From Candidatus Poribacteria bacterium (GTDB taxonomy: Bacteria > Poribacteria > WGA-4E > WGA-3G): a stretch of DNA of 64,000 nucleotides. Position 1 is the first letter of the stretch; every line of letters begins with the position of its first letter. Both the position numbers and the translations under genes were made by a program. The stretch lies in contig RKRR01000107.1 in assembly GCA_007571305.1 (NCBI GenBank), positions 5,638 through 69,637 on the forward strand, in the 5' to 3' direction. Of the stretch, positions 1 through 64,000 are shown one piece after another. Under the pieces are notes generated by a model. It was not told the DNA's origin. It did not search any database and was given only the letters and a program-made list of their open reading frames with translations.

Positions 1-62
1 CCTACACCGTTACTGGGAAAGGACATTGGGGAGGGTCTGAAACGACAATCAGGTGTTCATCA

Positions 63-704
63 CTAAGAAGTTGGCAACCTACGAATAGATGCATCAATGA
101 TATGCTGATGTCTCTCAGCGTTGAGTTCTTCATTTATGATTTTGCTGGCGGTATCAATCGCGAGTTCAGCGACAACGCCTCGCAGTTCCAAGATCGCTTC
201 GTTCTTTTCACGTTGAATTTCTGATCTGGCTCTTGCGACTTCGTCATCTGCCTCTTGTCGCGCTTGCGTGAGAATTTGCTGACGTTCAGCGTTTCCCTGT
301 TCAATCGCCGCTTGGATTTTGGCTTGTGCTTCGGTCTCAATATCGGCTAAGCGTTGGCGCGTCTCTGCGGTGATCCGGTCCAACTCTTCTCGATCAGCCC
401 TCAATTGTTCCGACTGCGTCGTGATTTCAGTGCGACGTTCCTCTAAAAGTCCGCCTACCTTGCCGAAGACAAATTTCCAAAGTACCAAGAGCACAACAAG
501 GAAACCGATGACTTGGATGATAATCGTCTTCGGATCGATGCCGAGCATTGCCAGAATCCCACCTTCGCCGGCCGGAACTTCAGCAGCGAACGCGCTGCTG
601 AGGCACATACCCATCAAAACGAAGCAGCATCCATATAGCATCATGTAGCGCGCCATTTGCAAGCGTCTCTTCCAAAGTGAAAGCCTATGTTTGATGTTTC
701 GCAT
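63..704 (-). CDS. atpF: F0F1 ATP synthase subunit b (start uncertain: ATG at 704 or 656)
   Basis: Single TM segment (IIIQVIGFLVVLLVLWKFVFGKV) followed by a long coiled coil (LEERRTEI...AELAIDTASKII); lies downstream of atpE. The ORF-track start at 866 runs through intergenic repeats. Confidence 0.9.
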   Translation of the reverse strand: MRNIKHRLSLWKRRLQMARYMMLYGCCFVLMGMCLSSAFAAEVPAGEGGILAMLGIDPKTIIIQVIGFLVVLLVLWKFVFGKVGGLLEERRTEITTQSEQLRADREELDRITAETRQRLADIETEAQAKIQAAIEQGNAERQQILTQARQEADDEVARARSEIQREKNEAILELRGVVAELAIDTASKIINEELNAERHQHIIDASIRRLPTS

Positions 705-897
705 AAATTTACCATACTCTGTTGTTGAAGCTGAGAAGTGGCTATCGGCTTTCAGCACTCGGAACGTTCCACTCTCGACTTTCGGTAAAAGGTTTTCGTT
801 CAACAAGTCTCTTTTACTGACTGTCGACGGCTGATTGCTGACAGTAAATCTTCTGACTGCCGACAACTAACGACCGACAACCATTCTTAGGAATATA

Positions 898-1203
898 TTA
901 ATTTCCGCCACTGACATCTGTTACAACTCGTTTCGCGTCTGCATCAATCATCCCTCTCAGCATCTCACCTTCAGGGAGTTTTGCTTGCAAGATAAAGAAC
1001 ATTAAAAGCGCATAGATAACGAGCGACTCGATGAGTGCCAAACCGATAATCATTGCGGTTTGGATACGCGGCGCGGCATCGGGTTGACGTGCAATCCCTT
1101 CAAGAGCAGTACTTGTTGCCCGACCTTGCGCTGTTGAGGCAAAAATAACAGCGATCGGCAAGCCCAAAGTTACACCAAACGCCAACATTGCTAAATAAAT
1201 CAT
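898..1203 (-). CDS. atpE: F0F1 ATP synthase subunit c
   Basis: Two hydrophobic helices, loop ARQP, ion-binding carboxylate in IESLVIY; AAGGAGG RBS upstream; about 27-aa polar C-terminal extension. Confidence 0.95.
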   Translation of the reverse strand: MIYLAMLAFGVTLGLPIAVIFASTAQGRATSTALEGIARQPDAAPRIQTAMIIGLALIESLVIYALLMFFILQAKLPEGEMLRGMIDADAKRVVTDVSGGN

Positions 1204-1254
1204 GAAATGTCCTCCTTGGACGGATAAGGGACAGTCTACACTTATCCCACAAAA

Positions 1255-2085
1255 TTAGTGATGCGCTTCATGCGCCTCTTCATCGTGCTCTATGAAAAGC
1301 ACGATATAGATAGATGTTAAGATGGTAAAAACGAATGCCTGCAGGAAGCCAGCAAACAGTCCGAAGAATAGCATAGGCACTTGCACCGGAATAATCGGTA
1401 TCGCATCTGCAATCAGTACGATAAGTCCGAGTTTCGTCAGTTCAATAACAACAGATTTTTCGCCAAAAATGTTTCCGAAAAGCCTGACAGCAAGTGAACC
1501 CGCACGCGATAATTGCGCAATTATCTCAAGCGGAAACATTAAAAAACCCATCAGCGGTGGATCACCGATGAGGTGCTTGAGATAACCGATTATCCCATTC
1601 TCTTTAATAGCGATAATTTGAACGCCTAACACGGCCGTCATGCCGAGCGCAAGCGTTGTATTCAAATCTGCTGTTGGTGGTTGAAGCCCCGGAATGACTC
1701 CAAGATAATTCAGGAAGAGAATGAAGATGAAGAAAGAGCCAACGAATGGAACATATTTTTTGCCGTGATCACCTAAAATACCCCCGAAGAAGTCCGTGAT
1801 ACTCCCCACAAACACCTCTAACAGGGTTTGTCCTTTCCCCTCAGGTATCCGTTTCAATTTCCGGGTGGCGAAAATAAAAAACAGCACCAAGACGAGAACA
1901 GCAAAGTATGTGTTGGGAATTAGATCGGGCTGATGCCACCGAGTCGGTTCAGGAATAATTTCATCCGGCAAAATTCTTGAAACCGGATAGAGCAAACTAC
2001 GGTGACCGTTCTCGGCTGCGAAACTCCCGGCTACTGCCGCCAAACTGAGTCCAACAACCAAGCAGATAAATGGTATTTTTTTCAT
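1255..2085 (-). CDS. atpB: F0F1 ATP synthase subunit a
   Basis: PTADLNTT, SLAVRLFGNI (essential Arg) and LQAFVFTILTSIYI motifs; multiple TM helices. Confidence 0.95.
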   Translation of the reverse strand: MKKIPFICLVVGLSLAAVAGSFAAENGHRSLLYPVSRILPDEIIPEPTRWHQPDLIPNTYFAVLVLVLFFIFATRKLKRIPEGKGQTLLEVFVGSITDFFGGILGDHGKKYVPFVGSFFIFILFLNYLGVIPGLQPPTADLNTTLALGMTAVLGVQIIAIKENGIIGYLKHLIGDPPLMGFLMFPLEIIAQLSRAGSLAVRLFGNIFGEKSVVIELTKLGLIVLIADAIPIIPVQVPMLFFGLFAGFLQAFVFTILTSIYIVLFIEHDEEAHEAHH

Positions 2086-2238
2086 GTTTTGTTGTATTTT
2101 AATGATTTAGAAACCTTTGAGTACCTGGGATTACTGGTTGGAATTCGATGAAAACGCTATGAAATGATGCCTTAAAGAGCATCATCTGTCTGCTTTACAT
2201 TTGGAGCAGCCCCCAAATTCCGCTCGTTAGAAAATGCA

Positions 2239-2646
2239 TCAAGACTGATTGGGATCCTTATTTGAAAGGATGGTCACCATCAAACCGATCGCTTTGATAA
2301 TGATGGCACCTTGTACTAAAGCAATTCCTCCAGCGAACGCGTATATATTCATCCAATCCATTTTAAACAAAAGATAAAGGAAGCCACCGAGTACTGTGTA
2401 TTTACCGATTGCAATGAAACCGAGCCAGTACTTCGTGCGCTTCGTTTTCCCGGGTCGAACAAGCCGCCGGACCACAAATTCGATGGACCAGAATAGACTC
2501 AGGCTGATAGCACTGCCGATGAGAAAACTGGGGAGCGCGTCGCGTTTAAATCCTAACAATGCTGCCGAAATGACTACTGTGAGACAGATTGTCACGATAT
2601 AGACATGGCGGATAAATCGGTCACCAATTTCCAAAACCGGACCCAT
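2239..2646 (-). CDS. atpI: ATP synthase protein I (4-TM)
   Basis: Four hydrophobic segments; position immediately upstream of atpB. Confidence 0.75.
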   Translation of the reverse strand: MGPVLEIGDRFIRHVYIVTICLTVVISAALLGFKRDALPSFLIGSAISLSLFWSIEFVVRRLVRPGKTKRTKYWLGFIAIGKYTVLGGFLYLLFKMDWMNIYAFAGGIALVQGAIIIKAIGLMVTILSNKDPNQS

Positions 2647-2697
2647 CCAAGCGACTCCTTTGTCAACATTACAGCAAATTACGATTGCTTTCAGATT

Positions 2698-2997
2698 TTA
2701 TCCTTCTTCAGTGTCCTTTGTTTGTTCTGAAGTGGCACGACGCTGTTGTTCCAGACGTTCGAGTTGGCGGTTCCAACGGGCTACCGAGCGAAACATCTCC
2801 ATGAATCCAGCGGCAACTCCCATTCCGAAACCGATGTAGGATCCAACTGCTGCATTGCCGAATTTTCCACCGAGCCACTTACCTCCGAAATAGCCGATAC
2901 AAATCGCGAGCGCAAGCGTTATCCCGATTGAAGCGAGGTCAAACATCCCTATGTTGTCATTTTTCAACTGTTTCAGTCGATCCCTAAATATAAACAT
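2698..2997 (-). CDS. AtpZ/AtpI-family (ATPase gene 1) 2-TM protein
   Basis: ASIGITLALAICIGYFGGKWLGGKFG...IGFGMGVAAGF pattern; first gene of the atp operon. Confidence 0.75.
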   Translation of the reverse strand: MFIFRDRLKQLKNDNIGMFDLASIGITLALAICIGYFGGKWLGGKFGNAAVGSYIGFGMGVAAGFMEMFRSVARWNRQLERLEQQRRATSEQTKDTEEG

Positions 2998-3061
2998 CGC
3001 TGTACCTTGAAAAAATGGAACATGTTCACAGATGGTAGCCTCTCATCACACAGCGGTATAT

Positions 3062-3090
3062 ATTATAACACGCAGATATAGGGAATGCAA
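3062..3090 (-). promoter_or_regulatory. sigma70-type promoter of the atp operon
   Basis: Minus strand TTGCAT (3085-3090), 17 nt, TATAAT (3062-3067). Confidence 0.7.
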
Positions 3091-3217
3091 AAAAAAATAG
3101 AATAACTTCTGAATTACAGGTTTGTTTGTTAAGAGGTAAGCAGAAAAGATTAAAGAGACTATGGTTACCGCTGTCTCAACTATCTACAAACAGATTTTTT
3201 TATCCCTCTACGTTTCA

Positions 3218-3338
3218 TAGTAAAACCCGTAAATAAGTTCATATTTGTAGCATAGGAGACCGTTGGTCTCCTGTGCCATCAGGTAACTTCATAGTTCACA
3301 CGACGCTACAAGTGTCCAAGTAATTACGGACTCTACTA
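3218..3338. mobile_element. MITE family A, copy 1
   Basis: 18-bp imperfect terminal inverted repeats (TAGTAAAACCCGTAAATA / TAATTACGGACTCTACTA), flanked by CA...CA; homologous to 30005-30124. Confidence 0.75.
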
Positions 3339-3391
3339 CAATATGATGGGAGTTTGATCGTTCCATCCAGAGAATATAGTAAGACTAAGAT

Positions 3392-4846
3392 CTATCTCAA
3401 TTGAATCAAGACTGCCCAATGATCCTCGGTTGGAGCAGATAATGTTATGCTATCTCCGAAGGGAATTTCCGATTCCTGTGTCCATTCACTTTTAGCGATA
3501 TTTAACCACCTTATTGCTACCATTTTGGGGTTTATCTCTTTACCTGTACTCAGCTTGGTATCAACCGAGCCGCCATTCGGGAAGTAGACAGCGTATTCGC
3601 GTCCTGGATTTGCGAAGGCATACGCTCCATTTTCTGCCCTGTTGGAAAGCAAATCATTGTGAGGCTCACAGAGAAAAATGTCCATGCTATCCGTAAGAAT
3701 TCGCATACTCTTGATGTGTGCTTGTGCCCTTTCGTTCAAGCCAATCCCGCTGTCGGGACGATGAAACCGAGCTGAGGCGAATCCGCCGAAAATATTTCGC
3801 CAAAACCGCTCCAACCCATCCTGTGTACTGCCGAATCGCCCGCCATCAGCACCGTAAATTTTAATGTTATTGATGGGACGGATCGGTGAAAGTTCTGCTC
3901 GAATTTCCTGGGCGTTATCCCAATGCCGCTGCCGCTTCTGATGATTATTCTGTGATATATCACAAAACGAGTAGGTCTCAGGATGGTCAAACGTTGCTTT
4001 ATGTTTCTCATGGGACAAATTCCATGGATCCCACATTTCTGTCGTTTCAACGCTTCGTCCGGCTGTTGCTGCCTGTTTCTGGATATACATTGCCCAATAT
4101 TCACCCCAGGCGGGCGTAACAGAAGTCTCGTTGTCCATGCAGTAGAGCACATGCCCGTACTGGAGCGTCTCGGAAAGAAGTTTATCTACAAATTTTTGTT
4201 GGTATTTCAAAACGATTTGCTGATTGCGCTCTTTCGGGACAGACCAGAAAAAATTGTTCTCCGTTGCAGTCGGGTGGCTTTTGACAACGGTGGGTAACCC
4301 TGTTTCTTCCGCAGTATAGTTGCTATTATTTTTCGGATTGAAAGGATTCGCATCCCAAGGCTCGCGGTAATAGTTGAAGGTCGCCCACACCTCAACTTGA
4401 ACGATAATATCCATCCCGTGGGTCCATACGATGAAGTTCCGAAAACGTCTCCAAAATTCATCATTCCATTGATTTAAGTCATATTGATCGCCAACCTTTT
4501 TGAAAGGCGGCACATCGCCTTCATCAACCCAACTCATCGTACTTCGTACATAATTGCCACCGACGGACTTCAGCAGTTCGAGATGCGCTTTGAGGTGCGA
4601 AATCTGAAATAGGTTATCTTCGACTGAACCTCCGATGAGCAGAATCGGCTCACCTTTATACTGCCAGTAACGTGGATTCTCTGTATAAATTTGGATTCGT
4701 TCTTTTTTCATTTTTGTATCTGCTTGGGATTTAGTTTCCGGTGCTGCTGCGTAAAAGAAAACAAATATGGACAGAACCAACACAAACTTGTGTGGTTTCC
4801 ACGGGTTTTGCATACAGTCGTCTTGGAAATGAGCCATAGGTATCAA
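3392..4846 (-). CDS. Secreted hypothetical protein, possibly a glycoside-hydrolase-like barrel with a C-terminal beta domain (DUF6298/DUF4038-like)
   Basis: N-terminal hydrophobic signal-like segment; NPRYWQYKGEPILLIGGS, NVLY-like VLYCMDNET and YAFANPGREYAVYFPNGG motifs recalled from this family. Start uncertain. Confidence 0.5.
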   Translation of the reverse strand: MIPMAHFQDDCMQNPWKPHKFVLVLSIFVFFYAAAPETKSQADTKMKKERIQIYTENPRYWQYKGEPILLIGGSVEDNLFQISHLKAHLELLKSVGGNYVRSTMSWVDEGDVPPFKKVGDQYDLNQWNDEFWRRFRNFIVWTHGMDIIVQVEVWATFNYYREPWDANPFNPKNNSNYTAEETGLPTVVKSHPTATENNFFWSVPKERNQQIVLKYQQKFVDKLLSETLQYGHVLYCMDNETSVTPAWGEYWAMYIQKQAATAGRSVETTEMWDPWNLSHEKHKATFDHPETYSFCDISQNNHQKRQRHWDNAQEIRAELSPIRPINNIKIYGADGGRFGSTQDGLERFWRNIFGGFASARFHRPDSGIGLNERAQAHIKSMRILTDSMDIFLCEPHNDLLSNRAENGAYAFANPGREYAVYFPNGGSVDTKLSTGKEINPKMVAIRWLNIAKSEWTQESEIPFGDSITLSAPTEDHWAVLIQLR

Positions 4847-4954
4847 TTTAGAGGAAGGGTGTTATATTGATGGGTTAATATAACGATTGTTTGTCTGAAC
4901 CGTGGATGACCATAGAGGCGAGAACGTTGTGTTCCCGCCTCTTTGCGTAGTTCA

Positions 4955-5755
4955 TTATTTTTTTAGAGCTGCCCATGTAGCGGTGAGTTTGTCGGTGGGA
5001 GAAACGTCGAAAGCCGCTTCCAATCCATCATCCATAATACTCTGAATCTCATCCTGACTTAGAACCACATTAAAAATAGCCACATCGTCAATGATGCCTC
5101 TGTATTTACCTGCATAACCGGAGCCGATGAGCAAATTAAGTCCGCTGGGGCTGGAATCCCCGCAGGGGTGCGCCCCACACTTTAACCATTTATCCTCAGA
5201 TGCAACCTCACCGTCTTTGTACATCTTATATTCGCGCTTTTTGACATTACGTGTCTCGGCCACGTGAATCCATTCATCATTCACGAAAGTACCAGGTACC
5301 GGTCTCCTGACCTCCACATACGGCTGGCAATTGCCACCACAATCGCCCCAATAAAAACTCAACCGACCGTCCGGTTCCTGTGTCAAGCAACCTTCGCCGC
5401 CATAAGATTTGCAAACGATGTTTTGACGACCCGAAGCTACGCTTTCAGGTCTAACCCAAAAAACAATTGTCACATCTCCGTGGAACTGAAGTGATTCATC
5501 ATTCCCCATATCCACATAAGAGGTGCCATCAAACTCAAGAGCCTTACCAAATTTACCATCCACCCACTTCGGTTTATTCGTGAGTGTCCCATCATTTCCA
5601 TTTCCTGATGAATCTTTTGCGGTATTTCCCTTACCTTCATCAAATTTCCATACGCCTACAATGGTGTCAGGGTCTAACACGGCATAACTTGAAGCGGCTA
5701 ACATCCCAACGATAAGTAGGATGACCCCGCCGATCCACAACAATCTGATCTTCAT
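4955..5755 (-). CDS. Secreted LamG-like jelly-roll protein with conserved C-terminal tail
   Basis: Signal peptide; VWKFDEGKGNTAKDSSGNGNDG, WVDGKFGKALEFDG, GIIDDVAIFN; tail VSPTDKLTATWAALKK. Confidence 0.85.
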   Translation of the reverse strand: MKIRLLWIGGVILLIVGMLAASSYAVLDPDTIVGVWKFDEGKGNTAKDSSGNGNDGTLTNKPKWVDGKFGKALEFDGTSYVDMGNDESLQFHGDVTIVFWVRPESVASGRQNIVCKSYGGEGCLTQEPDGRLSFYWGDCGGNCQPYVEVRRPVPGTFVNDEWIHVAETRNVKKREYKMYKDGEVASEDKWLKCGAHPCGDSSPSGLNLLIGSGYAGKYRGIIDDVAIFNVVLSQDEIQSIMDDGLEAAFDVSPTDKLTATWAALKK

Positions 5756-5788
5756 TTCGTTATTCCTCCTTAGTCCAGAGTTGCAGAA

Positions 5789-5817
5789 ATGATAAGGGGT
5801 TTCGCAAAAATTGTCAA
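5789..5817 (-). promoter_or_regulatory. sigma70-type promoter of the LamG gene
   Basis: Minus strand TTGACA (5812-5817), 17 nt, TATCAT (5789-5794); AAGGAGG RBS downstream. Confidence 0.7.
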
Positions 5818-5862
5818 GAAGAAAGAAGGCGGTCCTCCCCCCAACCTAAAGGATAATATTAA

Positions 5863-5984
5863 TAGGACTTACGCATGCTGCTCTTTTGTAGCATAACCTG
5901 TTAGGGTGTGCCGCGAGAACACTTGTCTTTTTTGAGGTTCTGCCTCTCACAAAGCGTCAGATGGTCAAAATTGCGTAAATCCTG
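5863..5984. mobile_element. MITE family B, copy 1
   Basis: 13-bp TIRs TAGGACTTACGCA / TGCGTAAATCCTG, 5-bp direct repeat ATTAA on both sides; reverse complement of 22793-22914 and 49748-49868. Confidence 0.8.
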
Positions 5985-5985
5985 A

Positions 5986-7254
5986 TTAATTCTCGGTCCG
6001 GAGTGCGTCAATAGGTGAAAGACGCGCCGCCCGCATCGCAGGGTAGACACCAAATCCCACACCCATGACAATCGAAAAAATAACAGAAGTCAATATCCAT
6101 GGAAGAGAAAGGACGACGGGCCACGCGTCCACAACAGGCACAATCCGCACCGCAAGCCATGCCATCCCATGTGCTGCGCCCCAACCGCCCGCGATGCCGA
6201 GCACCCCGCCGCATAAGCAGAGGCAGATCGCTTCTGTCAAGAACTGATAGAAGACATCAATCCGTTTCGCACCTACTGATTTCCGTAAGCCTATCTCGCG
6301 TGTTTTCTCACCGACAGAAACGAGACAGATATTCATAATGCCGATGCCGCTGACGAACAGCGAGAAACCCGCAATGCTGCCCAAAGTAATCTTTATCACC
6401 CTTTGGATGTGCTCCAGCCGCCCGAATGTCAGTTTCGGGATATAGTACTCAATAAAGTCGTCCTGCCCGCGGTGTCTTTTACGTAGGATATCCTTAACAG
6501 AAGCGATGATACTGTTAATATTGGCACCCTTTTGGAAAAAGACAATCATGTAATCAACGTAGCGAATGCCTGAAAGTCGTTGTTGATCTGTTGTCAATGG
6601 AACACAGACGGCATCATCCAAGGAATACTCCCAAGTGAGGCTACGACCCTTTGGTTTCATCACACCCACGACACGCATTCGTACTGGCTTTTGTCGCCAA
6701 TAACGATAATATCGGACCTTTATTTCCTCCCCGAGTGGGACTGCCTCTCCAAACAACTCAATGGCAACTTCTGCCCCCAAGACGCAGACCTGTGCTGCGG
6801 TCTCTATATCGTTTTCGGTGAGAAATCTACCGGTTTGTAGTTCCCAATTCATGCCGCGGGCATAGTTCGCAGTAACTGCTTCTATGAGTGCTCTAGCTTG
6901 GGTTCCATGTCGAGTGGTAACAAAGTTTTCAAAAGATTCGTGATTGGGTAAGACATATAAAACCTCGGGGCATTCCGCCTCAATAGCATAAGCGTCTTCA
7001 AGAGTATATCGTTCGGTAGTTCGCCGGAGCCGCCCGCGTTTGAGAATAGATGTGCGAGTGTAGAGTGTAAACTGATTTGCCCCACCAAGTTTTTCGATAT
7101 CTTCAGCGATGATTTTTTTTCCACCGTCGCCAATAGCAATCATGCACAGCACCCCCGCAACCCCGATAAAGATGCCGAGAATGGACAATCCCGCACGGAG
7201 TCTATTTTGCACAAGCGGCTTTACACCTGTCGTGATAGCCTCAAGAATATTCAT
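5986..7254 (-). CDS. MacB/FtsX-family ABC transporter permease
   Basis: NRLRAGLSILGIFIGVAGV, large periplasmic domain, SLFVSGIGIMNICLVSV, REIGLRKSVGA, GVYPAMRAARLSPIDALRTE. Confidence 0.9.
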   Translation of the reverse strand: MNILEAITTGVKPLVQNRLRAGLSILGIFIGVAGVLCMIAIGDGGKKIIAEDIEKLGGANQFTLYTRTSILKRGRLRRTTERYTLEDAYAIEAECPEVLYVLPNHESFENFVTTRHGTQARALIEAVTANYARGMNWELQTGRFLTENDIETAAQVCVLGAEVAIELFGEAVPLGEEIKVRYYRYWRQKPVRMRVVGVMKPKGRSLTWEYSLDDAVCVPLTTDQQRLSGIRYVDYMIVFFQKGANINSIIASVKDILRKRHRGQDDFIEYYIPKLTFGRLEHIQRVIKITLGSIAGFSLFVSGIGIMNICLVSVGEKTREIGLRKSVGAKRIDVFYQFLTEAICLCLCGGVLGIAGGWGAAHGMAWLAVRIVPVVDAWPVVLSLPWILTSVIFSIVMGVGFGVYPAMRAARLSPIDALRTEN

Positions 7255-8960
7255 CAGCTGACTTGTGGTCCTATAACCTTCAGAAACTCTTTATCATCCT
7301 TTACATCCGAAAATTCAGGGGTCTCAAGGAAAGTCGGGTAGTATGTATCCCAATTATCCGGTTGCGCCACATAGTAGTCCCGAGCGACCTTTAAATGATG
7401 TAGAGTCTTTTCTCGATCCTTCTCAGAAGCCCAGATGCTTGCAGCAAGTTGAAGGTGGGCATAATCGTTGTTATTTTCCAAATCAATGGCGACTTTCAGA
7501 AACCTTTTCGCCTCATCATACTTCCTCAACCACACCAGACAACAACCGACATCGTGAGCAAGCCACATAAGATGACCGAGATCTACAGGTTGCCCTGTCT
7601 CCCGTTTTTTTAATTCTCCTTCCATATACGCCCTCACTTCTGTAAAGATTTGATCGAAACGCTCCCAATCCTCCTGTCCACCATAGATGAGAAGTAGATT
7701 TTCTTTCGCAATTAACCAGAATTGAGAATAGTGATCCGAACCGGGTTCATTGTTAGCACGTTCCAACTTTTCTATTTCAAGGAGTGCTTCATCGAATCTG
7801 TCGTTGCATCGTAAGACATCTACTCCTGTTTGCAGGAACTCGCAGCGACTGTAGCAACTCACGTCAGGATTGTCTAAGCGTTCAGAGGCTTCATGATAAA
7901 GTTGAATCCAGTCATCAATACGACCTTCCGCCGCCCAACATCCATGCACATGCAAATTGGAAGCAGCCTCTAACACGTATTTATCTGACAAGTGCTGGCA
8001 CGTCCAACGGTAAAACTGAGAGTGTTCCTCAATCGCTTCTCGATGTCTTCCCAGAAAAGCGAGGCTATAAATCAATCCATCGTGCGCCCAGAAACGCTCG
8101 GTATTATCTGAAGTCTCATCCATATACTTACGGAGTAGAGGGATTCGCTTTTCCATTCCGAATTTGTCCATATACAGGTATATCTCATCCACAGCGAGAT
8201 GCATTAATTCGGGTGTGGTTTTACCCTTAAGTGCATCTTCAATCTCATTGCAGGCTTTTGTAAGAATATCCGATCTTGATGCGGGATCAGATTTCACATC
8301 TTCCATGAATGCATTGAACTTCGTGCGAATTTCTTCTAATTGTGTCATGATGTTCTCCTTCACGTTATCTGGTAATTCTAAGGAACCAAAGAATTCTGGA
8401 TTTAAGAGTTCTTGATCTGCTTGCAGACGCTTTCGAGCTCGCTGAAGTCGACTCGTAATTGTATTCACCGACACTCCCATGACTCTGGCGATCTCTCTCG
8501 TTGACATTTCGTCGAGATAGAAGAGTGTTACAACGGAGCGTTCATTCGCCGGTAGTTTTTCCAAAAGTCTTCTCACAAGTTCATGGTAATGCTCGATTCT
8601 CTCTGTCATCCGCTGTTCCGATATATGGTGGACATAAGAGGATTTCTCAATTTCTTTAGTAGGTGTGTCCTCCAAGGATTGCGTCACAGACCTTTGGCTT
8701 CGCATCCAATCAATACATAGCCGATTTGCGATGACATGGAGCCATCCAGCAAATTGATTGGGATTCTTGAGTGTCGGAAGTTTATTGTATGCCCTCAGGA
8801 AGGTGTCTTGCATGATCTCTTCCGCATGGTGAAAATCTTGGATCTTCCGCCATGCCAGGGCATGAATGCTTTTCTGGTACTTTTCGACTAAGATACCAAA
8901 CGCAGTGTCGTCACCCGATAAAAACTTGCCAATCAATCGAGCATCGTCTTCTCTTTCCAC
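7254..8960 (-). CDS. ECF sigma factor fused to a ~364-aa C-terminal helical-repeat (TPR-like) domain
   Basis: Sigma2 (AEEIMQDTFLRAY...FAGWLHVIANRLCIDW) and sigma4 (EIARVMGVSVNTITSRLQRARKRL) in residues 1-185; C-terminal helical repeats (YDEAKRFLKVAIDLENNNDYAHLQLA); GTG start with AGGAGG RBS; stop overlaps the permease ATG (TGATG). Confidence 0.85.
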   Translation of the reverse strand: MEREDDARLIGKFLSGDDTAFGILVEKYQKSIHALAWRKIQDFHHAEEIMQDTFLRAYNKLPTLKNPNQFAGWLHVIANRLCIDWMRSQRSVTQSLEDTPTKEIEKSSYVHHISEQRMTERIEHYHELVRRLLEKLPANERSVVTLFYLDEMSTREIARVMGVSVNTITSRLQRARKRLQADQELLNPEFFGSLELPDNVKENIMTQLEEIRTKFNAFMEDVKSDPASRSDILTKACNEIEDALKGKTTPELMHLAVDEIYLYMDKFGMEKRIPLLRKYMDETSDNTERFWAHDGLIYSLAFLGRHREAIEEHSQFYRWTCQHLSDKYVLEAASNLHVHGCWAAEGRIDDWIQLYHEASERLDNPDVSCYSRCEFLQTGVDVLRCNDRFDEALLEIEKLERANNEPGSDHYSQFWLIAKENLLLIYGGQEDWERFDQIFTEVRAYMEGELKKRETGQPVDLGHLMWLAHDVGCCLVWLRKYDEAKRFLKVAIDLENNNDYAHLQLAASIWASEKDREKTLHHLKVARDYYVAQPDNWDTYYPTFLETPEFSDVKDDKEFLKVIGPQVS

Positions 8961-9342
8961 GAAACTTCCTCCTAATGAACAGGTTGGATCGTGCTTGTTT
9001 TTGCCAAATGCGAAACTTTGTCAAATGAAGCAGCCCAGGGCGATTCGTACTCTCTGTTATTAAAGACGAAAGTTTAATGAAAAAACGTGCATCGTGATGA
9101 AAAAATGGGAAAACCTGAATTGTTTGGAAATTATTTTGTGGGGACAATTCTGGACGCACGATAAATCACCGATTGCGCAAATCTTGGACTGCTAACAGAT
9201 AGAGTTACCGCTGAAAGGCATTTTCGGGGGAATTGAAGTATGTGTAGGGAAGACTTATCTCTACAAGTCAGAACGCTTGCGCCCCTTACATCAATCAGAA
9301 ACGGTCACAAATGCTTCTTTGGGAACTGAGACAGTAGAAATA

Positions 9343-11316
9343 CTAAAAGGCGCGGATGACCTTAGCAACTAAACGCTGTTTGAATTCCGAGGCATTAGGA
9401 TCTCCCAGGATAATGAAAAAGTCAGTGCCGGCATATCCGGATCGGCGCAATGCGAAGTAGATATTAATGCCCTCTGCTTGCCAGATTAATCGGCTACCGA
9501 GACTTAATGCGGGACTGAAATCGTACGTGAGGGTTAAAATCTGTTGGTACCGCCTCTCAAAGTGCCACTGAATTTGGGAAGTCAATCCGACAGTGAAACC
9601 GTGGGTGCGGAGATTCAGATTCCCGCTGACGCGATGAATCCGCTCCCCTGCTTGCTCGCCACCTGTGTATCCAACATTGACATTATTAAACCGGTCTGAG
9701 GCGCGGAGACCCAAATTAACAGAGAAAAGGCTATCGGTGAATTCCTCAAATCTGCCACCTCTCCAGTCAGCCCCAAGTGCGATGTCACTATGGGTTAAAA
9801 GGTATGTGGCGATTGTAAACGTGCGACGAAAAAGTTCGCCTTCAGCGGTGTTAGAAGCATGCCCATAAAAGAAAATATTGGCACGCCGAAAAATTCCATC
9901 CCGCCATTCGTTATCAATTCGGACACGCATGGAAGCACCATGATATCCGGTGAAGGGGTGGTAGCCGAGTCTGTTCACAAAATCGGGATCGAAGAACAAT
10001 CCCGACACCGCTGCTTGAAGTAGCGAACCTTCGTAAAGGAACGTGGCAGCCCCTGCCCTACCCTCCGATTCACCCTCCCAAGTTTGACCGAAATGTGAGG
10101 ACACCGAAAACTTACCGTGGCGTATATTCCCTGAAAGATAACCGACATTGTTGGCTTTGGTATCACGGTGATGATGAGACAAAAACGCCGCGCTGATATT
10201 GGATGTCGCCGTGAGCGATTGTGAAGCTCGGAAGATAACATTCTGGTTGTTTCCATGATACGTGCTTAAGGTACCGACTGAGGTATTCTTGCCAATTTTT
10301 CCAAAGGCTTTCAATCCTGCATCCATATCCTCTACCCGCCGCGAGTGAAAAAAGTTCCGAAATTGATAGAGATTACCACCTTCTGAAAAGAACGGACGGC
10401 GATCCGGTACGTAGCGTTCACCGTAGGAGAAATCGATGCCTTCCACGGCTTGTTCAACATTATCAAAATCGGGATTCGCTGTTCCAATGAGTCGCAACTG
10501 TGGTGTAACTTCATAGCGGATATCCGCGCCTGCGCGGGCAGTGTATTCTCTCTCGTCGGCCTCCGCTTCCCGAATACCACCAATCAGATAGGGTAAAAAT
10601 TTGAGTTCACGTTTCCGAGGCGGTGGTAGCACATCAATCCAATGTCCATCGTTCTCTCGAAATTCATTCACCCCTAAATTACACCACCACGAACGTTCCC
10701 CAGTGCGCTGCTGTTCTCTGTCAATATTAATCCCCATCCGAACTGGTTTGGTTGTATCAGGATAATCCAACATCTGCCACGGTATCTCCATCTCTACAAT
10801 CCAGCCGTCTTCCACAATCTGTGCTGCAGCCTTCCATAGTCCGATCCACTCACTTTTTTCTGCACGTCCAGTAGCGAGATGTGCGTATTTCGTCCCGATT
10901 GGATTTACGATAAAGAAATTTCTGTCCGAAAACTGGTGTGTATGAAACGGATCAAGACTAAACGAAACCCAGTCCTCTCCGCGAATTCGGGTCTGATCTT
11001 TCGTTTGGCGCGCAACAATTTTATCGGGCATATCATCGTAAAGATGAAGTCCAACGTAAATAGCTTTGTCCGTATAAACAAGGCGGCCCATAGACTGATT
11101 TTTTGCTGGTTTTTCGGTGCGCTGATCAGTGAAACCGCTGGCTTGGGGTGCGTCTTGCCAGCAAACATCGTTGAGGACACCGTCAATGACAGGCGTTTGA
11201 TCTGTTTTGACGGCGCGGAGTTCTTTCTGCACAGTCTGTCCGTTTTCGGCTACCGACATTTGTAAGTCTGTGATTAAGGTGAACAATAGTGTGATAAGCA
11301 ATACTACCCTAGACAT
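9343..11316 (-). CDS. CBM9-like plus DUF5916 outer-membrane/secreted protein
   Basis: Signal peptide; PVIDGVLNDVCWQDAP, YVGLHLYD, GWIVEMEIPW, TANPDFDNVE, DRRPFFSEG motifs; beta-strand-rich C-terminus ending in F. Confidence 0.7.
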   Translation of the reverse strand: MSRVVLLITLLFTLITDLQMSVAENGQTVQKELRAVKTDQTPVIDGVLNDVCWQDAPQASGFTDQRTEKPAKNQSMGRLVYTDKAIYVGLHLYDDMPDKIVARQTKDQTRIRGEDWVSFSLDPFHTHQFSDRNFFIVNPIGTKYAHLATGRAEKSEWIGLWKAAAQIVEDGWIVEMEIPWQMLDYPDTTKPVRMGINIDREQQRTGERSWWCNLGVNEFRENDGHWIDVLPPPRKRELKFLPYLIGGIREAEADEREYTARAGADIRYEVTPQLRLIGTANPDFDNVEQAVEGIDFSYGERYVPDRRPFFSEGGNLYQFRNFFHSRRVEDMDAGLKAFGKIGKNTSVGTLSTYHGNNQNVIFRASQSLTATSNISAAFLSHHHRDTKANNVGYLSGNIRHGKFSVSSHFGQTWEGESEGRAGAATFLYEGSLLQAAVSGLFFDPDFVNRLGYHPFTGYHGASMRVRIDNEWRDGIFRRANIFFYGHASNTAEGELFRRTFTIATYLLTHSDIALGADWRGGRFEEFTDSLFSVNLGLRASDRFNNVNVGYTGGEQAGERIHRVSGNLNLRTHGFTVGLTSQIQWHFERRYQQILTLTYDFSPALSLGSRLIWQAEGINIYFALRRSGYAGTDFFIILGDPNASEFKQRLVAKVIRAF

Positions 11317-11376
11317 GATTCTCCCTCATTGTCCCGCGAGCTTCTACAGGTTCGCTCTTATAGATTCACTTGTATA

Positions 11377-11535
11377 ACCCAAATTGCTATGGACACAATT
11401 TTAGAAATTCATCTGCTCTTTTTTATTGAAAAACGTTCGGGATCCGCAGTATTTCGTAGCGTAGGAAACCTTTGGTCGCCTACGTCCGAAGCTGCACAAC
11501 CGAACAGGTGATGCGACAAAGGCGGCAACTTGGGT
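11377..11535. mobile_element. MITE family C (IS982-like ends), copy 1
   Basis: Ends ACCCAAATTG / CAACTTGGGT, flanked by TTGTATA / TTGTATG; full-length homology with 53926-54082. Confidence 0.75.
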
Positions 11536-11624
11536 TTGTATGGTAGAGTCCCTTAAGACGGAAAAAGGATAGCAAAAAATTCAAGAGAGTTATTGTTTAT
11601 CAGTTAAAGAGGTACTCTGTTTAA

Positions 11625-12845
11625 TCAAGGGATCTTTTGATGGAATTCCGCGATGCTTTTTTCAACACTTCGGAGTAGCATCTCATCGCTGAGGTGGAAC
11701 GCCTCGCGTATTGTGATCGGTAGTTTCTGTTTCGCCTCTATCGAATCGAGCAACTGCTGATTTTGCACGACAACGACAGAGTCAATACTTCCTCGAAGTT
11801 CCTGCAGACCACGTTTTGCTTGCTCCGCGCGACGTTGACCTTCAAAGTTGAATGGACACGTCACAACGCCGACTGCGAAAGCACCCTGTTCTTGAGCGAG
11901 AGATGCAATCAGAGGTGCGGCACCAGTCCCTGTTCCACCACCCATACCAGCGATAACAAAGACAATATCCGCATTCGCAACGATAGTGTAGAGTGTTTCT
12001 CTGTCCTCCTCAGCGGCTTCTCTACCTACCTCTGGATTCGCGCCCGAAAACCCTGGAGTGGTGTTTGAGCCGATCTGTACCCGTGTTGCTTCACGGTGCT
12101 TGTCTAGTGCTTGCATGTTTATATCCACGGCATAAAATTCAACACCTGTCAAACCGGCTGCAATCATGTGATTGACGGCGTTACCGCCCGCTCCACCGAC
12201 ACCAATAACCTTGATTTTGGTTTGGATGTTTTTGGATTCTTCTCGTTTGGATGACATAGGTCTCCCTTTTTTAGGCTCGACACCGAACTTCTTACGCAGG
12301 AGTTCACGTGTCTGTCTTAATTTCGTCTTGATTGTGCCTATCGCCAATCCGAGTTCAGCGTGGATCTCATTGATATTCCACAATTCCAAATAGTATAGGA
12401 CCGCAACGCGGCGCATTTTATCTGGGAGATGATGTATTGCTTCTCTCACCTCTTCGTAGAGTTCTGTTTCACGAAAGCGTGCGACAGCACCTTGATCAAT
12501 ATAATCCGTCAGATCTGCATAACTGGCAGAAATTTCATTCCCCAAACGCCCAACAGAAGCATAGTACCTCTTGCAAGCGTTATAAGCAATGCGATGTAGC
12601 CATCCACCGAAACTCTCAACGCTCTGTAGTCCGCCGATATTTTCCCAGACGGCTCTCCAAACGTCCATAAGGATTTCTTCAGCATCGCGGGGTTGTCTCG
12701 AATTTGCGATAATCACTTTCCAAATACGTGGACTATAACGCGACATCAGTTCCGCAAACGCCAGTTCATCACCGGCTTGTACAAGTTCGATGAGTTCTTC
12801 ATCTGTTAGAATGGTGTCCGTTGATAGATCGTATCGCATAAACAT
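11625..12845 (-). CDS. ECF sigma factor fused to an FtsZ N-terminal GTP-binding domain
   Basis: Residues 1-190: sigma2 (DAEEILMDVWRAVW...FGGWLHRIAYN) and sigma4 (EIHAELGLAIGTIKTKLRQTRELL). Residues 197-406: KIKVIGVGGAGGNAV, GANPEVG, AGMGGGTGTGAAP, PFNFEGQRR. Ends before the T7 loop (NVDFAD). Confidence 0.92.
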   Translation of the reverse strand: MFMRYDLSTDTILTDEELIELVQAGDELAFAELMSRYSPRIWKVIIANSRQPRDAEEILMDVWRAVWENIGGLQSVESFGGWLHRIAYNACKRYYASVGRLGNEISASYADLTDYIDQGAVARFRETELYEEVREAIHHLPDKMRRVAVLYYLELWNINEIHAELGLAIGTIKTKLRQTRELLRKKFGVEPKKGRPMSSKREESKNIQTKIKVIGVGGAGGNAVNHMIAAGLTGVEFYAVDINMQALDKHREATRVQIGSNTTPGFSGANPEVGREAAEEDRETLYTIVANADIVFVIAGMGGGTGTGAAPLIASLAQEQGAFAVGVVTCPFNFEGQRRAEQAKRGLQELRGSIDSVVVVQNQQLLDSIEAKQKLPITIREAFHLSDEMLLRSVEKSIAEFHQKIP

Positions 12846-12928
12846 TTCTCAATTAGATTTTAACCTTAAAGAGTAGACTTTTTCGGAGAGCGGTTTAAAA
12901 AAATCAAATTAACGACTTGTGCTAATTA

Positions 12929-13086
12929 ACCCAAGTTGCCACTTTGTAGCATAGGAAACCGTTGATCTCCTGTGCATCTTCATGCCGAAAATCACACGGA
13001 ATACGTCAAACTTTTGGAAAAAATGGAGGATCCTCACTGAAAACGGGTGTTCGTGTATCTGAAATCCTATAGGTAGCAACTTGGGT
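12929..13086. mobile_element. MITE family C, copy 2
   Basis: Perfect ends ACCCAAGTTG / CAACTTGGGT with 6-bp direct repeat TAATTA on both sides; lies between the two sigma-fusion genes. Confidence 0.8.
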
Positions 13087-13216
13087 TAATTAGTTTTGAG
13101 ACAGGATTTCAACTCGGTCTGAGACGTGTTAACCTCCTCGGAATACTTCCGAAACCCTCCTGGAGATGAATCAAGCGTTTTTGATGTATCAGGGTCAGGA
13201 ACATCGTTTCGCTTTG

Positions 13217-14938
13217 CTAAAGTTTCTTCGGCATGACGAAATAGACCTGCCCTTCTTCACCCATCGGTTTAATAAAAATAGGGTCCAATTCACCCGAGAA
13301 CTCCAGAGACAGAGCCTCCGTTTCAACGCGCTCGATTGCGTCTGTCAGCAACCGTGGATCAAAACCGATACGGATACTTCCAGTGCTGGATTCCACCTCT
13401 AACGTCTCCTGCTTTATATCCGGTTCAGTCGTCTCCGGAGAAATCCGAATTTGTTGCGCATCTATCTCCATACAAATAGTAGGATTTTCCGGATTTGTGA
13501 GCGGCGAGACCCTGCGTATTGCGTCCAAAAAACGCTCTCTCGGCACAACCGTCCGCCCTTTAAAAGATTCTGGAAAGAGTTTCTCATACTTTGGATATTC
13601 ACCGTCTACCAATCGCGTCGTTAATGTAGCGTGATCATCGGCAAAAAGGATTTCATCCTCAACGAGCGAAATCTTTACTTCTGGAGAACTGGCAAAATTT
13701 CGCTCAATTTCTCTGACAGCCTTGAGCGGGATGATGAATCCATTGCTCTCACCAGCTAGCCTGAAGGGTTCGCAATGCGCGATAGCAATTTGTTTGCCGT
13801 CGCATCCAACGACCTCAGTTCTGTCCTCAAAAAGTTTAAAATAAAGCCCGTTTAGAAATCGACGACGATTTTCCTCTCTGGACGCAGCAAATTCAGTCTT
13901 GTAGAGAACAGACCGCAGGGATTCTCCGTTAATAGTGAATGCCTCTTCGCCAACAGAGAGGAGTTCAGGGAACTCTTTATTGGGAAGTCCAATAATTTTG
14001 TAAACGTCTTCCTGACCTGTGATTTCAACCCTATCGCTCGTCGCCGCGAAGTCTATCGCTTTCTCAGCGGGCCACGTTTTAATGATATCCTCCAATTTTT
14101 GGAAAGAAACCACGATGGCTCCTTCCTCTTTGACTGTCCCTTCAACCTTCATTCTGATGCCGATTTCCGTGTCCGTCGCCATACACTCAATTGTGCTCCC
14201 TTCCGCATGGATGAGAACATTTGCGGTAATAGGTGAGGTATCCTGTCCACTTACGATACTCTGTAGCACTTGTAAGGAGTGCCAAAACTCATCTCTCTCT
14301 AAAGTTAATTTCATTCCAAAACCTCCGTTCAAATGATTTTGAGACCGATGTTCCCCTTCAATGGTGAGGTCTAACGCTTCTTGAATCATGAATTCATACT
14401 TCTTTAGTTGTTGCCGCGCACGGCGAAGACGACTTTTAATTGTATTTTCTGATACGCCTAAAAGACGACTTATCTCTGCGTACGTCATGCCTTCAAGGTA
14501 GTGAAACGTGATGACTGTTCGATTGCCTTCCTTCAACTTCGCAAGCAACTTTTCTACCAAGTCGCGTCGCGCGTCAGCAAAAGTTTTCGCGTATTCCTCC
14601 GCGATATATCGGGAATACGCCTCTGTTGCTACTTCGGTGCTGTCAGTGCCTTCCAACGGTTCGATGTGTCGATGGTTCTTTCGGAGCCAAGCGATACAGA
14701 GGCGATCCGTAATGACATAAAGCCATCTTGGAAACCGCGTCGGATCTTCCAAGGTTTCCAATTTCTGATACACCTGTAGGAAGGTTTCCTGCGTAATATC
14801 TTCGGCAATATGAAAATCCCGAATTTTCCGCCACGCGCGTGCGTGAACCTGTTTCTGGTATTTTCTCACCAAGTGCTCAAAGGCAATTGCGTCACCCGCA
14901 AGGATGCGTTGAATCAACACAATATCATCGTTTCTCAC
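13217..14938 (-). CDS. ECF sigma factor fused to a full-length DNA polymerase III beta clamp (DnaN paralog)
   Basis: Residues 1-190: sigma2 (IAEDITQETFLQVYQKL...WLYVITDRLC) and sigma4 (EISRLLGVSENTIKSRLRRARQQL). Residues 209-573 (365 aa): MKLTLER..., MATDTE, EFPEL, FAAS...RRFLNGLYF, DGKQIA, IIPLKAVRE, RLVDGEYPKYEKLFP, IGFDPRLL, FVMPKKL. Confidence 0.92.
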   Translation of the reverse strand: MRNDDIVLIQRILAGDAIAFEHLVRKYQKQVHARAWRKIRDFHIAEDITQETFLQVYQKLETLEDPTRFPRWLYVITDRLCIAWLRKNHRHIEPLEGTDSTEVATEAYSRYIAEEYAKTFADARRDLVEKLLAKLKEGNRTVITFHYLEGMTYAEISRLLGVSENTIKSRLRRARQQLKKYEFMIQEALDLTIEGEHRSQNHLNGGFGMKLTLERDEFWHSLQVLQSIVSGQDTSPITANVLIHAEGSTIECMATDTEIGIRMKVEGTVKEEGAIVVSFQKLEDIIKTWPAEKAIDFAATSDRVEITGQEDVYKIIGLPNKEFPELLSVGEEAFTINGESLRSVLYKTEFAASREENRRRFLNGLYFKLFEDRTEVVGCDGKQIAIAHCEPFRLAGESNGFIIPLKAVREIERNFASSPEVKISLVEDEILFADDHATLTTRLVDGEYPKYEKLFPESFKGRTVVPRERFLDAIRRVSPLTNPENPTICMEIDAQQIRISPETTEPDIKQETLEVESSTGSIRIGFDPRLLTDAIERVETEALSLEFSGELDPIFIKPMGEEGQVYFVMPKKL

Positions 14939-15348
14939 CGGACATCTCCCGAAAGGTCATTTTATCAAGGGAACTTATACAATTTCCATATCTCGTGAAA
15001 TAGGTGTGCCTATAAATCGCGAAGAGGCACCCTATCAATTGACTTCACCATAGTGACGCGAACTGAAAAAAAAAAGGGTGCATAATTCTGCATACTTGCT
15101 GTGTCGTGCCACTTTAGTTTCTTGTCTCAAAGGGGATTCATCGCTGAACAAGATGGATTTAGTGCCGACTGAAGTTTGGCTGAGGATGCCGTCCCAGTTC
15201 CATATCTGATGGGCTTCGCGAATGCCACACACGCATTCGCCGAGATGCCCTCCTCTATGAAACGAGAAGCCTACTATCGCTTGTGTGGGATAGCATGGAC
15301 TACCCAGCGACCCCACACAAGTACAGTGCGCGTTAGATAGATCATTCA

Positions 15349-16188
15349 TTAATCGGTTTCCTCGGATACAGGTTTGTCAGCCTCGTCTGCATTCAAGTAT
15401 CTGAGTGGACTTTCAATGCTGTATTCCCCTGATTCCTCAAGAAACTGCTGAATCAGATAGACATGCCCAGCACCGATAATTAATAGGATCCGGTCATTCG
15501 GAGATTCGGTGATACGCGTGAGGTTCACAAAAATCTGGAGATTCCAGGTATACCACAAATGCCCAACCCAATTGGCCCCTGGGTACTGATCGCCGAGTCC
15601 AACACGCGCAATTCGCAAGTACTGCTGATGATCAGCGAGTCTACCTTCAGGCTGATTGAGTCGTCTGTACATATCGGTTATCGGTTCGTATTTCTCAGGT
15701 TCAACCCAGATTGTGCCATCTGCATCCTGCGTAATTTTCCCTTCAGCCATAGGGGGTTGCCCCATGAGGTGCTCCTGATTATGTGCCTTTGCGAACTTGT
15801 CAGGGTCTACCAAATCCCAGTCAAAGTTCTCTGGAAAGAAACCATCGGGTTCCTGACGGTAATTTCGGAAATAATCAACACAGTAGAGTTTAGGGAGTCC
15901 CATCTGTTTTGCCAATCGAAATCCGATTTGGTCGCCTTCCCCACGTTTGAGTTGGTATGTGCCTTCCAGATAGCCATGATAGTTTGCGTTAATCTTAGCA
16001 TCAAACCTTTCATCTGCCTCAAGAGCTACCTTAGTGGGACGAAACGCTTTCAGCTGCGTCACCAGTTGTTCAATCTCGCGTTGGCGTTTGGGCGCGAGGA
16101 CATCATCCATTTTTGTATTGAATACATTGATTCCTGGATTTGCCAGATGGTCACTGCCGAGAATCATAAGTATCGGTTTTTGTGGCAT
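15349..16188 (-). CDS. DUF5694-like protein (stand-alone copy, putative TraB/Tiki-type hydrolase)
   Basis: MILGSDHLANPG, FRPTKVALE, QIGFRLAKQMG, WYTWNLQIFVNL, RILLIIGAGHV. ATG at 16188 follows AGGAG; the track start at 16278 overlaps the upstream gene. Confidence 0.7.
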   Translation of the reverse strand: MPQKPILMILGSDHLANPGINVFNTKMDDVLAPKRQREIEQLVTQLKAFRPTKVALEADERFDAKINANYHGYLEGTYQLKRGEGDQIGFRLAKQMGLPKLYCVDYFRNYRQEPDGFFPENFDWDLVDPDKFAKAHNQEHLMGQPPMAEGKITQDADGTIWVEPEKYEPITDMYRRLNQPEGRLADHQQYLRIARVGLGDQYPGANWVGHLWYTWNLQIFVNLTRITESPNDRILLIIGAGHVYLIQQFLEESGEYSIESPLRYLNADEADKPVSEETD

Positions 16189-16222
16189 TTGCGTAGTATC
16201 TCCTGTAGATAGATATGTCTGA

Positions 16223-17647
16223 TCATTGCTTAGGCTGTTCGGTATCCTCGGATGAAAGTGTCTCTGCCTCATCCGCATTCAAGTACTTCAGTGGACTCTC
16301 AACGATGTAGTCTCCCGATTCCTCAAGAAACTGCTGAATCAGATAGACATGCCCAGCGCCAATAATCAGTAGAATGCGATCATCGGTGGACTCAGTGATA
16401 CGCGTGAGGTTCACAAAATTCTTGAGATTATGTGCATACCACCAATGTGAAACCCAATTGGCACCTGGATATTGGTCTTTGAGCCCAATGCGTGCGGTTC
16501 GCAGATACGATTGATGTTGTACCCTACCCCATTCAGGCTGATTGAGCCGGATATACATGTCAATTAGGGGTTCATATTCCTCAGGTTCAACCCAGACTGT
16601 GCCATCTACGTCCGCCCGAACTCTCACTCCGCTTGAGGAGATGCTCCATAAGAGATGCTCCTGATTATGAGTCTCCGCAAACGTGGCGTAGTCCAGTAGA
16701 CTCTGATCAATTTGATCTAAAATCGGTCTCTGTTCCGGCCAATCAGCAACACAGTAAAGTTTCGGATGTCCCAGCTGTTTCGCTAACCGAAAGCCGATTT
16801 GGTTGTGCGAAATCCGTTTGAGTTCGTAATCGCCCTCCAAGTAGTCTTGATAATTGGCGTTAATCTCAGCATCAGATTTTTTGTCTGCATAGACGGCTAT
16901 CTTAGTGGGACGAAACGCTTTCAGCTGCGTCACCAGTTGTTCCATTTCGCGTTGGCGTTTGGGCGCGAGGACATCATCCATTTTTGTATTGAATACATTG
17001 ATTCCTGGATTTGTGAAGAGGTCACCACCCAAAATCATGACTGTCGCTTTTTGTCGTGTGTCATCTCTTTTCCACTGCCCCTTCAGCTTGTCGCCGAAAT
17101 CGATGTCCACCGCACCGAAATTGCTTAGATTTCCGAGCAATTCCTCAATGCGTTCTGGCTCGATCTCTCCGTAGATGTTGGCAAAGGTGGCTTCTCCAGA
17201 TCCTTTAGAGATGATGATAGCGAAAATCCCGTAGACCTTCTTTTCGTCAAACAGTAGATTGATCTCCACCGTTTCACTCTTTTCCTTAATCCTGACGAGG
17301 ACTTCCCACTGATCCTTTTTCAGTTTCTCCTTGAAATAACTAACTAATTTCCTTTCATCAATCCTTGCCTTATCGTAGGTGCGGACATAGATGCCATCTA
17401 ACATTTGGATCAGTTCGGCGACTTCGGGTTGATTGCTCACCGACTTGGTCACCAGATTGATGAGTTTCGCGGTCAGGTTAACTTCGACTTTTGCTTCAAT
17501 GGTCTCCGGAAAATCAAAGAGGATAAGCCCTTTTCTCTCTGTTTTATCCGAACTTTCTTGTTGTGCTGGTACTGTATTAATCAGTATAAACCATACAGGT
17601 AAAACAACTGATATCAATAATAGGATGGACTGTTTTTGCATTTTCAT
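16223..17647 (-). CDS. Secreted DUF4252-DUF5694 fusion protein
   Basis: Signal peptide; DUF4252-like block (KVEVNLTAKLI...LDGIYVRTY...WEVLVRIKE...FANIYGEI); C-terminal half is a near-duplicate of 15349-16188. Confidence 0.7.
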   Translation of the reverse strand: MKMQKQSILLLISVVLPVWFILINTVPAQQESSDKTERKGLILFDFPETIEAKVEVNLTAKLINLVTKSVSNQPEVAELIQMLDGIYVRTYDKARIDERKLVSYFKEKLKKDQWEVLVRIKEKSETVEINLLFDEKKVYGIFAIIISKGSGEATFANIYGEIEPERIEELLGNLSNFGAVDIDFGDKLKGQWKRDDTRQKATVMILGGDLFTNPGINVFNTKMDDVLAPKRQREMEQLVTQLKAFRPTKIAVYADKKSDAEINANYQDYLEGDYELKRISHNQIGFRLAKQLGHPKLYCVADWPEQRPILDQIDQSLLDYATFAETHNQEHLLWSISSSGVRVRADVDGTVWVEPEEYEPLIDMYIRLNQPEWGRVQHQSYLRTARIGLKDQYPGANWVSHWWYAHNLKNFVNLTRITESTDDRILLIIGAGHVYLIQQFLEESGDYIVESPLKYLNADEAETLSSEDTEQPKQ

Positions 17648-17659
17648 GTGTTCTACTCC

Positions 17660-18346
17660 TTAATTTGAATTGTCGTTTGTTTCTGTTTCTGACTTTGGGT
17701 CGTCCTCCAGTTCTCCCGAACTCACCGCTACTTTCAACCACTGGGGTGCATGCCCCTTTACCCAACCGCGAACATTTTCAAGAATCTCCACCTCAGAATT
17801 AGATTCCAGAAACTGTCCAAATAGAACACCGAGTTTCTGAAAGTCCATCTCTCCATAGATGTTCACGAAACTCGTTTCTTTGTCATTAGTGAACATGAGG
17901 AAAATGCCATGCACTATGCCCTGTTCCTCGGCATATAGCAGACTGAGGTCGAATTTGTCCTCGATTTTGACGAGACGTTCCCACTTTTTCGCTTCAAAGA
18001 TCTCTTGATAGTGGTCAATTACGTTCTTGAGATCTTCTGTTTCTTTATTATATGTGCGGATGGCAGCACCGTTCAGCATTTCGATATGCTCTGTCAAAAC
18101 GACCGACTTGTCTCCAGCAAGTTTCAGATGACTACCAGAAGTCATAAAGAGTTTGAAGAAGTCCCTATCCAAGTTAAATGCCATTTTAGGAAGCGGGGCA
18201 TCCGGCACATCCATCTCTATTTTGCCAAACATTACCTCTACTTCTGCTACGTTGTTCGTCTGGGCGAACCCATTACTGAAGGCGCAGCAGGCTGCGAAAA
18301 AAACGACACCCAGTAAAAGAAAAGTGAGGGGGAATCTTTCCATCAA
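17660..18346 (-). CDS. Secreted DUF4252-family protein
   Basis: Signal peptide; MAFNLDRDFFKL, LNGAAIRTY, WERLVKIE, FVNIYGEMD. Confidence 0.65.
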   Translation of the reverse strand: MMERFPLTFLLLGVVFFAACCAFSNGFAQTNNVAEVEVMFGKIEMDVPDAPLPKMAFNLDRDFFKLFMTSGSHLKLAGDKSVVLTEHIEMLNGAAIRTYNKETEDLKNVIDHYQEIFEAKKWERLVKIEDKFDLSLLYAEEQGIVHGIFLMFTNDKETSFVNIYGEMDFQKLGVLFGQFLESNSEVEILENVRGWVKGHAPQWLKVAVSSGELEDDPKSETETNDNSN

Positions 18347-19020
18347 TTTTCTCCTTTTTGGTGGGAGTGTTGACTCTTTTCAGTGTCAGGAACATTTTCG
18401 GGTAACCGGCTAAGGCTCTCCAAACTTCGCCGAATTGCTAATGAAATATTTTCTTTTTGTTTCAACACGCTGCGGGACGCGTTTTCAATCTGAACAAAGG
18501 GACGACCTGAAACTTCATCAATTCGTACATCAGGAAGCTTTTCATTGACAACGGCACCTGTTCTCTCTACCGCGTAGTTTAACTGACTGAGCGCATAGTT
18601 GAGGTCACGGGAGGCTTGCGTTATCCTCACATACTGCTGATACTGGTAGGTACCAAACAAAGCAACACCAATGAGAACTACCAAGGCACCTGCGCGAGTA
18701 AGTCGTGAAGTGATGTAATCCGAGAATGTGAACAACTGGAATATCCGTTGCAGCCATCTCGGTCCCCTGTTGGGATGCGTGCGAACATAAGCCGAAACAG
18801 CGTTGAAAATTTCTGGTGGTGGTTCCGGCATCGGAAGATCGTGTAATGCTTCATCTATTGCTTGTGCGAAGCGAACTTCATTTTGACAAGCCGAACAGAA
18901 CGCAATATGTGCCTTTACTGTCGCATGAATATCTGCATCCAATTCATCGGCGAGATACGCCTCTAAATTGTCCTGAATCTCCATACAAGATGAATCTCGG
19001 TGAAGCGGAAGATCCTTCAT
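18343..19020 (-). CDS. Zinc-binding (ZAS, zf-HC2) transmembrane anti-sigma factor
   Basis: C-x...LEAYLADEL...HIAFCSAC (HxxxCxxC), one TM helix (GALVVLIGVALFGTY); overlaps the sigma stop (ATGA). Confidence 0.85.
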   Translation of the reverse strand: MKDLPLHRDSSCMEIQDNLEAYLADELDADIHATVKAHIAFCSACQNEVRFAQAIDEALHDLPMPEPPPEIFNAVSAYVRTHPNRGPRWLQRIFQLFTFSDYITSRLTRAGALVVLIGVALFGTYQYQQYVRITQASRDLNYALSQLNYAVERTGAVVNEKLPDVRIDEVSGRPFVQIENASRSVLKQKENISLAIRRSLESLSRLPENVPDTEKSQHSHQKGEN

Positions 19021-19550
19021 CTGTTATTCCTCCAATAGGGACGTAGTAACTCCCGCAACCTTTTACGGGCACGGAATACAGTAGATTTTACGGTGCCTTC
19101 GGGTTGCTCTAAAACCTCAGCAATCTCCTTGAAACTCATGCTATTCATCTCCCGCATAACTATCACCGCTCGCATGTCCGGCGGCAATTTACGAATGGCA
19201 CACTGCACTGACTCCTTGAGTTCTTGCTGAAGTACAATCTCCTCTGGCGATGGCTGTGATTGATTGGAGTGTGTGTGCATTAAGGTTTCAAGCTCCGCAT
19301 CATCTCCTTCTGCCAAAGGCACCTGAAATTTGTTCCGCTTTAGCAGATTGAAACAGAGATTCTGCACACATTTTAGCAACCATGAACGGGCTGTCTTCGG
19401 ACGCAATTTGGTGCGGTGTTCCCATCCCTTAATAAATGTCTCCTGCGTTATATCCTCTGCATCTTCTCGATTTCCGAGTAGATAAAGAGCATGTTGGTAG
19501 ACTCGAGCCTTGTGTTCATGAACAAGCTCAAGAAATTCATCTTCAGTCAT
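19017..19550 (-). CDS. ECF RNA polymerase sigma factor (stand-alone)
   Basis: DAEDITQETFIKGW...WLLKCVQNLCFN and SFKEIAEVLEQPEGTVKSTVFRARKRL. Confidence 0.92.
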   Translation of the reverse strand: MTEDEFLELVHEHKARVYQHALYLLGNREDAEDITQETFIKGWEHRTKLRPKTARSWLLKCVQNLCFNLLKRNKFQVPLAEGDDAELETLMHTHSNQSQPSPEEIVLQQELKESVQCAIRKLPPDMRAVIVMREMNSMSFKEIAEVLEQPEGTVKSTVFRARKRLRELLRPYWRNNR

Positions 19551-19663
19551 ATTGCATCTCCGCGCATCTTGAGGTTGTTGTTACTACAAACGAGTTTCAA
19601 AATAGTTGCACTATTTTTATTTAAGATGCTCGGAGGTAGTTTAGGCAGGCCTAACTGAACGTG

Positions 19664-19688
19664 GTAGGTGCGGTTTTTCAACCGCACC
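19664..19688 (+). repeat. GTAG-type REP-like hairpin
   Basis: GTAG followed by perfect stem GGTGCGGTT-TTTC-AACCGCACC. Confidence 0.6.
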
Positions 19689-19747
19689 GAATTATATCAA
19701 GAAAGGGAGGTTCTGTGGTTGGTATAGAGAAGCGAATTTTAAAATTA

Positions 19748-20704
19748 TCACCATTGAAATACTGTCCCTAACACACGCATGGGTTCATCGCGAAGCCATC
19801 TATACATCTGGGGTGCTTCGTCAACACTCACCCGATGTCGGATAAGTGGCGCAATTTTGACAGAACCTTGGCGGAGCAATCGACAGAAATTTTCCAGATC
19901 GTCACAAGTGAAATGGCTGCATTGAAGGATACTGATCTCCTTATGTTGACCGATGTTAAAGGTGTAATTGACATCAAATCGTCCAGCGACTAAGAGCAAA
20001 CGCCCTCGAGGTTTGCAAGCCTGGATCATCGGTGTCACCATATCTGGAACACCAGCGAAATCCATCACAGCATCAAAGGAACCCTCCTGAATTTGAGAAT
20101 CCCATCCATCATCACTTGTATTGAGAATCTCCTCCGCTACACCCAATTCGCGGATCTTTTCCAGTCGAGATTCCTCAATGTCGCATACTGTGACGCGAGC
20201 TCCCATGGCATTGGCGATCTGCGCCGCAAACATACCGATGCAACCTTGTCCGACAATCAGTACTTTTTCTCCGATGCGCGGATCAACACGCCTGCAGCAG
20301 TGCATCGCGACACCAGAGATACCGAAAAGGGCAGCTTCACCAGGGTCAACGTCTTCTGGCAATTTGAGTAAGAGTCCATCTTCTGGAATGATGAACCTTT
20401 CAACATGGTTCACACTGGCATAGATGAGGTCCCCAATCTGAAGTTGTGTTACGTCCGGTCCTGTTTCAATGACTCTGCCTACGTTTTGGTATCCATCAGT
20501 GGTCGGCAACCTGCTATTGGAGGTTGAATAGTTCCCACCGATCAGTTGATTCCGTTCTGTACCGTTCGTAAGTCCCGTGAAGACAGCTTGACACAGCACT
20601 TCGTTTCCAGTAGGTGGTGCTGGCTCTTCCCAATTGGGGACAACAGTTTTCTCACGCCTTTCATCTGGTAATAATTTAACGACAAGTGCTCTCACAATTT
20701 TCAC
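19748..20704 (-). CDS. Zinc-binding alcohol dehydrogenase family (MDR) protein
   Basis: GYQNVGRVIETG, VLIVGQGCIG Rossmann motif, DAVMDFAG; GroES-like N-terminus. Confidence 0.85.
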   Translation of the reverse strand: MKIVRALVVKLLPDERREKTVVPNWEEPAPPTGNEVLCQAVFTGLTNGTERNQLIGGNYSTSNSRLPTTDGYQNVGRVIETGPDVTQLQIGDLIYASVNHVERFIIPEDGLLLKLPEDVDPGEAALFGISGVAMHCCRRVDPRIGEKVLIVGQGCIGMFAAQIANAMGARVTVCDIEESRLEKIRELGVAEEILNTSDDGWDSQIQEGSFDAVMDFAGVPDMVTPMIQACKPRGRLLLVAGRFDVNYTFNIGQHKEISILQCSHFTCDDLENFCRLLRQGSVKIAPLIRHRVSVDEAPQMYRWLRDEPMRVLGTVFQW

Positions 20705-20741
20705 TGCTCCTTAGAGAAATTTAATGTGTGATTCTCTGTTT

Positions 20742-20770
20742 AGACTACCCGAAACGTTTAGATTCGTCAA
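20742..20770 (-). promoter_or_regulatory. sigma70-type promoter of the dehydrogenase (divergent)
   Basis: Minus strand TTGACG, 17 nt, TAGTCT. Confidence 0.55.
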
Positions 20771-20822
20771 GGATTTTCAGAATCTTTGGATGCCATCGTG
20801 CGCGATTTTTGAAAAAAATCTG

Positions 20823-20851
20823 TTGACATAATGTCGAGTTCTTGATATAAT
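20823..20851 (+). promoter_or_regulatory. Consensus sigma70 promoter of the aldolase gene(s)
   Basis: TTGACA (20823-20828), 17 nt, TATAAT (20846-20851). Confidence 0.85.
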
Positions 20852-20937
20852 TTTCTAAACTTATTGCACCAAAATAAGTGGAAAGCGATTGTATCTATTT
20901 TTCATTTTTCACGTTACCTTACCAAGGAGAATTCGCA

Positions 20938-21816
20938 ATGCCGAAACGCGTTAATAAAGCGATTGAATTGTTAGCAGACGATCTGCCTGTCTTCTATACC
21001 GGCAGCCACACGGGCGCGGAGCTGAATTACGACGCGGGCCGCGCGATGGCAAACACTTGGGCAGACTATATCAATGTCGGCATGGAGCATGGAAGTTTCG
21101 ATCTCTCAGGATTGGATAGTTTCATGCGTGGCCTCGCCGATGGCGGTCCCACCAATAGCGGGCACCAAACCCCGGCTGTTATTGTTGAATTGCCTGTGGA
21201 CGGGATCAGTGCAGATGTGATACGCGCCAATGGCTGGCAGATGCGGCAGCTCCTCGCTCGCGGTGTGCACGGCTTGCTACTCTGTCACGCTGAATCCCCA
21301 GAAGCAGTAAAAGCATTTGTTGAAGCGTGCCGTTACCCATTCCAGACTATCGGTGTTGGCACACAATTAGATGTCGGAAGACGTGGTTCCGCAGGGCAAG
21401 GTTCTGCTGCACCTATTTGGGGCATCTCCGCTAACGAATACTTGGATGTCGCTGACCCGTGGCCTCTGAACCCGAACGGTGAACTTCTATTGGGTCTCAA
21501 ATTTGAGAACAAACGAGCCTTAGCGAACGTCGAGATCACAGCGCAGGTACCCGGAATAGCCTTCGCTGAATGGGGTCCCGGTGATATGAGCATGTCATTT
21601 GGATATAAAAATCCACCGAACCCCCGTCCCCAAGAATTGGAAGATGCCCGGAACCGCGTCTTTGACGCATGCAAGGTCTCCGGTATTGCGTTCTTGGAAA
21701 GCACTTCACCTGATACAATTAAGGCAAGCATTGACGCTGGGGTGCGGATCACCGGTGGCGGCGAAGAAGCCGCACGCATCGGACGGGCGTACGCCGGTAG
21801 AACAATGCCTGTCTGA
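20938..21816 (+). CDS. HpcH/HpaI aldolase/citrate-lyase family protein
   Basis: DYINVGMEHG, LLARGVHGLLL, LKFENKRALANV, EWGPGDMSMSFG; AAGGAG RBS before the ATG at 20938. Confidence 0.8.
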   Translation: MPKRVNKAIELLADDLPVFYTGSHTGAELNYDAGRAMANTWADYINVGMEHGSFDLSGLDSFMRGLADGGPTNSGHQTPAVIVELPVDGISADVIRANGWQMRQLLARGVHGLLLCHAESPEAVKAFVEACRYPFQTIGVGTQLDVGRRGSAGQGSAAPIWGISANEYLDVADPWPLNPNGELLLGLKFENKRALANVEITAQVPGIAFAEWGPGDMSMSFGYKNPPNPRPQELEDARNRVFDACKVSGIAFLESTSPDTIKASIDAGVRITGGGEEAARIGRAYAGRTMPV

Positions 21817-22017
21817 AACCTATCCATAGCAGTCAGGATCTACGCAGGATTACGAAATTCTATCCATCGGCCCGTGTTAGGAGCGAGCTCCCCTCGCCCG
21901 ACATCAAAATACAAGCTTGCGACACCGAAGCAAGCGACTCCATAAGGATAGAACATCGGAGTCTGAATTCACGTCGTTCTCCCGTAAGGTAAAATTAAAA
22001 AGAGGAAAATTAGAAAG

Positions 22018-22752
22018 ATGGCATTAACAGAGCAGGAAATGTTGGCGGAATTGCGCAAATATGATACGCCTTCAATCACAAACGTGGTTGCTACCTATCC
22101 TGGGAGTCCTCTCTGCCTTGGACTCTACAACCCATGGACAGAGAATTGGTATACGGATACAACCATTCGTTGTATGTATCCCGAACTTGGAGCCCTTGCC
22201 GGTTATGCGGTGACGTGCGTCTACGGCATCCCGGATCCGAACTATTCGGAAGTCTCCTTCATGGATGTCATTGATGCATTGGATGCCTCCAAGCAACCAA
22301 CAATCTTGGCATTTGAGCAGAAATTTCCACCCGAATTCGCGAATAAGGTGGGTTTAGCAGGTGGGAACATGACGGCGGCAATGAAATCAGTCGGTTGTCT
22401 GGGGGCGATCTCGAATGGTCCGTCGCGTGATATCGACGAAATTCGGCCAATGGAATTCCAGTATCTGTTAAGCGGCATCACACCCGGGCACGGTGCGATG
22501 GCGGTTCAAGCTGTCAATGTGCCTGTCTCAATCGCGGGGATGGATGTCGCACCCGGTGAGATTATTCACATGGACGAGAACGGCGCGTGCAAATTCCCAG
22601 GGGATAAGTTGGAGGCGGTCCTGACGAACGTCAAGGCATTGCTTGAAGAAGAGGGCGACCGGATTGGGAAATTGCTTTCAGGTCCCAAAACGGCAAAACA
22701 GGTCCGGGCGATTTTCAGTGGACATTCCTATGCCGAAGATGACGAAGAGTAG
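22018..22752 (+). CDS. RraA-like / HMG-CHA aldolase family protein
   Basis: LRKYDTPSITN, AGYAVT, GGNMTAAMKSVGCLGAISNGPSRDIDEI, VAPGEIIHMDENG. Confidence 0.85.
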   Translation: MALTEQEMLAELRKYDTPSITNVVATYPGSPLCLGLYNPWTENWYTDTTIRCMYPELGALAGYAVTCVYGIPDPNYSEVSFMDVIDALDASKQPTILAFEQKFPPEFANKVGLAGGNMTAAMKSVGCLGAISNGPSRDIDEIRPMEFQYLLSGITPGHGAMAVQAVNVPVSIAGMDVAPGEIIHMDENGACKFPGDKLEAVLTNVKALLEEEGDRIGKLLSGPKTAKQVRAIFSGHSYAEDDEE

Positions 22753-22792
22753 ATACATTTTGTAACTGGCAAATGCCGTTTTTTAACTGAAG

Positions 22793-22914
22793 CAGGACTT
22801 ACGCGATTTTGACCATCTGACGTTTTGTGAGAGGGAGAACCCGAAAAAACACAGATATTCTCGTGGCACAACCTCATAGGTTCTGCTACAAAAGAGCAGC
22901 ATGCGTAAGTCCTA
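22793..22914. mobile_element. MITE family B, copy 2
   Basis: CAGGACTTACGCG / TGCGTAAGTCCTA ends; colinear with 49748-49868; target duplication degraded (TGAAG / TAGAG). Confidence 0.8.
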
Positions 22915-22950
22915 TAGAGATGATAGCGAAAATAAGGAGGTTACTAAAAA

Positions 22951-23643
22951 ATGAAAAGCAGATTTATGCGTTTGGTAGTATGCGCCATTGGAGTTCTTCT
23001 TATGGCACAATTTGCTACTGCCTTAGACAAAATCGAAGGTCCCTGGTATTGGATGATCACCGAAAGCCCTGCTGGGGGAGGTGGTGCTGCTGTAACAGAT
23101 GAGGACGGTATCGATGAAGCAACAAAAGGGAAATTGACCGAGGAAGATGTCGCAGAACAGGGCATCACAAAGGATATTCTGAAAGTCAAATTTGCCGAAA
23201 ACTACAAATGGACAGAGGGAGAAATTGCTGCAGTCGGCGGAAACAATATCAACGACATGCTTATAAAGATTAAGTTGGGACCCGGCGGCGATGTCAATGA
23301 CCACTGTTCCTACGCTGTAATCAACGCAGTATCAAAAGTCACGAAGAAAGGCGTTGAAGCTCGTGTCGGCAGTGATGACTCCGTTAAAGTCTGGATGAAC
23401 GGTGAAGAAGTTCACAAAAACGCAGTCAACCGCGGTGCTGGCGACTTCCAGGATACATTTGAGGTCGATATAAAGAAAGGCGATAATGTGTTCATGGTTA
23501 AAGTGTGTGAGCGCGGCGGTGGTTGGAGCATGTTCGCCGGTATCGACGCTTCTTTGGAGTACAATCTGGAGTTCAAAGGACTTCCTGTTGAGCCTACCGG
23601 TAAATTAGCAACGCAGTGGGCAGAAATCAAACGTTCTTACTAA
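22951..23643 (+). CDS. Secreted protein with one uncharacterised beta-sandwich-like domain and the conserved C-terminal tail
   Basis: Signal peptide; IEGPWYWMI, VGSDDSVKVWMNG, NRGAGDFQD, ERGGGWSMF; tail VEPTGKLATQWAEIKRSY. Confidence 0.75.
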   Translation: MKSRFMRLVVCAIGVLLMAQFATALDKIEGPWYWMITESPAGGGGAAVTDEDGIDEATKGKLTEEDVAEQGITKDILKVKFAENYKWTEGEIAAVGGNNINDMLIKIKLGPGGDVNDHCSYAVINAVSKVTKKGVEARVGSDDSVKVWMNGEEVHKNAVNRGAGDFQDTFEVDIKKGDNVFMVKVCERGGGWSMFAGIDASLEYNLEFKGLPVEPTGKLATQWAEIKRSY

Positions 23644-23909
23644 ACTGGTATTTTTAGCCGATATTACTGTTCTGGCATCTCGCAATTCGGAACTGTTTTT
23701 ATCGGCTAAAACCCCACAAAGTTTTTTGTGCTTGATTTAATTGTGGTATATTTGTTAAATTCATTTAAAGAGGTTGTCCTATCTCTAATCGTGTCGGGTC
23801 ATATTGCAACCTTGATCCGTGATTGAGGTGCGACCGGACCTGCGGGGACGGGCAACACTAATTTCACTTAGTTTGATTTAAAAGTAAAAAAATTAACTGG
23901 AGGATTTTC

Positions 23910-25133
23910 ATGTATAGAAAATTGTTCACAATTGGGCTTGCATGCCTCATAGCACTCTTTGTCATGGTGCAAGGGGCCGATGCTCAAGATAAAATTACTG
24001 GTCCCTGGCTCTGGATGATTGCCCCGACCGAAGCAGGTCAAGGCGGCGCGGCTGCTACCGATATCGATTCGCTAGCTGAAGCCAGTGGCGGCGATGTTAC
24101 CGAAGAGATGATCGCAAACAACGGTGCCAACGAAGGCGACACAGTCGGTGATTTGGCATGGACACTCGGCGAGATTTCTGAAACCGGTGGCAACAACGTC
24201 AATGATACCGTCACTGACATCGGCTTGGGCGAAGGTGATGTCAACGACCATTCGTCTTATGCGCTCATCACGCTTGAATCTGCCTCTGATCAAGATGGCG
24301 TGGATATGAGAGTCGGTAGTGATGACTCTGTCAAAGTCTGGCTCAACGGTGAAGTGGTTCATACAAATGCCGTTAACCGCGGTGCTGGTGACTTTCAAGA
24401 CACATTCCAAGTGGACATAAAGCAAGGCGATAACCTCTTGCTCGTGAAGGTCAGTGAACGCGGTGGTGGTTGGAGCATGTTCGCCGGTGTCGATGCCGAC
24501 GTGACGGCTGTCTTTAAACCCGCCACTCCCGGTGTCGCTGGGAAAATTACTGGTCCCTGGCTCTGGATGATTGCCCCAACCGAAGCAGGTCAAGGCGGCG
24601 CAAATTCGACTGATATCGACTCACTCGCTGAAGCCAGTGGTGGTGCGGTTACCGAAGATATGGTCGCTACACATGGTGCGCATGCAGGCGATGCTGTCGG
24701 TGATTTGGCATGGACAATCGGTGAGATTTCCGAAACTGGCGGCAACAACGTCAACGATCTCGTCAATGAGATTGGATTAGGTGAAGGCGATGTCAACGAT
24801 CATTCGGTTTATGGTATAGTTATCCTTAACGCCGAGGAAGATCAGAGTGGTGTTCCGGCGAAAGTCGGTAGTGATGACTCTGTCAAAGTCTGGCTCAACG
24901 GTGAAGTGGTTCATACAAATGCTGTGAACCGCGGTGCTGGTGATTTCCAAGATGATTTCAAAGTGAACCTCGTCGCGGGTCCGAATATCCTGATGGTGAA
25001 GGTCAGTGAACGCGGCGGTGGTTGGAGTCTTTTCGCTGGTGTCGGTGGCACATGGAGTATCGGCGATACTTTCGTTTCTGTCGAACCTGCGGGGAAGCTC
25101 TTCACAACTTGGGGTAGCCTGAAAGCCAAGTAA
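23910..25133 (+). CDS. Secreted protein with two tandem copies of the same domain and the conserved C-terminal tail
   Basis: Signal peptide; 184-aa internal repeat; tail VEPAGKLFTTWGSLKAK; GGAGG RBS. Confidence 0.8.
   Translation: MYRKLFTIGLACLIALFVMVQGADAQDKITGPWLWMIAPTEAGQGGAAATDIDSLAEASGGDVTEEMIANNGANEGDTVGDLAWTLGEISETGGNNVNDTVTDIGLGEGDVNDHSSYALITLESASDQDGVDMRVGSDDSVKVWLNGEVVHTNAVNRGAGDFQDTFQVDIKQGDNLLLVKVSERGGGWSMFAGVDADVTAVFKPATPGVAGKITGPWLWMIAPTEAGQGGANSTDIDSLAEASGGAVTEDMVATHGAHAGDAVGDLAWTIGEISETGGNNVNDLVNEIGLGEGDVNDHSVYGIVILNAEEDQSGVPAKVGSDDSVKVWLNGEVVHTNAVNRGAGDFQDDFKVNLVAGPNILMVKVSERGGGWSLFAGVGGTWSIGDTFVSVEPAGKLFTTWGSLKAK
23991..25050 (+). repeat. Intragenic tandem duplication, 552-bp period
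   Basis: AAAATTACTGGTCCCTGGCTCTGGATGATTGCCCC at 23991 and 24543; GTCGGTAGTGATGACTCTGTCAAAGTCTGGCTCAACGGTGAAGTGGTTCATACAAATGC identical in both units. Confidence 0.9.
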
Positions 25134-25189
25134 GATTTGGTCTTATCAGATATAGGATAGATTTTAGAATTACGTTGACAAGCGGCATC

Positions 25190-25213
25190 GGCGAGGTTTC
25201 TAACCTCGCCTAC
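25190..25213 (-). repeat. GTAG-type REP-like hairpin
   Basis: Minus strand GTAG followed by stem GGCGAGGTT-AGA-AACCTCGCC. Confidence 0.6.
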
Positions 25214-25383
25214 CGCGATAGGGTGTATGTTTGGGATTGGGTCTCCCGACTCCCTACGAAGACTTTTCATATATTTTTAGAATTTTTACCATAGGATGGA
25301 GTTTGGTGATTTCCAATATCGCGATGCGAATCATACCTACCGAAATTAAATAAAAATAGATAGAAACTGAAACAGGATAAAAA

Positions 25384-26661
25384 ATGGATAACGTCTTTGA
25401 AGCCTTAAATGAGCGGGGGTTTATCAAACAGACCACAAACGTTGAACAGGTCGCTCGCTTGTTAGGTGAAGAGCAGGTCACCTACTATGTCGGCTTTGAT
25501 CCGACAGCACCGAGTCTGCATGTAGGGAGTCTTGTCCCCATAATGGCGATGGCACACCTGCAACGCGCCGGGCACAAACCGCTCGCAATTATCGGGGGCG
25601 GCACGACGATGATTGGTGACCCAACAGACAAAACTGAAATGCGTCCGATGTTGTCGCAGGAGCAAATTTCGGCGAATGGCAAAAGCATCCTTATGCAATT
25701 GCAACGCTACTTAAATCTTGATGATGGAATAGCAAATAACGAGAGATCCCAGACTGCATCAAAAGCGGGAAAATTTCTCAACAACGCTGACTGGTTGCTG
25801 TCTGTAAATTACATCGAATTTCTACGCGATATTGGCAAACACTTCCGGGTTAATGAGATGATTAAGGCAGAAGGCTATCGGCAACGTCTTGAACGCGAAC
25901 TCGGTCTCTCATTTCTGGAATTCAATTATCAACTCCTTCAAGCATACGACTACTTGTGTCTTTTTCAGAAGTACGGGTGCCGTCTCCAACTCGGTGGGGA
26001 CGACCAGTGGGGTAATATTCTTGCTGGTGTTGAGCTCGTCCGTCGAGTTGAAGGCGAACGTGTTCACGCAGTCACTTTTCCACTTCTCACTACGGCAAGC
26101 GGCGCGAAGATGGGAAAAACCGCAGGCGGTGCAGTTTGGCTTGATGCTGAGCGGACATCACCATACGAATTCTATCAATACTGGATTAACGTGGACGACC
26201 GAGATGTCTCACGATTCTTAGCATATTTCACTTTCCTTCCAATGGAGGAGATTCGACAACTCAGTAATTTGGAAGATGAAGCAATTCGGGAGGCGAAGAC
26301 AGTCCTCGCGTACGAATCGACAAAACTTGCTCACGGAAAAACAGAAGCGGACAAAGCCCAAGCAGCCTCACGTGCTGCGTTTGGTGGTGGAAACCTTGAT
26401 GCAGCCGCGATGCCGACTTCGGTTATCACACCAGAACGACTTGACAGCGGGATTCCAATCATGGAGTTGTTCCATGAGGTTGGATTGGCAAATTCACGCA
26501 GCGAAGCTCGACGGCTTGTTCAGCAGGGCGGTGCCTACATTAACGAAAAACAGTACCGTGCGATAGATATAGTCGTTGGTAGCGACTTGCTTGAGAAAAA
26601 TGCTCTGCTTCTCCGTGCGGGCAAGAAACGTTATCATAGAATTGTTTTAAAAGAGAATTAA
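25384..26661 (+). CDS. tyrS: Tyrosine--tRNA ligase
   Basis: YVGFDPTAPSLHVGS (HIGH), QLLQAYDY, LGGDDQWGNI, KMGKT (KMSKS), C-terminal S4-like domain. Confidence 0.97.
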   Translation: MDNVFEALNERGFIKQTTNVEQVARLLGEEQVTYYVGFDPTAPSLHVGSLVPIMAMAHLQRAGHKPLAIIGGGTTMIGDPTDKTEMRPMLSQEQISANGKSILMQLQRYLNLDDGIANNERSQTASKAGKFLNNADWLLSVNYIEFLRDIGKHFRVNEMIKAEGYRQRLERELGLSFLEFNYQLLQAYDYLCLFQKYGCRLQLGGDDQWGNILAGVELVRRVEGERVHAVTFPLLTTASGAKMGKTAGGAVWLDAERTSPYEFYQYWINVDDRDVSRFLAYFTFLPMEEIRQLSNLEDEAIREAKTVLAYESTKLAHGKTEADKAQAASRAAFGGGNLDAAAMPTSVITPERLDSGIPIMELFHEVGLANSRSEARRLVQQGGAYINEKQYRAIDIVVGSDLLEKNALLLRAGKKRYHRIVLKEN

Positions 26662-26753
26662 TACTAACCACGAAATTTCATCACTAGCACATTATTATAA
26701 AACGGCTATCAGTGTATTTTTCCATAAGTACCGATAACCAGAGAGGTATGAGT

Positions 26754-29700
26754 ATGACGGTTGATAATCCGAAAGAGGTTGATGAAGAGGCAACCTCTCT
26801 AAAGCAATCGGACACAGGCAAGCGGTTGGGACTCACGTTCACACCCTATTTTACCGAACCTGGCGTTCATCCTTACGGTGTGTTGGAATGGGAACGCCGC
26901 GACGCAGTCATCTACAACGAAAAGGGTGATGTCATCTTTAAGCAGGAGCAGGTTGAAATCCCGGCAGACTGGACGCAGCTCGCGACAGATATTGCGTCAT
27001 CGAAATATTTCCGAAAAGCCGGAGTTCCCGGTGCACAATCGGAGGACAGTGTTCGCCAATTAGTTACCCGTGTGGCGCGGACGCTCCGTCGCGCAGGCGA
27101 AGAATTCGGTGGATATTTTGCTACCCCCGAAGACGCACAGACATTTGAGATGGAATTGACGCATATCCTCGTTACACAACGGGGTGCTTTCAACTCGCCT
27201 GTTTGGTTTAATTGCGGCTTGTGGCATGAATACGGTATTGAGGGAGGTGGAGGCAACTACTATTGGGACCGAGATTCACAGGAAGTCAAGGTCACTACGA
27301 ATGCGTATGAACACCCGCAAAATTCCGCCTGCTTCATTCAAAGCGTTGATGATTCTCTGGACTCTATGTTGGAGCTTCAGAAATCTGAAGTGCGTCTCTT
27401 TAAATATGGCAGTGGCACAGGCTCCAACTTCAGCAAAGTTCGCGCGAGGAGTGAGCTCCTCTCCGGCGGTGGCGAGAGTTCGGGGGTACTATCATTCCTC
27501 GAAGGCTTCGATCGATGGGCAGGCAGTATCAAATCTGGCGGCACCACAAGGCGAGCAGCGAAAATGGTTATCCTCGACATGGATCACCCAGAAATCGCTG
27601 ATTATATTGATTGGAAGCTCCGCGAAGAGGATAAAGCAAAAGCACTCATCGCGGCGGGATATCCAGCCGATTTCAATGGTGAAGCATACAGCACCGTTAG
27701 TGGACAGAACAGCAATAACTCTGTCCGGATCCCGGATGCGTTCATGAATGCCTACTTACAAGGAGATTCATGGAGAACTACTTACCGGACGAATGGTGAA
27801 GTTGCTGACGAATATGATGCCAGAACACTGATGGAAAAGATCGCCTATGCCGCTTGGGCATGCGCGGATCCCGGTGTCCAGTTTGACAGCACTATTCAGA
27901 AATGGCATACATGTAAGAACACGGATAGGATTAACGCCAGCAACCCCTGCAGCGAATACCTCTTCTTAGACGACTCTGCTTGTAATCTTGCCAGTATCAA
28001 CCTTGCCAAGTTCTTAAGAGATGATGATAGTTTCGACATTGAAGGTTTCCGTGCTACCGTCCGTGTGTTTGTCACTGCGATGGAAATTATAGTTAGTCTC
28101 TCCTCATACCCGACGAAAGATATAGCGCAACGTTCTGAGGAATACCGTCCCATTGGACTCGGCTATGCGAATTTGGGCGCGCTCTTGATGCGTTTAGGTA
28201 TCCCTTACGACAGTGATCAAGCGTGTGTCTATGCGAGTGCTATCACTGCTATCCTGAGCGGACAGGGGTACCACACAAGTGCAGAGATCGCCGAGAGCAT
28301 CGGGGCTTTTGATGGCTACGCGAAGAATCGAGACTCGATGTTAGATGTGATGCGGCTGCACCGCGATGCCGCCCATGATATTGACCCGATCGCATGTCCG
28401 CCGGATCTTTTAGAAGCAGCAAAGACAGATTGGAACACCTGCCTCGAAAAAGGTGAACAGTGGGGCTATCGAAATTCCCAAATTAGTGTCATCGCTCCGA
28501 CCGGAACGATCTCCTTTTTGATGGATTGCGACACAACGGGAATTGAACCGGAGTTTGCTCTCGTCAAATTCAAAAAGTTGGCAGGTGGTGGATACATGAA
28601 GATTGTCAACCAGAGCGTTCGAGATGCCCTGCACAACTTAGATTACACACTCCAGCAGACAGAGGCGATTATTACATATATTGTCGGAACAGGCACTTTT
28701 GAAGGGACACCGAACATCAACGCGGATACATTGAAGCGGAAAGGCTTCACCCCGGAGGACATCGCCCGCGTTGCAGAGATGTTACCGAGTGCGTTCGACC
28801 TGAACCTCGCTTTTGCCCCGGGATTCCTCGGAGAAGCGTGTCTTGAGCGGTTAGGTATCACCGAAGAAGAAGCAGCAGATTCTAGCTTTGATCTCCTTTC
28901 TGCAATTGGATTTAGCGAAGATGAAATTAGTATCGCTGAAGAAGTCATCTGTGGTACAGGCACGGTTGAGGGTGCCCCGCATCTCTCACCGACACACTAC
29001 GCCGTTTTCGATTGTGCTGTCCAATGTGGGAAGCATGGGACTCGTTATATAAATCACATGGGGCCCTTGAAAATGATGGCGGCTGTGCAACCCTTTATCT
29101 CTGGTGCTATCTCCAAGACTGTCAACGTCCCACACGACGCAACGGTGGATGACATCAAGACGTTATACTTGGAAGCGTGGCGACGCGGTGTCAAATGTCT
29201 CGCCGTTTATCGTGATGGTAGCAAAGGCAGCCAACCGCTTTCAACCCGAAGCCAACAGGATGCGGAGAGTGAAACCGATGAGGCTATTGCAGATGCTCTC
29301 ACTGAACGTCCCATCAGAAAACGTCTCTCAGACACGCGTACTTCTCTAACGCACAAATTTAGCGTCGGTGGTCATGAAGGCTACATTCATGTTGGGTTTT
29401 ATGAAGATGGTAGCCCCGGAGAAGTCTTCCTTCGCATGAGTAAAGAAGGGACAGCCGTTTCTGGACTAATGGATTCTGTTGCGGTCCTCACCTCTATTGC
29501 GTTGCAGTACGGTGTGCCATTAGAATCACTCGTTAATAAATTCAGTCACGTCCGGTTTGAACCGTCAGGCTTTACACCGAACCCCGACATCCCGATAGCG
29601 AAGTCGATTATAGATTACGTTTTCCGGTGGCTCGGCACACAGTTTCTCGATCAGGAACCACAGAAAGAATCCAACGTCATAGATATGGATGGAGAGATGG

Positions 29701-29891
29701 TCCCTCCCAAGGAACTGCACCCTTATGGACATGACAGTAAGGGAGAAACGGATTCATGGTTGGCGCATGAGAAGCAAATTTCGCTGCAACATGCAGATGC
29801 CCCGCCGTGTTTTGAATGTGGTTCCCTTATGGTGAGAAGCGGTGTCTGCTATCGCTGTGCGAATTGCGGCGCAACGAGCGGATGTTCCTAA
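26754..29891 (+). CDS. nrdJ: Adenosylcobalamin-dependent (class II) ribonucleotide reductase with C-terminal TSCPD domain
   Basis: AFNSPVWFN, SACFI, SNPCSEY, ACNLASINL, IAPTGTISF, GAISKTVN, YRDGSK; C-terminal CFECG...CANCGATSGCS. Start 26754 or 26748 after GAGG. Confidence 0.95.
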   Translation: MTVDNPKEVDEEATSLKQSDTGKRLGLTFTPYFTEPGVHPYGVLEWERRDAVIYNEKGDVIFKQEQVEIPADWTQLATDIASSKYFRKAGVPGAQSEDSVRQLVTRVARTLRRAGEEFGGYFATPEDAQTFEMELTHILVTQRGAFNSPVWFNCGLWHEYGIEGGGGNYYWDRDSQEVKVTTNAYEHPQNSACFIQSVDDSLDSMLELQKSEVRLFKYGSGTGSNFSKVRARSELLSGGGESSGVLSFLEGFDRWAGSIKSGGTTRRAAKMVILDMDHPEIADYIDWKLREEDKAKALIAAGYPADFNGEAYSTVSGQNSNNSVRIPDAFMNAYLQGDSWRTTYRTNGEVADEYDARTLMEKIAYAAWACADPGVQFDSTIQKWHTCKNTDRINASNPCSEYLFLDDSACNLASINLAKFLRDDDSFDIEGFRATVRVFVTAMEIIVSLSSYPTKDIAQRSEEYRPIGLGYANLGALLMRLGIPYDSDQACVYASAITAILSGQGYHTSAEIAESIGAFDGYAKNRDSMLDVMRLHRDAAHDIDPIACPPDLLEAAKTDWNTCLEKGEQWGYRNSQISVIAPTGTISFLMDCDTTGIEPEFALVKFKKLAGGGYMKIVNQSVRDALHNLDYTLQQTEAIITYIVGTGTFEGTPNINADTLKRKGFTPEDIARVAEMLPSAFDLNLAFAPGFLGEACLERLGITEEEAADSSFDLLSAIGFSEDEISIAEEVICGTGTVEGAPHLSPTHYAVFDCAVQCGKHGTRYINHMGPLKMMAAVQPFISGAISKTVNVPHDATVDDIKTLYLEAWRRGVKCLAVYRDGSKGSQPLSTRSQQDAESETDEAIADALTERPIRKRLSDTRTSLTHKFSVGGHEGYIHVGFYEDGSPGEVFLRMSKEGTAVSGLMDSVAVLTSIALQYGVPLESLVNKFSHVRFEPSGFTPNPDIPIAKSIIDYVFRWLGTQFLDQEPQKESNVIDMDGEMVPPKELHPYGHDSKGETDSWLAHEKQISLQHADAPPCFECGSLMVRSGVCYRCANCGATSGCS

Positions 29892-29913
29892 TTTTCTGTT
29901 TCAACAGATTATC

Positions 29914-29945
29914 GGCGCGCTTTACAAGCGCGCCTCTTTTTTTTC
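29914..29945 (+). terminator. Rho-independent terminator after nrdJ
   Basis: GGCGCGCT-TTACA-AGCGCGCC followed by TCTTTTTTTT. Confidence 0.8.
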
Positions 29946-29949
29946 GATC

Positions 29950-30184
29950 CTATTTTTTATTTAAAAAGGTCAGGAGCCCCAGCAGTTCGTAGCGTCCGTT
30001 GTTATAGTAGAATCCGACAATAAATTTACACTTGTAGCATAGCCTGTTAGGCTGTGCCATCAGAACATATCACTTCATAGCCCACACGATGCTACAAGTG
30101 TCCAAGTAATTACGAAATCTACTATAACCTGCGCCCGAAGCTGCACAACCTAACAGGCTATGCTACATCACTGACAACTTGGGT
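29950..30184. mobile_element. 5'-truncated MITE family C copy interrupted by a family A MITE
   Basis: Right end CAACTTGGGT at 30175-30184; internal sequence matches the other C copies on both sides of the insertion. Confidence 0.65.
30005..30124. mobile_element. MITE family A, copy 2 (nested)
   Basis: TAGTAGAATCCGACAATA / TAATTACGAAATCTACTA ends flanked by TA...TA; the uninterrupted site GTTGT-TA-ACCTGCG is present at about 30823-30836 on the minus strand. Confidence 0.85.
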
Positions 30185-30257
30185 TATCTATAGAAGGACT
30201 CTCCGAATTCCAACTCTTACTGACCGCTGATGGCTGATTGCCCACATACCAATTTCA

Positions 30258-30286
30258 TTGCTTTAAGCGAATAGATAGGTTATAAT
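30258..30286 (+). promoter_or_regulatory. sigma70 promoter of rnpB
   Basis: TTGCTT, 17 nt, TATAAT directly upstream of the RNA. Confidence 0.8.
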
Positions 30287-30296
30287 AGAAAGACTT

Positions 30297-30645
30297 GAGT
30301 TGAGTAGATGGTTGCGTCCCGATCGGAATCTTACCATCGGGATGAGGAAAGTCCGGACTCCACAGGGCAGGATGCTGGGTAACACCCAGGAGCGGCGACG
30401 CTATGGAAAGTGCAACAGAGAGTAGACTACAACGCCTCAAAGCGTTGTACAGGTGAAACGGTGCGGTAAAAGCGCACCAGTCCATAAGGTGACTTATGGA
30501 GCTCGGTAAACCCCATCTGGAGCAAGGTAAATGAGGGAATATACAGGTGTGCCCATCTCGTCCCCAGGTAACCGCTTGAGGTGGATGGTAACATCCATCC
30601 CAGATGAATGACCATCATATACAGAATCCGGCTTATTCTCAACTC
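30297..30645 (+). ncRNA. rnpB: RNase P RNA (bacterial type A)
   Basis: GAGGAAAGTCCGGACTCC, GGAAAGTGCAACAGA, GGTGAAACGGTGCGGTAAAAGCGCACC, GGTAAACCCC, ACAGAATCCGGCTTA; P1 pairing GAGTTGAG / CTCAACTC. Confidence 0.97.
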
Positions 30646-30771
30646 AAGTCTTCATTTTGTTTATCGCAAAGTTCAGAATTGCGCAGTCAAGTGCCACTTC
30701 GGATATTCCTGCTGAACTGCTCGCGATCGTTGTTGTTTTCTTTTGAACGTGAGGATGTATTTCATAGAGTA

Positions 30772-30865
30772 ACTCAAGTTACCACCTTTGTAGCATAACC
30801 TGTTAGGTTGTGCGTCTTCGCACGCAGGTTAACAACGGACGCTACGAAACGCTGCGGATCCTGAG
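30772..30865. mobile_element. Partial MITE family C copy (reverse orientation)
   Basis: Degenerate end ACTCAAGTTA, REP core, and GGATCC-containing body matching the other C copies. Confidence 0.6.
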
Positions 30866-30871
30866 CGTGTT

Positions 30872-32467
30872 TCAAGAGTTCGCTGTTTTTTCTTTTCCGT
30901 ATCCACCGCCACCCGGCGTTTCTATCCGAATGACATTACCCTCGCGAGTAGAAACGGATACCTTGCCGGCTAAGAGTTGTTCCTCTCCGTCAGAAATTAG
31001 AACGTTGCACCCTGGAGTTCCCGGTTTCCCTCCTTGTAAGCCGTAGGGGCCCCGTGTTCGGCGTTCTGAAAGGATAGTGACCTCCGCGTCTGTCAGAAGT
31101 CGCAGTGCCCGAATGACACCTGCACCGCCTCGGAATTTCCCCGTACCACCTGTTCCACGTCGAATTGCATACGCCGCCACCTGCATCGGATAGTTCGTCT
31201 CAATTGCCTCTATAGGTGTGTTCATCGTATTGGTCATGTGCGTATGGATGGCATCAATCCCGTCTCGACCTGGGCGTGCCCCCATCCCCCCTGCAATCGT
31301 CTCGTAATAAGTAAATTCCTTCCCACGCGAAACATCATATCCTCCTATCGTGAGATTATTCATGGTCCCGGAACTCGCAGCGGGAATCTGATCAGGACAG
31401 GCTTGCGCCAATGCTCCGAGCAGAACATCAACAATACGTTGTGATGTTTCGACATTTCCTCCTGCAACCGCCGCCGGAAACTTTGCGTTCACAACGGTTC
31501 CCGCGGGTGCGACGACTCGGATCGGCTCTAAACATCCAGCATTGGCAGGAACGTCTGCCCCAGCAATACAGCGAAAGGCATAAAAAACAGCGGAGAGCGT
31601 GATCGCGTAAATCGCGTTAACTGAACCTCGGGCCTGTTGAGCCGTGCCAGTGAAATCGACGAGGGCGGTGTCATCCTCAATCTCAATCGCAACCCGTATC
31701 TCAATAGGTTCATCAGTGATGCCGTCATTATCAAGCATATCAACGTATGTATAACATCCATTCGGGATTTCTCGAAGGCGTGCCCGAACCATCCGACTCG
31801 CATACGCTCGCAGTTCCTGCATGTATTCCGTAATCTCTGGTGCGCCATATTTACCCATCATCTCCCGGAGTCGCCGTTCACCGACCCGGTTTGCTGCCAC
31901 CTGTGCTTCCATATCACCGCGACGTTCCTCAGGTGTGCGGACATTCGCGAGAATCAGCTCCCAGAGATCGGTGTCCAATTCTCCACCTCGGATGAGCTTA
32001 ATGGGTGGAATTCGGATACCTTCCTGAATTACACTCGTCGCAATAGGCATTGAACCGGGGGTCATTCCACCTACATCTGCGTGATGTGCGCGATTCGCCA
32101 CAAAGAAGACAGGACGAGCTTCTGCCCCATCCATATCCTCATTTGAGAAGATAGGTGCGACGAGCGTGATATCCGGTAAATGGGTCCCACCGCGGTATGG
32201 ATCATTAAGAGCAATCATATCGCCGGGTGCCATTTCTGTATGGGCAATAGCCGCGAGCACCGAAAGTGGCATAGAGCCGAGATGCACAGGAATATGCGCG
32301 GCTTGTGCAACCATCTTACCGGTATTATCAAACACGGCACATGAAAAATCAAGTCGTTCCTTGATGTTGGGTGAGAACGCCGTACACTGTAGTGTTACAC
32401 CCATTTCCTCGGCAACCGAGGTCAGCATATTTTTGTAAAGTTCTAATTTGATAGGATCTGTGTTCAT
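30872..32467 (-). CDS. Hydantoinase B / 5-oxoprolinase beta-subunit family protein
   Basis: SPNIKERLDFSCA, HIPVHLGSM, NDPYRGGTHLPD, RAHHADVGG, GNVETSQR, THMTNTMNTP, ETPGGGGYG. ATG at 32467; the track start at 32533 lies inside the IS remnant. Confidence 0.92.
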   Translation of the reverse strand: MNTDPIKLELYKNMLTSVAEEMGVTLQCTAFSPNIKERLDFSCAVFDNTGKMVAQAAHIPVHLGSMPLSVLAAIAHTEMAPGDMIALNDPYRGGTHLPDITLVAPIFSNEDMDGAEARPVFFVANRAHHADVGGMTPGSMPIATSVIQEGIRIPPIKLIRGGELDTDLWELILANVRTPEERRGDMEAQVAANRVGERRLREMMGKYGAPEITEYMQELRAYASRMVRARLREIPNGCYTYVDMLDNDGITDEPIEIRVAIEIEDDTALVDFTGTAQQARGSVNAIYAITLSAVFYAFRCIAGADVPANAGCLEPIRVVAPAGTVVNAKFPAAVAGGNVETSQRIVDVLLGALAQACPDQIPAASSGTMNNLTIGGYDVSRGKEFTYYETIAGGMGARPGRDGIDAIHTHMTNTMNTPIEAIETNYPMQVAAYAIRRGTGGTGKFRGGAGVIRALRLLTDAEVTILSERRTRGPYGLQGGKPGTPGCNVLISDGEEQLLAGKVSVSTREGNVIRIETPGGGGYGKEKTANS

Positions 32468-32475
32468 TGTATCTA

Positions 32476-33195
32476 ACTGGAGTTTGATAAATAAGAGAAA
32501 TATTTTTGTATAAAGAGACCCTTTTGGTATCATGAAGTTATCCGATTTCTATACCCAAAAGGAGTTCTCTCGTGAGTATTGTATCACTTTTCTGCAAGTA
32601 GACGACTTTTTTCTCCTGTATGAAGCATATATCCGCCGACACTGCCTTCCGAGCGAGGCGGCTTCTGAAACCCGGGGGTGTTCGAGATACCTCCATTCGA
32701 GCGAAGTGATGACGATCTTGATCGCTTTTCATCAAAGGAACTATCGGACATCGAAACACTTTTCTCTCAAACACGTCTGCGTTTATTGGCCTGAGGCGTT
32801 TCCGAACCGGATGAGTTATTCTGGGCTCGTGCAGTGAAGGAAAGAAGTTTTGATACTTTTACGGTTTTATCTTCCCACGCGCCTCGGTGCCTGTAGCGGG
32901 GTGTCCTTCGTGGACTCAACACGGTTGTGGGTCTACGAGAACAAGCGGATTGCCTCACATAAGGTTTTCGCAGGGAAAGCGGATGCTCGTTGAATCAGTG
33001 ATCCGGGAACTGAAAATACAGATGCAGTTAGAACACACCCAGCATAGATGTTTTGAAAACTTCCAAGTCCATGTGTTCTCTGCTTTGATTGCTTATCAAA
33101 TGCTAGAGAACAAACCCTCGTTGAACTTCCATGAACTTCAGCAAAGCAAGGACTTCCCTATACTCAGCAACTACTAACTTTTTTCAAACTCACGT
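32476..33195 (+). mobile_element. IS982-family insertion sequence remnant
   Basis: Imperfect TIRs ACTGGAGTTTGATAAA (32476) / TTTTTCAAACTCACGT (to 33195) enclosing a degraded transposase; 720 bp, shorter than the roughly 1 kb typical of IS982. Confidence 0.7.
32572..33177 (+). pseudogene. IS982-family transposase pseudogene
   Basis: VDDF, SEVMTILIAFHQRNYRTSKHF, GVSFVDST, KRIASHKVFAG and VESV...LEHTQHR...SALIAY...KPSL segments; frameshift near the GTG start, in-frame TGA at 32835, and most of the catalytic core deleted. Confidence 0.8.
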
Positions 33196-33292
33196 TATAA
33201 AAGAGTGCGCAAGACTCCATATTAGACAAGTTAAAAACAAACAACGGGCATCACTGTCCGTTGTTTGTTATTTGCAGTCTGTTGCGGTGAGA

Positions 33293-33754
33293 TCATTTCT
33301 GCTCAAATTCCTTAAGGAATCCGATAAACTCCCGACGATGTTTTTCTTCATCGGCGAGGAGTTTGATACAGAGGTCTTGTGTGACGTAGTCTACTCCATC
33401 GCACATGCGGATAATCTTATTGTATTGGTCGCACGCGAGATTCTCTGTCTCAATAACCCCTGTGATCGTTGAAACAATATCTGTTGAATCTTCCGGTGGC
33501 TGAAGTGATGCCTGCTCCGCTTTAAAACCGAACGACCCCGGCACTCTACCGCCGATTTCTTTGATACGTTGTGCCAATTCTTGGGCATGTGTTAGTTCTG
33601 CTTCGATGTCTGTTGCAAGAGACTTCTTAATTTCTTCAGCGCGGATACCGTCCAAATCGACAGAAATCGCAATATAGTTGATGGTTGCCTCTACCTCAAG
33701 CCAATAGGCACGGGTGAGTTCTTTAATGATTGCGTTGCTTGTTACTTGATTCAT
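33293..33754 (-). CDS. Ferritin-like (bacterioferritin/DPSL-type) di-iron protein
   Basis: LEVEATINY, EAELTHAQELAQRIKEIGG, ETENLACDQY, DEEKH four-helix-bundle ligands. Confidence 0.85.
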   Translation of the reverse strand: MNQVTSNAIIKELTRAYWLEVEATINYIAISVDLDGIRAEEIKKSLATDIEAELTHAQELAQRIKEIGGRVPGSFGFKAEQASLQPPEDSTDIVSTITGVIETENLACDQYNKIIRMCDGVDYVTQDLCIKLLADEEKHRREFIGFLKEFEQK

Positions 33755-34334
33755 GGTGTGTCTCCTATGTAGAGGGTTATATTCTAATTAAACTGATATT
33801 TCTCAAAAGCACTCGGAAGTCAGTATCTATCAAGAGTCTCTCAATACGCGGTTATGAAATGCTACTTGATAGACCTCTATTCTGTGAAAAAATGCCTTGT
33901 TTTCAATAAAAAAATAGAATGAAATCGCCCATTAAATGGGTTTTTTATTCGTATCTCGTATTGATGTTATTAGGTTTAGAGGCATTAGAAAACTTCACTC
34001 CCGTAAAATGTGTGAGTTTGTTTTCACGAAGTCAATGGCCATAGGGATAAAAAGTTGAATTTGTCCTTATTTTTCACATGGGTCGAGCAATTGTGAGAAA
34101 TATCAGAATCAACATTTAAAAGTTACTTGCATTTTAACACCTTGTCTTACTAACATGCAAGGAGAGATTCGTTAGGATACGGGCATTCAGTTCTTTTGTA
34201 GGGACGGTGGAAACACCTAAACAAAACACTTCTATTCCCAACATATCCCTCATAAGAGTTCCTCAACTCACAATTCTGTCTGTGAATAAAGAAAATCTCG
34301 AAAACTCAACGATCCCACGTTAGGAGGACTACAC

Positions 34335-35300
34335 ATGAAAAAAGTCAATATTGCCCTAATCGGCGCGGGCGGGATGGCGAACAGTGTCCACTACCCGTCG
34401 CTTAGAGAGTGTGAAGATGTCAATCTTGTTGGATTATGTGATATGGTCCCATCAAAACTTCAGGCAACAGCGGAACGTTTTGAGATTGAGGAAACATTCA
34501 CTGACTATAAACAGATGCTTGAGAAGACGAGCCCTGACGCGGTATATATCCTAATGCCGCCGCAACATCTATTCCCGCTTGTCATCCACTGTCTCTCACA
34601 ACAGCACCACGTCTTTATTGAGAAACCCCCGGGTGTCACACTTCACCAAACCAAGGAAATGGCACGCGCCGCAGAGAAAAACGACTGTAAGTCAATGGTA
34701 GGTTTCAATCGTCGCTTTATCCCACTCTTGCGAGAGGTCAAAACAATCGTCGAAAAGCAAGGTACGATCATTCAGTGCATGTCAACCTTCCACAAAAATA
34801 CACCGGACGCACGTTATTACGACGGTGTGATAGACGTTTTAACATGTGATGCAATTCATGCCGTGGATGCCCTCCGATGGCTTGGCGGCGGTGAAGTGAA
34901 AGCCGTTGCGAGCGACATCAACAGTTTCTACTCCGAACGCGAAAACAGTTTCAACGCGCTTGTTAAATTTACCAGTGGTGCATCAGGTTATCTGTGCACC
35001 AACTGGGCAGTTGGAGGGCGTATCCATACATTTGAGATGCATGCGCGTGAGATTTCCGCCTATATCAACCCCGACCCCGGCGGACGCGCCATCCTTCATA
35101 CACCGAATGGCACAACTGAAATCACCCCTGAAGATGCCGCTGGATCCGATGCCTCACACAGGGCTTACGGATTTTATGGAGAAAGCAGACATTTCGTCGA
35201 CTCTATTCAACAGAACCAGCAACCGTTAACCTGCTTCGAGGACGCGGTCAAGACGATGGAACTCGTGACGGCTATCTATCAAAACCGGATAGATACTTGA
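34335..35300 (+). CDS. Gfo/Idh/MocA-family oxidoreductase
   Basis: IALIGAGGMA, HVFIEKP, VGFNRRF, DAIHAVDALRWL; AGGAGG RBS. Confidence 0.92.
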   Translation: MKKVNIALIGAGGMANSVHYPSLRECEDVNLVGLCDMVPSKLQATAERFEIEETFTDYKQMLEKTSPDAVYILMPPQHLFPLVIHCLSQQHHVFIEKPPGVTLHQTKEMARAAEKNDCKSMVGFNRRFIPLLREVKTIVEKQGTIIQCMSTFHKNTPDARYYDGVIDVLTCDAIHAVDALRWLGGGEVKAVASDINSFYSERENSFNALVKFTSGASGYLCTNWAVGGRIHTFEMHAREISAYINPDPGGRAILHTPNGTTEITPEDAAGSDASHRAYGFYGESRHFVDSIQQNQQPLTCFEDAVKTMELVTAIYQNRIDT

Positions 35301-35321
35301 ACAACCAGACCGTAAAACAGA

Positions 35322-35350
35322 TTGGCACGTTTCTTGCTACGCATTATAAT
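35322..35350 (+). promoter_or_regulatory. sigma70-type promoter at the head of the dcw cluster
   Basis: TTGGCA (35322-35327), 17 nt, TATAAT (35345-35350), 22 nt upstream of the rsmH ATG. Confidence 0.65.
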
Positions 35351-35372
35351 AGTTAGGCCACTCGTGAAAGCC

Positions 35373-36332
35373 ATGGATACACACCACATATCAGTTTTAT
35401 GTAATAAAGTGATTGACTTTCTCAGTCCAAAATCGGATGGTGTCTACATAGATGGCACTGTCGGATTAGGGGGACACAGTGCTGCTATTTTAGAGGCTTC
35501 TGCACCGAATGGACGTGTGATCGGAATTGATTTAGATGTCGAGGCTCTCACTATCGCAGAAGGTAGATTCCACATCTTTGGGGATCGCTATTCTTTCATC
35601 AACGGTAATTTTGCTGAGATGGATGCCTTACTGGCAAAACACTCGGTTCCTGCCGTAGACGGTATCCTGCTGGACTTAGGGGTGTCTTCCCTACAATTGG
35701 ACACACCACACCGTGGTTTCAGTTTTAATCATACGGGTCCGTTAGATATGCGCATGAATTCACGGCAGATGTTAAATAACGAGCAGGAAGCGGAAACCCT
35801 TACAGCTATGCAGGTAGTGAACAACAGTCCAATGGATGTCCTCATTGATATTTTCAAACGGTATGGCGAAGAACGATTTGCGAAACGGATTGCCCATCGG
35901 ATTATACAAACGAGACAAGAAACACCAATAACGACGACAACACAACTCGCAGAGATTGTCAAGAGAACCGTTTCTAAGGGTGTATTCAAGATCCATCCTG
36001 CGACTCGTGTATTTCAGGCACTTCGCATTTATATCAACTCCGAATTGGAAAATCTTGAGATGGGTTTGGACGCTGCGATACAGCTTTTGAAACCGGGCGG
36101 TTGCCTGTGCGTTATTACGTTTCATTCGCTTGAAGATAGAATAGTCAAACACCGTTTCCAGACATGCGCACGGGCGTGTGTCTGTCCACCGAAAACGCCG
36201 ATCTGTATTTGTGAACACACTGCATCTTTGGAAATTCTCACGAAGCGTCCTATATTACCAGGTGCTGTTGAAGTTCAACATAACCCGCGAGCACGGAGTG
36301 CTAAATTGCGCGTCGCTCGCAAATTGTTTTGA
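35373..36332 (+). CDS. rsmH: 16S rRNA m4C1402 methyltransferase
   Basis: HISVL, DGTVGLGGHS, LLDLGVSSLQLD, PLDMRM, HPATRVFQALRI, ITFHSLEDRIVK, NPRARSAKLR. Confidence 0.96.
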   Translation: MDTHHISVLCNKVIDFLSPKSDGVYIDGTVGLGGHSAAILEASAPNGRVIGIDLDVEALTIAEGRFHIFGDRYSFINGNFAEMDALLAKHSVPAVDGILLDLGVSSLQLDTPHRGFSFNHTGPLDMRMNSRQMLNNEQEAETLTAMQVVNNSPMDVLIDIFKRYGEERFAKRIAHRIIQTRQETPITTTTQLAEIVKRTVSKGVFKIHPATRVFQALRIYINSELENLEMGLDAAIQLLKPGGCLCVITFHSLEDRIVKHRFQTCARACVCPPKTPICICEHTASLEILTKRPILPGAVEVQHNPRARSAKLRVARKLF

Positions 36333-36529
36333 CGGCGATTTTTGGTTAAACCCTTTCATCTTTGCGAAAGTAGATGAATTTTACAATTATGATGTATCTT
36401 AACCACAATATCCAACGTTGAAATAAGAAAGTTCTGCCACCTAAATAAATACGCGCGGAAAAGTTATAAAAGGGATGTAGGGTTGAAGTATAGCGTCCGT
36501 TCTCTAACGCCATTTAGGTAGTTAAATAG

Positions 36530-36856
36530 ATGCAAACATTACATAACAGTCATTCGGCACGCATTACGAATACAGAAGACCCAAAACCGAAAAAAAGATT
36601 CCCGTTAGCGTATATTGTTCTGGTGTTATCTTTCTGTACCTTCGCTGGCAGCATCTGGTTCTCATCTTACGCCAAGAAGGTTGCTTTGCAACGACAACCT
36701 ACTTACGAGAGACAGAAGCGTCAAGTTCAGGACGAAATTCATCAACTTGAACTGAAAGAATCAACTTTAACTGGCGTGCAAAGGATTCGGAAAATCGCGA
36801 CTGAATTCGGAATGGTTGAACCTACAGAAGTCTCACAGGTAGTCTGGGATAAATAG
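36530..36856 (+). CDS. ftsL: Cell division protein FtsL (putative)
   Basis: 108 aa, single TM plus coiled coil, RIRKIATEFGMVEP; located between rsmH and ftsI. Confidence 0.7.
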   Translation: MQTLHNSHSARITNTEDPKPKKRFPLAYIVLVLSFCTFAGSIWFSSYAKKVALQRQPTYERQKRQVQDEIHQLELKESTLTGVQRIRKIATEFGMVEPTEVSQVVWDK

Positions 36857-36919
36857 TTTAAACTTTCAAGGCTAAGGTGCCTTTTTTCCTCTACTGGAAG
36901 GTCCTCAAATCTATATTAA

Positions 36920-38710
36920 TTGAACATGAAAAACAATTCGCATTTATCTATTCGCCGACTGATTTTCGTGCTTATTATTTTACAAGTGGGTTTTCTGTTA
37001 TTGGTTGGTAAACTGTTCAAAGTACAGATTTCCAGCGATGCTGAACATCAGGGACCAACTGGTCACCCTTGGATCTCTCCGCGCACAGCAGCAATAAAAC
37101 GAGGCAAAATTCTGGACAGACATGGGAATGTTTTAGCCCTGAGTCGTCACAGCCTCTCTGTCTATGCTGATCCGATGTATATGAAAACCGAGCCGAATGA
37201 AGCAGCGCGCAGACTCGCTCCTATTTTAGGTGTTCCCGAATCTGAACTACTTACCCAACTTCGCCGCAAAGATAAGCGATTTGTATGGCTCAAAAAGGAT
37301 ATGGATTACGAACGACTTGACGAAATTCGGGCAATTGAGAAAGATATCCGCGGCATAAAGCACGAGGTCGAACAGCAACGTACCTATCCGAAAGGGAAAC
37401 TCGCCGCCCAAGTCATTGGACATATAAACGATCAAAATATGGGTGAGGGAATTGAGTATCAGTACAACAATTACCTCTTGAACGCGAGGGAGCGACAAGC
37501 AGCACAGCGGGCAGTAGCCGTCCGTAATGAACCCATAAACTTGCTAACCAACGGGGACTCTACTGACGACTATGGGTATAGTGTCGTCTTGACCCTTGAC
37601 GAATATATTCAGTTCGTCGCGGAAAAAGAATTAGCAGCAGCGTGCCGAAAATGGAACGCTCCACGGGGTACAGTCATCGTCTTGGCATCAAAAACGGCAG
37701 AGATATTAGCACTCGCCAGTTACCCGTCGTACGATTTGAATCATTACACGCTCGGAAGCGAGCAAGCAAAGAGGAATCTCGGTGTTTGGTTTGCGTATGA
37801 ACCCGGTTCGATTTTTAAAATCGTTGCATCCTCCGCTGTCCTGAACGAGAGTATTATGAGTCCCGAATCAACGGTTTTTTGCGAGAATGGACGGTATCGA
37901 CTCTCAAATGGTAGAATCATCAGCGACGTATCGGGAAAAGGATGGCTTACCTTAAAACAAGTCCTCCACAAATCCAGTAATATCGGTATGATTAAAGTTG
38001 TGAAGGAATTGGGATATGAGAACTTCAGTGCTTACATCGACAAGTACGGCTTTGGACGATCCACCGGTGTAGATCTGCCCTACGAACACAGTGGCAGTCT
38101 TTATGCCGTGAAATATTGGGATACGCATTCCCTTGGTGCCGTGCCCTTCGGACAAGGAATTATGGTGACACCCCTCCAGATGGTAAGCGCGTTAAACGTC
38201 CTTGCGAACGGCGGAAAACTTCTCCGTCCGTACATTACCCGGGAGATTCGGGACAATAACGGAAAGGTGATTGAAAAGAAATATCCTATTGAAGTCCGAC
38301 AGGTCATCCGTCCGATGGTAGCGAAACAGATGGCAGAGATACTTGTTGGCGTGGTTGAAGAGGGGAGTGGCAGGCGGGCACGTGTTGAAGGATATCGCGT
38401 GGCAGGAAAAACTGGAACAGCCCAAAAAGCCGAGAAACATGGGAGAGGCTATGCGGGAAAAGAGATCATGTCCTTTATGGGATTCCTACCAGCAGAGAAT
38501 CCTATGGTATCAATAATTGTCATGCTCGATGAACCGAGAGGGGCACGTTTCAGTGGACAAATCGCCGGGCCCCTATTTCAGCAAGTTGCTGCCCAAACAA
38601 TGCAATACTTGAAGCAAACTGAGCTCTTCGGACCTGAACCTCAAAGATCCTTCGACTTTTCACCTGTTGTGACAAAACAATCACCGACGCTGAGAGGAGA
38701 GGGGCTGTGA
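36920..38710 (+). CDS. ftsI: Class B penicillin-binding protein (division transpeptidase)
   Basis: RGKILDRHG, RTYPKG, YEPGSIFK (SxxK), KSSNIG (SxN), GKTGTAQK (KTG). Confidence 0.93.
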   Translation: MNMKNNSHLSIRRLIFVLIILQVGFLLLVGKLFKVQISSDAEHQGPTGHPWISPRTAAIKRGKILDRHGNVLALSRHSLSVYADPMYMKTEPNEAARRLAPILGVPESELLTQLRRKDKRFVWLKKDMDYERLDEIRAIEKDIRGIKHEVEQQRTYPKGKLAAQVIGHINDQNMGEGIEYQYNNYLLNARERQAAQRAVAVRNEPINLLTNGDSTDDYGYSVVLTLDEYIQFVAEKELAAACRKWNAPRGTVIVLASKTAEILALASYPSYDLNHYTLGSEQAKRNLGVWFAYEPGSIFKIVASSAVLNESIMSPESTVFCENGRYRLSNGRIISDVSGKGWLTLKQVLHKSSNIGMIKVVKELGYENFSAYIDKYGFGRSTGVDLPYEHSGSLYAVKYWDTHSLGAVPFGQGIMVTPLQMVSALNVLANGGKLLRPYITREIRDNNGKVIEKKYPIEVRQVIRPMVAKQMAEILVGVVEEGSGRRARVEGYRVAGKTGTAQKAEKHGRGYAGKEIMSFMGFLPAENPMVSIIVMLDEPRGARFSGQIAGPLFQQVAAQTMQYLKQTELFGPEPQRSFDFSPVVTKQSPTLRGEGL

Positions 38711-40188
38711 AGCTTCATGAACTGCTCCGCGGAATTCACATTACCAAGAGTTCTGGATCGCTGGATGTTGATATTACCGGTGTTGTCAGTGACAATCGGA
38801 AAGTCGAAGTTGGTAATGCTTTCGTCTGTTATCAAGGCATCACCGTGGATATCCACAACTTCATTCCAGATGCACTTCAAAAAGGAGCGGTAGTTGTCAT
38901 TGGTGAAAAACCAATAACAACTTTAGAGACACAAGGAAAACTGATTACCTATGTGCAAGTTCCTTGTGGGCGCCGGGCGATGTCCTTGATTGCCGCCAAT
39001 TGGCATGGAAACCCTGCAAAACGTCTTAAACTCATCGGTATTACAGGCACGAACGGTAAAACTTCAACCGCACACCTCATACATGCCATACTCAAGGCAA
39101 GTGGGCGAAAAACAGCACTCATCGGAACAGTCGGACACCGGTACACGAACACCCAAGGCGAAGAAGAAATACTCCCTGCTGCTCTCACAACTCCCGATGC
39201 GTTTGCACTTCACGCTCTTTTCAAGCAGTTCACTGAAGACAACGTAGAATATGTTACGATGGAAACCTCCTCACAAGGTTTAGCACTGCAGCGATTAGCA
39301 GGGCTCACCTTCGATACCGCCGTTTTTACCAACTTCACCCAGGACCATCTGGATTACCATCAGACGATGGAAGCGTATCTAAGGGCGAAACTGATGTTGT
39401 TCGAGCAACTCGATAAGAAAGGAGTTGCGATTTTAAACAGCGACTCACCGGTAGCAGAGCGCATTGTCGACGCTTGCTCTGGTTCGCGGTCTTTGGTGTA
39501 CGGACGTGGTGAAAAAGCGGATCTATATGCCGAGGATATTGATTTTTCTCATCATCGCTTGGCATTTACAGCGGTTACACCAGAGGGGCGAATCCCTACT
39601 ACGTTACGACTACTCGGAGAATATAACCTTTACAACGCCCTTGCTGCCCTTGCTGTTGGACTCCGTTACGATTGTCCAATTTCAGCAATTCAGGAGGGCC
39701 TTGCCCGTACCATAGTTCCCGGTCGGTTTGAACTTATTGATCAAGGACAAGATTTTGCTGTCATCGTTGACTATGCGCATACTCCTGATGGCTTAGGAAA
39801 TGTACTGACTGCCGCCAAACGCGTCGCTGAACGTAATTTGATTTGTGTTTTCGGATGCGGTGGCGATAGGGATAACGGAAAGCGTCCTAAGATGGGAAAT
39901 ATCTCCACCCAAATTGCGGATTATACCGTGATTACTTCTGACAATCCGCGCACCGAAGACCCTGATGAAATCATCACACAAATTGTGTCAAATTTACCAC
40001 ATGACACCAAATATATGTGTATTCCAGAGAGACGAGACGCTATTCACCACGCAATCGCGATGGCAAAATCCGGTGATGTTGTTGTAATCGCCGGGAAAGG
40101 ACACGAGGATTACCAAGAAATTAATGGCAAAAGATTTCCATTTGACGATAGGATCGTGGCTTCAGATTTTTTAACGATGCGCGTCTAA
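38707..40188 (+). CDS. murE: UDP-MurNAc-dipeptide--diamino acid ligase
   Basis: GITGTNGKTST, METSSQGL, NFTQDHLDYH, VDYAHTPDG, GCGGDRD, DNPR (meso-DAP-type motif), AGKGHE. Confidence 0.96.
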   Translation: MKLHELLRGIHITKSSGSLDVDITGVVSDNRKVEVGNAFVCYQGITVDIHNFIPDALQKGAVVVIGEKPITTLETQGKLITYVQVPCGRRAMSLIAANWHGNPAKRLKLIGITGTNGKTSTAHLIHAILKASGRKTALIGTVGHRYTNTQGEEEILPAALTTPDAFALHALFKQFTEDNVEYVTMETSSQGLALQRLAGLTFDTAVFTNFTQDHLDYHQTMEAYLRAKLMLFEQLDKKGVAILNSDSPVAERIVDACSGSRSLVYGRGEKADLYAEDIDFSHHRLAFTAVTPEGRIPTTLRLLGEYNLYNALAALAVGLRYDCPISAIQEGLARTIVPGRFELIDQGQDFAVIVDYAHTPDGLGNVLTAAKRVAERNLICVFGCGGDRDNGKRPKMGNISTQIADYTVITSDNPRTEDPDEIITQIVSNLPHDTKYMCIPERRDAIHHAIAMAKSGDVVVIAGKGHEDYQEINGKRFPFDDRIVASDFLTMRV

Positions 40189-40209
40189 ACTGCCGCTGCA
40201 TTAAAATAA

Positions 40210-41040
40210 AAATGCAGATTTCCAACTGTTAAGCAACGTGCTTCAGGTCAGGAACAAGAAATTAAAAACACGGAAATTAACAACCTCAACATCTCATATC
40301 AGGTTGCTGGGGAGGGCGATGTAGTTTTCCTCCTGCACGGCTGGGGTGGGGAAGCTGCAAGTTTTCAACCGGTTTTTGATTGGCTCACACAATCTCATAA
40401 AGTCTATGCACTTGATTTACCGGGGTTCGGTAAGAGTCAGATTCCACCTACCGCGTGGAATACCTTCGACTATGCGCAGTTCGTTATAGCGTTTTTGGAA
40501 AAGTTTTGTATTCCAAAAGCTCACTTCATCGGTCACTCCTTTGGCGGTAGAGTTTCTATTATCGTCTCAGCGGAATACCCTGAAAAAGTCGATAAACTCA
40601 TCTTGGTTGACAGCGCGGGCATCAAGCCGCGTCGAACCATAAAATACCATCTTCGCGTAGGTTTGGCAAAAATCGGTAAATTGCTTCGCCGATGCGGGAA
40701 ATACGGTGTTCTCGTTGCAGACGCGATGTCCGCACGCGTCGGTTCCAAAGACTATCAGAATGCTGGAGATATGCGAGGCACGTTTGTTAAAGTCGTGAAT
40801 CAAGACCTGCGCTCGCTTTTGCCTCGGATAACAGCTTCAACACTGTTAATTTGGGGTGAACACGACAAGGATACACCCGTGTCTTTCGGACAAATTATGG
40901 AAAAAGAAATACCTGACGCAGGATTAGTAGTCCTAAAGGAAGCGGGACATTTTTCGTACCTTGATAAGTTCCCACAGTTTTGCCGAATTGTCGCAAGTTT
41001 CCTGAAAATCGCAAATGCTTCGGACCAGCGACAGATATAA
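40210..41040 (+). CDS. Alpha/beta-hydrolase (open frame from 40210; no ATG/GTG/TTG before the domain)
   Basis: In-frame translation gives LLHGWGG, ALDLPGFGKS, GHSFGG (nucleophile), WGEHDKDTP, AGHFSY. The track start (TTG 40495) cuts off the N-terminal third of the fold. Confidence 0.8.
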   Translation, partial: KCRFPTVKQRASGQEQEIKNTEINNLNISYQVAGEGDVVFLLHGWGGEAASFQPVFDWLTQSHKVYALDLPGFGKSQIPPTAWNTFDYAQFVIAFLEKFCIPKAHFIGHSFGGRVSIIVSAEYPEKVDKLILVDSAGIKPRRTIKYHLRVGLAKIGKLLRRCGKYGVLVADAMSARVGSKDYQNAGDMRGTFVKVVNQDLRSLLPRITASTLLIWGEHDKDTPVSFGQIMEKEIPDAGLVVLKEAGHFSYLDKFPQFCRIVASFLKIANASDQRQI

Positions 41041-41042
41041 TA

Positions 41043-41160
41043 ACCCAAGTTGCTACTCATAAGCTTTTAGGTATGTAGAGACCGTTTTCAAGTCATTGAG
41101 GATCCGCTTTATGCACAGGAAACCAACGGTCTCCTATGCTACACAACTGGCAACTTGCGT
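41043..41160. mobile_element. MITE family C, short copy
   Basis: ACCCAAGTTG / CAACTTGCGT ends flanked by TATAATA / TATAACA. Confidence 0.75.
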
Positions 41161-41273
41161 TATAACATTGATAGAAAGTGCTTAAAGTCTGTAGAGTTGT
41201 AAAATGGTAGCGTTAGACGAACTTTCAAACTTCAGAACACTTCACAACTTTCTTTTCAAGGGAAATTAGAAAA

Positions 41274-42920
41274 GTGGAAATGATGAGTACTGTATTTTTT
41301 TATTTTCTGACGTTAACCTGTTTGGTAAGGGCTGTCGTCAGGACAACGCGTGGACTCCATATACTCCAACTCGATGGTTATAAAACGGGTCGGTACCTGA
41401 AGTGGATAGGTCAGCACCTGAAGAATTGTTTTGAAACGAAAGAGATTCTCGTTGTTGGTGGGATTCTCATCCTAACGGCGTTCTACCCCCACTATAATGA
41501 TACGTGGCTGTTTCCAGTGCTGTGCGTGGCTTGGGGCGGATTTCAAATCTACATGAGCACGCGACGGCAAAAGGTTGAAGCAAAAAAGCCTCTCGTCTAC
41601 ACGGCACGAGCGAAACGGGTATTTGGGTTCTCAATCTGTTTACTCATTGGCATCGCGGCAACGCTGGTGCTAACAGCAAAGGCCAGTCCGTGGCGAATCG
41701 CAATCTTCCTCTTTAGCGAAGTAACCGTCATTAATTTAACAATTGCTAACCTCCTTATCTATCCGTTGGAACGTACGATAAATGGAGGGTACCTCCTCTC
41801 AGCAAAAAAACGAATCAAGACGTTCCAGCCCAAAGTTATCGGGATTACAGGAAGTTACGGCAAGACCAGTACCAAATATATTCTACATCAGATTTTGTCC
41901 GCAAAATTTAACACGTTGATGACACCTGATAGTTACAATACACCCATGGGCATCTGTAAGGTCATCCGTGGGGACCTTACCGCCGAGCATGAAATATTTA
42001 TCGTTGAAATGGGTGCTTACAAACGTGGCGACATCCGAGAACTGTGTAACTTAGCATCCCCCCACATCGGCATTCTCACAGCCGTTGGACCTCAGCACTT
42101 AGAACGATTCAAAAGTATTGAGAATATTGCCAAAACGAAATATGAATTGATTGAGTCGCTCCCTCCAGGCGGACTCGCAGTCTTCAATTGCGATAATGAA
42201 ATCTGCGCTGGACTTGCCGATAAACGGGAACATGGTGGGAACGCAGTGCGCCGATATGCGACAGAACCCTTTCCTGTAGCCTCGGCTTCCGAACGTGCTG
42301 AGTTAACTGCCACGAACATTCAACACACCGACGTGGGGCTCGCTTTCACAATACACACATCTATCGGTACAGCAGAAATTCGGACACAACTTTTGGGCAG
42401 ACATAACGTATCCAACATCCTCGCTGCAACTGCAGTTGCAATAGAATGCGGAATGACACTTGAGGAAATTCAGATAGCAATCACTCAGGTTGCTCCCGTA
42501 CCACACCGCTTGCAATTGACCTCCAGTGAAGGCAGCGTAACCATCATTGACGATAGTTTCAACTCGAATCCGATCGGCGCGAAAGCGGCACTTGAAGTCC
42601 TCACTGAGATCCAAGGGGGTAAAAAGGTATTAGTAACACCTGGGATGATAGAACTTGGCGAAAGGGAATACGAAGAAAATAAGCGTCTCGGAGAACACGC
42701 AGCCGATATCTGTGATTTGGTCATTTTAGTGGGACCCAAGCGGACTATCCCGATTTTAGACGGTTTGAAAGCCGCTCAATATCCAAACCAGCAAATCATT
42801 GTCGCACTCGACCTCGAAGAAGTCAAACAACACTTAGCAACACAGGTGCAAGCCGGCGATGTTGTCCTTTTTGAAAACGACCTTCCGGATAACTACAACG
42901 AGGAAAGAGTTGCCTCGTAA
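41274..42920 (+). CDS. murF: UDP-MurNAc-tripeptide--D-Ala-D-Ala ligase with N-terminal membrane domain
   Basis: About 165-aa hydrophobic N-terminus (LQLDGYK, PLVYTARAKR); GITGSYGKTSTK, SYNTPMG, FIVEMGA, IIDDSFNSNPIG, TPGMIELG, LFENDLPDNY. Confidence 0.9.
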   Translation: MEMMSTVFFYFLTLTCLVRAVVRTTRGLHILQLDGYKTGRYLKWIGQHLKNCFETKEILVVGGILILTAFYPHYNDTWLFPVLCVAWGGFQIYMSTRRQKVEAKKPLVYTARAKRVFGFSICLLIGIAATLVLTAKASPWRIAIFLFSEVTVINLTIANLLIYPLERTINGGYLLSAKKRIKTFQPKVIGITGSYGKTSTKYILHQILSAKFNTLMTPDSYNTPMGICKVIRGDLTAEHEIFIVEMGAYKRGDIRELCNLASPHIGILTAVGPQHLERFKSIENIAKTKYELIESLPPGGLAVFNCDNEICAGLADKREHGGNAVRRYATEPFPVASASERAELTATNIQHTDVGLAFTIHTSIGTAEIRTQLLGRHNVSNILAATAVAIECGMTLEEIQIAITQVAPVPHRLQLTSSEGSVTIIDDSFNSNPIGAKAALEVLTEIQGGKKVLVTPGMIELGEREYEENKRLGEHAADICDLVILVGPKRTIPILDGLKAAQYPNQQIIVALDLEEVKQHLATQVQAGDVVLFENDLPDNYNEERVAS

Positions 42921-43004
42921 CATCGGCTGCCAAACTTTGCTCTGTAACCATGTCCTCAAAGTCTTCCGAATTACCAGTTCGGCAATTGGAGTGGAGGCAA
43001 AAAA

Positions 43005-44204
43005 ATGTCAAAATACAATGTAGCCCTTATATTTGGTGGATGCACACCTGAACACGAAGTTTCAATCGTAACAGCACACCAAGTCCGCATCGCTTTAGAG
43101 GAAAACCATCAGGTTATTCCTATCTATGTTACGAAAAATGGCGACTGGTTAACCGGCGATGCCCTTCGCGACTTGTCCACCTTTACTGATGGAAATTTAC
43201 CACATCCATCCGACTTTGACAAAGTCAGCGTTGAATTTCATCCGAACCCACAATTTGTTGTTACCGCCAAACATTGGCTTGGTCAGAACGTTAGGAAAAG
43301 GACTGTTCTGCCGGTAGATGTCGTCTTCCCATCCATACACGGCATGCATGGCGAAGATGGAACGCTTCAAGGGTTACTTGAACTTATGAACCTGCCTTAC
43401 GTCGGTGCGCGAGTCGTTGGTTCCGCTGTTGGCATGGATAAAGTCATGATGAAGGCGATTCTTAGAGACAACGGACTGCCAGTACTTCCCTATTTATGTT
43501 GGAACCATCATGATTCGGAGACACGCAGTGAGGAACTCATCAAACAGGTGGAAGCATTGCTTTCTTACCCATTGTTTGTTAAGCCTGCAATGAGCGGCTC
43601 AAGCATCGGGGTCAGCCATGTTAAAAATCAGGATGAACTTCGCACCGCTGCGGAAGTTGCGGGGCATTATTCACGCAGAATTCTGGTCGAAAAAGCGGTT
43701 GAGAATCCTCTCGAAATCAATTGCGCTGTAATGGGGATGGACGATCCAACCGCTTCTGTCTGTGAGCAACCTGTGACACAGGCAAATTTTCTCAGCTTCG
43801 ACGATAAATACATCCATCAGAATCGAGAATCATCAGGAATGGCAGGGGCAGAGCGGAGAATTCCTGCACCCATTTCAGAAGAATTGACGTTACATATACA
43901 ACATCTTGCGACACATACTTTTCGTGTCTTAGATTGTGCCGGTGTCGCGCGTATTGATTTTCTCGTAGATGCAAACGAGAACGTTTACGTGAATGAAATC
44001 AACACCATTCCTGGGTCATATAGTTACTACTTGTGGACGCACCAAGGCATTGAGTTTCCGCAACTTGTATCGGATCTCATCGATTTAGCATTTACAGCAC
44101 ATGCAGAGAAAAATGCGCTAACCTATACATACACGACGAACCTCCTAAGCCAAGCAGGCGCGAGTCTTGTCAAACTGAAGAAGAGTGATAAGTTAAATCT
44201 TTAA
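43005..44204 (+). CDS. ddl: D-alanine--D-alanine ligase family protein
   Basis: FGGCTPEHEVS, HGMHGEDG, MDKVMMK, KPAMSGSSIG, SFDDKY, RIDF, NEINTIPGS. Confidence 0.9.
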   Translation: MSKYNVALIFGGCTPEHEVSIVTAHQVRIALEENHQVIPIYVTKNGDWLTGDALRDLSTFTDGNLPHPSDFDKVSVEFHPNPQFVVTAKHWLGQNVRKRTVLPVDVVFPSIHGMHGEDGTLQGLLELMNLPYVGARVVGSAVGMDKVMMKAILRDNGLPVLPYLCWNHHDSETRSEELIKQVEALLSYPLFVKPAMSGSSIGVSHVKNQDELRTAAEVAGHYSRRILVEKAVENPLEINCAVMGMDDPTASVCEQPVTQANFLSFDDKYIHQNRESSGMAGAERRIPAPISEELTLHIQHLATHTFRVLDCAGVARIDFLVDANENVYVNEINTIPGSYSYYLWTHQGIEFPQLVSDLIDLAFTAHAEKNALTYTYTTNLLSQAGASLVKLKKSDKLNL

Positions 44205-44343
44205 ATTATGGATATTTGACTGTGCTCCATTACATTCCGCACAGGTTCACGCCAAGACCACACAGAGTCTTTACAGTCCTCGTGCCTTTGAAAAACCGTC
44301 GCGGAACGCAGTGGCGCGGCGAGAGTTTGGCCATAATTAAAAA

Positions 44344-45447
44344 ATGTTTTATCATCTCCTATATGAGAATCTCGTTGAAGTTTTTTCGCCATTCAACATA
44401 TTTCGCTACATCAGTATCCGAGCGATTTATGCAACGGCAACATCGCTGGTTATAGCACTTGTCTTGGGACCGTTCATGATAAATCGGTTCAAACAGCTTC
44501 AGATCGGCGAGCATATACGCGAAGAAGGACCAAGATCCCACCAGAGCAAAGCAGGAACTCCAACAATGGGAGGCGTGCTTATTATCATTTCTGTCCTGAT
44601 ATCGGTAGCGTTCTGGTCACGTTTAGATCAACCGTACATCTACTTGATGATTTTGACAATGCTCGGGTTCGGTGGACTCGGATTCTTAGATGACTACAGC
44701 AAATTGGTAAAACAACAATCCTTAGGACTTCGAGGTTGGCATAAGATTGGACTTCAAACAGTAGGAGCATTGGTGATTGCTACTTATCTTTATCAGTGGG
44801 GGCCTGCACACACTGGAGATCTCACAACACGGACATCGCTGGCACTTCCTTTCTTTAAAGATATTCACCCAAATTTAGGCATCCTGTTTATCCCTTTCGC
44901 AACACTAGTCATCGTTGGAACCTCCAATGCAGTCAATCTTACAGACGGGATGGATGGATTAGCAATTGGGTGTACCCTGTTTGTTGCGGGAACCTTAGGT
45001 ATCGTCGGGTACATGACAAGCCACAGTGAGATTGCCGCGTACCTGAACATCTTTCACCTACCAGTAGGGGGAGAAGTTACTACAGTTTTCTGTGCAGCGT
45101 TAGTCGGGGCGGGATTGGGATTTCTATGGTATAATGGGCATCCTGCGCAAGTCTTTATGGGAGACACTGGCTCGCTGGCACTCGGTGCTACACTTGGAAC
45201 GGTGGCGGTGCTTATAAAGCAGGAATTTCTACTCCTGATAGTCGGTGCCATTTTCGTTGTTGAAGCATTATCGGTTATCATCCAAGTTTGGTCATTCCGT
45301 ACATTTGGCAAACGTGTATTCAAAATGTCTCCTATTCACTACCACTTCCTGCTCTCAGGGTGGAAGGAATCCAAAATTGTCATCCGATTTTGGATTGTCG
45401 GACTTATTTTGGTATTAATCGCTTTAAGCACACTGAAACTTCGGTGA
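44344..45447 (+). CDS. mraY: Phospho-MurNAc-pentapeptide transferase
   Basis: KAGTPTMGG, GFLDDY, SNAVNLTDGMDGL, FMGDTGSLALG, FKMSPIHYHF. Confidence 0.97.
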   Translation: MFYHLLYENLVEVFSPFNIFRYISIRAIYATATSLVIALVLGPFMINRFKQLQIGEHIREEGPRSHQSKAGTPTMGGVLIIISVLISVAFWSRLDQPYIYLMILTMLGFGGLGFLDDYSKLVKQQSLGLRGWHKIGLQTVGALVIATYLYQWGPAHTGDLTTRTSLALPFFKDIHPNLGILFIPFATLVIVGTSNAVNLTDGMDGLAIGCTLFVAGTLGIVGYMTSHSEIAAYLNIFHLPVGGEVTTVFCAALVGAGLGFLWYNGHPAQVFMGDTGSLALGATLGTVAVLIKQEFLLLIVGAIFVVEALSVIIQVWSFRTFGKRVFKMSPIHYHFLLSGWKESKIVIRFWIVGLILVLIALSTLKLR

Positions 45448-45552
45448 GGAATAGCAGTCAGTCGTCAGCAGTTCAGTAGTTCGTGTGGCAGTGGCGGATG
45501 TTTTACTGCCACAAGTGAGTGCCTGAAAGCCGATAGCTGACACCCGACGACT

Positions 45553-46995
45553 ATGATACAATTACAAGGAAAGCGGGTTACAGTTTTTGGCTTGAATCGA
45601 AGCGGGATCGCTGCTGCGAAATTATTATATTCGCGGGGGGCCGTTGTTACGCTTACAGACACGCGTTCTCGTGAAGCCCTCTCAGCAGAAATTGCTGCGC
45701 TCACTGACAGCAGGGATTCGAACACCCGTAATCCGTATCGAACATATTTTAGCGGACATCCTTTGGAATGCATTGCAGATGCAGATTTTATAGTGGTTTC
45801 CCCAGGTGTACCGCTTGACATTCCGATTTTGTGCGAGGCGCGGTCGAGAAACCTCCCAATTCTTGGAGAATTGGAGGTCGCCGCGAGCGTATGTCCGGCA
45901 ACCATTGTCGCTATCACTGGAACGAAAGGTAAATCAACAACGACACTGCTCACGGCTGCTATACTAAAAGCCAGTGGTAGATTCCCAAACGTTCGTATTG
46001 CTGGCAACATCGGCGTGCCATTGGCAGCGGAGGTTCAATGCCTTACAAGTCGAGATATAGTTGTCGTTGAAGCAAGCAGTTTTCAGTTGGAAAGCACCGT
46101 GACCTTTCATCCAAAGATTAGCGTCGTGCTTAATTTATCACGTGACCACTTGGACAGACATGGAACAATGTCTGCCTATCGCGAGGCAAAACAGAAAATC
46201 TCCGCCAACCAGACAATTGGAGACTGGATAATTCTCAACGATTCAGAGGCATCTGTCAAAGATTTCGCAGCATCAACATCAGCCGAAGTGATCTATTTTA
46301 CAGACAAAGGTCCTCCCGAAAATTTGTCGTTCTCAGGAACATTTAGAGAGGGGGCAGGACTTTTCGCGCAGCAAAATGGGATACGCGAGAAAATATGTGA
46401 CATCGCGGACATTCCACTCCCAGGAACACACAATGTACAGAATGTCCTCGCCGCTATCGCTGTAGGGCAGATTTTTGGTATCACAGGGGCAGAAATTCGA
46501 GAAGGACTTCAACGCTTTGATGGGGCACATCCCGCTTTATCTCATGCTTTTGAATTGGTGCGGACCTTAGAGGGTGTCCGCTTCATAAACGATTCAAAAG
46601 CGACAAACGTGGCGGCGGTCAAAGCCGCCCTTGAATCGTTAGGAGACTCTCAAATTTTACTCATAATGGGAGGATACGACAAAGGTAATGATTACACACC
46701 GTTGCGTGAAGTCGTTCAAACTCAGGTGAAAGGCGCGGTAATGCTCGGAGAGCACACGCAACAGATTGAGAAGACTCTCGCCGATACCACGAAAATCATG
46801 AAAGCGGAAACAATGTCAGAAGCTGTGCAGATGGCACATAAACATGCATCACCAGGTGATGTTGTCTTGTTGTCCCCGGCAAATGCAAGTTTTGACATGT
46901 ATTCCGATTACAAAGCAAGAGGGAACGATTTTAAAGAAGCAGTTGCCCTGCTCCAACCCAAAGGCACCGCTCGAGAACCAAAACAGCATGTCTGA
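45553..46995 (+). CDS. murD: UDP-MurNAc-L-Ala--D-glutamate ligase
   Basis: GLNRSG, VVSPGVP, AITGTKGKSTT, EASSFQLE, DHLDRH, NDSKATN, GGYDKG, LLSPANASFD. Confidence 0.96.
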   Translation: MIQLQGKRVTVFGLNRSGIAAAKLLYSRGAVVTLTDTRSREALSAEIAALTDSRDSNTRNPYRTYFSGHPLECIADADFIVVSPGVPLDIPILCEARSRNLPILGELEVAASVCPATIVAITGTKGKSTTTLLTAAILKASGRFPNVRIAGNIGVPLAAEVQCLTSRDIVVVEASSFQLESTVTFHPKISVVLNLSRDHLDRHGTMSAYREAKQKISANQTIGDWIILNDSEASVKDFAASTSAEVIYFTDKGPPENLSFSGTFREGAGLFAQQNGIREKICDIADIPLPGTHNVQNVLAAIAVGQIFGITGAEIREGLQRFDGAHPALSHAFELVRTLEGVRFINDSKATNVAAVKAALESLGDSQILLIMGGYDKGNDYTPLREVVQTQVKGAVMLGEHTQQIEKTLADTTKIMKAETMSEAVQMAHKHASPGDVVLLSPANASFDMYSDYKARGNDFKEAVALLQPKGTAREPKQHV

Positions 46996-47089
46996 GAAGT
47001 TTTTCTAATTATGGGCTCATGGACTGCCCCTTAGGGAGGGAACATCAAGGTTCAACCTTAAGTTTAAAAAAATCGCAAGGAAAATAAAA

Positions 47090-48355
47090 ATGGCACGCAA
47101 TTACCAAAGCTCTGCCCGTAGCAATAGGAACCGTAAATCCAAACCAAAATCTGGATTCAGATGGACAAACACGCGAGTCTATTCCGTTGCAGAGGACCAA
47201 CAGAAACAGGTAGTAGAACCACCTCCCCCGCAAAGATCAGGAGGGATGGATAAAGGATTGATTGGTATTACGTTCTGCCTTATTGCGATAGGTATTCTGA
47301 TGGTATACAGTGCAAGCCATCTTCTCTCTTCAAGACACTATGATGGTTATAGTTATCGCTATTTACAGATACACATCATTGCCTGTGGGATCGGTTTTGT
47401 TGGTATGTTCCTTGCTTCCTACCTACCTTACAGGTTCTATGCGAGGTTCGCAAACTTTTTCTTACTCCTCGCTTTCATAGGTTTATTGCTGGTTTTCGTC
47501 CCAGGTTTAGGTACAAGCGTACAAGGGGCAGAAGGTGGTAGATTTAAACGTTGGATCAATATAGGATTGCCCATCAATTTTCAACCCGTGGAATTTGCGA
47601 AAATAGCGTTGGTTATGCACGTCGCAAATTTCATAAGCCGCAATCCAGAACGTGTCAAGAGTTTTTTCAACGGCGTACTTCCGAACATCTTAATTGTAGG
47701 TATCGCTTTTGGTCTTGTGTACCTCCAACCCGATTTCGGTTCGGCGTTCTTACTCGTAGTAACCGTCTGTATCGTGCTATTTGTCGGCGGTATGCGTATC
47801 TGGCACGTGCTAACACTTGGCGGCACAGGCGGTGTTCTCCTCGGTTTGCTTATAGTGCGGGATTCATATAAACTAAAGCGGCTCATGGATTATCTGGCAA
47901 TGTTGAAATCTCCTGATGCGACGAACTATCAGTTAACACGTTCATTGGACGCTCTCGAAAGTGGGGGACTCCTCGGTTTAGGAATCGATAGTAGCCTTCA
48001 GAAAATATCACGTCTTCCGTACCCACACACAGATTTTATTTTTGCAGTGTTAGGTGAAGAATTCGGATTTATCGGTACCGTGACTGTGACGTTTATCTTT
48101 ATGCTTTTTATATGGCGAGGACTTCACATTGCCCGACATGCAAGCGACCTCTTCGCTTCTTTGCTCGCTACCGGAATGACGACACTCATCGGCCTCCAAG
48201 CATTCATTAACATTGGTGTTGCGACAGGTTTATTGCCAACAAAAGGGATCACATTGCCATTTATCAGTTACGGAGGTTCATCAATCGTGCTAAGTCTGGT
48301 GAGCGTCGGGATCCTTTTGAATATATCACGCAGCAGCAGTAAAAACATAGAATGA
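47090..48355 (+). CDS. ftsW: SEDS peptidoglycan polymerase FtsW
   Basis: MVYSAS, FQPVEFAK, QPDFGS, LPYPHTDFIFAVLGEEFG, LPTKGITLPFISYGGSS. Confidence 0.95.
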   Translation: MARNYQSSARSNRNRKSKPKSGFRWTNTRVYSVAEDQQKQVVEPPPPQRSGGMDKGLIGITFCLIAIGILMVYSASHLLSSRHYDGYSYRYLQIHIIACGIGFVGMFLASYLPYRFYARFANFFLLLAFIGLLLVFVPGLGTSVQGAEGGRFKRWINIGLPINFQPVEFAKIALVMHVANFISRNPERVKSFFNGVLPNILIVGIAFGLVYLQPDFGSAFLLVVTVCIVLFVGGMRIWHVLTLGGTGGVLLGLLIVRDSYKLKRLMDYLAMLKSPDATNYQLTRSLDALESGGLLGLGIDSSLQKISRLPYPHTDFIFAVLGEEFGFIGTVTVTFIFMLFIWRGLHIARHASDLFASLLATGMTTLIGLQAFINIGVATGLLPTKGITLPFISYGGSSIVLSLVSVGILLNISRSSSKNIE

Positions 48356-48441
48356 CCTCAAACGAAATAAGGGGCTCGTTTGACGAGAGCCGATAAAGTT
48401 GAGAGCCAAAACACCACGTCTGAAACAAAACGGAATGGAAC

Positions 48442-49695
48442 ATGAAACCCCAAACCGATCTCATCGAACCACAAGGCACATTAAAAACATCCAAGTGTTA
48501 CGATAGAAATTTATCAGAAAGCAACGACCGAAACGCATTGGCACTGCAACGGTGCTCGACACAGAAAAAAATCGTTATCGCGGGCGGGGGAACAGGCGGT
48601 CATATCTATCCCGCGATTGGTATTGCTCAAGCACTGCAGTGCTTAGATGCCAACGTGGATATTGCGTTCATTGGGGGTTCGAACAAGTTGGAATCAACGC
48701 TTGTTCCACAGCATGGGTTCCGGTTCTTGCCTATTTCGGTTGCTGGGTTTCCGCGTCGCCTCACTTTACAGTGGTTCCCAACGATTTGGAAGGTATTTCA
48801 TGGACTGATTCAGTCATTGCGATATATGAAGGCGTTGAAACCAGATATCGTTATAGGAACGGGAGGATATGTTTCAGGTCCGGTACTGTTAGCCGGTCTC
48901 CTGTGCAAAATTCCGATTGCTATCCAAGAGCAGAATGCTTCTGTTGGCTTAACAAACGGTATATTGGCACGATGGGCAGATGTCGCCTATCTCGCTATGG
49001 AATCGACTCGTGAGCACAATTCGTTCCGACGAACCACACATATAGAGATAACAGGGAATCCTATTCGTCCTGCAATCGCGGCATTTCCGAGGTGTGAGGA
49101 AACCTACAGAAATTTCGGGTTGCATCCAGATCGGAAAACTATTTTTGTGATGGGTGGAAGCCAAGGTGCTCATGCTATCAATGAAGCGATTGTAGATGCC
49201 CTACCACACTTCATAGAATATGCCGATCAGATCCAGATAGTTCATCAAACAGGCGCGATGGAAGTGGGAAAGGTTCAAGACGCGTATGATCGGACACTCG
49301 CTTCGCATGAAGGATTCCTATACTGTGTCAAACCCTTCTTTGATACTGTTGAGGAAATTTATAGTATCGCAGACGTAATGGTGTGCAGAGCAGGAGGAAT
49401 GACTGTTGCTGAGGTCACTGCATGTGGTATCCCTGCAATTTTCATACCCTTACCGTCGCAAACCGGAAACGATCAAGTATTAAACGCTCACACGGTTGCA
49501 GAAAAGGGAGCGGCTGTTGTACTTGAACACGGTACCTTCACAGTAGAGGTGTTGGTTAAAAACCTAACCAAAATCATCCTGGACAGAAATACGCATGAAC
49601 GGATGGTAACCGCAAGTCAAGCACTCGGTAAACCAAATGCCAGCAATGACATTGCCGAGTCGATTCTTTCAAGAATCGTCCTCAGCAATCAGTGA
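48442..49695 (+). CDS. murG: Lipid II GlcNAc transferase
   Basis: AGGGTGGHIYP, GTGGYVSGP, QEQN, TGNPIR, GGSQGA, RAGGMTVAE. Start uncertain. Confidence 0.95.
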   Translation: MKPQTDLIEPQGTLKTSKCYDRNLSESNDRNALALQRCSTQKKIVIAGGGTGGHIYPAIGIAQALQCLDANVDIAFIGGSNKLESTLVPQHGFRFLPISVAGFPRRLTLQWFPTIWKVFHGLIQSLRYMKALKPDIVIGTGGYVSGPVLLAGLLCKIPIAIQEQNASVGLTNGILARWADVAYLAMESTREHNSFRRTTHIEITGNPIRPAIAAFPRCEETYRNFGLHPDRKTIFVMGGSQGAHAINEAIVDALPHFIEYADQIQIVHQTGAMEVGKVQDAYDRTLASHEGFLYCVKPFFDTVEEIYSIADVMVCRAGGMTVAEVTACGIPAIFIPLPSQTGNDQVLNAHTVAEKGAAVVLEHGTFTVEVLVKNLTKIILDRNTHERMVTASQALGKPNASNDIAESILSRIVLSNQ

Positions 49696-49747
49696 GCGGT
49701 TAAAAGAGGACTGCTCCTTGTCTGCCTCAACCGCTCTTTCAATCGAA

Positions 49748-49868
49748 CAGGACTTACGCAATTTTGACCATGGGACGTTTTGTGAAAAGGAAAACCCAAA
49801 AAACACAAATGTCTTTGTGGCACAACCTAACAGGTTATGCTACAAAAAAGCAGCATGCGTAAGTCCTA
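49748..49868. mobile_element. MITE family B, copy 3
   Basis: CAGGACTTACGCA / TGCGTAAGTCCTA ends with 5-bp direct repeat TCGAA on both sides. Confidence 0.85.
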
Positions 49869-50012
49869 TCGAATCTTAACGACTTTACTGCCTACGAATA
49901 TGACAACTATTCTTCTGACTGCTATTAAAACCGTACAAGTTACAGAAAACTATCAACCGGATGGAAACTCCGCCTGTAATGGAAGGCGGTCAGAGGAGCC
50001 ATCATTGAAAAG

Positions 50013-51377
50013 ATGTTTGGAAAAACACGACATATCCATATCATTGGTATAGGAGGTGCCGGATTAAGCGGCATCACCGAGATTCTATTGGATCTTGGAT
50101 TCCAGGTAACAGGCTCAGATATCCATAAGTCATATACCACGGAACATTTGCGTGGACGGGGAGCAACCATCTATTACGAGCATGCCGCATCACATATACA
50201 GGGTGCCGATGTCGTCGTTTTTTCCCCCGCTATTCCACCTGACAATCCAGAACTCCTCGCTGCAGAAACGCAGAAAATCCCAATTGTCAGGGGAGCGGAG
50301 ATGTTGAACGAAATTACCCGAATGCGCTATAGTGTTGCTGTCAGCGGAACACACGGAAAGACAACCACAACAGCTATGACTTCAACAGTCCTTGCCAGTC
50401 TTGATCCGACGGTCATTGTCGGTGGGAAACTCATGAATGGCAGTCATGCTCGAAGTGGCAAAGGCGATGTTATGGTAGTTGAAGCAGATGAGGCATACGG
50501 CTCAATTGAGATGTTTTATCCGACTGTTGCTGTTGTTACGTCAGTTGATGCCGATCATTTGGATTATTACAATAGCGTTGATGAGATTGGTGAAACCTTC
50601 CTCAAATTCATCAATAAGGTCCCGTTTTACGGCACCGCGGTCCTCTGTTTAGATGCTGAGAATATTCAGAAGTTTATTCCGCGGATTGAGAAACGTTATA
50701 TTACTTATGGGCTCGAAACGCGAGCGGATCTGGTTGCTGAAGGCATTACGGTGGAAGGCCCCACATCTCGTTACCGAGTTCGCAAAAATGGACACCTATA
50801 TGGCGAAATTCACTTAAAAATGCCGGGCCGCCATAATATTTCTAATTCTTTGGCAGCAACAGCCGTTGGACTTGAACTTGAGATTCCGTTCGATCAAATT
50901 CAGGAGAGTCTTGAATCATTCCAGGGTGTACATCGCCGCTTTGAAATACTTGGCGAAGTGAATAACATCATTGTCGTTGACGATTATGCCCATAATCCAG
51001 CGAAGTTGAAAGCTGCATTGAGCGGTGCGCGCGACGGTTACAAGCGTCGTATCGTCGCTGTTTTTCAGCCACATCGCTACCAACGGGTCAGAGATTTAGC
51101 AGATGAGTTTTCTCGCTCTTTTTATCAGGCGGATGTCCTCATTGTCACCTCAATCTATAGTGCTGGTGAGGAACCTATTGAAAACGTCACGGCTGAAAAA
51201 CTGGCAGAAGCGATACGATCACACGGACATCGCGATGTCTATTACGTACCTGACACAGATCAGATTCAGGACGTTCTGATAAAAATAACACAACCAGAAG
51301 ATATTGTCATTACGCTTGGGGCAGGAGACATCAGTAAAGTAGGACACGAGTTCTTAAATAGACTTCAGGGGGAATAG
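50013..51377 (+). CDS. murC: UDP-MurNAc--L-alanine ligase
   Basis: IGIGGAGLSG, SGTHGKTTTT, VEADE, DADHLDYY, DDYAHNP, FQPHRY, LGAGD. Confidence 0.96.
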   Translation: MFGKTRHIHIIGIGGAGLSGITEILLDLGFQVTGSDIHKSYTTEHLRGRGATIYYEHAASHIQGADVVVFSPAIPPDNPELLAAETQKIPIVRGAEMLNEITRMRYSVAVSGTHGKTTTTAMTSTVLASLDPTVIVGGKLMNGSHARSGKGDVMVVEADEAYGSIEMFYPTVAVVTSVDADHLDYYNSVDEIGETFLKFINKVPFYGTAVLCLDAENIQKFIPRIEKRYITYGLETRADLVAEGITVEGPTSRYRVRKNGHLYGEIHLKMPGRHNISNSLAATAVGLELEIPFDQIQESLESFQGVHRRFEILGEVNNIIVVDDYAHNPAKLKAALSGARDGYKRRIVAVFQPHRYQRVRDLADEFSRSFYQADVLIVTSIYSAGEEPIENVTAEKLAEAIRSHGHRDVYYVPDTDQIQDVLIKITQPEDIVITLGAGDISKVGHEFLNRLQGE

Positions 51378-51471
51378 TTATCATGCTTTGCAGTAAGAAC
51401 AGTTTTCAGTTAAAAGAGGCTCTTGAGAGTCCTTATCCCTCTTGCAACTGCCGACTGATAACTGAAAATTC

Positions 51472-52446
51472 ATGACAAAGTCTTCGTTCTTTGGTAAAAA
51501 GCGCAATGAGCATATACGGCAAACTTCAATGCCGGCGCGACGGCTTGGTAAACATCCGAACGCCAAAATATACATGTGGCGGCGTATCATTCTCGTCATC
51601 GCGCTTCTTGTTACTTTATCGTTCGCTGGAAAAATAGTCCTCGGTTTTTTTAGTGCTGAATACATTTCACTTGAACTTTCAGGGAATATACACTATAATG
51701 ATATACAAAACTAGGATAAATTAGGCGAGAAGTTAGAAAATATCGGCACAGATTCCGAAGAACGGACAGCTGACTATTTGAAGGAGAACTTGAGTTACAT
51801 TAAAGAGGTACATGTCGTTAAACACGTGATGAAGCGAATACTCACTATTGAAGTCACGGAACGTGAACCTTTTGCTCTCCTGGGGTTCGGTAATACCTCG
51901 CAGATTTCTCAATCGCATATATTCAGGGTACAGACATTAGGTGATAAACCATCCACTGCCAGTGCGTTTCCCAATAGTGATATTTCGTTTTTTCTCATAG
52001 ATAGCGAAGGACATGTACTAAAAAATATAGAAGTTAAAGAAACAGATCAATGGAGATCCGAAGGGCTTGAAGAAATGGCGATACTCTCGGTAGTGAGCAA
52101 TGAACTACCGAGAATTGGTACTGCCGTTCAGAGGAGCGAGGTTCAATTGGGATTAGAGATTTTAAAGACTGCCCTGCTTCAGGAACCAGGACTCGCGACA
52201 CAAATACAGATTATCGACGCAAGTGATTTTCAAAAAATCAAGATACAGATTGACGCGCTACCTGTCCCTGTATGGATTGCTGGAGATGCGATCGAATCTG
52301 GGCTTCATCATACTGACTTGCTCTTAAAACAGCACAAAACTCGGATTCTTGAACTTATTGATGAGATCCCGAGTGTGAAAAAGTCGTATCTTGACGTAAG
52401 ATACCAAGATACACTTTACTTCGGGGGTTATACTGAAGGCAAGTAG
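51472..52446 (+). pseudogene. ftsQ: FtsQ/DivIB-like gene interrupted by an in-frame TAG at 51712-51714
   Basis: The two track ORFs (51472-51714, 51778-52446) are in the same frame. Read through: basic N-terminus, one TM, POTRA-like LELSGNIHY...YIKEVHVVK...LTIEVTEREP, C-terminal YLDVRY. Located between murC and ftsA. The stop may be a sequencing error. Confidence 0.7.
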
Positions 52447-52545
52447 TGCTATCCTTATAACATCTATAGGGAATTTAGAATATCGGCTCTGCACCTGTTT
52501 AAGGTTCCCCATGACTCCTAAAGAAAAGGAGGTGAAAACATTTAA

Positions 52546-53772
52546 ATGCCAAAACAAAATATCATCGCAGGACTTGATATCGGTTCGAGCAAAATTTCGG
52601 TAGTTGTTGGGAATACACCGCACGGAGGCACCGAAAAAATAGGAATTATCGGGGTTGGTCACGCGCCTTCCCAAGGCCTCCGCAGGGGAGTTGTTGTTGA
52701 CATCAACCAAACAGCCGAGGCCATCCGTAAAGCCATTTCCAGTGCCGAATTGATGGCAGGCGTGAAAATAGACTCTGTCTGCGTCGGTATTTCCGGCGAG
52801 CATGTTATTGGGCAAACGTCCCATGGGGTTGTTTCCGTAGCAAATACTGAGATTTCGCAGGATGATGTTGACCGAGCAATGATAGCGGCAAAAGCAATCT
52901 CCATTCCCGCAGACAGGGAAATGTTGCATGTCATCCAACAGAATTTCGTCGTTGATGCCCAGAGTCGTATTCGGGAACCTATCGGCATGTCAGGAGCGCG
53001 TCTTGAAGCTTATGCCTATATTATTACAGGTGGCACAACGGCTATTCAGAATTTGCTCAATAGTATAGAGAAAGCAGGCGTGCCTATAGTTGAGACGCTT
53101 GTCGCTGCGCCCCTCGCGGCAATACAAGCTACCATCTCAAAGGATGAACGTGAAGTCGGCATCGCACTCGTTGATATTGGTGATGGAACAACTGAAATTA
53201 TCATTTATAAAGAGGATTCTATCGAACATACAGCAGTCATCCCTGTTGGAGGCCAGCACATTACCAACGACATTGCGCAATACTTAAAAGTCACCCTTCC
53301 AGAAGCGGAGGAACTTAAACTGCACCGAGGTTGTGCTTGGACAGAATTAGTGGATTCCGATGATGTTAGATCTATCCCCGTCGCGAGCAATTCAACCCCA
53401 CCGCGTTTCATCGACCGGATTGAGCTTGCTCAAATTATCGAGTACCGTATGGCTGAAATTTTGGACGCAATCAGTGACGAATTAGGTGATATTCCGCTTC
53501 CAGGTGGACTCGTGCTCACTGGTGGTACAGCCCTCATGGACGGCTTGCAAGAACTCGCTGAAGTTATACTTCAGTTGCGCGTCCAGATTGGATATCCGCG
53601 CGGCTTGCAAGGCTTGACCGATCGGGTGAACCATCCGATGTACTCGACAGGAATAGGACTCGCTCTTTACGGTGAAACGCTGCGGCGGTTAGAACATGAA
53701 CACAAAGCACGTCATGGAGGGAACGCCTTTGGATCATTCCTGCAACGCATCAAAGAATGGTTTGGCTATTAA
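52546..53772 (+). CDS. ftsA: Cell division protein FtsA
   Basis: GLDIGSSK, GLRRGVVVDI, PIGMSG, LVDIGDGTT, LTGGTA, STGIGL; C-terminal amphipathic FLQRIKEWFGY. Confidence 0.96.
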   Translation: MPKQNIIAGLDIGSSKISVVVGNTPHGGTEKIGIIGVGHAPSQGLRRGVVVDINQTAEAIRKAISSAELMAGVKIDSVCVGISGEHVIGQTSHGVVSVANTEISQDDVDRAMIAAKAISIPADREMLHVIQQNFVVDAQSRIREPIGMSGARLEAYAYIITGGTTAIQNLLNSIEKAGVPIVETLVAAPLAAIQATISKDEREVGIALVDIGDGTTEIIIYKEDSIEHTAVIPVGGQHITNDIAQYLKVTLPEAEELKLHRGCAWTELVDSDDVRSIPVASNSTPPRFIDRIELAQIIEYRMAEILDAISDELGDIPLPGGLVLTGGTALMDGLQELAEVILQLRVQIGYPRGLQGLTDRVNHPMYSTGIGLALYGETLRRLEHEHKARHGGNAFGSFLQRIKEWFGY

Positions 53773-53925
53773 GCGTCTGTCGTATTACTTGATAGGACGA
53801 ATCCACTTACGCCGAACTTGCTGTAATGTTTGACTTAACTCCGCTAATAGCGTATAATTTAATGTGAAAAGGGCATTCATAAGTTATTCAGGAACCTCGG
53901 TCTGGAGATTGAGGCTATAATGATA

Positions 53926-54082
53926 ATATAAGTTGCTACGGACACAATTTTAGAGGTTCATCTGCTATTTTTCATTGGAAAACGTTCAGGATCCGCAATC
54001 TTTCGTAGCATAAGGGGACCGTCAGCCTGCGCCCGTAGATGCACAACCTTACAGGTTATGCTACAGAACTGGCAACTTGGGT
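53926..54082. mobile_element. MITE family C copy between ftsA and ftsZ
   Basis: Degenerate left end ATATAAGTTG, right end CAACTTGGGT, perfect 8-bp direct repeat TAATGATA (53918-53925, 54083-54090). Confidence 0.8.
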
Positions 54083-54137
54083 TAATGATAGGAGGAATTA
54101 GGTTGCTGTGTCTTTGTTACAGTAACTGAAATCTAAG

Positions 54138-55424
54138 ATGATAGAATTCGAACAGGAAGAATTTGAAAGTCTACGCGCAAGAATTAAAGTTATTGGGGTC
54201 GGTGGAGCAGGTGGAAACGCCGTGAAACGTATGATTGAGGCAGGACTTACCGGCATAGAATTTTATGCTGTCAATACTGACCAACAAGCACTCTTGACCT
54301 GCCTTGGTGCCACCCAAATCCAGATTGGTGTTAACACCACCGAAGGCTTAGGTTCCGGTGCAGATCCCGAGATTGGCAAAAAAGCCGCCGAAGAAAACAA
54401 AGAGGATCTTCAAATTATCGTAGAGAATGCAAATATGGTATTCATCACCGCTGGTATGGGAGGCGGTACTGGGACCGGTGCTGCACCGCTGATTGCTACA
54501 CAAGCAAAAGAACGTGGAGCACTTACTATCGGTGTCGTGACCCGTCCTTTCAACTTTGAGGGACAACGCCGTTCTAACACCGCCGAAGAAGGACTTGAGA
54601 AACTCCGGGCAGCCGCTGATTCCGTAATTGTTGTACCAAACCAACGTCTCATCGACACGATGGACAGAAAACTTCCTATCCGAGAAGCATTTCGTCTGGG
54701 AGACCAGATTCTCTTACATGGTGTTAAAAGCATATCCGACATCGTCACTGAATCAGGTGAAATTAACGTTGACTTTGCCGATGTTGAATCTATTATGCGC
54801 AACGCAGGAAGCGCATTGATGGGCATGGGGCACGCGACGGGGGACAACCGCGCTGAAATCGCCGCACAGCAGGCGACCAATTCACCCCTACTTGAACAAA
54901 CTAGTATTGCCGGTGCCGTCGGTATGATCGTGAACATTACCGCCCCTCCCGATTTCATGATGCACGAACTCGATGATGCTATGGGTGTCATTCAGGATAC
55001 CGCCCCTGATGCCCAAATTATTTTCGGGCTTGTCTACAAAGATGAATTGGAAGTTGAAGATGAAGTGCTTGTAACTGTCATTGCAACAGGGTTCGATGGT
55101 GGTGGAGGGAATGCCTACATAGATGACAGAAACACCTCGGCACGACAGAATGACACAGCTCCCTATCAAAGGCAACCACAAGGTTTGCCACCAAGTTCCA
55201 GCAGGGCGCGGCGGAGTATAGGCAGAACGCGATCCGATAGAGCGAGGGTTCCTGGTCAGGGACGAAGGGCAAATGCCGAACCCTCCGTAGAAGAGGATAA
55301 GGCACCCCAAAACAATCAGCAGAAACCTGTCCGAGGAAGAGATCAAGACTCAGGGCAACGTCAAACAGATTGGGAAATTCCCGCTTTTCTGCGCGTTCAA
55401 AAAAGACCAAGAAACGATAAATAG
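54138..55424 (+). CDS. ftsZ: Cell division protein FtsZ (canonical)
   Basis: GVGGAGGNAV, NTD, GLGSGADP, GGGTGTG, NVDFADV (T7 loop), VTVIATG, C-terminal core WEIPAFLR. Confidence 0.98.
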   Translation: MIEFEQEEFESLRARIKVIGVGGAGGNAVKRMIEAGLTGIEFYAVNTDQQALLTCLGATQIQIGVNTTEGLGSGADPEIGKKAAEENKEDLQIIVENANMVFITAGMGGGTGTGAAPLIATQAKERGALTIGVVTRPFNFEGQRRSNTAEEGLEKLRAAADSVIVVPNQRLIDTMDRKLPIREAFRLGDQILLHGVKSISDIVTESGEINVDFADVESIMRNAGSALMGMGHATGDNRAEIAAQQATNSPLLEQTSIAGAVGMIVNITAPPDFMMHELDDAMGVIQDTAPDAQIIFGLVYKDELEVEDEVLVTVIATGFDGGGGNAYIDDRNTSARQNDTAPYQRQPQGLPPSSSRARRSIGRTRSDRARVPGQGRRANAEPSVEEDKAPQNNQQKPVRGRDQDSGQRQTDWEIPAFLRVQKRPRNDK

Positions 55425-55639
55425 GGGCTCCCTCTCACTGACTCCTATCATTTGTATTTTTTTTACTGTAACTCCTGATTTTCTGATTGAGATTCCTTGA
55501 AAACTAACGCCGTACCGCGTTTTGATAACAGGGCGCGGCGTGTCCCGTTTTTCATTTTTCGTTTGCAAACACAATTCTTCGCGCGGTCTCTCGCTCACGG
55601 GCATATTTCAAGTCAACTCCGCTATACCTGAGGCAAACA

Positions 55640-57364
55640 GTGAATTTACATCAACATTACCAACATTTGCGCAGTGAAGAACACGGTGCACATAACAATT
55701 TCAGAAAGCCCAATAGATTCGCGCTGGTCTACCCGAGCACGTATGCTCTTGGTATGTCAAGTCTCGGCGTTCAGGTTATGTACGCAACTCTCAACAGTCG
55801 AGCGGACACCGCTTGCGAACGCGTTTTTATTCCCGAACCTGGCTACCTTCGAAAACTCACCTCTCAAAAAAAGGCTCTTTTCTCGTTTGAGACGCAGACC
55901 GCCTTGAACCACTTTGACATCATCGGGTTTTCAGTCTCCTTTGAATCAGATTATGTGAACATTCCGCGCACGTTAGAGTTGGCGAACATACCACCGCTCG
56001 CTGAAGCGCGAACAGAATGGGATCCGCTCGTCATTGCTGGTGGGATTAATATCTCCTACAATCCAGAACCGATTGCCGACTTCGTTGATGTTTTTGTCAT
56101 TGGTGAAGCCGAACTTGTTATCCATCAACTCATGGCACATTTCGACGAGTGGAAAAAATCTGGAGCACTGAAGAGCGAACTGCTTGAAACGCTCGCAACC
56201 GTTCCAGGGCTTTACGTGCCGAGTTTTTACGACGTAACTTACCGCGACGATGGTACGATAGATGCCATCTCCCCAAAGCCCAATGTACCGCCTCAGATCC
56301 GTGCAGGAGCTGTCCCAAAACTTGACGATGTCGAAACCTGCACGCACATCCACACACCCAATACAGAATTCGCGAATGCACATCTCATTGAAATTGTCCG
56401 TGGCTGCGGGAGACAGTGCCGTTTCTGTGTCGCAGATTATGCCCGTCGATGGCCGAGACACCGCTCTGTAGAGAGCACACTTGCACTTGCGGAACGTGCC
56501 CGCGGCATTACAGATAGAATCGGACTCGTCGGAGCCTCTATTTCTGACCATCCACAGATAGACGAAATCGCTACGGGTCTCGTCGAACATGGATTTCGTA
56601 TCTCCTGCGCTTCACTCCGCGCTGAGACCGTTCGTACGCCGCTGCTCGACGCACTCGCAGACAGTGAACAAGGTACCATCACTATCGCCCCAGAGGTCGC
56701 GACTGAAGAACTTCAAAAGGTTGTCAATAAAGCTATTCCGCGTGAACGCCTTTACTATGTTTTTGAGGAAGCATTGAAAAGGGATATCCTCAACCTTCGC
56801 CTATACTTCCTCATTGGTGTCCCTCACGAAACACCAGCAGATGTGGAAGCCATTGTTGATATGGCAAAGGAGATGCGAACCATACTTCTCCCGCATGCCA
56901 AGCGAACGGGGAAAATAGCCCGAATTAGTTTTACCATCTCACCTATGGTGCCGAAACCACATACACCTTTCCAGTGGGTAGCGATGGAACCTCCGAAGAC
57001 CATCTCTCGGAAACTTGATTTCCTGAAACGCGAAATTAATCAGCTTGGAAGCATAAAAGTTGGCTCCGCAAGTGCCAGACTCGCGCACCAAGAAGCCGTC
57101 TTTGCACGCGGGGATCGGCGACTTGGAAAAGTCATCCTTGAACTTGCGCAAGGTGTTCCATGGAACCAAGCCTTTCGCAAACACGAATTAGTCCCACATT
57201 TTTATGCGACACGTCAACGTCCACTGCACGAAGTCAATCCGTGGGATCATCTTGATCTCAACGTTAAACCGCAATTTTTACAACTTGAGTTCCACAAGCA
57301 TGAAAAAGGTTTTACCACCAGTGAATGCGATACGGCTGTTTGTAAAAAGTGTGGTGCTTGCTAA
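55640..57364 (+). CDS. Radical SAM protein (TIGR03960-like)
   Basis: YPSTYALGMSSLG, RGCGRQCRFC (CxxxCxxC), TIAPE, YFLIGVP, VPKPHTPFQW, terminal CxxxxCxxCGAC. Confidence 0.85.
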   Translation: MNLHQHYQHLRSEEHGAHNNFRKPNRFALVYPSTYALGMSSLGVQVMYATLNSRADTACERVFIPEPGYLRKLTSQKKALFSFETQTALNHFDIIGFSVSFESDYVNIPRTLELANIPPLAEARTEWDPLVIAGGINISYNPEPIADFVDVFVIGEAELVIHQLMAHFDEWKKSGALKSELLETLATVPGLYVPSFYDVTYRDDGTIDAISPKPNVPPQIRAGAVPKLDDVETCTHIHTPNTEFANAHLIEIVRGCGRQCRFCVADYARRWPRHRSVESTLALAERARGITDRIGLVGASISDHPQIDEIATGLVEHGFRISCASLRAETVRTPLLDALADSEQGTITIAPEVATEELQKVVNKAIPRERLYYVFEEALKRDILNLRLYFLIGVPHETPADVEAIVDMAKEMRTILLPHAKRTGKIARISFTISPMVPKPHTPFQWVAMEPPKTISRKLDFLKREINQLGSIKVGSASARLAHQEAVFARGDRRLGKVILELAQGVPWNQAFRKHELVPHFYATRQRPLHEVNPWDHLDLNVKPQFLQLEFHKHEKGFTTSECDTAVCKKCGAC

Positions 57365-57417
57365 CACTGATAACCGACTGCTAACTGCTGGCAACTCTTA
57401 AGAAGGAGGAATTCACT

Positions 57418-58194
57418 GTGCGCAAATATGAAAAATTTATAGGCGGACTCGTCGCAATATGCATCCTATTCACCCTTACGACCCCTTTATATGCTGGGTT
57501 AGACGACAAATCCCTCGTCTTATACCTTTCCTTTGATGAAGGGAAGGGCGCGAAGGCCGCTGATGGCTCTGTCCATGGTCATGATGGCGAATTTGTCCAA
57601 AATCCCACATGGGTAGATGGACAGTTCGGCAAAGCATTGGAGTTTGATGGAACCAAGGGAGAACACGTCATCGTGCCTATCAACGATACCTTACAGCTCA
57701 GAGAACAATTCTCTGTTGCTTTTTGGGTGAAACGCGGGAAAGCCCAAATTCGGGACTGGAATTACATGGTGGCAGCCGGCTCCTTGAAATGGGCAACGAT
57801 TTTTCAGAATGGTAGCAGCAAAACTTTTTTCTGGTCAACTTCTGGCGGTGCCTGGGCCCAGAAAGCCGTCAGCACCGATATCCAACCCGAAGACTGGGTG
57901 CACATGACAGTCACACATGATACCAAATCAAAAGTGGTCATCTATAATGATGGGAAAGAAGCGGGTGGTGGACCTAAACCGCCTCCGGTTGATGAAATTG
58001 ACGGTTCTATTATGGTTGGAGCCCGCCATCCCGGTCAAGAGTTTTTTACCGGTGTGATTGACGAGGTGTATCTCTTTAATCGAATCATTACACAAGCAGA
58101 AATCGATGAGATTATAAATGGCGATTTCCTGCCAGTGGAACCCGCAGAGAAACTCGCAACGACATGGAGCAGCATTAAAACTGATCGCGATTAG
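57418..58194 (+). CDS. Secreted LamG-like jelly-roll protein with conserved C-terminal tail
   Basis: Signal peptide; LYLSFDEGKG, WVDGQFGKALEFDG, FTGVIDEVYLFNR; tail VEPAEKLATTWSSIK; AAGGAGG RBS. Confidence 0.85.
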   Translation: MRKYEKFIGGLVAICILFTLTTPLYAGLDDKSLVLYLSFDEGKGAKAADGSVHGHDGEFVQNPTWVDGQFGKALEFDGTKGEHVIVPINDTLQLREQFSVAFWVKRGKAQIRDWNYMVAAGSLKWATIFQNGSSKTFFWSTSGGAWAQKAVSTDIQPEDWVHMTVTHDTKSKVVIYNDGKEAGGGPKPPPVDEIDGSIMVGARHPGQEFFTGVIDEVYLFNRIITQAEIDEIINGDFLPVEPAEKLATTWSSIKTDRD

Positions 58195-58249
58195 AAATAC
58201 GCTTGATAAGGGCGGAGCAAACGCCGCCCTTGCACCAATGGGAAAGCGT

Positions 58250-59398
58250 ATGTTAAAATATCTCGCCATATTCATCCTTTGTAGTGTCTCTGCAAAAACC
58301 GCTTTATCCGATCCTTCACGAGCTGAAGAGCATTATAAGAGTGCCACTGCCTACCACCATCTCGGAGAATTCGAGCGAGCCATCTCCGAATACAGACAAG
58401 CCATCGCGCTTAACCCAAATTCCCCCGTTATCTACAACAGACTCGGTGTCGCATATTCCGAACTGAAGCAATACGATGCCGCACTCGATGCTTATCAGAC
58501 GGCACTTGCGTTGTCTCCCATGACGACTGAGCTACACTATAATGTAGGACTGGTTCACCTTAAGCAAGGCGATCTCCCGCGTGCCCTTGGGGTATTCAAA
58601 TATGCGATTACTCTCGACGCGGCGTGGGAAGCCCCCTATACAGCACTCGGTGAGGTCTACCTGAAGCAAGACAACCTTGGACAAGCCGCTCACGCCTATA
58701 AACAAGCCACACGTCTCAATCCAAATGGAAATTCGAGTGCCTTTTTGGGATTAGGTAAGGTCTATGCAAGGCAGGAACGTTGGGATGACGCAATCACCGC
58801 TGTTGAAAAGGCAATTGAAATCCAAGTAGATAACACTGAAGCACATTATCAACTTGCCCAAATTTATATCAAACGCGGCGAAAAGAAAAAAGCCGCCTCA
58901 GCGATGGCATTCTTCAAAGTCCTCCGTCAAACAGACCCACTTCTTCAAGAAGCCGAAATATGGGTGAAAAGACACCCCGATGACGCAAGAGGATATAACA
59001 ATCTTGGTATTGTTTATCTCGCACGTCGTCGTTCTGAGGACGCAATTGCCAGTTACAAACGCGCCATTTCTCTCGCCCCTAATTTAGCCACAGCACACTA
59101 CAATTTGGGACATGCCTATCATAAGCAAGGAAAAATGAATCTCGCTACCGCGGCTTACCAACAAGCACTCACCATCGACACCACACTTGCAATTGCGCAT
59201 AATAATGTCGCTGTCTGCTATATAGAATCGGGGATAGATTTGGATCAAGCACTCTCCCATGCTCGAACCGCTGTTCGCCTTGCTCCGACTGAGGCGAATT
59301 ATTGGGATACGCTTTCGCAAGTTTGTACCACGCTTGGGTTGGAACATGAGGCACAACACGCACGTGAAAAAGAAAAAAAATACACGAACGAACAATGA
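58250..59398 (+). CDS. Secreted tetratricopeptide-repeat protein
   Basis: Signal peptide MLKYLAIFILCSVSAKTALS; about 9-10 TPRs (e.g. AISEYRQAIALNPNSPVIYNRLGVAY). Start 58250 or 58238. Confidence 0.9.
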   Translation: MLKYLAIFILCSVSAKTALSDPSRAEEHYKSATAYHHLGEFERAISEYRQAIALNPNSPVIYNRLGVAYSELKQYDAALDAYQTALALSPMTTELHYNVGLVHLKQGDLPRALGVFKYAITLDAAWEAPYTALGEVYLKQDNLGQAAHAYKQATRLNPNGNSSAFLGLGKVYARQERWDDAITAVEKAIEIQVDNTEAHYQLAQIYIKRGEKKKAASAMAFFKVLRQTDPLLQEAEIWVKRHPDDARGYNNLGIVYLARRRSEDAIASYKRAISLAPNLATAHYNLGHAYHKQGKMNLATAAYQQALTIDTTLAIAHNNVAVCYIESGIDLDQALSHARTAVRLAPTEANYWDTLSQVCTTLGLEHEAQHAREKEKKYTNEQ

Positions 59399-61086
59399 GA
59401 CACTTCTGCTATATTATCTTCTTTTTTCTCTTGAGCGTACCTACTTCCGCAGAAGTCCAATTCGTTGACACGACTGCCATTGCAGGAATCACATTTCGGC
59501 ATGTTGATGGCAGAACTGGGGAAAAATATCTCATCGAAACACTCGGTTCCGGCGCAGTTTTTTTGGATTTCGATGCGGACGGGGTACTGGATATTTATGT
59601 AGTGAACGCTACATACATCCCGCCACCAACGACCGAGAAAACCTCGCAAGTACATCCCCCACTTCCAGAAAATAAACTCTATCGAAACAACGGGAACGGC
59701 ACTTTTACTGATATTACAGACAATGCGGGGGTTGGAGATACCGGCTATGGTGTCGGATGTGCAGCCGCCGATGTCAATAATGACGGTTATCCCGAAATTT
59801 ATGTAACCAACTACGGACGCAACCGCCTTTATTACAACAACGGTGATGGTACTTTTACAGATGTGACGCAAATAGCCGGAGTTGGTGATGAACGCTGGGG
59901 AACAAGTTGTGCCTTTCTGGATTACGACTTAGATGGGGATGTTGATCTATACGTCGTCAATTACATGAAATTCTCTATTGCAGAGAACGAATGGTGGGAA
60001 ACTCAGGGTATTAGAACATATTGCAGCCCTACAGATCAGATTGCCGGCAGCCACTTCGTAAGCGAGCCTGATATCCTTTATCGCAACAATGGAGACGGGA
60101 CCTTCACAGATGTCACCGACACTGCGGGAATCTCACATCGTGCCCTCGGTCTCGCAGTCGCAGTCGGAGATTACGATAACAACGACTATCCAGACCTGCA
60201 CATCGCCAACGATATGGAAGCAGACCTCTTTTACCACAACAACGGTGATGGCACCTTTACCGAAACTGCCGATTTCACCGGAACAGGATACGATGAAAAC
60301 GGCTTCCCTGGCAGTGGTATGGGAAATGCATTCGGTGATTATAACAACGATGGTTATCTTGACCTCGTTGTCAGCAACGCCTCTGGACTGCCTGCGGTCC
60401 TCTATCGAAACGAAAACGCTGCGTTTTTTACCGATGTTTCTTTTCTCTCAGGAATTGGAACAGGGACACTCCCCTACTTTAAATGGGCGGTCGAATTTTT
60501 AGACTATGACAACGACGGCCTCCTTGACATCTTCGTCGCGAACGGACATCTGCAAGAGAACATCTCACTCTTTTCAGAGAGCACTTATCCGCAGACAGAT
60601 TTGATTTTCCGCAACAGGCGTAGGCAGGACGGCACATATCATTTCATTGACGCGTCTACCGAGGTAGCCTTGGCAAAACTCCCCAAAAAAGTCAGCCGCG
60701 CCGCAGCGTTTGGTGATTATGACAATGATGGAGACATCGATATTTTTCTCAACAATTCCAATCAACATGCAACGCTCCTCCGAAATGAGGGCGGTAATAG
60801 CAACCACTGGTTGACAATCCAGCCCATCGGGACCCAAAGCAACACGTCCGGTATTGGCACAAAAATAGTTGTGAAAGTGCGGAATTTGTCTCTTACCAAA
60901 GAAGTCAGGAGCGGCGCGAGTTACCTTTCACAAAGCGACCTCCGTGTCCACTTTGGATTGGGAAAGAATTCAGTGGTGGAAGCCCTTGAAATTCACTGGC
61001 AGAGCGGACTTACAGAGCAGTTCTCCAATGTGAAGTCGAATCAATTTCTTCGTATTAAAGAGGGACAGGGGATAATCAACAAGTGA
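59395..61086 (+). CDS. CRTAC1-like FG-GAP repeat protein with ASPIC/UnbV domain
   Basis: Repeated DxDxDGxxDI/L and LYxNNGDGTFTD motifs; C-terminal SGASYLSQSDLRVHFGLG; overlaps the TPR gene stop (ATGA). Confidence 0.92.
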   Translation: MRHFCYIIFFFLLSVPTSAEVQFVDTTAIAGITFRHVDGRTGEKYLIETLGSGAVFLDFDADGVLDIYVVNATYIPPPTTEKTSQVHPPLPENKLYRNNGNGTFTDITDNAGVGDTGYGVGCAAADVNNDGYPEIYVTNYGRNRLYYNNGDGTFTDVTQIAGVGDERWGTSCAFLDYDLDGDVDLYVVNYMKFSIAENEWWETQGIRTYCSPTDQIAGSHFVSEPDILYRNNGDGTFTDVTDTAGISHRALGLAVAVGDYDNNDYPDLHIANDMEADLFYHNNGDGTFTETADFTGTGYDENGFPGSGMGNAFGDYNNDGYLDLVVSNASGLPAVLYRNENAAFFTDVSFLSGIGTGTLPYFKWAVEFLDYDNDGLLDIFVANGHLQENISLFSESTYPQTDLIFRNRRRQDGTYHFIDASTEVALAKLPKKVSRAAAFGDYDNDGDIDIFLNNSNQHATLLRNEGGNSNHWLTIQPIGTQSNTSGIGTKIVVKVRNLSLTKEVRSGASYLSQSDLRVHFGLGKNSVVEALEIHWQSGLTEQFSNVKSNQFLRIKEGQGIINK

Positions 61087-61107
61087 GAAATGAGACAGGA
61101 ACAGGGG

Positions 61108-62055
61108 TTATAGGTTAACAAGCCAATTAACGAATGAGGCGACTTGATCGGGGTTTGTCAAGTTTGCCGCATTCTTGAGGGCTCCCTCCTCAAGTTGATT
61201 CCAGATTTCTTGTGCCATGTTATTGGCAATAACAGCTCCAATAAAAAAGAGATCAGGTGATAGGTTCTGATTGGCAAAAGCAGTCTTGATGCGTGTTAAG
61301 GCAGTTTGTGCTGTCTTCCAATGTTCATCTGCTCCCGCTGGATCTATCCCACCCTTCAATTCACCGAAAGCAATAAATCTCCCAGGAATTTTGTAGATCC
61401 CGGACTTTATCTCCTCTGGTGGACAGTCAAGCAAGCACATATCTATATTCTTTCTTATAAGTGGAATTGTGCGATTGTAAATCAGGGTTCGTGTTTCGTC
61501 GAGCTTTTTCCAACTCAGTGCTTTGAGATTCAATTCTATGTCCGTATTATCACTACTCCCTGTAATCCATGTGTCGCTTACAGCGTTAAGCCATTGATAA
61601 GTTGTTCCAGTTAACGTCAGGGCAGAAATGATGGCTCGGGTAACTTTTCTTTCTGCCAGTTTGCCTGCGATGTTCCGCATCGAACCACCTAACGAGTCCC
61701 CACGTGTCAACAGAAATCGATAAACCAATTCCTCAACAAAATTCGTGCCTGCTGGCTCTAAAAATTTCTCTATAAAGCCTTGAATAGCGGCTGTTTTATC
61801 AGTTTCTTCCGTGTGATGAGTCGCTTTCTCTGAAAATCCTGATGCAGTTAGTAATGCTGTTTGTATCCCTTCGATTTTCAGTAAGTCGTTAGGGCGTTCA
61901 GCAGACATTGCTGAAACTTTCAACGCACGCGCTTGCTCTACAACAGGGGTTGCTTGGCGACTCTTTTCTAGAGCTAATGCCACAAAACCAGCGCGAATTT
62001 CCTCAGGAGCCGTTACGAGATCCGCTTTCGTAGATAAGTGTCGAAGATATGACAT
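61108..62055 (-). CDS. Type II restriction endonuclease, AvaI/BsoBI family
   Basis: RAGFVALALEK, YRFLLTRGDSLGGSMRN, IDMCL, FGELKGGIDPAGADEHWKTA; ATG overlaps the methylase stop. Confidence 0.85.
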   Translation of the reverse strand: MSYLRHLSTKADLVTAPEEIRAGFVALALEKSRQATPVVEQARALKVSAMSAERPNDLLKIEGIQTALLTASGFSEKATHHTEETDKTAAIQGFIEKFLEPAGTNFVEELVYRFLLTRGDSLGGSMRNIAGKLAERKVTRAIISALTLTGTTYQWLNAVSDTWITGSSDNTDIELNLKALSWKKLDETRTLIYNRTIPLIRKNIDMCLLDCPPEEIKSGIYKIPGRFIAFGELKGGIDPAGADEHWKTAQTALTRIKTAFANQNLSPDLFFIGAVIANNMAQEIWNQLEEGALKNAANLTNPDQVASFVNWLVNL

Positions 62056-63485
62056 CACCTTTTTCTCCAGACATATACACACTTCCGAAGTGGCACGCGC
62101 CCATACGTCCCCATTTGCTGGCTACTATTTCCCTTTTTCCCAGGCACAACCAAGATCTTCTCAACCTCAAAGCCGACGGATCGTGCAATATCGGACAAAA
62201 TCATGTCTACAGAGATGCTTACGCCGGCATATCGGACATTGTCATTTACCATAAAGAGGCGGGCGTTTGGTTTTAAGACACGAGCGCATTCACCGATGAT
62301 ACACGCCATTTCAGAAAAATATCCACGAACCATTCGTGGAATGCCGTTGTTATTTAATGTACCCGCTGTTTTTTCGTGCTGGAGATAACTATTTATTGCC
62401 TGTAGCAACTTCTGTTGGTTAACTACTTCGATAAAAGATACCCACTGCGGGCAGATTTTCAGTAAATCCTTTTCGCGGTTTTCCACGGTGCAACTCAACA
62501 TCTCTTGCCTCAAATGAGAGACCTCCGCTTGCGTCAACTCTAACATAGCGAGTTCAAGGGCATAAGTCCGAGTGTAATCGTAACGGTTGCAATAAGGAGG
62601 TGAAGTTATAACCGCGGCGTAAGCAGCCGTTTCAAGGGTCGGAAGAACTTCAAGACATGAGCCTTCAAACAACCGAATATCCTTCACAGACCGTTTGGCA
62701 GGGAAAAGCGTTACCGGCATCTGAACATCGCGGATATCCCATAAAACTTCTTTGAGCTTGGCGGTTATAGCAGTATCAAAAGCAAAAATTTCACCTTTAT
62801 TAAAAACTTTTGTCCCCGGTCGTCGCTTACCGGAACGAGCGTCCCAGCGTAGGTACTGCCCATCTTTTTGAGTGTAACTAACGCTCTCTAAAACACATAG
62901 AAGTGCCAATCTTAAGATTGCTTGAATTTTCTCATTTTCCTGTTGAAGGGCCCCTCTGTACCGCTCAATCGCTTCTATCGTTTCTGGTGGATAAGCGTTC
63001 TCCGTAATCCGGATGGTGCTAAACGGAACCCTTTTTGGAGATTCCTTCCAAGGTAAGGAGGCTATCCAGTGTTCAAGTGTAACGATGTCATGAGATGTCA
63101 GTTCTCTTTCTGACAAGAGACGCGTACGGATAATCTCCTGACCTATAGGCAATAACTCTACACCATCAGCAGAAATTCCTTGGGAACTTGCGGCAAACAA
63201 GGTTGTACCTATTCCTGCAAATGGATCAAGCACCTTTCCTGATATTTTCCCCCCATAACTACAAAGAAAATACTCAACAAGCCCTGCTGAAAAGGCCTCT
63301 TTGTATTTGTACCAACTATAGGCAGGTTCACCTTTGTTTCCCTGAAAACTGACAACTTTCCGAGATAAAAATGGGGCTACCGAGAATTGGGTTTTAAAGT
63401 CTTTGGCGAGTTCAGTGTCCAGTGCAACGATTTGGTCGAGTAGTTCGGTAGTTTCTGGCTGAATTTCGTTTTTTTGAGATGTCAT
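62055..63485 (-). CDS. Amino-DNA methyltransferase (probably m4C), partner of the endonuclease
   Basis: WYKYKEAFS, motif I VLDPFAGIGTT, motif IV ITSPPY, YDYTRTYALEL, NSSQQMG. Confidence 0.88.
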   Translation of the reverse strand: MTSQKNEIQPETTELLDQIVALDTELAKDFKTQFSVAPFLSRKVVSFQGNKGEPAYSWYKYKEAFSAGLVEYFLCSYGGKISGKVLDPFAGIGTTLFAASSQGISADGVELLPIGQEIIRTRLLSERELTSHDIVTLEHWIASLPWKESPKRVPFSTIRITENAYPPETIEAIERYRGALQQENEKIQAILRLALLCVLESVSYTQKDGQYLRWDARSGKRRPGTKVFNKGEIFAFDTAITAKLKEVLWDIRDVQMPVTLFPAKRSVKDIRLFEGSCLEVLPTLETAAYAAVITSPPYCNRYDYTRTYALELAMLELTQAEVSHLRQEMLSCTVENREKDLLKICPQWVSFIEVVNQQKLLQAINSYLQHEKTAGTLNNNGIPRMVRGYFSEMACIIGECARVLKPNARLFMVNDNVRYAGVSISVDMILSDIARSVGFEVEKILVVPGKKGNSSQQMGTYGRVPLRKCVYVWRKR

Positions 63486-63493
63486 CAGGACCT

Positions 63494-64000
63494 TTACGTA
63501 TCATCACCAGGGATCTCTGGCCAATTGTGATCCGGCGAATATCCTAAATCCTCTGCTGCCTGTCTCCACGCGAAACGGGAATCTGCACGACCCGCGACAG
63601 CGTTATAAGCACCATACTGCACCGTTTTAGTTTCAATTGCGCGTGCAACACACTGCGCAACATCTCTTGGATCTACGTAAACGAACCAAGGATCCTTCAC
63701 AACTTCAGGGGCTGTCGGTCCCGGATTCTGTCCGTCTCCATCTATGACACCCGGACGGACATGGATAACATCCAACCCATGTGCTTGATGATACGCGGCA
63801 CAGATCTGCTCGCCGAGATACTTCGCCAACGCATAGTACAGATCCCCAGGACCGAACTGGAAGTCATCGTCTACCTCGTAAGGTAACTTTGCGTTTGGGG
63901 CAGGAGGGCACGCCGAAATACTTGAGATATTAACCAATTTTTTCACACTTTGCTTTACACAGGCTTCTGCGACGTTCCATGTCCCTTTCACCATAACATC
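63494..64000 (-). CDS. NAD-dependent epimerase/dehydratase (extended SDR), 5'-truncated by the window edge
   Basis: GTWNVAEAC, VNISSIS, YALAK (YxxxK), VDPRDVA. Confidence 0.85.
   Translation of the reverse strand, partial: DVMVKGTWNVAEACVKQSVKKLVNISSISACPPAPNAKLPYEVDDDFQFGPGDLYYALAKYLGEQICAAYHQAHGLDVIHVRPGVIDGDGQNPGPTAPEVVKDPWFVYVDPRDVAQCVARAIETKTVQYGAYNAVAGRADSRFAWRQAAEDLGYSPDHNWPEIPGDDT

Follow-up and report, generated by a model that had tools for sequence, protein, structure and literature searches.

A Poribacteria ECF sigma factor carrying a paralogue of the beta sliding clamp as its C-terminal extension

The window, by which we mean the whole 64,000-nucleotide stretch analysed, comes from a Candidatus Poribacteria bacterium, a sponge symbiont. 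Positions 13217..14938 of its (-) strand hold an open reading frame with a GTG start codon that encodes a protein of 573 residues, sigma-DnaN', composed of an ECF sigma factor, a linker and a complete paralogue of the beta clamp. Read in the same (-) orientation, sigma region 2 (14669..14872, aa 23-90) matches Pfam PF04542 (Sigma70_r2) with 49.6 bits, and region 4, the helix-turn-helix that binds the -35 element (14399..14563, aa 126-180), matches PF08281 (Sigma70_r4_2, aa 126-178) with 67 bits and also PF04545. A linker predicted to be disordered (14315..14398, aa 181-208) leads to clamp domains I (13961..14314, aa 209-326; DNA_pol3_beta), II (13589..13933, aa 336-450; DNA_pol3_beta_2) and III (13226..13582, aa 453-571; DNA_pol3_beta_3). 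The five Pfam domains all exceed their gathering cut-offs.

The initial annotation of this DNA had proposed that a sigma factor and a clamp are joined in one frame, and on this point Pfam, NCBIfam, AlphaFold2 and Foldseek agree. TIGR02937 (sigma70-ECF) is matched with 99.5 bits (cut-off 42.9), and TIGR00663 (dnan) with 229 bits (cut-off 137.65) over profile positions 1-365 of 367, just as a clamp of 365 residues and three domains had been described. In the AlphaFold2 model the clamp part reaches a pLDDT of ~85-95, the sigma part is of low confidence and residues 173-205 are disordered (pLDDT <50); in a Foldseek search of the PDB with this model, solved beta clamps are matched at a target TM-score of ~0.9. 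The head consists of regions 2 and 4 only, with no Pfam match to region 3 or region 1, as in ECF sigma factors, and the three domains, the full-length family match and the fold identify the clamp part as a DnaN. The linker, first put at ~20 residues, measures about 27. Sigma-DnaN' is thus confirmed as a genuine covalent fusion of an ECF sigma factor to a beta clamp.

The gene is flanked by a DUF5694 gene and by a second fusion, sigma-FtsZ (11625..12845, (-)), in which a different ECF sigma factor (28% identical) precedes the GTPase domain of FtsZ and nothing more of that protein. The FtsZ part ends just before the T7 loop, and the true start of the gene is likely the second ATG, at 12839. Since the canonical full-length ftsZ lies in the dcw cluster of the same genome (54138..55424, (+)), the fused FtsZ module, 60% identical to it, is a second copy. 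Sigma-FtsZ and sigma-DnaN' are syntenic in ~18 loci, and no convincing intrinsic terminator was found between them. A third fusion, sigma-helical (7254..8960, (-)), has a head 48% identical to that of sigma-DnaN', followed by a helical extension of 385 residues to which no Pfam family matches. The neighbours of the locus are otherwise ABC/MacB transporters and DUF proteins. An inverted repeat found between the two sigma genes, and again upstream of ftsZ, was considered as a shared operator and turned out to be a dispersed MITE-like repeat. A PADLOC scan for defence systems returned marginal HTH-type matches only. A phage or mobile origin was likewise rejected: no phage record covering at least 80% of sigma-DnaN' was found, and the window is chromosomal (dcw cluster, RNR, TyrRS, ATP synthase).

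No separate anti-sigma gene lies beside sigma-DnaN'. The only zf-HC2 anti-sigma gene (18343-19020) pairs with a stand-alone ECF gene (19017-19550). With 393 residues after sigma region 4, against the 50 that define an ECF factor with a C-terminal regulatory extension, and with no adjacent cognate anti-sigma, sigma-DnaN' fits that class of proteins by its architecture.

The taxonomic survey called for by the initial annotation places the fusion within Poribacteria, in more than 120 protein clusters and at least 35 genomes, many of them closed. A search of 1.84 billion representatives yielded one full-length cluster at 50% identity together with truncated forms of sigma-DnaN', and no clamp-range match longer than 400 residues except P0137 and P0138; an occurrence outside the phylum was not found in this search. 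The frame runs unbroken through more than 120 independent clusters, defined at 90% identity (67-86% identity, 99-100% coverage), and closed chromosomes of 5-6.7 Mb are among the carriers. With the frame continuous in all these clusters, closed chromosomes included, an assembly or frameshift artefact is ruled out as the source of the fusion.

The clamp had been taken for a probable second copy, with the remark that dnaA, recF and gyrB are missing from its surroundings. None of these genes is indeed found near sigma-DnaN' in the window, so that the housekeeping context of dnaN is absent; stand-alone Poribacteria dnaN genes are likewise not adjacent to dnaA. The chromosome of a relative (OX638352.1; 5,746,478 bp) bears both sigma-DnaN' (L033) and a stand-alone dnaN of 367 residues (P0482, L081), which rules out that the fusion is the only dnaN of the genome and supports its clamp being an extra copy. 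In the tree of clamps that had been suggested, the fused clamps group together in a single clade, whose sister group is the lineage's stand-alone clamps. Stand-alone dnaN genes also occur in Poribacteria as tandem arrays of two or three; a type I restriction gene is found near one of these arrays and a TIR-domain gene near another. Second copies of dnaN occur in bacteria as free-standing clamps. Like DnaN', the clamp part of sigma-DnaN', they are duplicates beside a housekeeping gene; unlike it, they are free-standing, and we know of no beta-clamp paralogue reported to be fused to a sigma factor.

The ratio dN/dS is below 1 in every module of the protein: 0.1-0.2 in the sigma head and 0.1-0.6 in the clamp, where domain II (0.13-0.3) is more constrained than domain III (0.3-0.6, the least constrained). 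These values support purifying selection on the fusion. Frameshifts or insertions break 5 of ~40 sigma-DnaN' loci, with an IS element in the one examined; given these broken loci and the coexisting stand-alone dnaN, the gene is accessory. Among clamp fusions the three-domain form is the commonest, and a two-domain subfamily of 457-461 residues is conserved.

To see what the clamp has kept, 61 fused sequences were compared with 41 stand-alone clamps of the lineage, E. coli numbering being transferred by alignment at ~24% identity. The peptide cleft between domains II and III, half of which is built by domain II, is as conserved in the fused clamps as in the stand-alone ones. The residues of subsite 1 and most of those of subsite 2 are kept in 58-61 of the 61 fused sequences, with L155, R152, P242, the position of S346 (here P), M362, P363 and L366 invariant or nearly so. 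It had been claimed that the peptide pocket of this protein is altered. Three changes do appear specific to the fusions, namely T172C (40/61), the loss of R365 (L, K or S; non-R in 58/61) and M364K (15/61, including this window, where the C-terminus reads MPKKL for MPMRL). The K-Q found here at positions 175/176 is normal for the lineage, whose stand-alone clamps have R/K/N and W/R/Q at these places. Half of the substitutions cited being ordinary in the lineage, the claim of an altered pocket appears, on this alignment, to be overstated.

The surface facing DNA has changed more. In the E. coli clamp, R24, R73 and the loop 148-153 are DNA contacts, and I272/L273 belong to the interface of the head-to-tail homodimer ring. 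The stand-alone clamps keep R24 (40/41), K or R at 73 (41/41) and Y153 (39/41), whereas the fused clamps have Q at 24 (52/61), E or Q at 73 (48/61) and R or Q at 153 (58/61), and R80 is replaced by E in 31 of the 61. The six inner helices carry a net charge of +2.3 in the fused clamps, as against +4.2 in the stand-alone ones. Of the changes specific to the fusions, domain I carries R24Q and K73E/Q as well as SP(I/M)P in place of LPIL and W289 in place of L, and domain II carries Y153R beside T172C. The fused clamps therefore do not display the combination of basic DNA contacts and a positive inner surface; the loss is partial, because the basic residues K74, R96, K198 and R205 of the inner surface are retained. 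At the dimer interface, the domain-III pair equivalent to I272/L273 is L-L in 38-41 of the 41 stand-alone clamps and variable in the fused ones (A/P/L/S followed by F/V/L/R), one subfamily having S-R or A-R. On its domain-I side, the interface is kept (I78, Y at 106, I at 108), and W289 and G300D are changes found specifically in the fusions.

The linker ends with the residues N-G-G-F-G at the clamp junction. When the leader of stand-alone dnaN genes (GGAG-nnn-TTGGA-ATG) is set against the fused junction (GGAGG-tt-TTGGA-ATG), these residues turn out to be a translated relic of the 5' leader that an ancestral stand-alone dnaN possessed. The junction carries an internal Shine-Dalgarno sequence and ATG (14312..14326, (-); GGAGG at 14322-14326 and in-frame ATG at 14312-14314), and since this ATG is the native start of the clamp module, it is a possible second translation start. 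Both elements are kept in all clamp fusions examined, and the junction of every soluble fusion has the cargo's own Shine-Dalgarno sequence and ATG, as at residue 205 of sigma-helical. Over the window as a whole, 3.2% of internal ATGs are preceded by a Shine-Dalgarno sequence, as against all three sigma-fusion junctions. The sigma-DnaN' junction is AT-rich and falls in the 87th percentile of the least-structured windows. A codon check found GGA in 28 of 30 cases, but other conserved glycine codons are close to fixation too, and phylogenetic inertia could be an alternative cause of the conserved Shine-Dalgarno sequence. No family member was found in which a stop codon has been restored at the junction. 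The junction sequences indicate that each fusion derived from a sigma-cargo operon, the ribosome binding site of the cargo having become the end of the linker and the cargo beginning at its native ATG; recombination has afterwards reshuffled heads and tails. The linker motif QEALDL was considered as a clamp-binding motif acting in cis and was ruled out as a clamp-specific ligand, because it is common to non-clamp cargo types. No ligand for the clamp cleft was found.

The sigma head of sigma-DnaN' belongs to a large paralogous family in which the commonest tail is a short linker followed by a transmembrane helix and an extracytoplasmic domain: 92 of 115 head-bearing representatives have a predicted transmembrane helix at about residue 219 and large domains beyond it. 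In a minority, the tail is a whole cytoplasmic protein (DnaN', a coiled-coil/wHTH protein or a WD40 propeller), and the non-clamp cargos of this head include HTH_20-like, WD40 and BNR/Sortilin-like ones. The clamp is one of several exchangeable cargos in this family, a context that the initial annotation lacked and that alters the interpretation. About 110-150 nucleotides upstream of the sigma-DnaN' start codon lies an ECF-type promoter-like box (15047..15090, (-)) of sequence CAGAATTATGCACC-N-TTCGCGTCACTAT (TGCAC-N19-CGTC). Of 74 loci, 41 have a TGCAC-N18/19-CGTC box no more than 300 nucleotides ahead of the sigma-module gene, where ~0.7 would be expected, and ~44 of 50 further sites precede other paralogues. 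The copies found stand upstream of sigma paralogues and of an ABC exporter. ECF sigma factors have group-specific promoters, usually autoregulated, with a conserved -35 element and a -10 element of the CGT type. Judged by its position and conservation, this box is a putative autoregulated promoter of the sigma family. It is the sole high-scoring site in the window, and an attempt to read a regulon from the motif there gave only the gene's own site; a match upstream of sigma-helical is weaker and not above chance. Sigma-FtsZ is preceded by a distinct promoter-like box (12867..12896, (-)), conserved in 16 loci and unique in the window.

The reading that we favour, at a probability of about 0.5, is that the clamp copy serves as a built-in regulatory or anchoring domain of a lineage-specific Poribacteria ECF sigma factor, as a functional analogue of an anti-sigma factor. 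The C-terminal extension would be a duplicated and specialised beta clamp that occupies the place of the anti-sigma factor or membrane anchor usual in ECF operons, and it would play that role. DnaN' would hold or position the sigma factor through whatever it binds, so that sigma activity would depend on a ligand of the cleft, on clamp-clamp assembly or on both, and its capacity to encircle DNA is probably weakened. The internal Shine-Dalgarno sequence and ATG may allow the same mRNA to yield DnaN' as a free protomer as well, which could pair or compete with the tethered one. The sigma head is predicted to be functional from its intact regions 2 and 4, its low dN/dS and the conserved box upstream; its output would probably be autoregulation together with expression of the co-transcribed envelope and ABC-transporter genes. 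A mere anchor would not obviously need all three clamp domains, and, with the three-domain form prevailing, there is scope for a genuine ring around DNA.

This proposal has a precedent in the ECF groups with fused C-terminal regulatory domains, in which an anti-sigma factor is typically absent and the extension modulates sigma activity (PMC7826278; PMC5766207). ECF41, ECF56, ECF294 and ECF295 (SnoaL-like), ECF42 (TPR), ECF44 and ECF238 (Cys-rich), ECF263 (transmembrane helices) and ECF01-Gob all combine, like sigma-DnaN', a sigma2-sigma4 core with an extra domain in the same chain, usually with no anti-sigma gene. Unlike in these groups, the extension of sigma-DnaN' is a complete beta clamp and that of its neighbour an FtsZ GTPase domain; moreover, recombination shuffles heads and tails, and the Poribacteria cargo still has the Shine-Dalgarno sequence and initiation codon that belong to it. 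Family members with a membrane tether or a WD40 propeller presumably resemble ECF01-Gob. Two ECF surveys mention neither DnaN, FtsZ nor Poribacteria, and literature searches combining ECF with sliding clamp, Poribacteria with ECF, and ECF with DNA polymerase III beta found nothing.

The two adjacent fusions invite a bolder reading, which we consider doubtful, in which sigma-DnaN' and sigma2-FtsZ' form a paired checkpoint: copies that assemble with, or are loaded like, their parent machines would report replication and division to RNA polymerase; the clamp fusion would then correspond, in covalent form and within a cell, to T4 gp45-gp55, its ring closed by the free clamp protomer. The initial annotation had put forward two mechanisms, DNA tracking and sequestration by the housekeeping clamp, and sequence evidence speaks against each. 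The first, a DNA-tracking sigma factor of the T4 type, is possible and less well supported than a built-in regulatory domain; we rate it as unlikely. It supposes that the clamp loader of the host places a DnaN' ring on DNA at nicks or primer-template junctions, and that this ring, sliding along DNA, carries or activates the sigma-RNA polymerase, so that the regulon would be coupled to replication or repair. T4 late transcription employs the sliding clamp gp45, the sigma-like gp55 and the co-activator gp33. In T4 as in sigma-DnaN', a sliding clamp is physically joined to the promoter-recognition subunit of RNA polymerase. The T4 link is non-covalent, through C-terminal clamp-binding tails, and gp45 is a trimeric clamp of the PCNA type that must be loaded on DNA, whereas in sigma-DnaN' the sigma factor is joined covalently on the N-terminal side of the clamp, the clamp is of the beta type and key DNA-contact residues are replaced. 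A second precedent is dCas12f-sigmaE, in which an ECF sigma factor is recruited by a separate RNA-guided partner with demonstrated DNA binding (PMC12259091). There too, an ECF sigma factor is positioned by a partner module with its own DNA engagement, but DNA binding by the clamp copy is doubtful. The complete three-domain fold under purifying selection, the conservation of the cleft used by the delta subunit of the loader, the four inner basic residues that remain and a free protomer able to complete a ring are consistent with tracking. Against it stand the replacement of R24, K/R73 and Y153, the R80 to E change, the lower charge of the inner helices, the degenerate L-L pair (S-R or A-R in one subfamily), the existence of a two-domain subfamily that cannot make a beta-type dimer ring, and the fact that other cargos of the same head are unrelated to DNA tracking.

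The second, which we hold to be similarly improbable, is sequestration or read-out through co-assembly with the parent machines: sigma-DnaN' would heterodimerise with the housekeeping clamp, and sigma2-FtsZ', which has the nucleotide face and no T7 loop, would cap FtsZ filaments, so that the state of the replisome or the divisome would decide whether each sigma factor is kept inactive or where it is localised. Both cargos do derive from the organism's own self-assembling proteins, as the 60% identity of FtsZ' and the sister position of the clamps attest; the two genes show synteny, the clamp has kept the domain-I side of its interface, and an FtsZ cut before the T7 loop would, from the established FtsZ structure, yield a one-sided subunit. 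However, the domain-III interface has diverged and differs among subfamilies, and the new W289 and G300D make a pattern more typical of paralogues becoming insulated from their parent.

It is quite unlikely that the fusion is no more than tolerated read-through of a sigma-dnaN' operon, whose products would be a sigma factor, perhaps cleaved in the linker, and a free clamp paralogue, the covalent link having no role. The conserved Shine-Dalgarno sequence, spacing and native ATG, the AT-rich and little-structured junction and the disordered linker would fit this, but the frame is open across the clusters and in several cargo types, no junction stop was found, and most of the family is necessarily covalent, because a transmembrane helix tethers the sigma factor. 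Very unlikely, finally, is the notion that DnaN' and FtsZ' are integrated decoys mimicking the targets of phage inhibitors, whose binding would free or activate the sigma factor for a protective regulon: phage proteins target DnaN as well as FtsZ, the copies behave as defence genes commonly do, being accessory, present in several copies, prone to recombination and at times lost, and stand-alone dnaN arrays lie near a restriction gene and a TIR-domain gene, yet neither the fusions nor their neighbours have a significant PADLOC match, these neighbours are transporters and DUF proteins instead of defence genes, the box copies precede only sigma paralogues and an ABC exporter, and the parent surfaces, which should persist in a decoy, have drifted at the DNA contacts and the interface.

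Bacterial signal transduction has one of its major routes in ECF sigma factors, and the regulatory domains known to be fused to them are small sensor folds. A sliding clamp and an FtsZ GTPase domain acting as fused regulatory modules across a candidate phylum would constitute a new class of input for sigma factors, and a rare example of transcription control that has co-opted copies of core proteins of replication and division. Sigma-DnaN' and sigma-FtsZ suggest a hitherto undescribed link between gene expression and copies of the core machinery; should these modules still engage their parent machines or DNA, transcription, replication and division would be directly and physically coupled in a cellular organism. 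The family also shows a route to one-polypeptide regulators, in which a sigma factor fuses with the downstream gene, the ribosome binding site of the cargo persists as linker and shuffling follows, and in this sense the sigma-cargo proteins are a natural library of designs.

The sigma-DnaN' gene is a single ORF of 573 aa on the minus strand (13217-14938). Its sigma half carries the Pfam domains Sigma70_r2 (aa 23-90) and Sigma70_r4_2 (aa 126-178) and its clamp half the three beta-clamp domains (aa 209-326, 336-450 and 453-571), all five above gathering thresholds. The protein scores 229 bits against NCBIfam TIGR00663 (dnaN; cut-off 137.65), covering profile positions 1-365 of 367, and 99.5 bits against TIGR02937 (sigma70-ECF; cut-off 42.9), and solved clamps align end to end with its clamp part. 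In an AlphaFold2 model built from a 102-sequence alignment, the clamp has a pLDDT of about 85-95 and residues 173-205 are disordered; the Foldseek matches are beta clamps, at a target TM-score of about 0.9. Pfam, NCBIfam and AlphaFold2/Foldseek agree with the initial annotation of an ECF sigma factor and a complete beta clamp in one ORF; the linker, first put at about 20 aa, is present and slightly longer (about 27 aa).

A search of 5.8 billion proteins, clustered at 90% identity, found over 120 clusters that are 67-86% identical to sigma-DnaN' over 99-100% of the query, all about 570-590 aa long and of identical Pfam architecture throughout, many with members on contigs of 5-6.7 Mb. All 74 loci recovered in a scan of species-representative genomes belong to Candidatus Poribacteria MAGs, about 35 assemblies among them contributing the clamp-fusion loci. 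This breadth of conserved clusters, together with the Poribacteria-only loci, establishes that the fusion is genuine, conserved and confined to this lineage. Among 1.84 billion representatives (50% identity clustering), there is a single full-length sigma-DnaN' cluster, P0086, accompanied by truncated forms, and no clamp-range match of more than 400 aa from elsewhere except the proteins P0137 and P0138. In the latter (706 aa; L078, 8001-10121), DnaN and FtsZ (Tubulin and FtsZ_C), both complete, are fused; its source is a closed metagenomic chromosome of 5.66 Mb, covered 150x. In P0137 (L079, with a coverage of only 3x), clamp domains II-III are joined to the sigma head of the FtsZ type. Phage records yielded no phage-borne sigma-clamp fusion.

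No further dnaN lies within the 64-kb window. The suggestion that the fused clamp is a second copy is upheld by a relative in which one chromosome (5,746,478 bp) has a fusion (L033) and, about 290 kb from it, a stand-alone dnaN of 367 aa (P0482, at L081). In neighbour-joining trees, built without bootstrap, all fused clamp modules, truncated ones included, form one clade whose sister is the stand-alone Poribacteria clamps, which suggests one ancient duplication and fusion inside the lineage. Stand-alone dnaN paralogues also occur in Poribacteria as tandem arrays of two or three (L076, 6001-8867; L083, 7001-10495), with lengths of 373, 368 and 368 aa; it is unusual for the beta clamp to be multiplied in this way. 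A DUF6785 gene is found upstream of the arrays. A TnpB fragment and a type I restriction HsdR gene lie close to one array, and a TIR-domain gene lies close to the other. None of the stand-alone genes examined (P0482, L076 and L083) adjoins dnaA.

In all soluble fusions, the cargo that follows the sigma head starts at an in-frame ATG, its native start, with GGAGG/GGAGA or AAAGGAG 7-9 nt before it. In sigma-DnaN', these elements are GGAGG at 14322-14326 and ATG at 14312-14314 (minus strand). The leaders of stand-alone (GGAG-nnn-TTGGA-ATG) and fused (GGAGG-tt-TTGGA-ATG) Poribacteria dnaN are alike, a match which shows that the final linker residues are a translated ribosome-binding site. An internal Shine-Dalgarno (SD) sequence and ATG of identical design mark the sigma-FtsZ' junction in 12 loci. 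Within the window, comparable SD sequences precede only 3.2% of internal ATGs and all three sigma-fusion junctions. ECF operons usually carry an anti-sigma gene at the position downstream of the sigma gene. The SD sequences and native ATGs at the junctions show that the fusions originated by joining of a sigma gene to the gene downstream. A free clamp protomer may also be translated from the internal start of sigma-DnaN'. The junction is AT-rich and ranks at the 87th percentile for low structure among 50-nt windows in 32 genes. A codon-purity test did not distinguish selection on its SD sequence from inheritance: GGA is used in 28 of 30 cases, and other Gly codons are fixed to a similar degree.

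Among orthologues, dN/dS (Nei-Gojobori) is 0.1-0.2 in the sigma head and 0.3-0.6 in clamp domain III; in clamp domains I and II it ranges from 0.1 to 0.4, seldom exceeding this. Every module is therefore maintained. For a site-by-site comparison, 61 fused and 41 stand-alone Poribacteria clamps were aligned with the E. coli clamp, which, at about 24% identity, gives only an approximate residue numbering. Conservation of the peptide cleft is no lower among the fused clamps than among the stand-alone ones: L155, R152, P242 and the S346 position (here P) are kept in 61/61, P363 in 59/61, and M362 and L366 in 58/61. The cleft changes specific to the fusion are T172C (40/61), R365 to L, K or S, and M364K (15/61, the window's protein among them). 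Of the altered pocket originally described, the T172C, M364K and R365 changes are fusion-specific, whereas K-Q at 175/176 falls within stand-alone variation.

Residues whose E. coli counterparts contact DNA, and which are invariant in the stand-alone clamps of the lineage, are replaced in the fused ones: R24 by Q (52/61), K73 by E or Q (48/61), R80 by E (31/61) and Y153 by R or Q (58/61). Nearby, LPIL has become SP(I/M)P, and the net charge of the six inner helices is +2.3, against +4.2 in stand-alone clamps. This loss of DNA contacts makes less likely a model, after phage T4 gp45/gp55, in which the sigma factor would track DNA through its clamp. On the domain-III side of the dimer interface, the L-L of stand-alone clamps is variable in fused clamps, which have also acquired a fusion-specific Trp (W289) and G300D; the divergence of this interface makes less likely a sequestration of the sigma factor through pairing of DnaN' with the housekeeping clamp. 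A decoy or defence role finds no support either in genomic context or in PADLOC. The clamp copy appears to retain its fold and protein-binding cleft, with its DNA and ring functions relaxed or altered.

The sigma head of sigma-DnaN' recurs, at 50-70% identity, in more than 100 clusters (50% identity clustering) of proteins of 370-1279 aa. In a simple home-made hydrophobic-window scan, 92 of 115 such proteins show a single TM helix near aa 217-226, with large domains after it; examples of tails are TM+WD40, TM+BNR/Sortilin-like, soluble WD40 and a 200-aa coiled coil with an HTH_20-like domain. Clamp-bearing heads are dispersed among HTH and TM types in the sigma-head tree despite the monophyly of their clamps, which indicates that heads and tails have been exchanged by recombination. 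Synonymous divergence is mosaic along the gene: between L012 and L015 it is 1.4 in sigma and 0.02-0.1 in clamp domains I-II. Proteins of 457-461 aa (L027, L028, L030, L032 and L038, at about 10001-11380) make up a conserved subfamily with the sigma head and clamp domains I-II only, and no domain III is encoded downstream of its genes. Five of about 40 clamp-fusion loci are broken by frameshifts or insertions, so that the gene is dispensable in some species. The genes of L034, L036 and L037 are frameshifted; that of L035 (11077-12195) is interrupted by an insertion holding a 372-aa IS-type transposase ORF, and that of L025 by a similar insertion of about 1.5 kb.

In 41 of 74 loci, the 300 nt before the sigma-head gene contain a promoter-like box, CAGAATTATGCACC-N-TTCGCGTCACTAT, against about 0.7 expected. 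About 44 of 50 further strong sites precede additional tandem sigma-head paralogues, and four precede an ABC exporter directly upstream of sigma-DnaN'. The window has a single such site (15047-15090) and a different conserved box upstream of sigma-FtsZ' (12867-12896). Sigma-head paralogues form tandem arrays of 2-4 genes (L020-L024, L031, L040-L070); as every gene in them has a TGCAC-N17-19-CGTC box to itself, the paralogues may constitute a cross-regulated network.

In the neighbouring sigma-FtsZ' gene (11625-12845, minus), an ECF sigma factor with 28% identity to the sigma-DnaN' head is followed by the GTPase domain of FtsZ and no more of that protein (Pfam Tubulin, aa 210-369; TIGR00065 positions 7-200 of 353). 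This domain shares 60% identity with residues 5-202 of canonical FtsZ and ends immediately before the T7 loop; the gene's relatives in Poribacteria form more than 120 clusters of 73-86% identity, all about 405 aa. The canonical full-length ftsZ (54138-55424, plus) is in a complete dcw cluster (35322-55424, plus; rsmH, ftsI, murE, murF, ddl, mraY, murD, ftsW, murG, murC, ftsA and ftsZ), which shows that this genome has a canonical FtsZ-based divisome. In about 18 orthologous loci the two fusion genes are co-oriented at a distance of 1-9 kb; ABC2 or MacB/FtsX genes usually lie between or next to them, and DUF5916 and DUF5694 genes are close by. A third sigma fusion (7254-8960, minus; 568 aa), with a head 48% identical to that of sigma-DnaN' and an SD sequence and ATG at its junction (aa 205), has a 385-aa helical tail without a Pfam match; a MacB/FtsX permease gene (5986-7254) comes after it. 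Directly upstream of sigma-DnaN' is a classical ECF operon (15349-19550, minus) encoding an ECF sigma factor (19017-19550), a zf-HC2 anti-sigma factor (18343-19020), and DUF4252 (17660-18346), DUF4252+DUF5694 (16223-17647) and DUF5694 (15349-16278) proteins, the last two ORFs overlapping by 56 nt as called mechanically. The spacer between the sigma-DnaN' and sigma-FtsZ' genes contains a 21-nt inverted repeat (12922-13093) whose arms are separated by 130 nt, and an extra arm copy is found about 50 nt upstream of canonical ftsZ (54072-54088). Many Poribacteria loci contain inverted pairs of this motif, GTAGCAACTTGGGTTA, which is therefore a MITE-like repeat family.

ECF sigma factors with a fused regulatory extension are of a known kind (PMC7826278; PMC5766207). 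The best-supported reading of sigma-DnaN' is of an ECF sigma factor whose extension would be a repurposed beta clamp. This clamp would take the place of an anti-sigma factor or membrane anchor and would most probably control or position the sigma factor via its conserved cleft and/or clamp-clamp assembly. The observation itself is confirmed, and the interpretation initially attached to it is partly supported. No prior description of a sigma-clamp fusion was found in the literature searched or in two ECF surveys. The high interest of sigma-DnaN' lies in its unprecedented cargo, in the conservation of the fusion and in its pairing with a sigma-FtsZ fusion.
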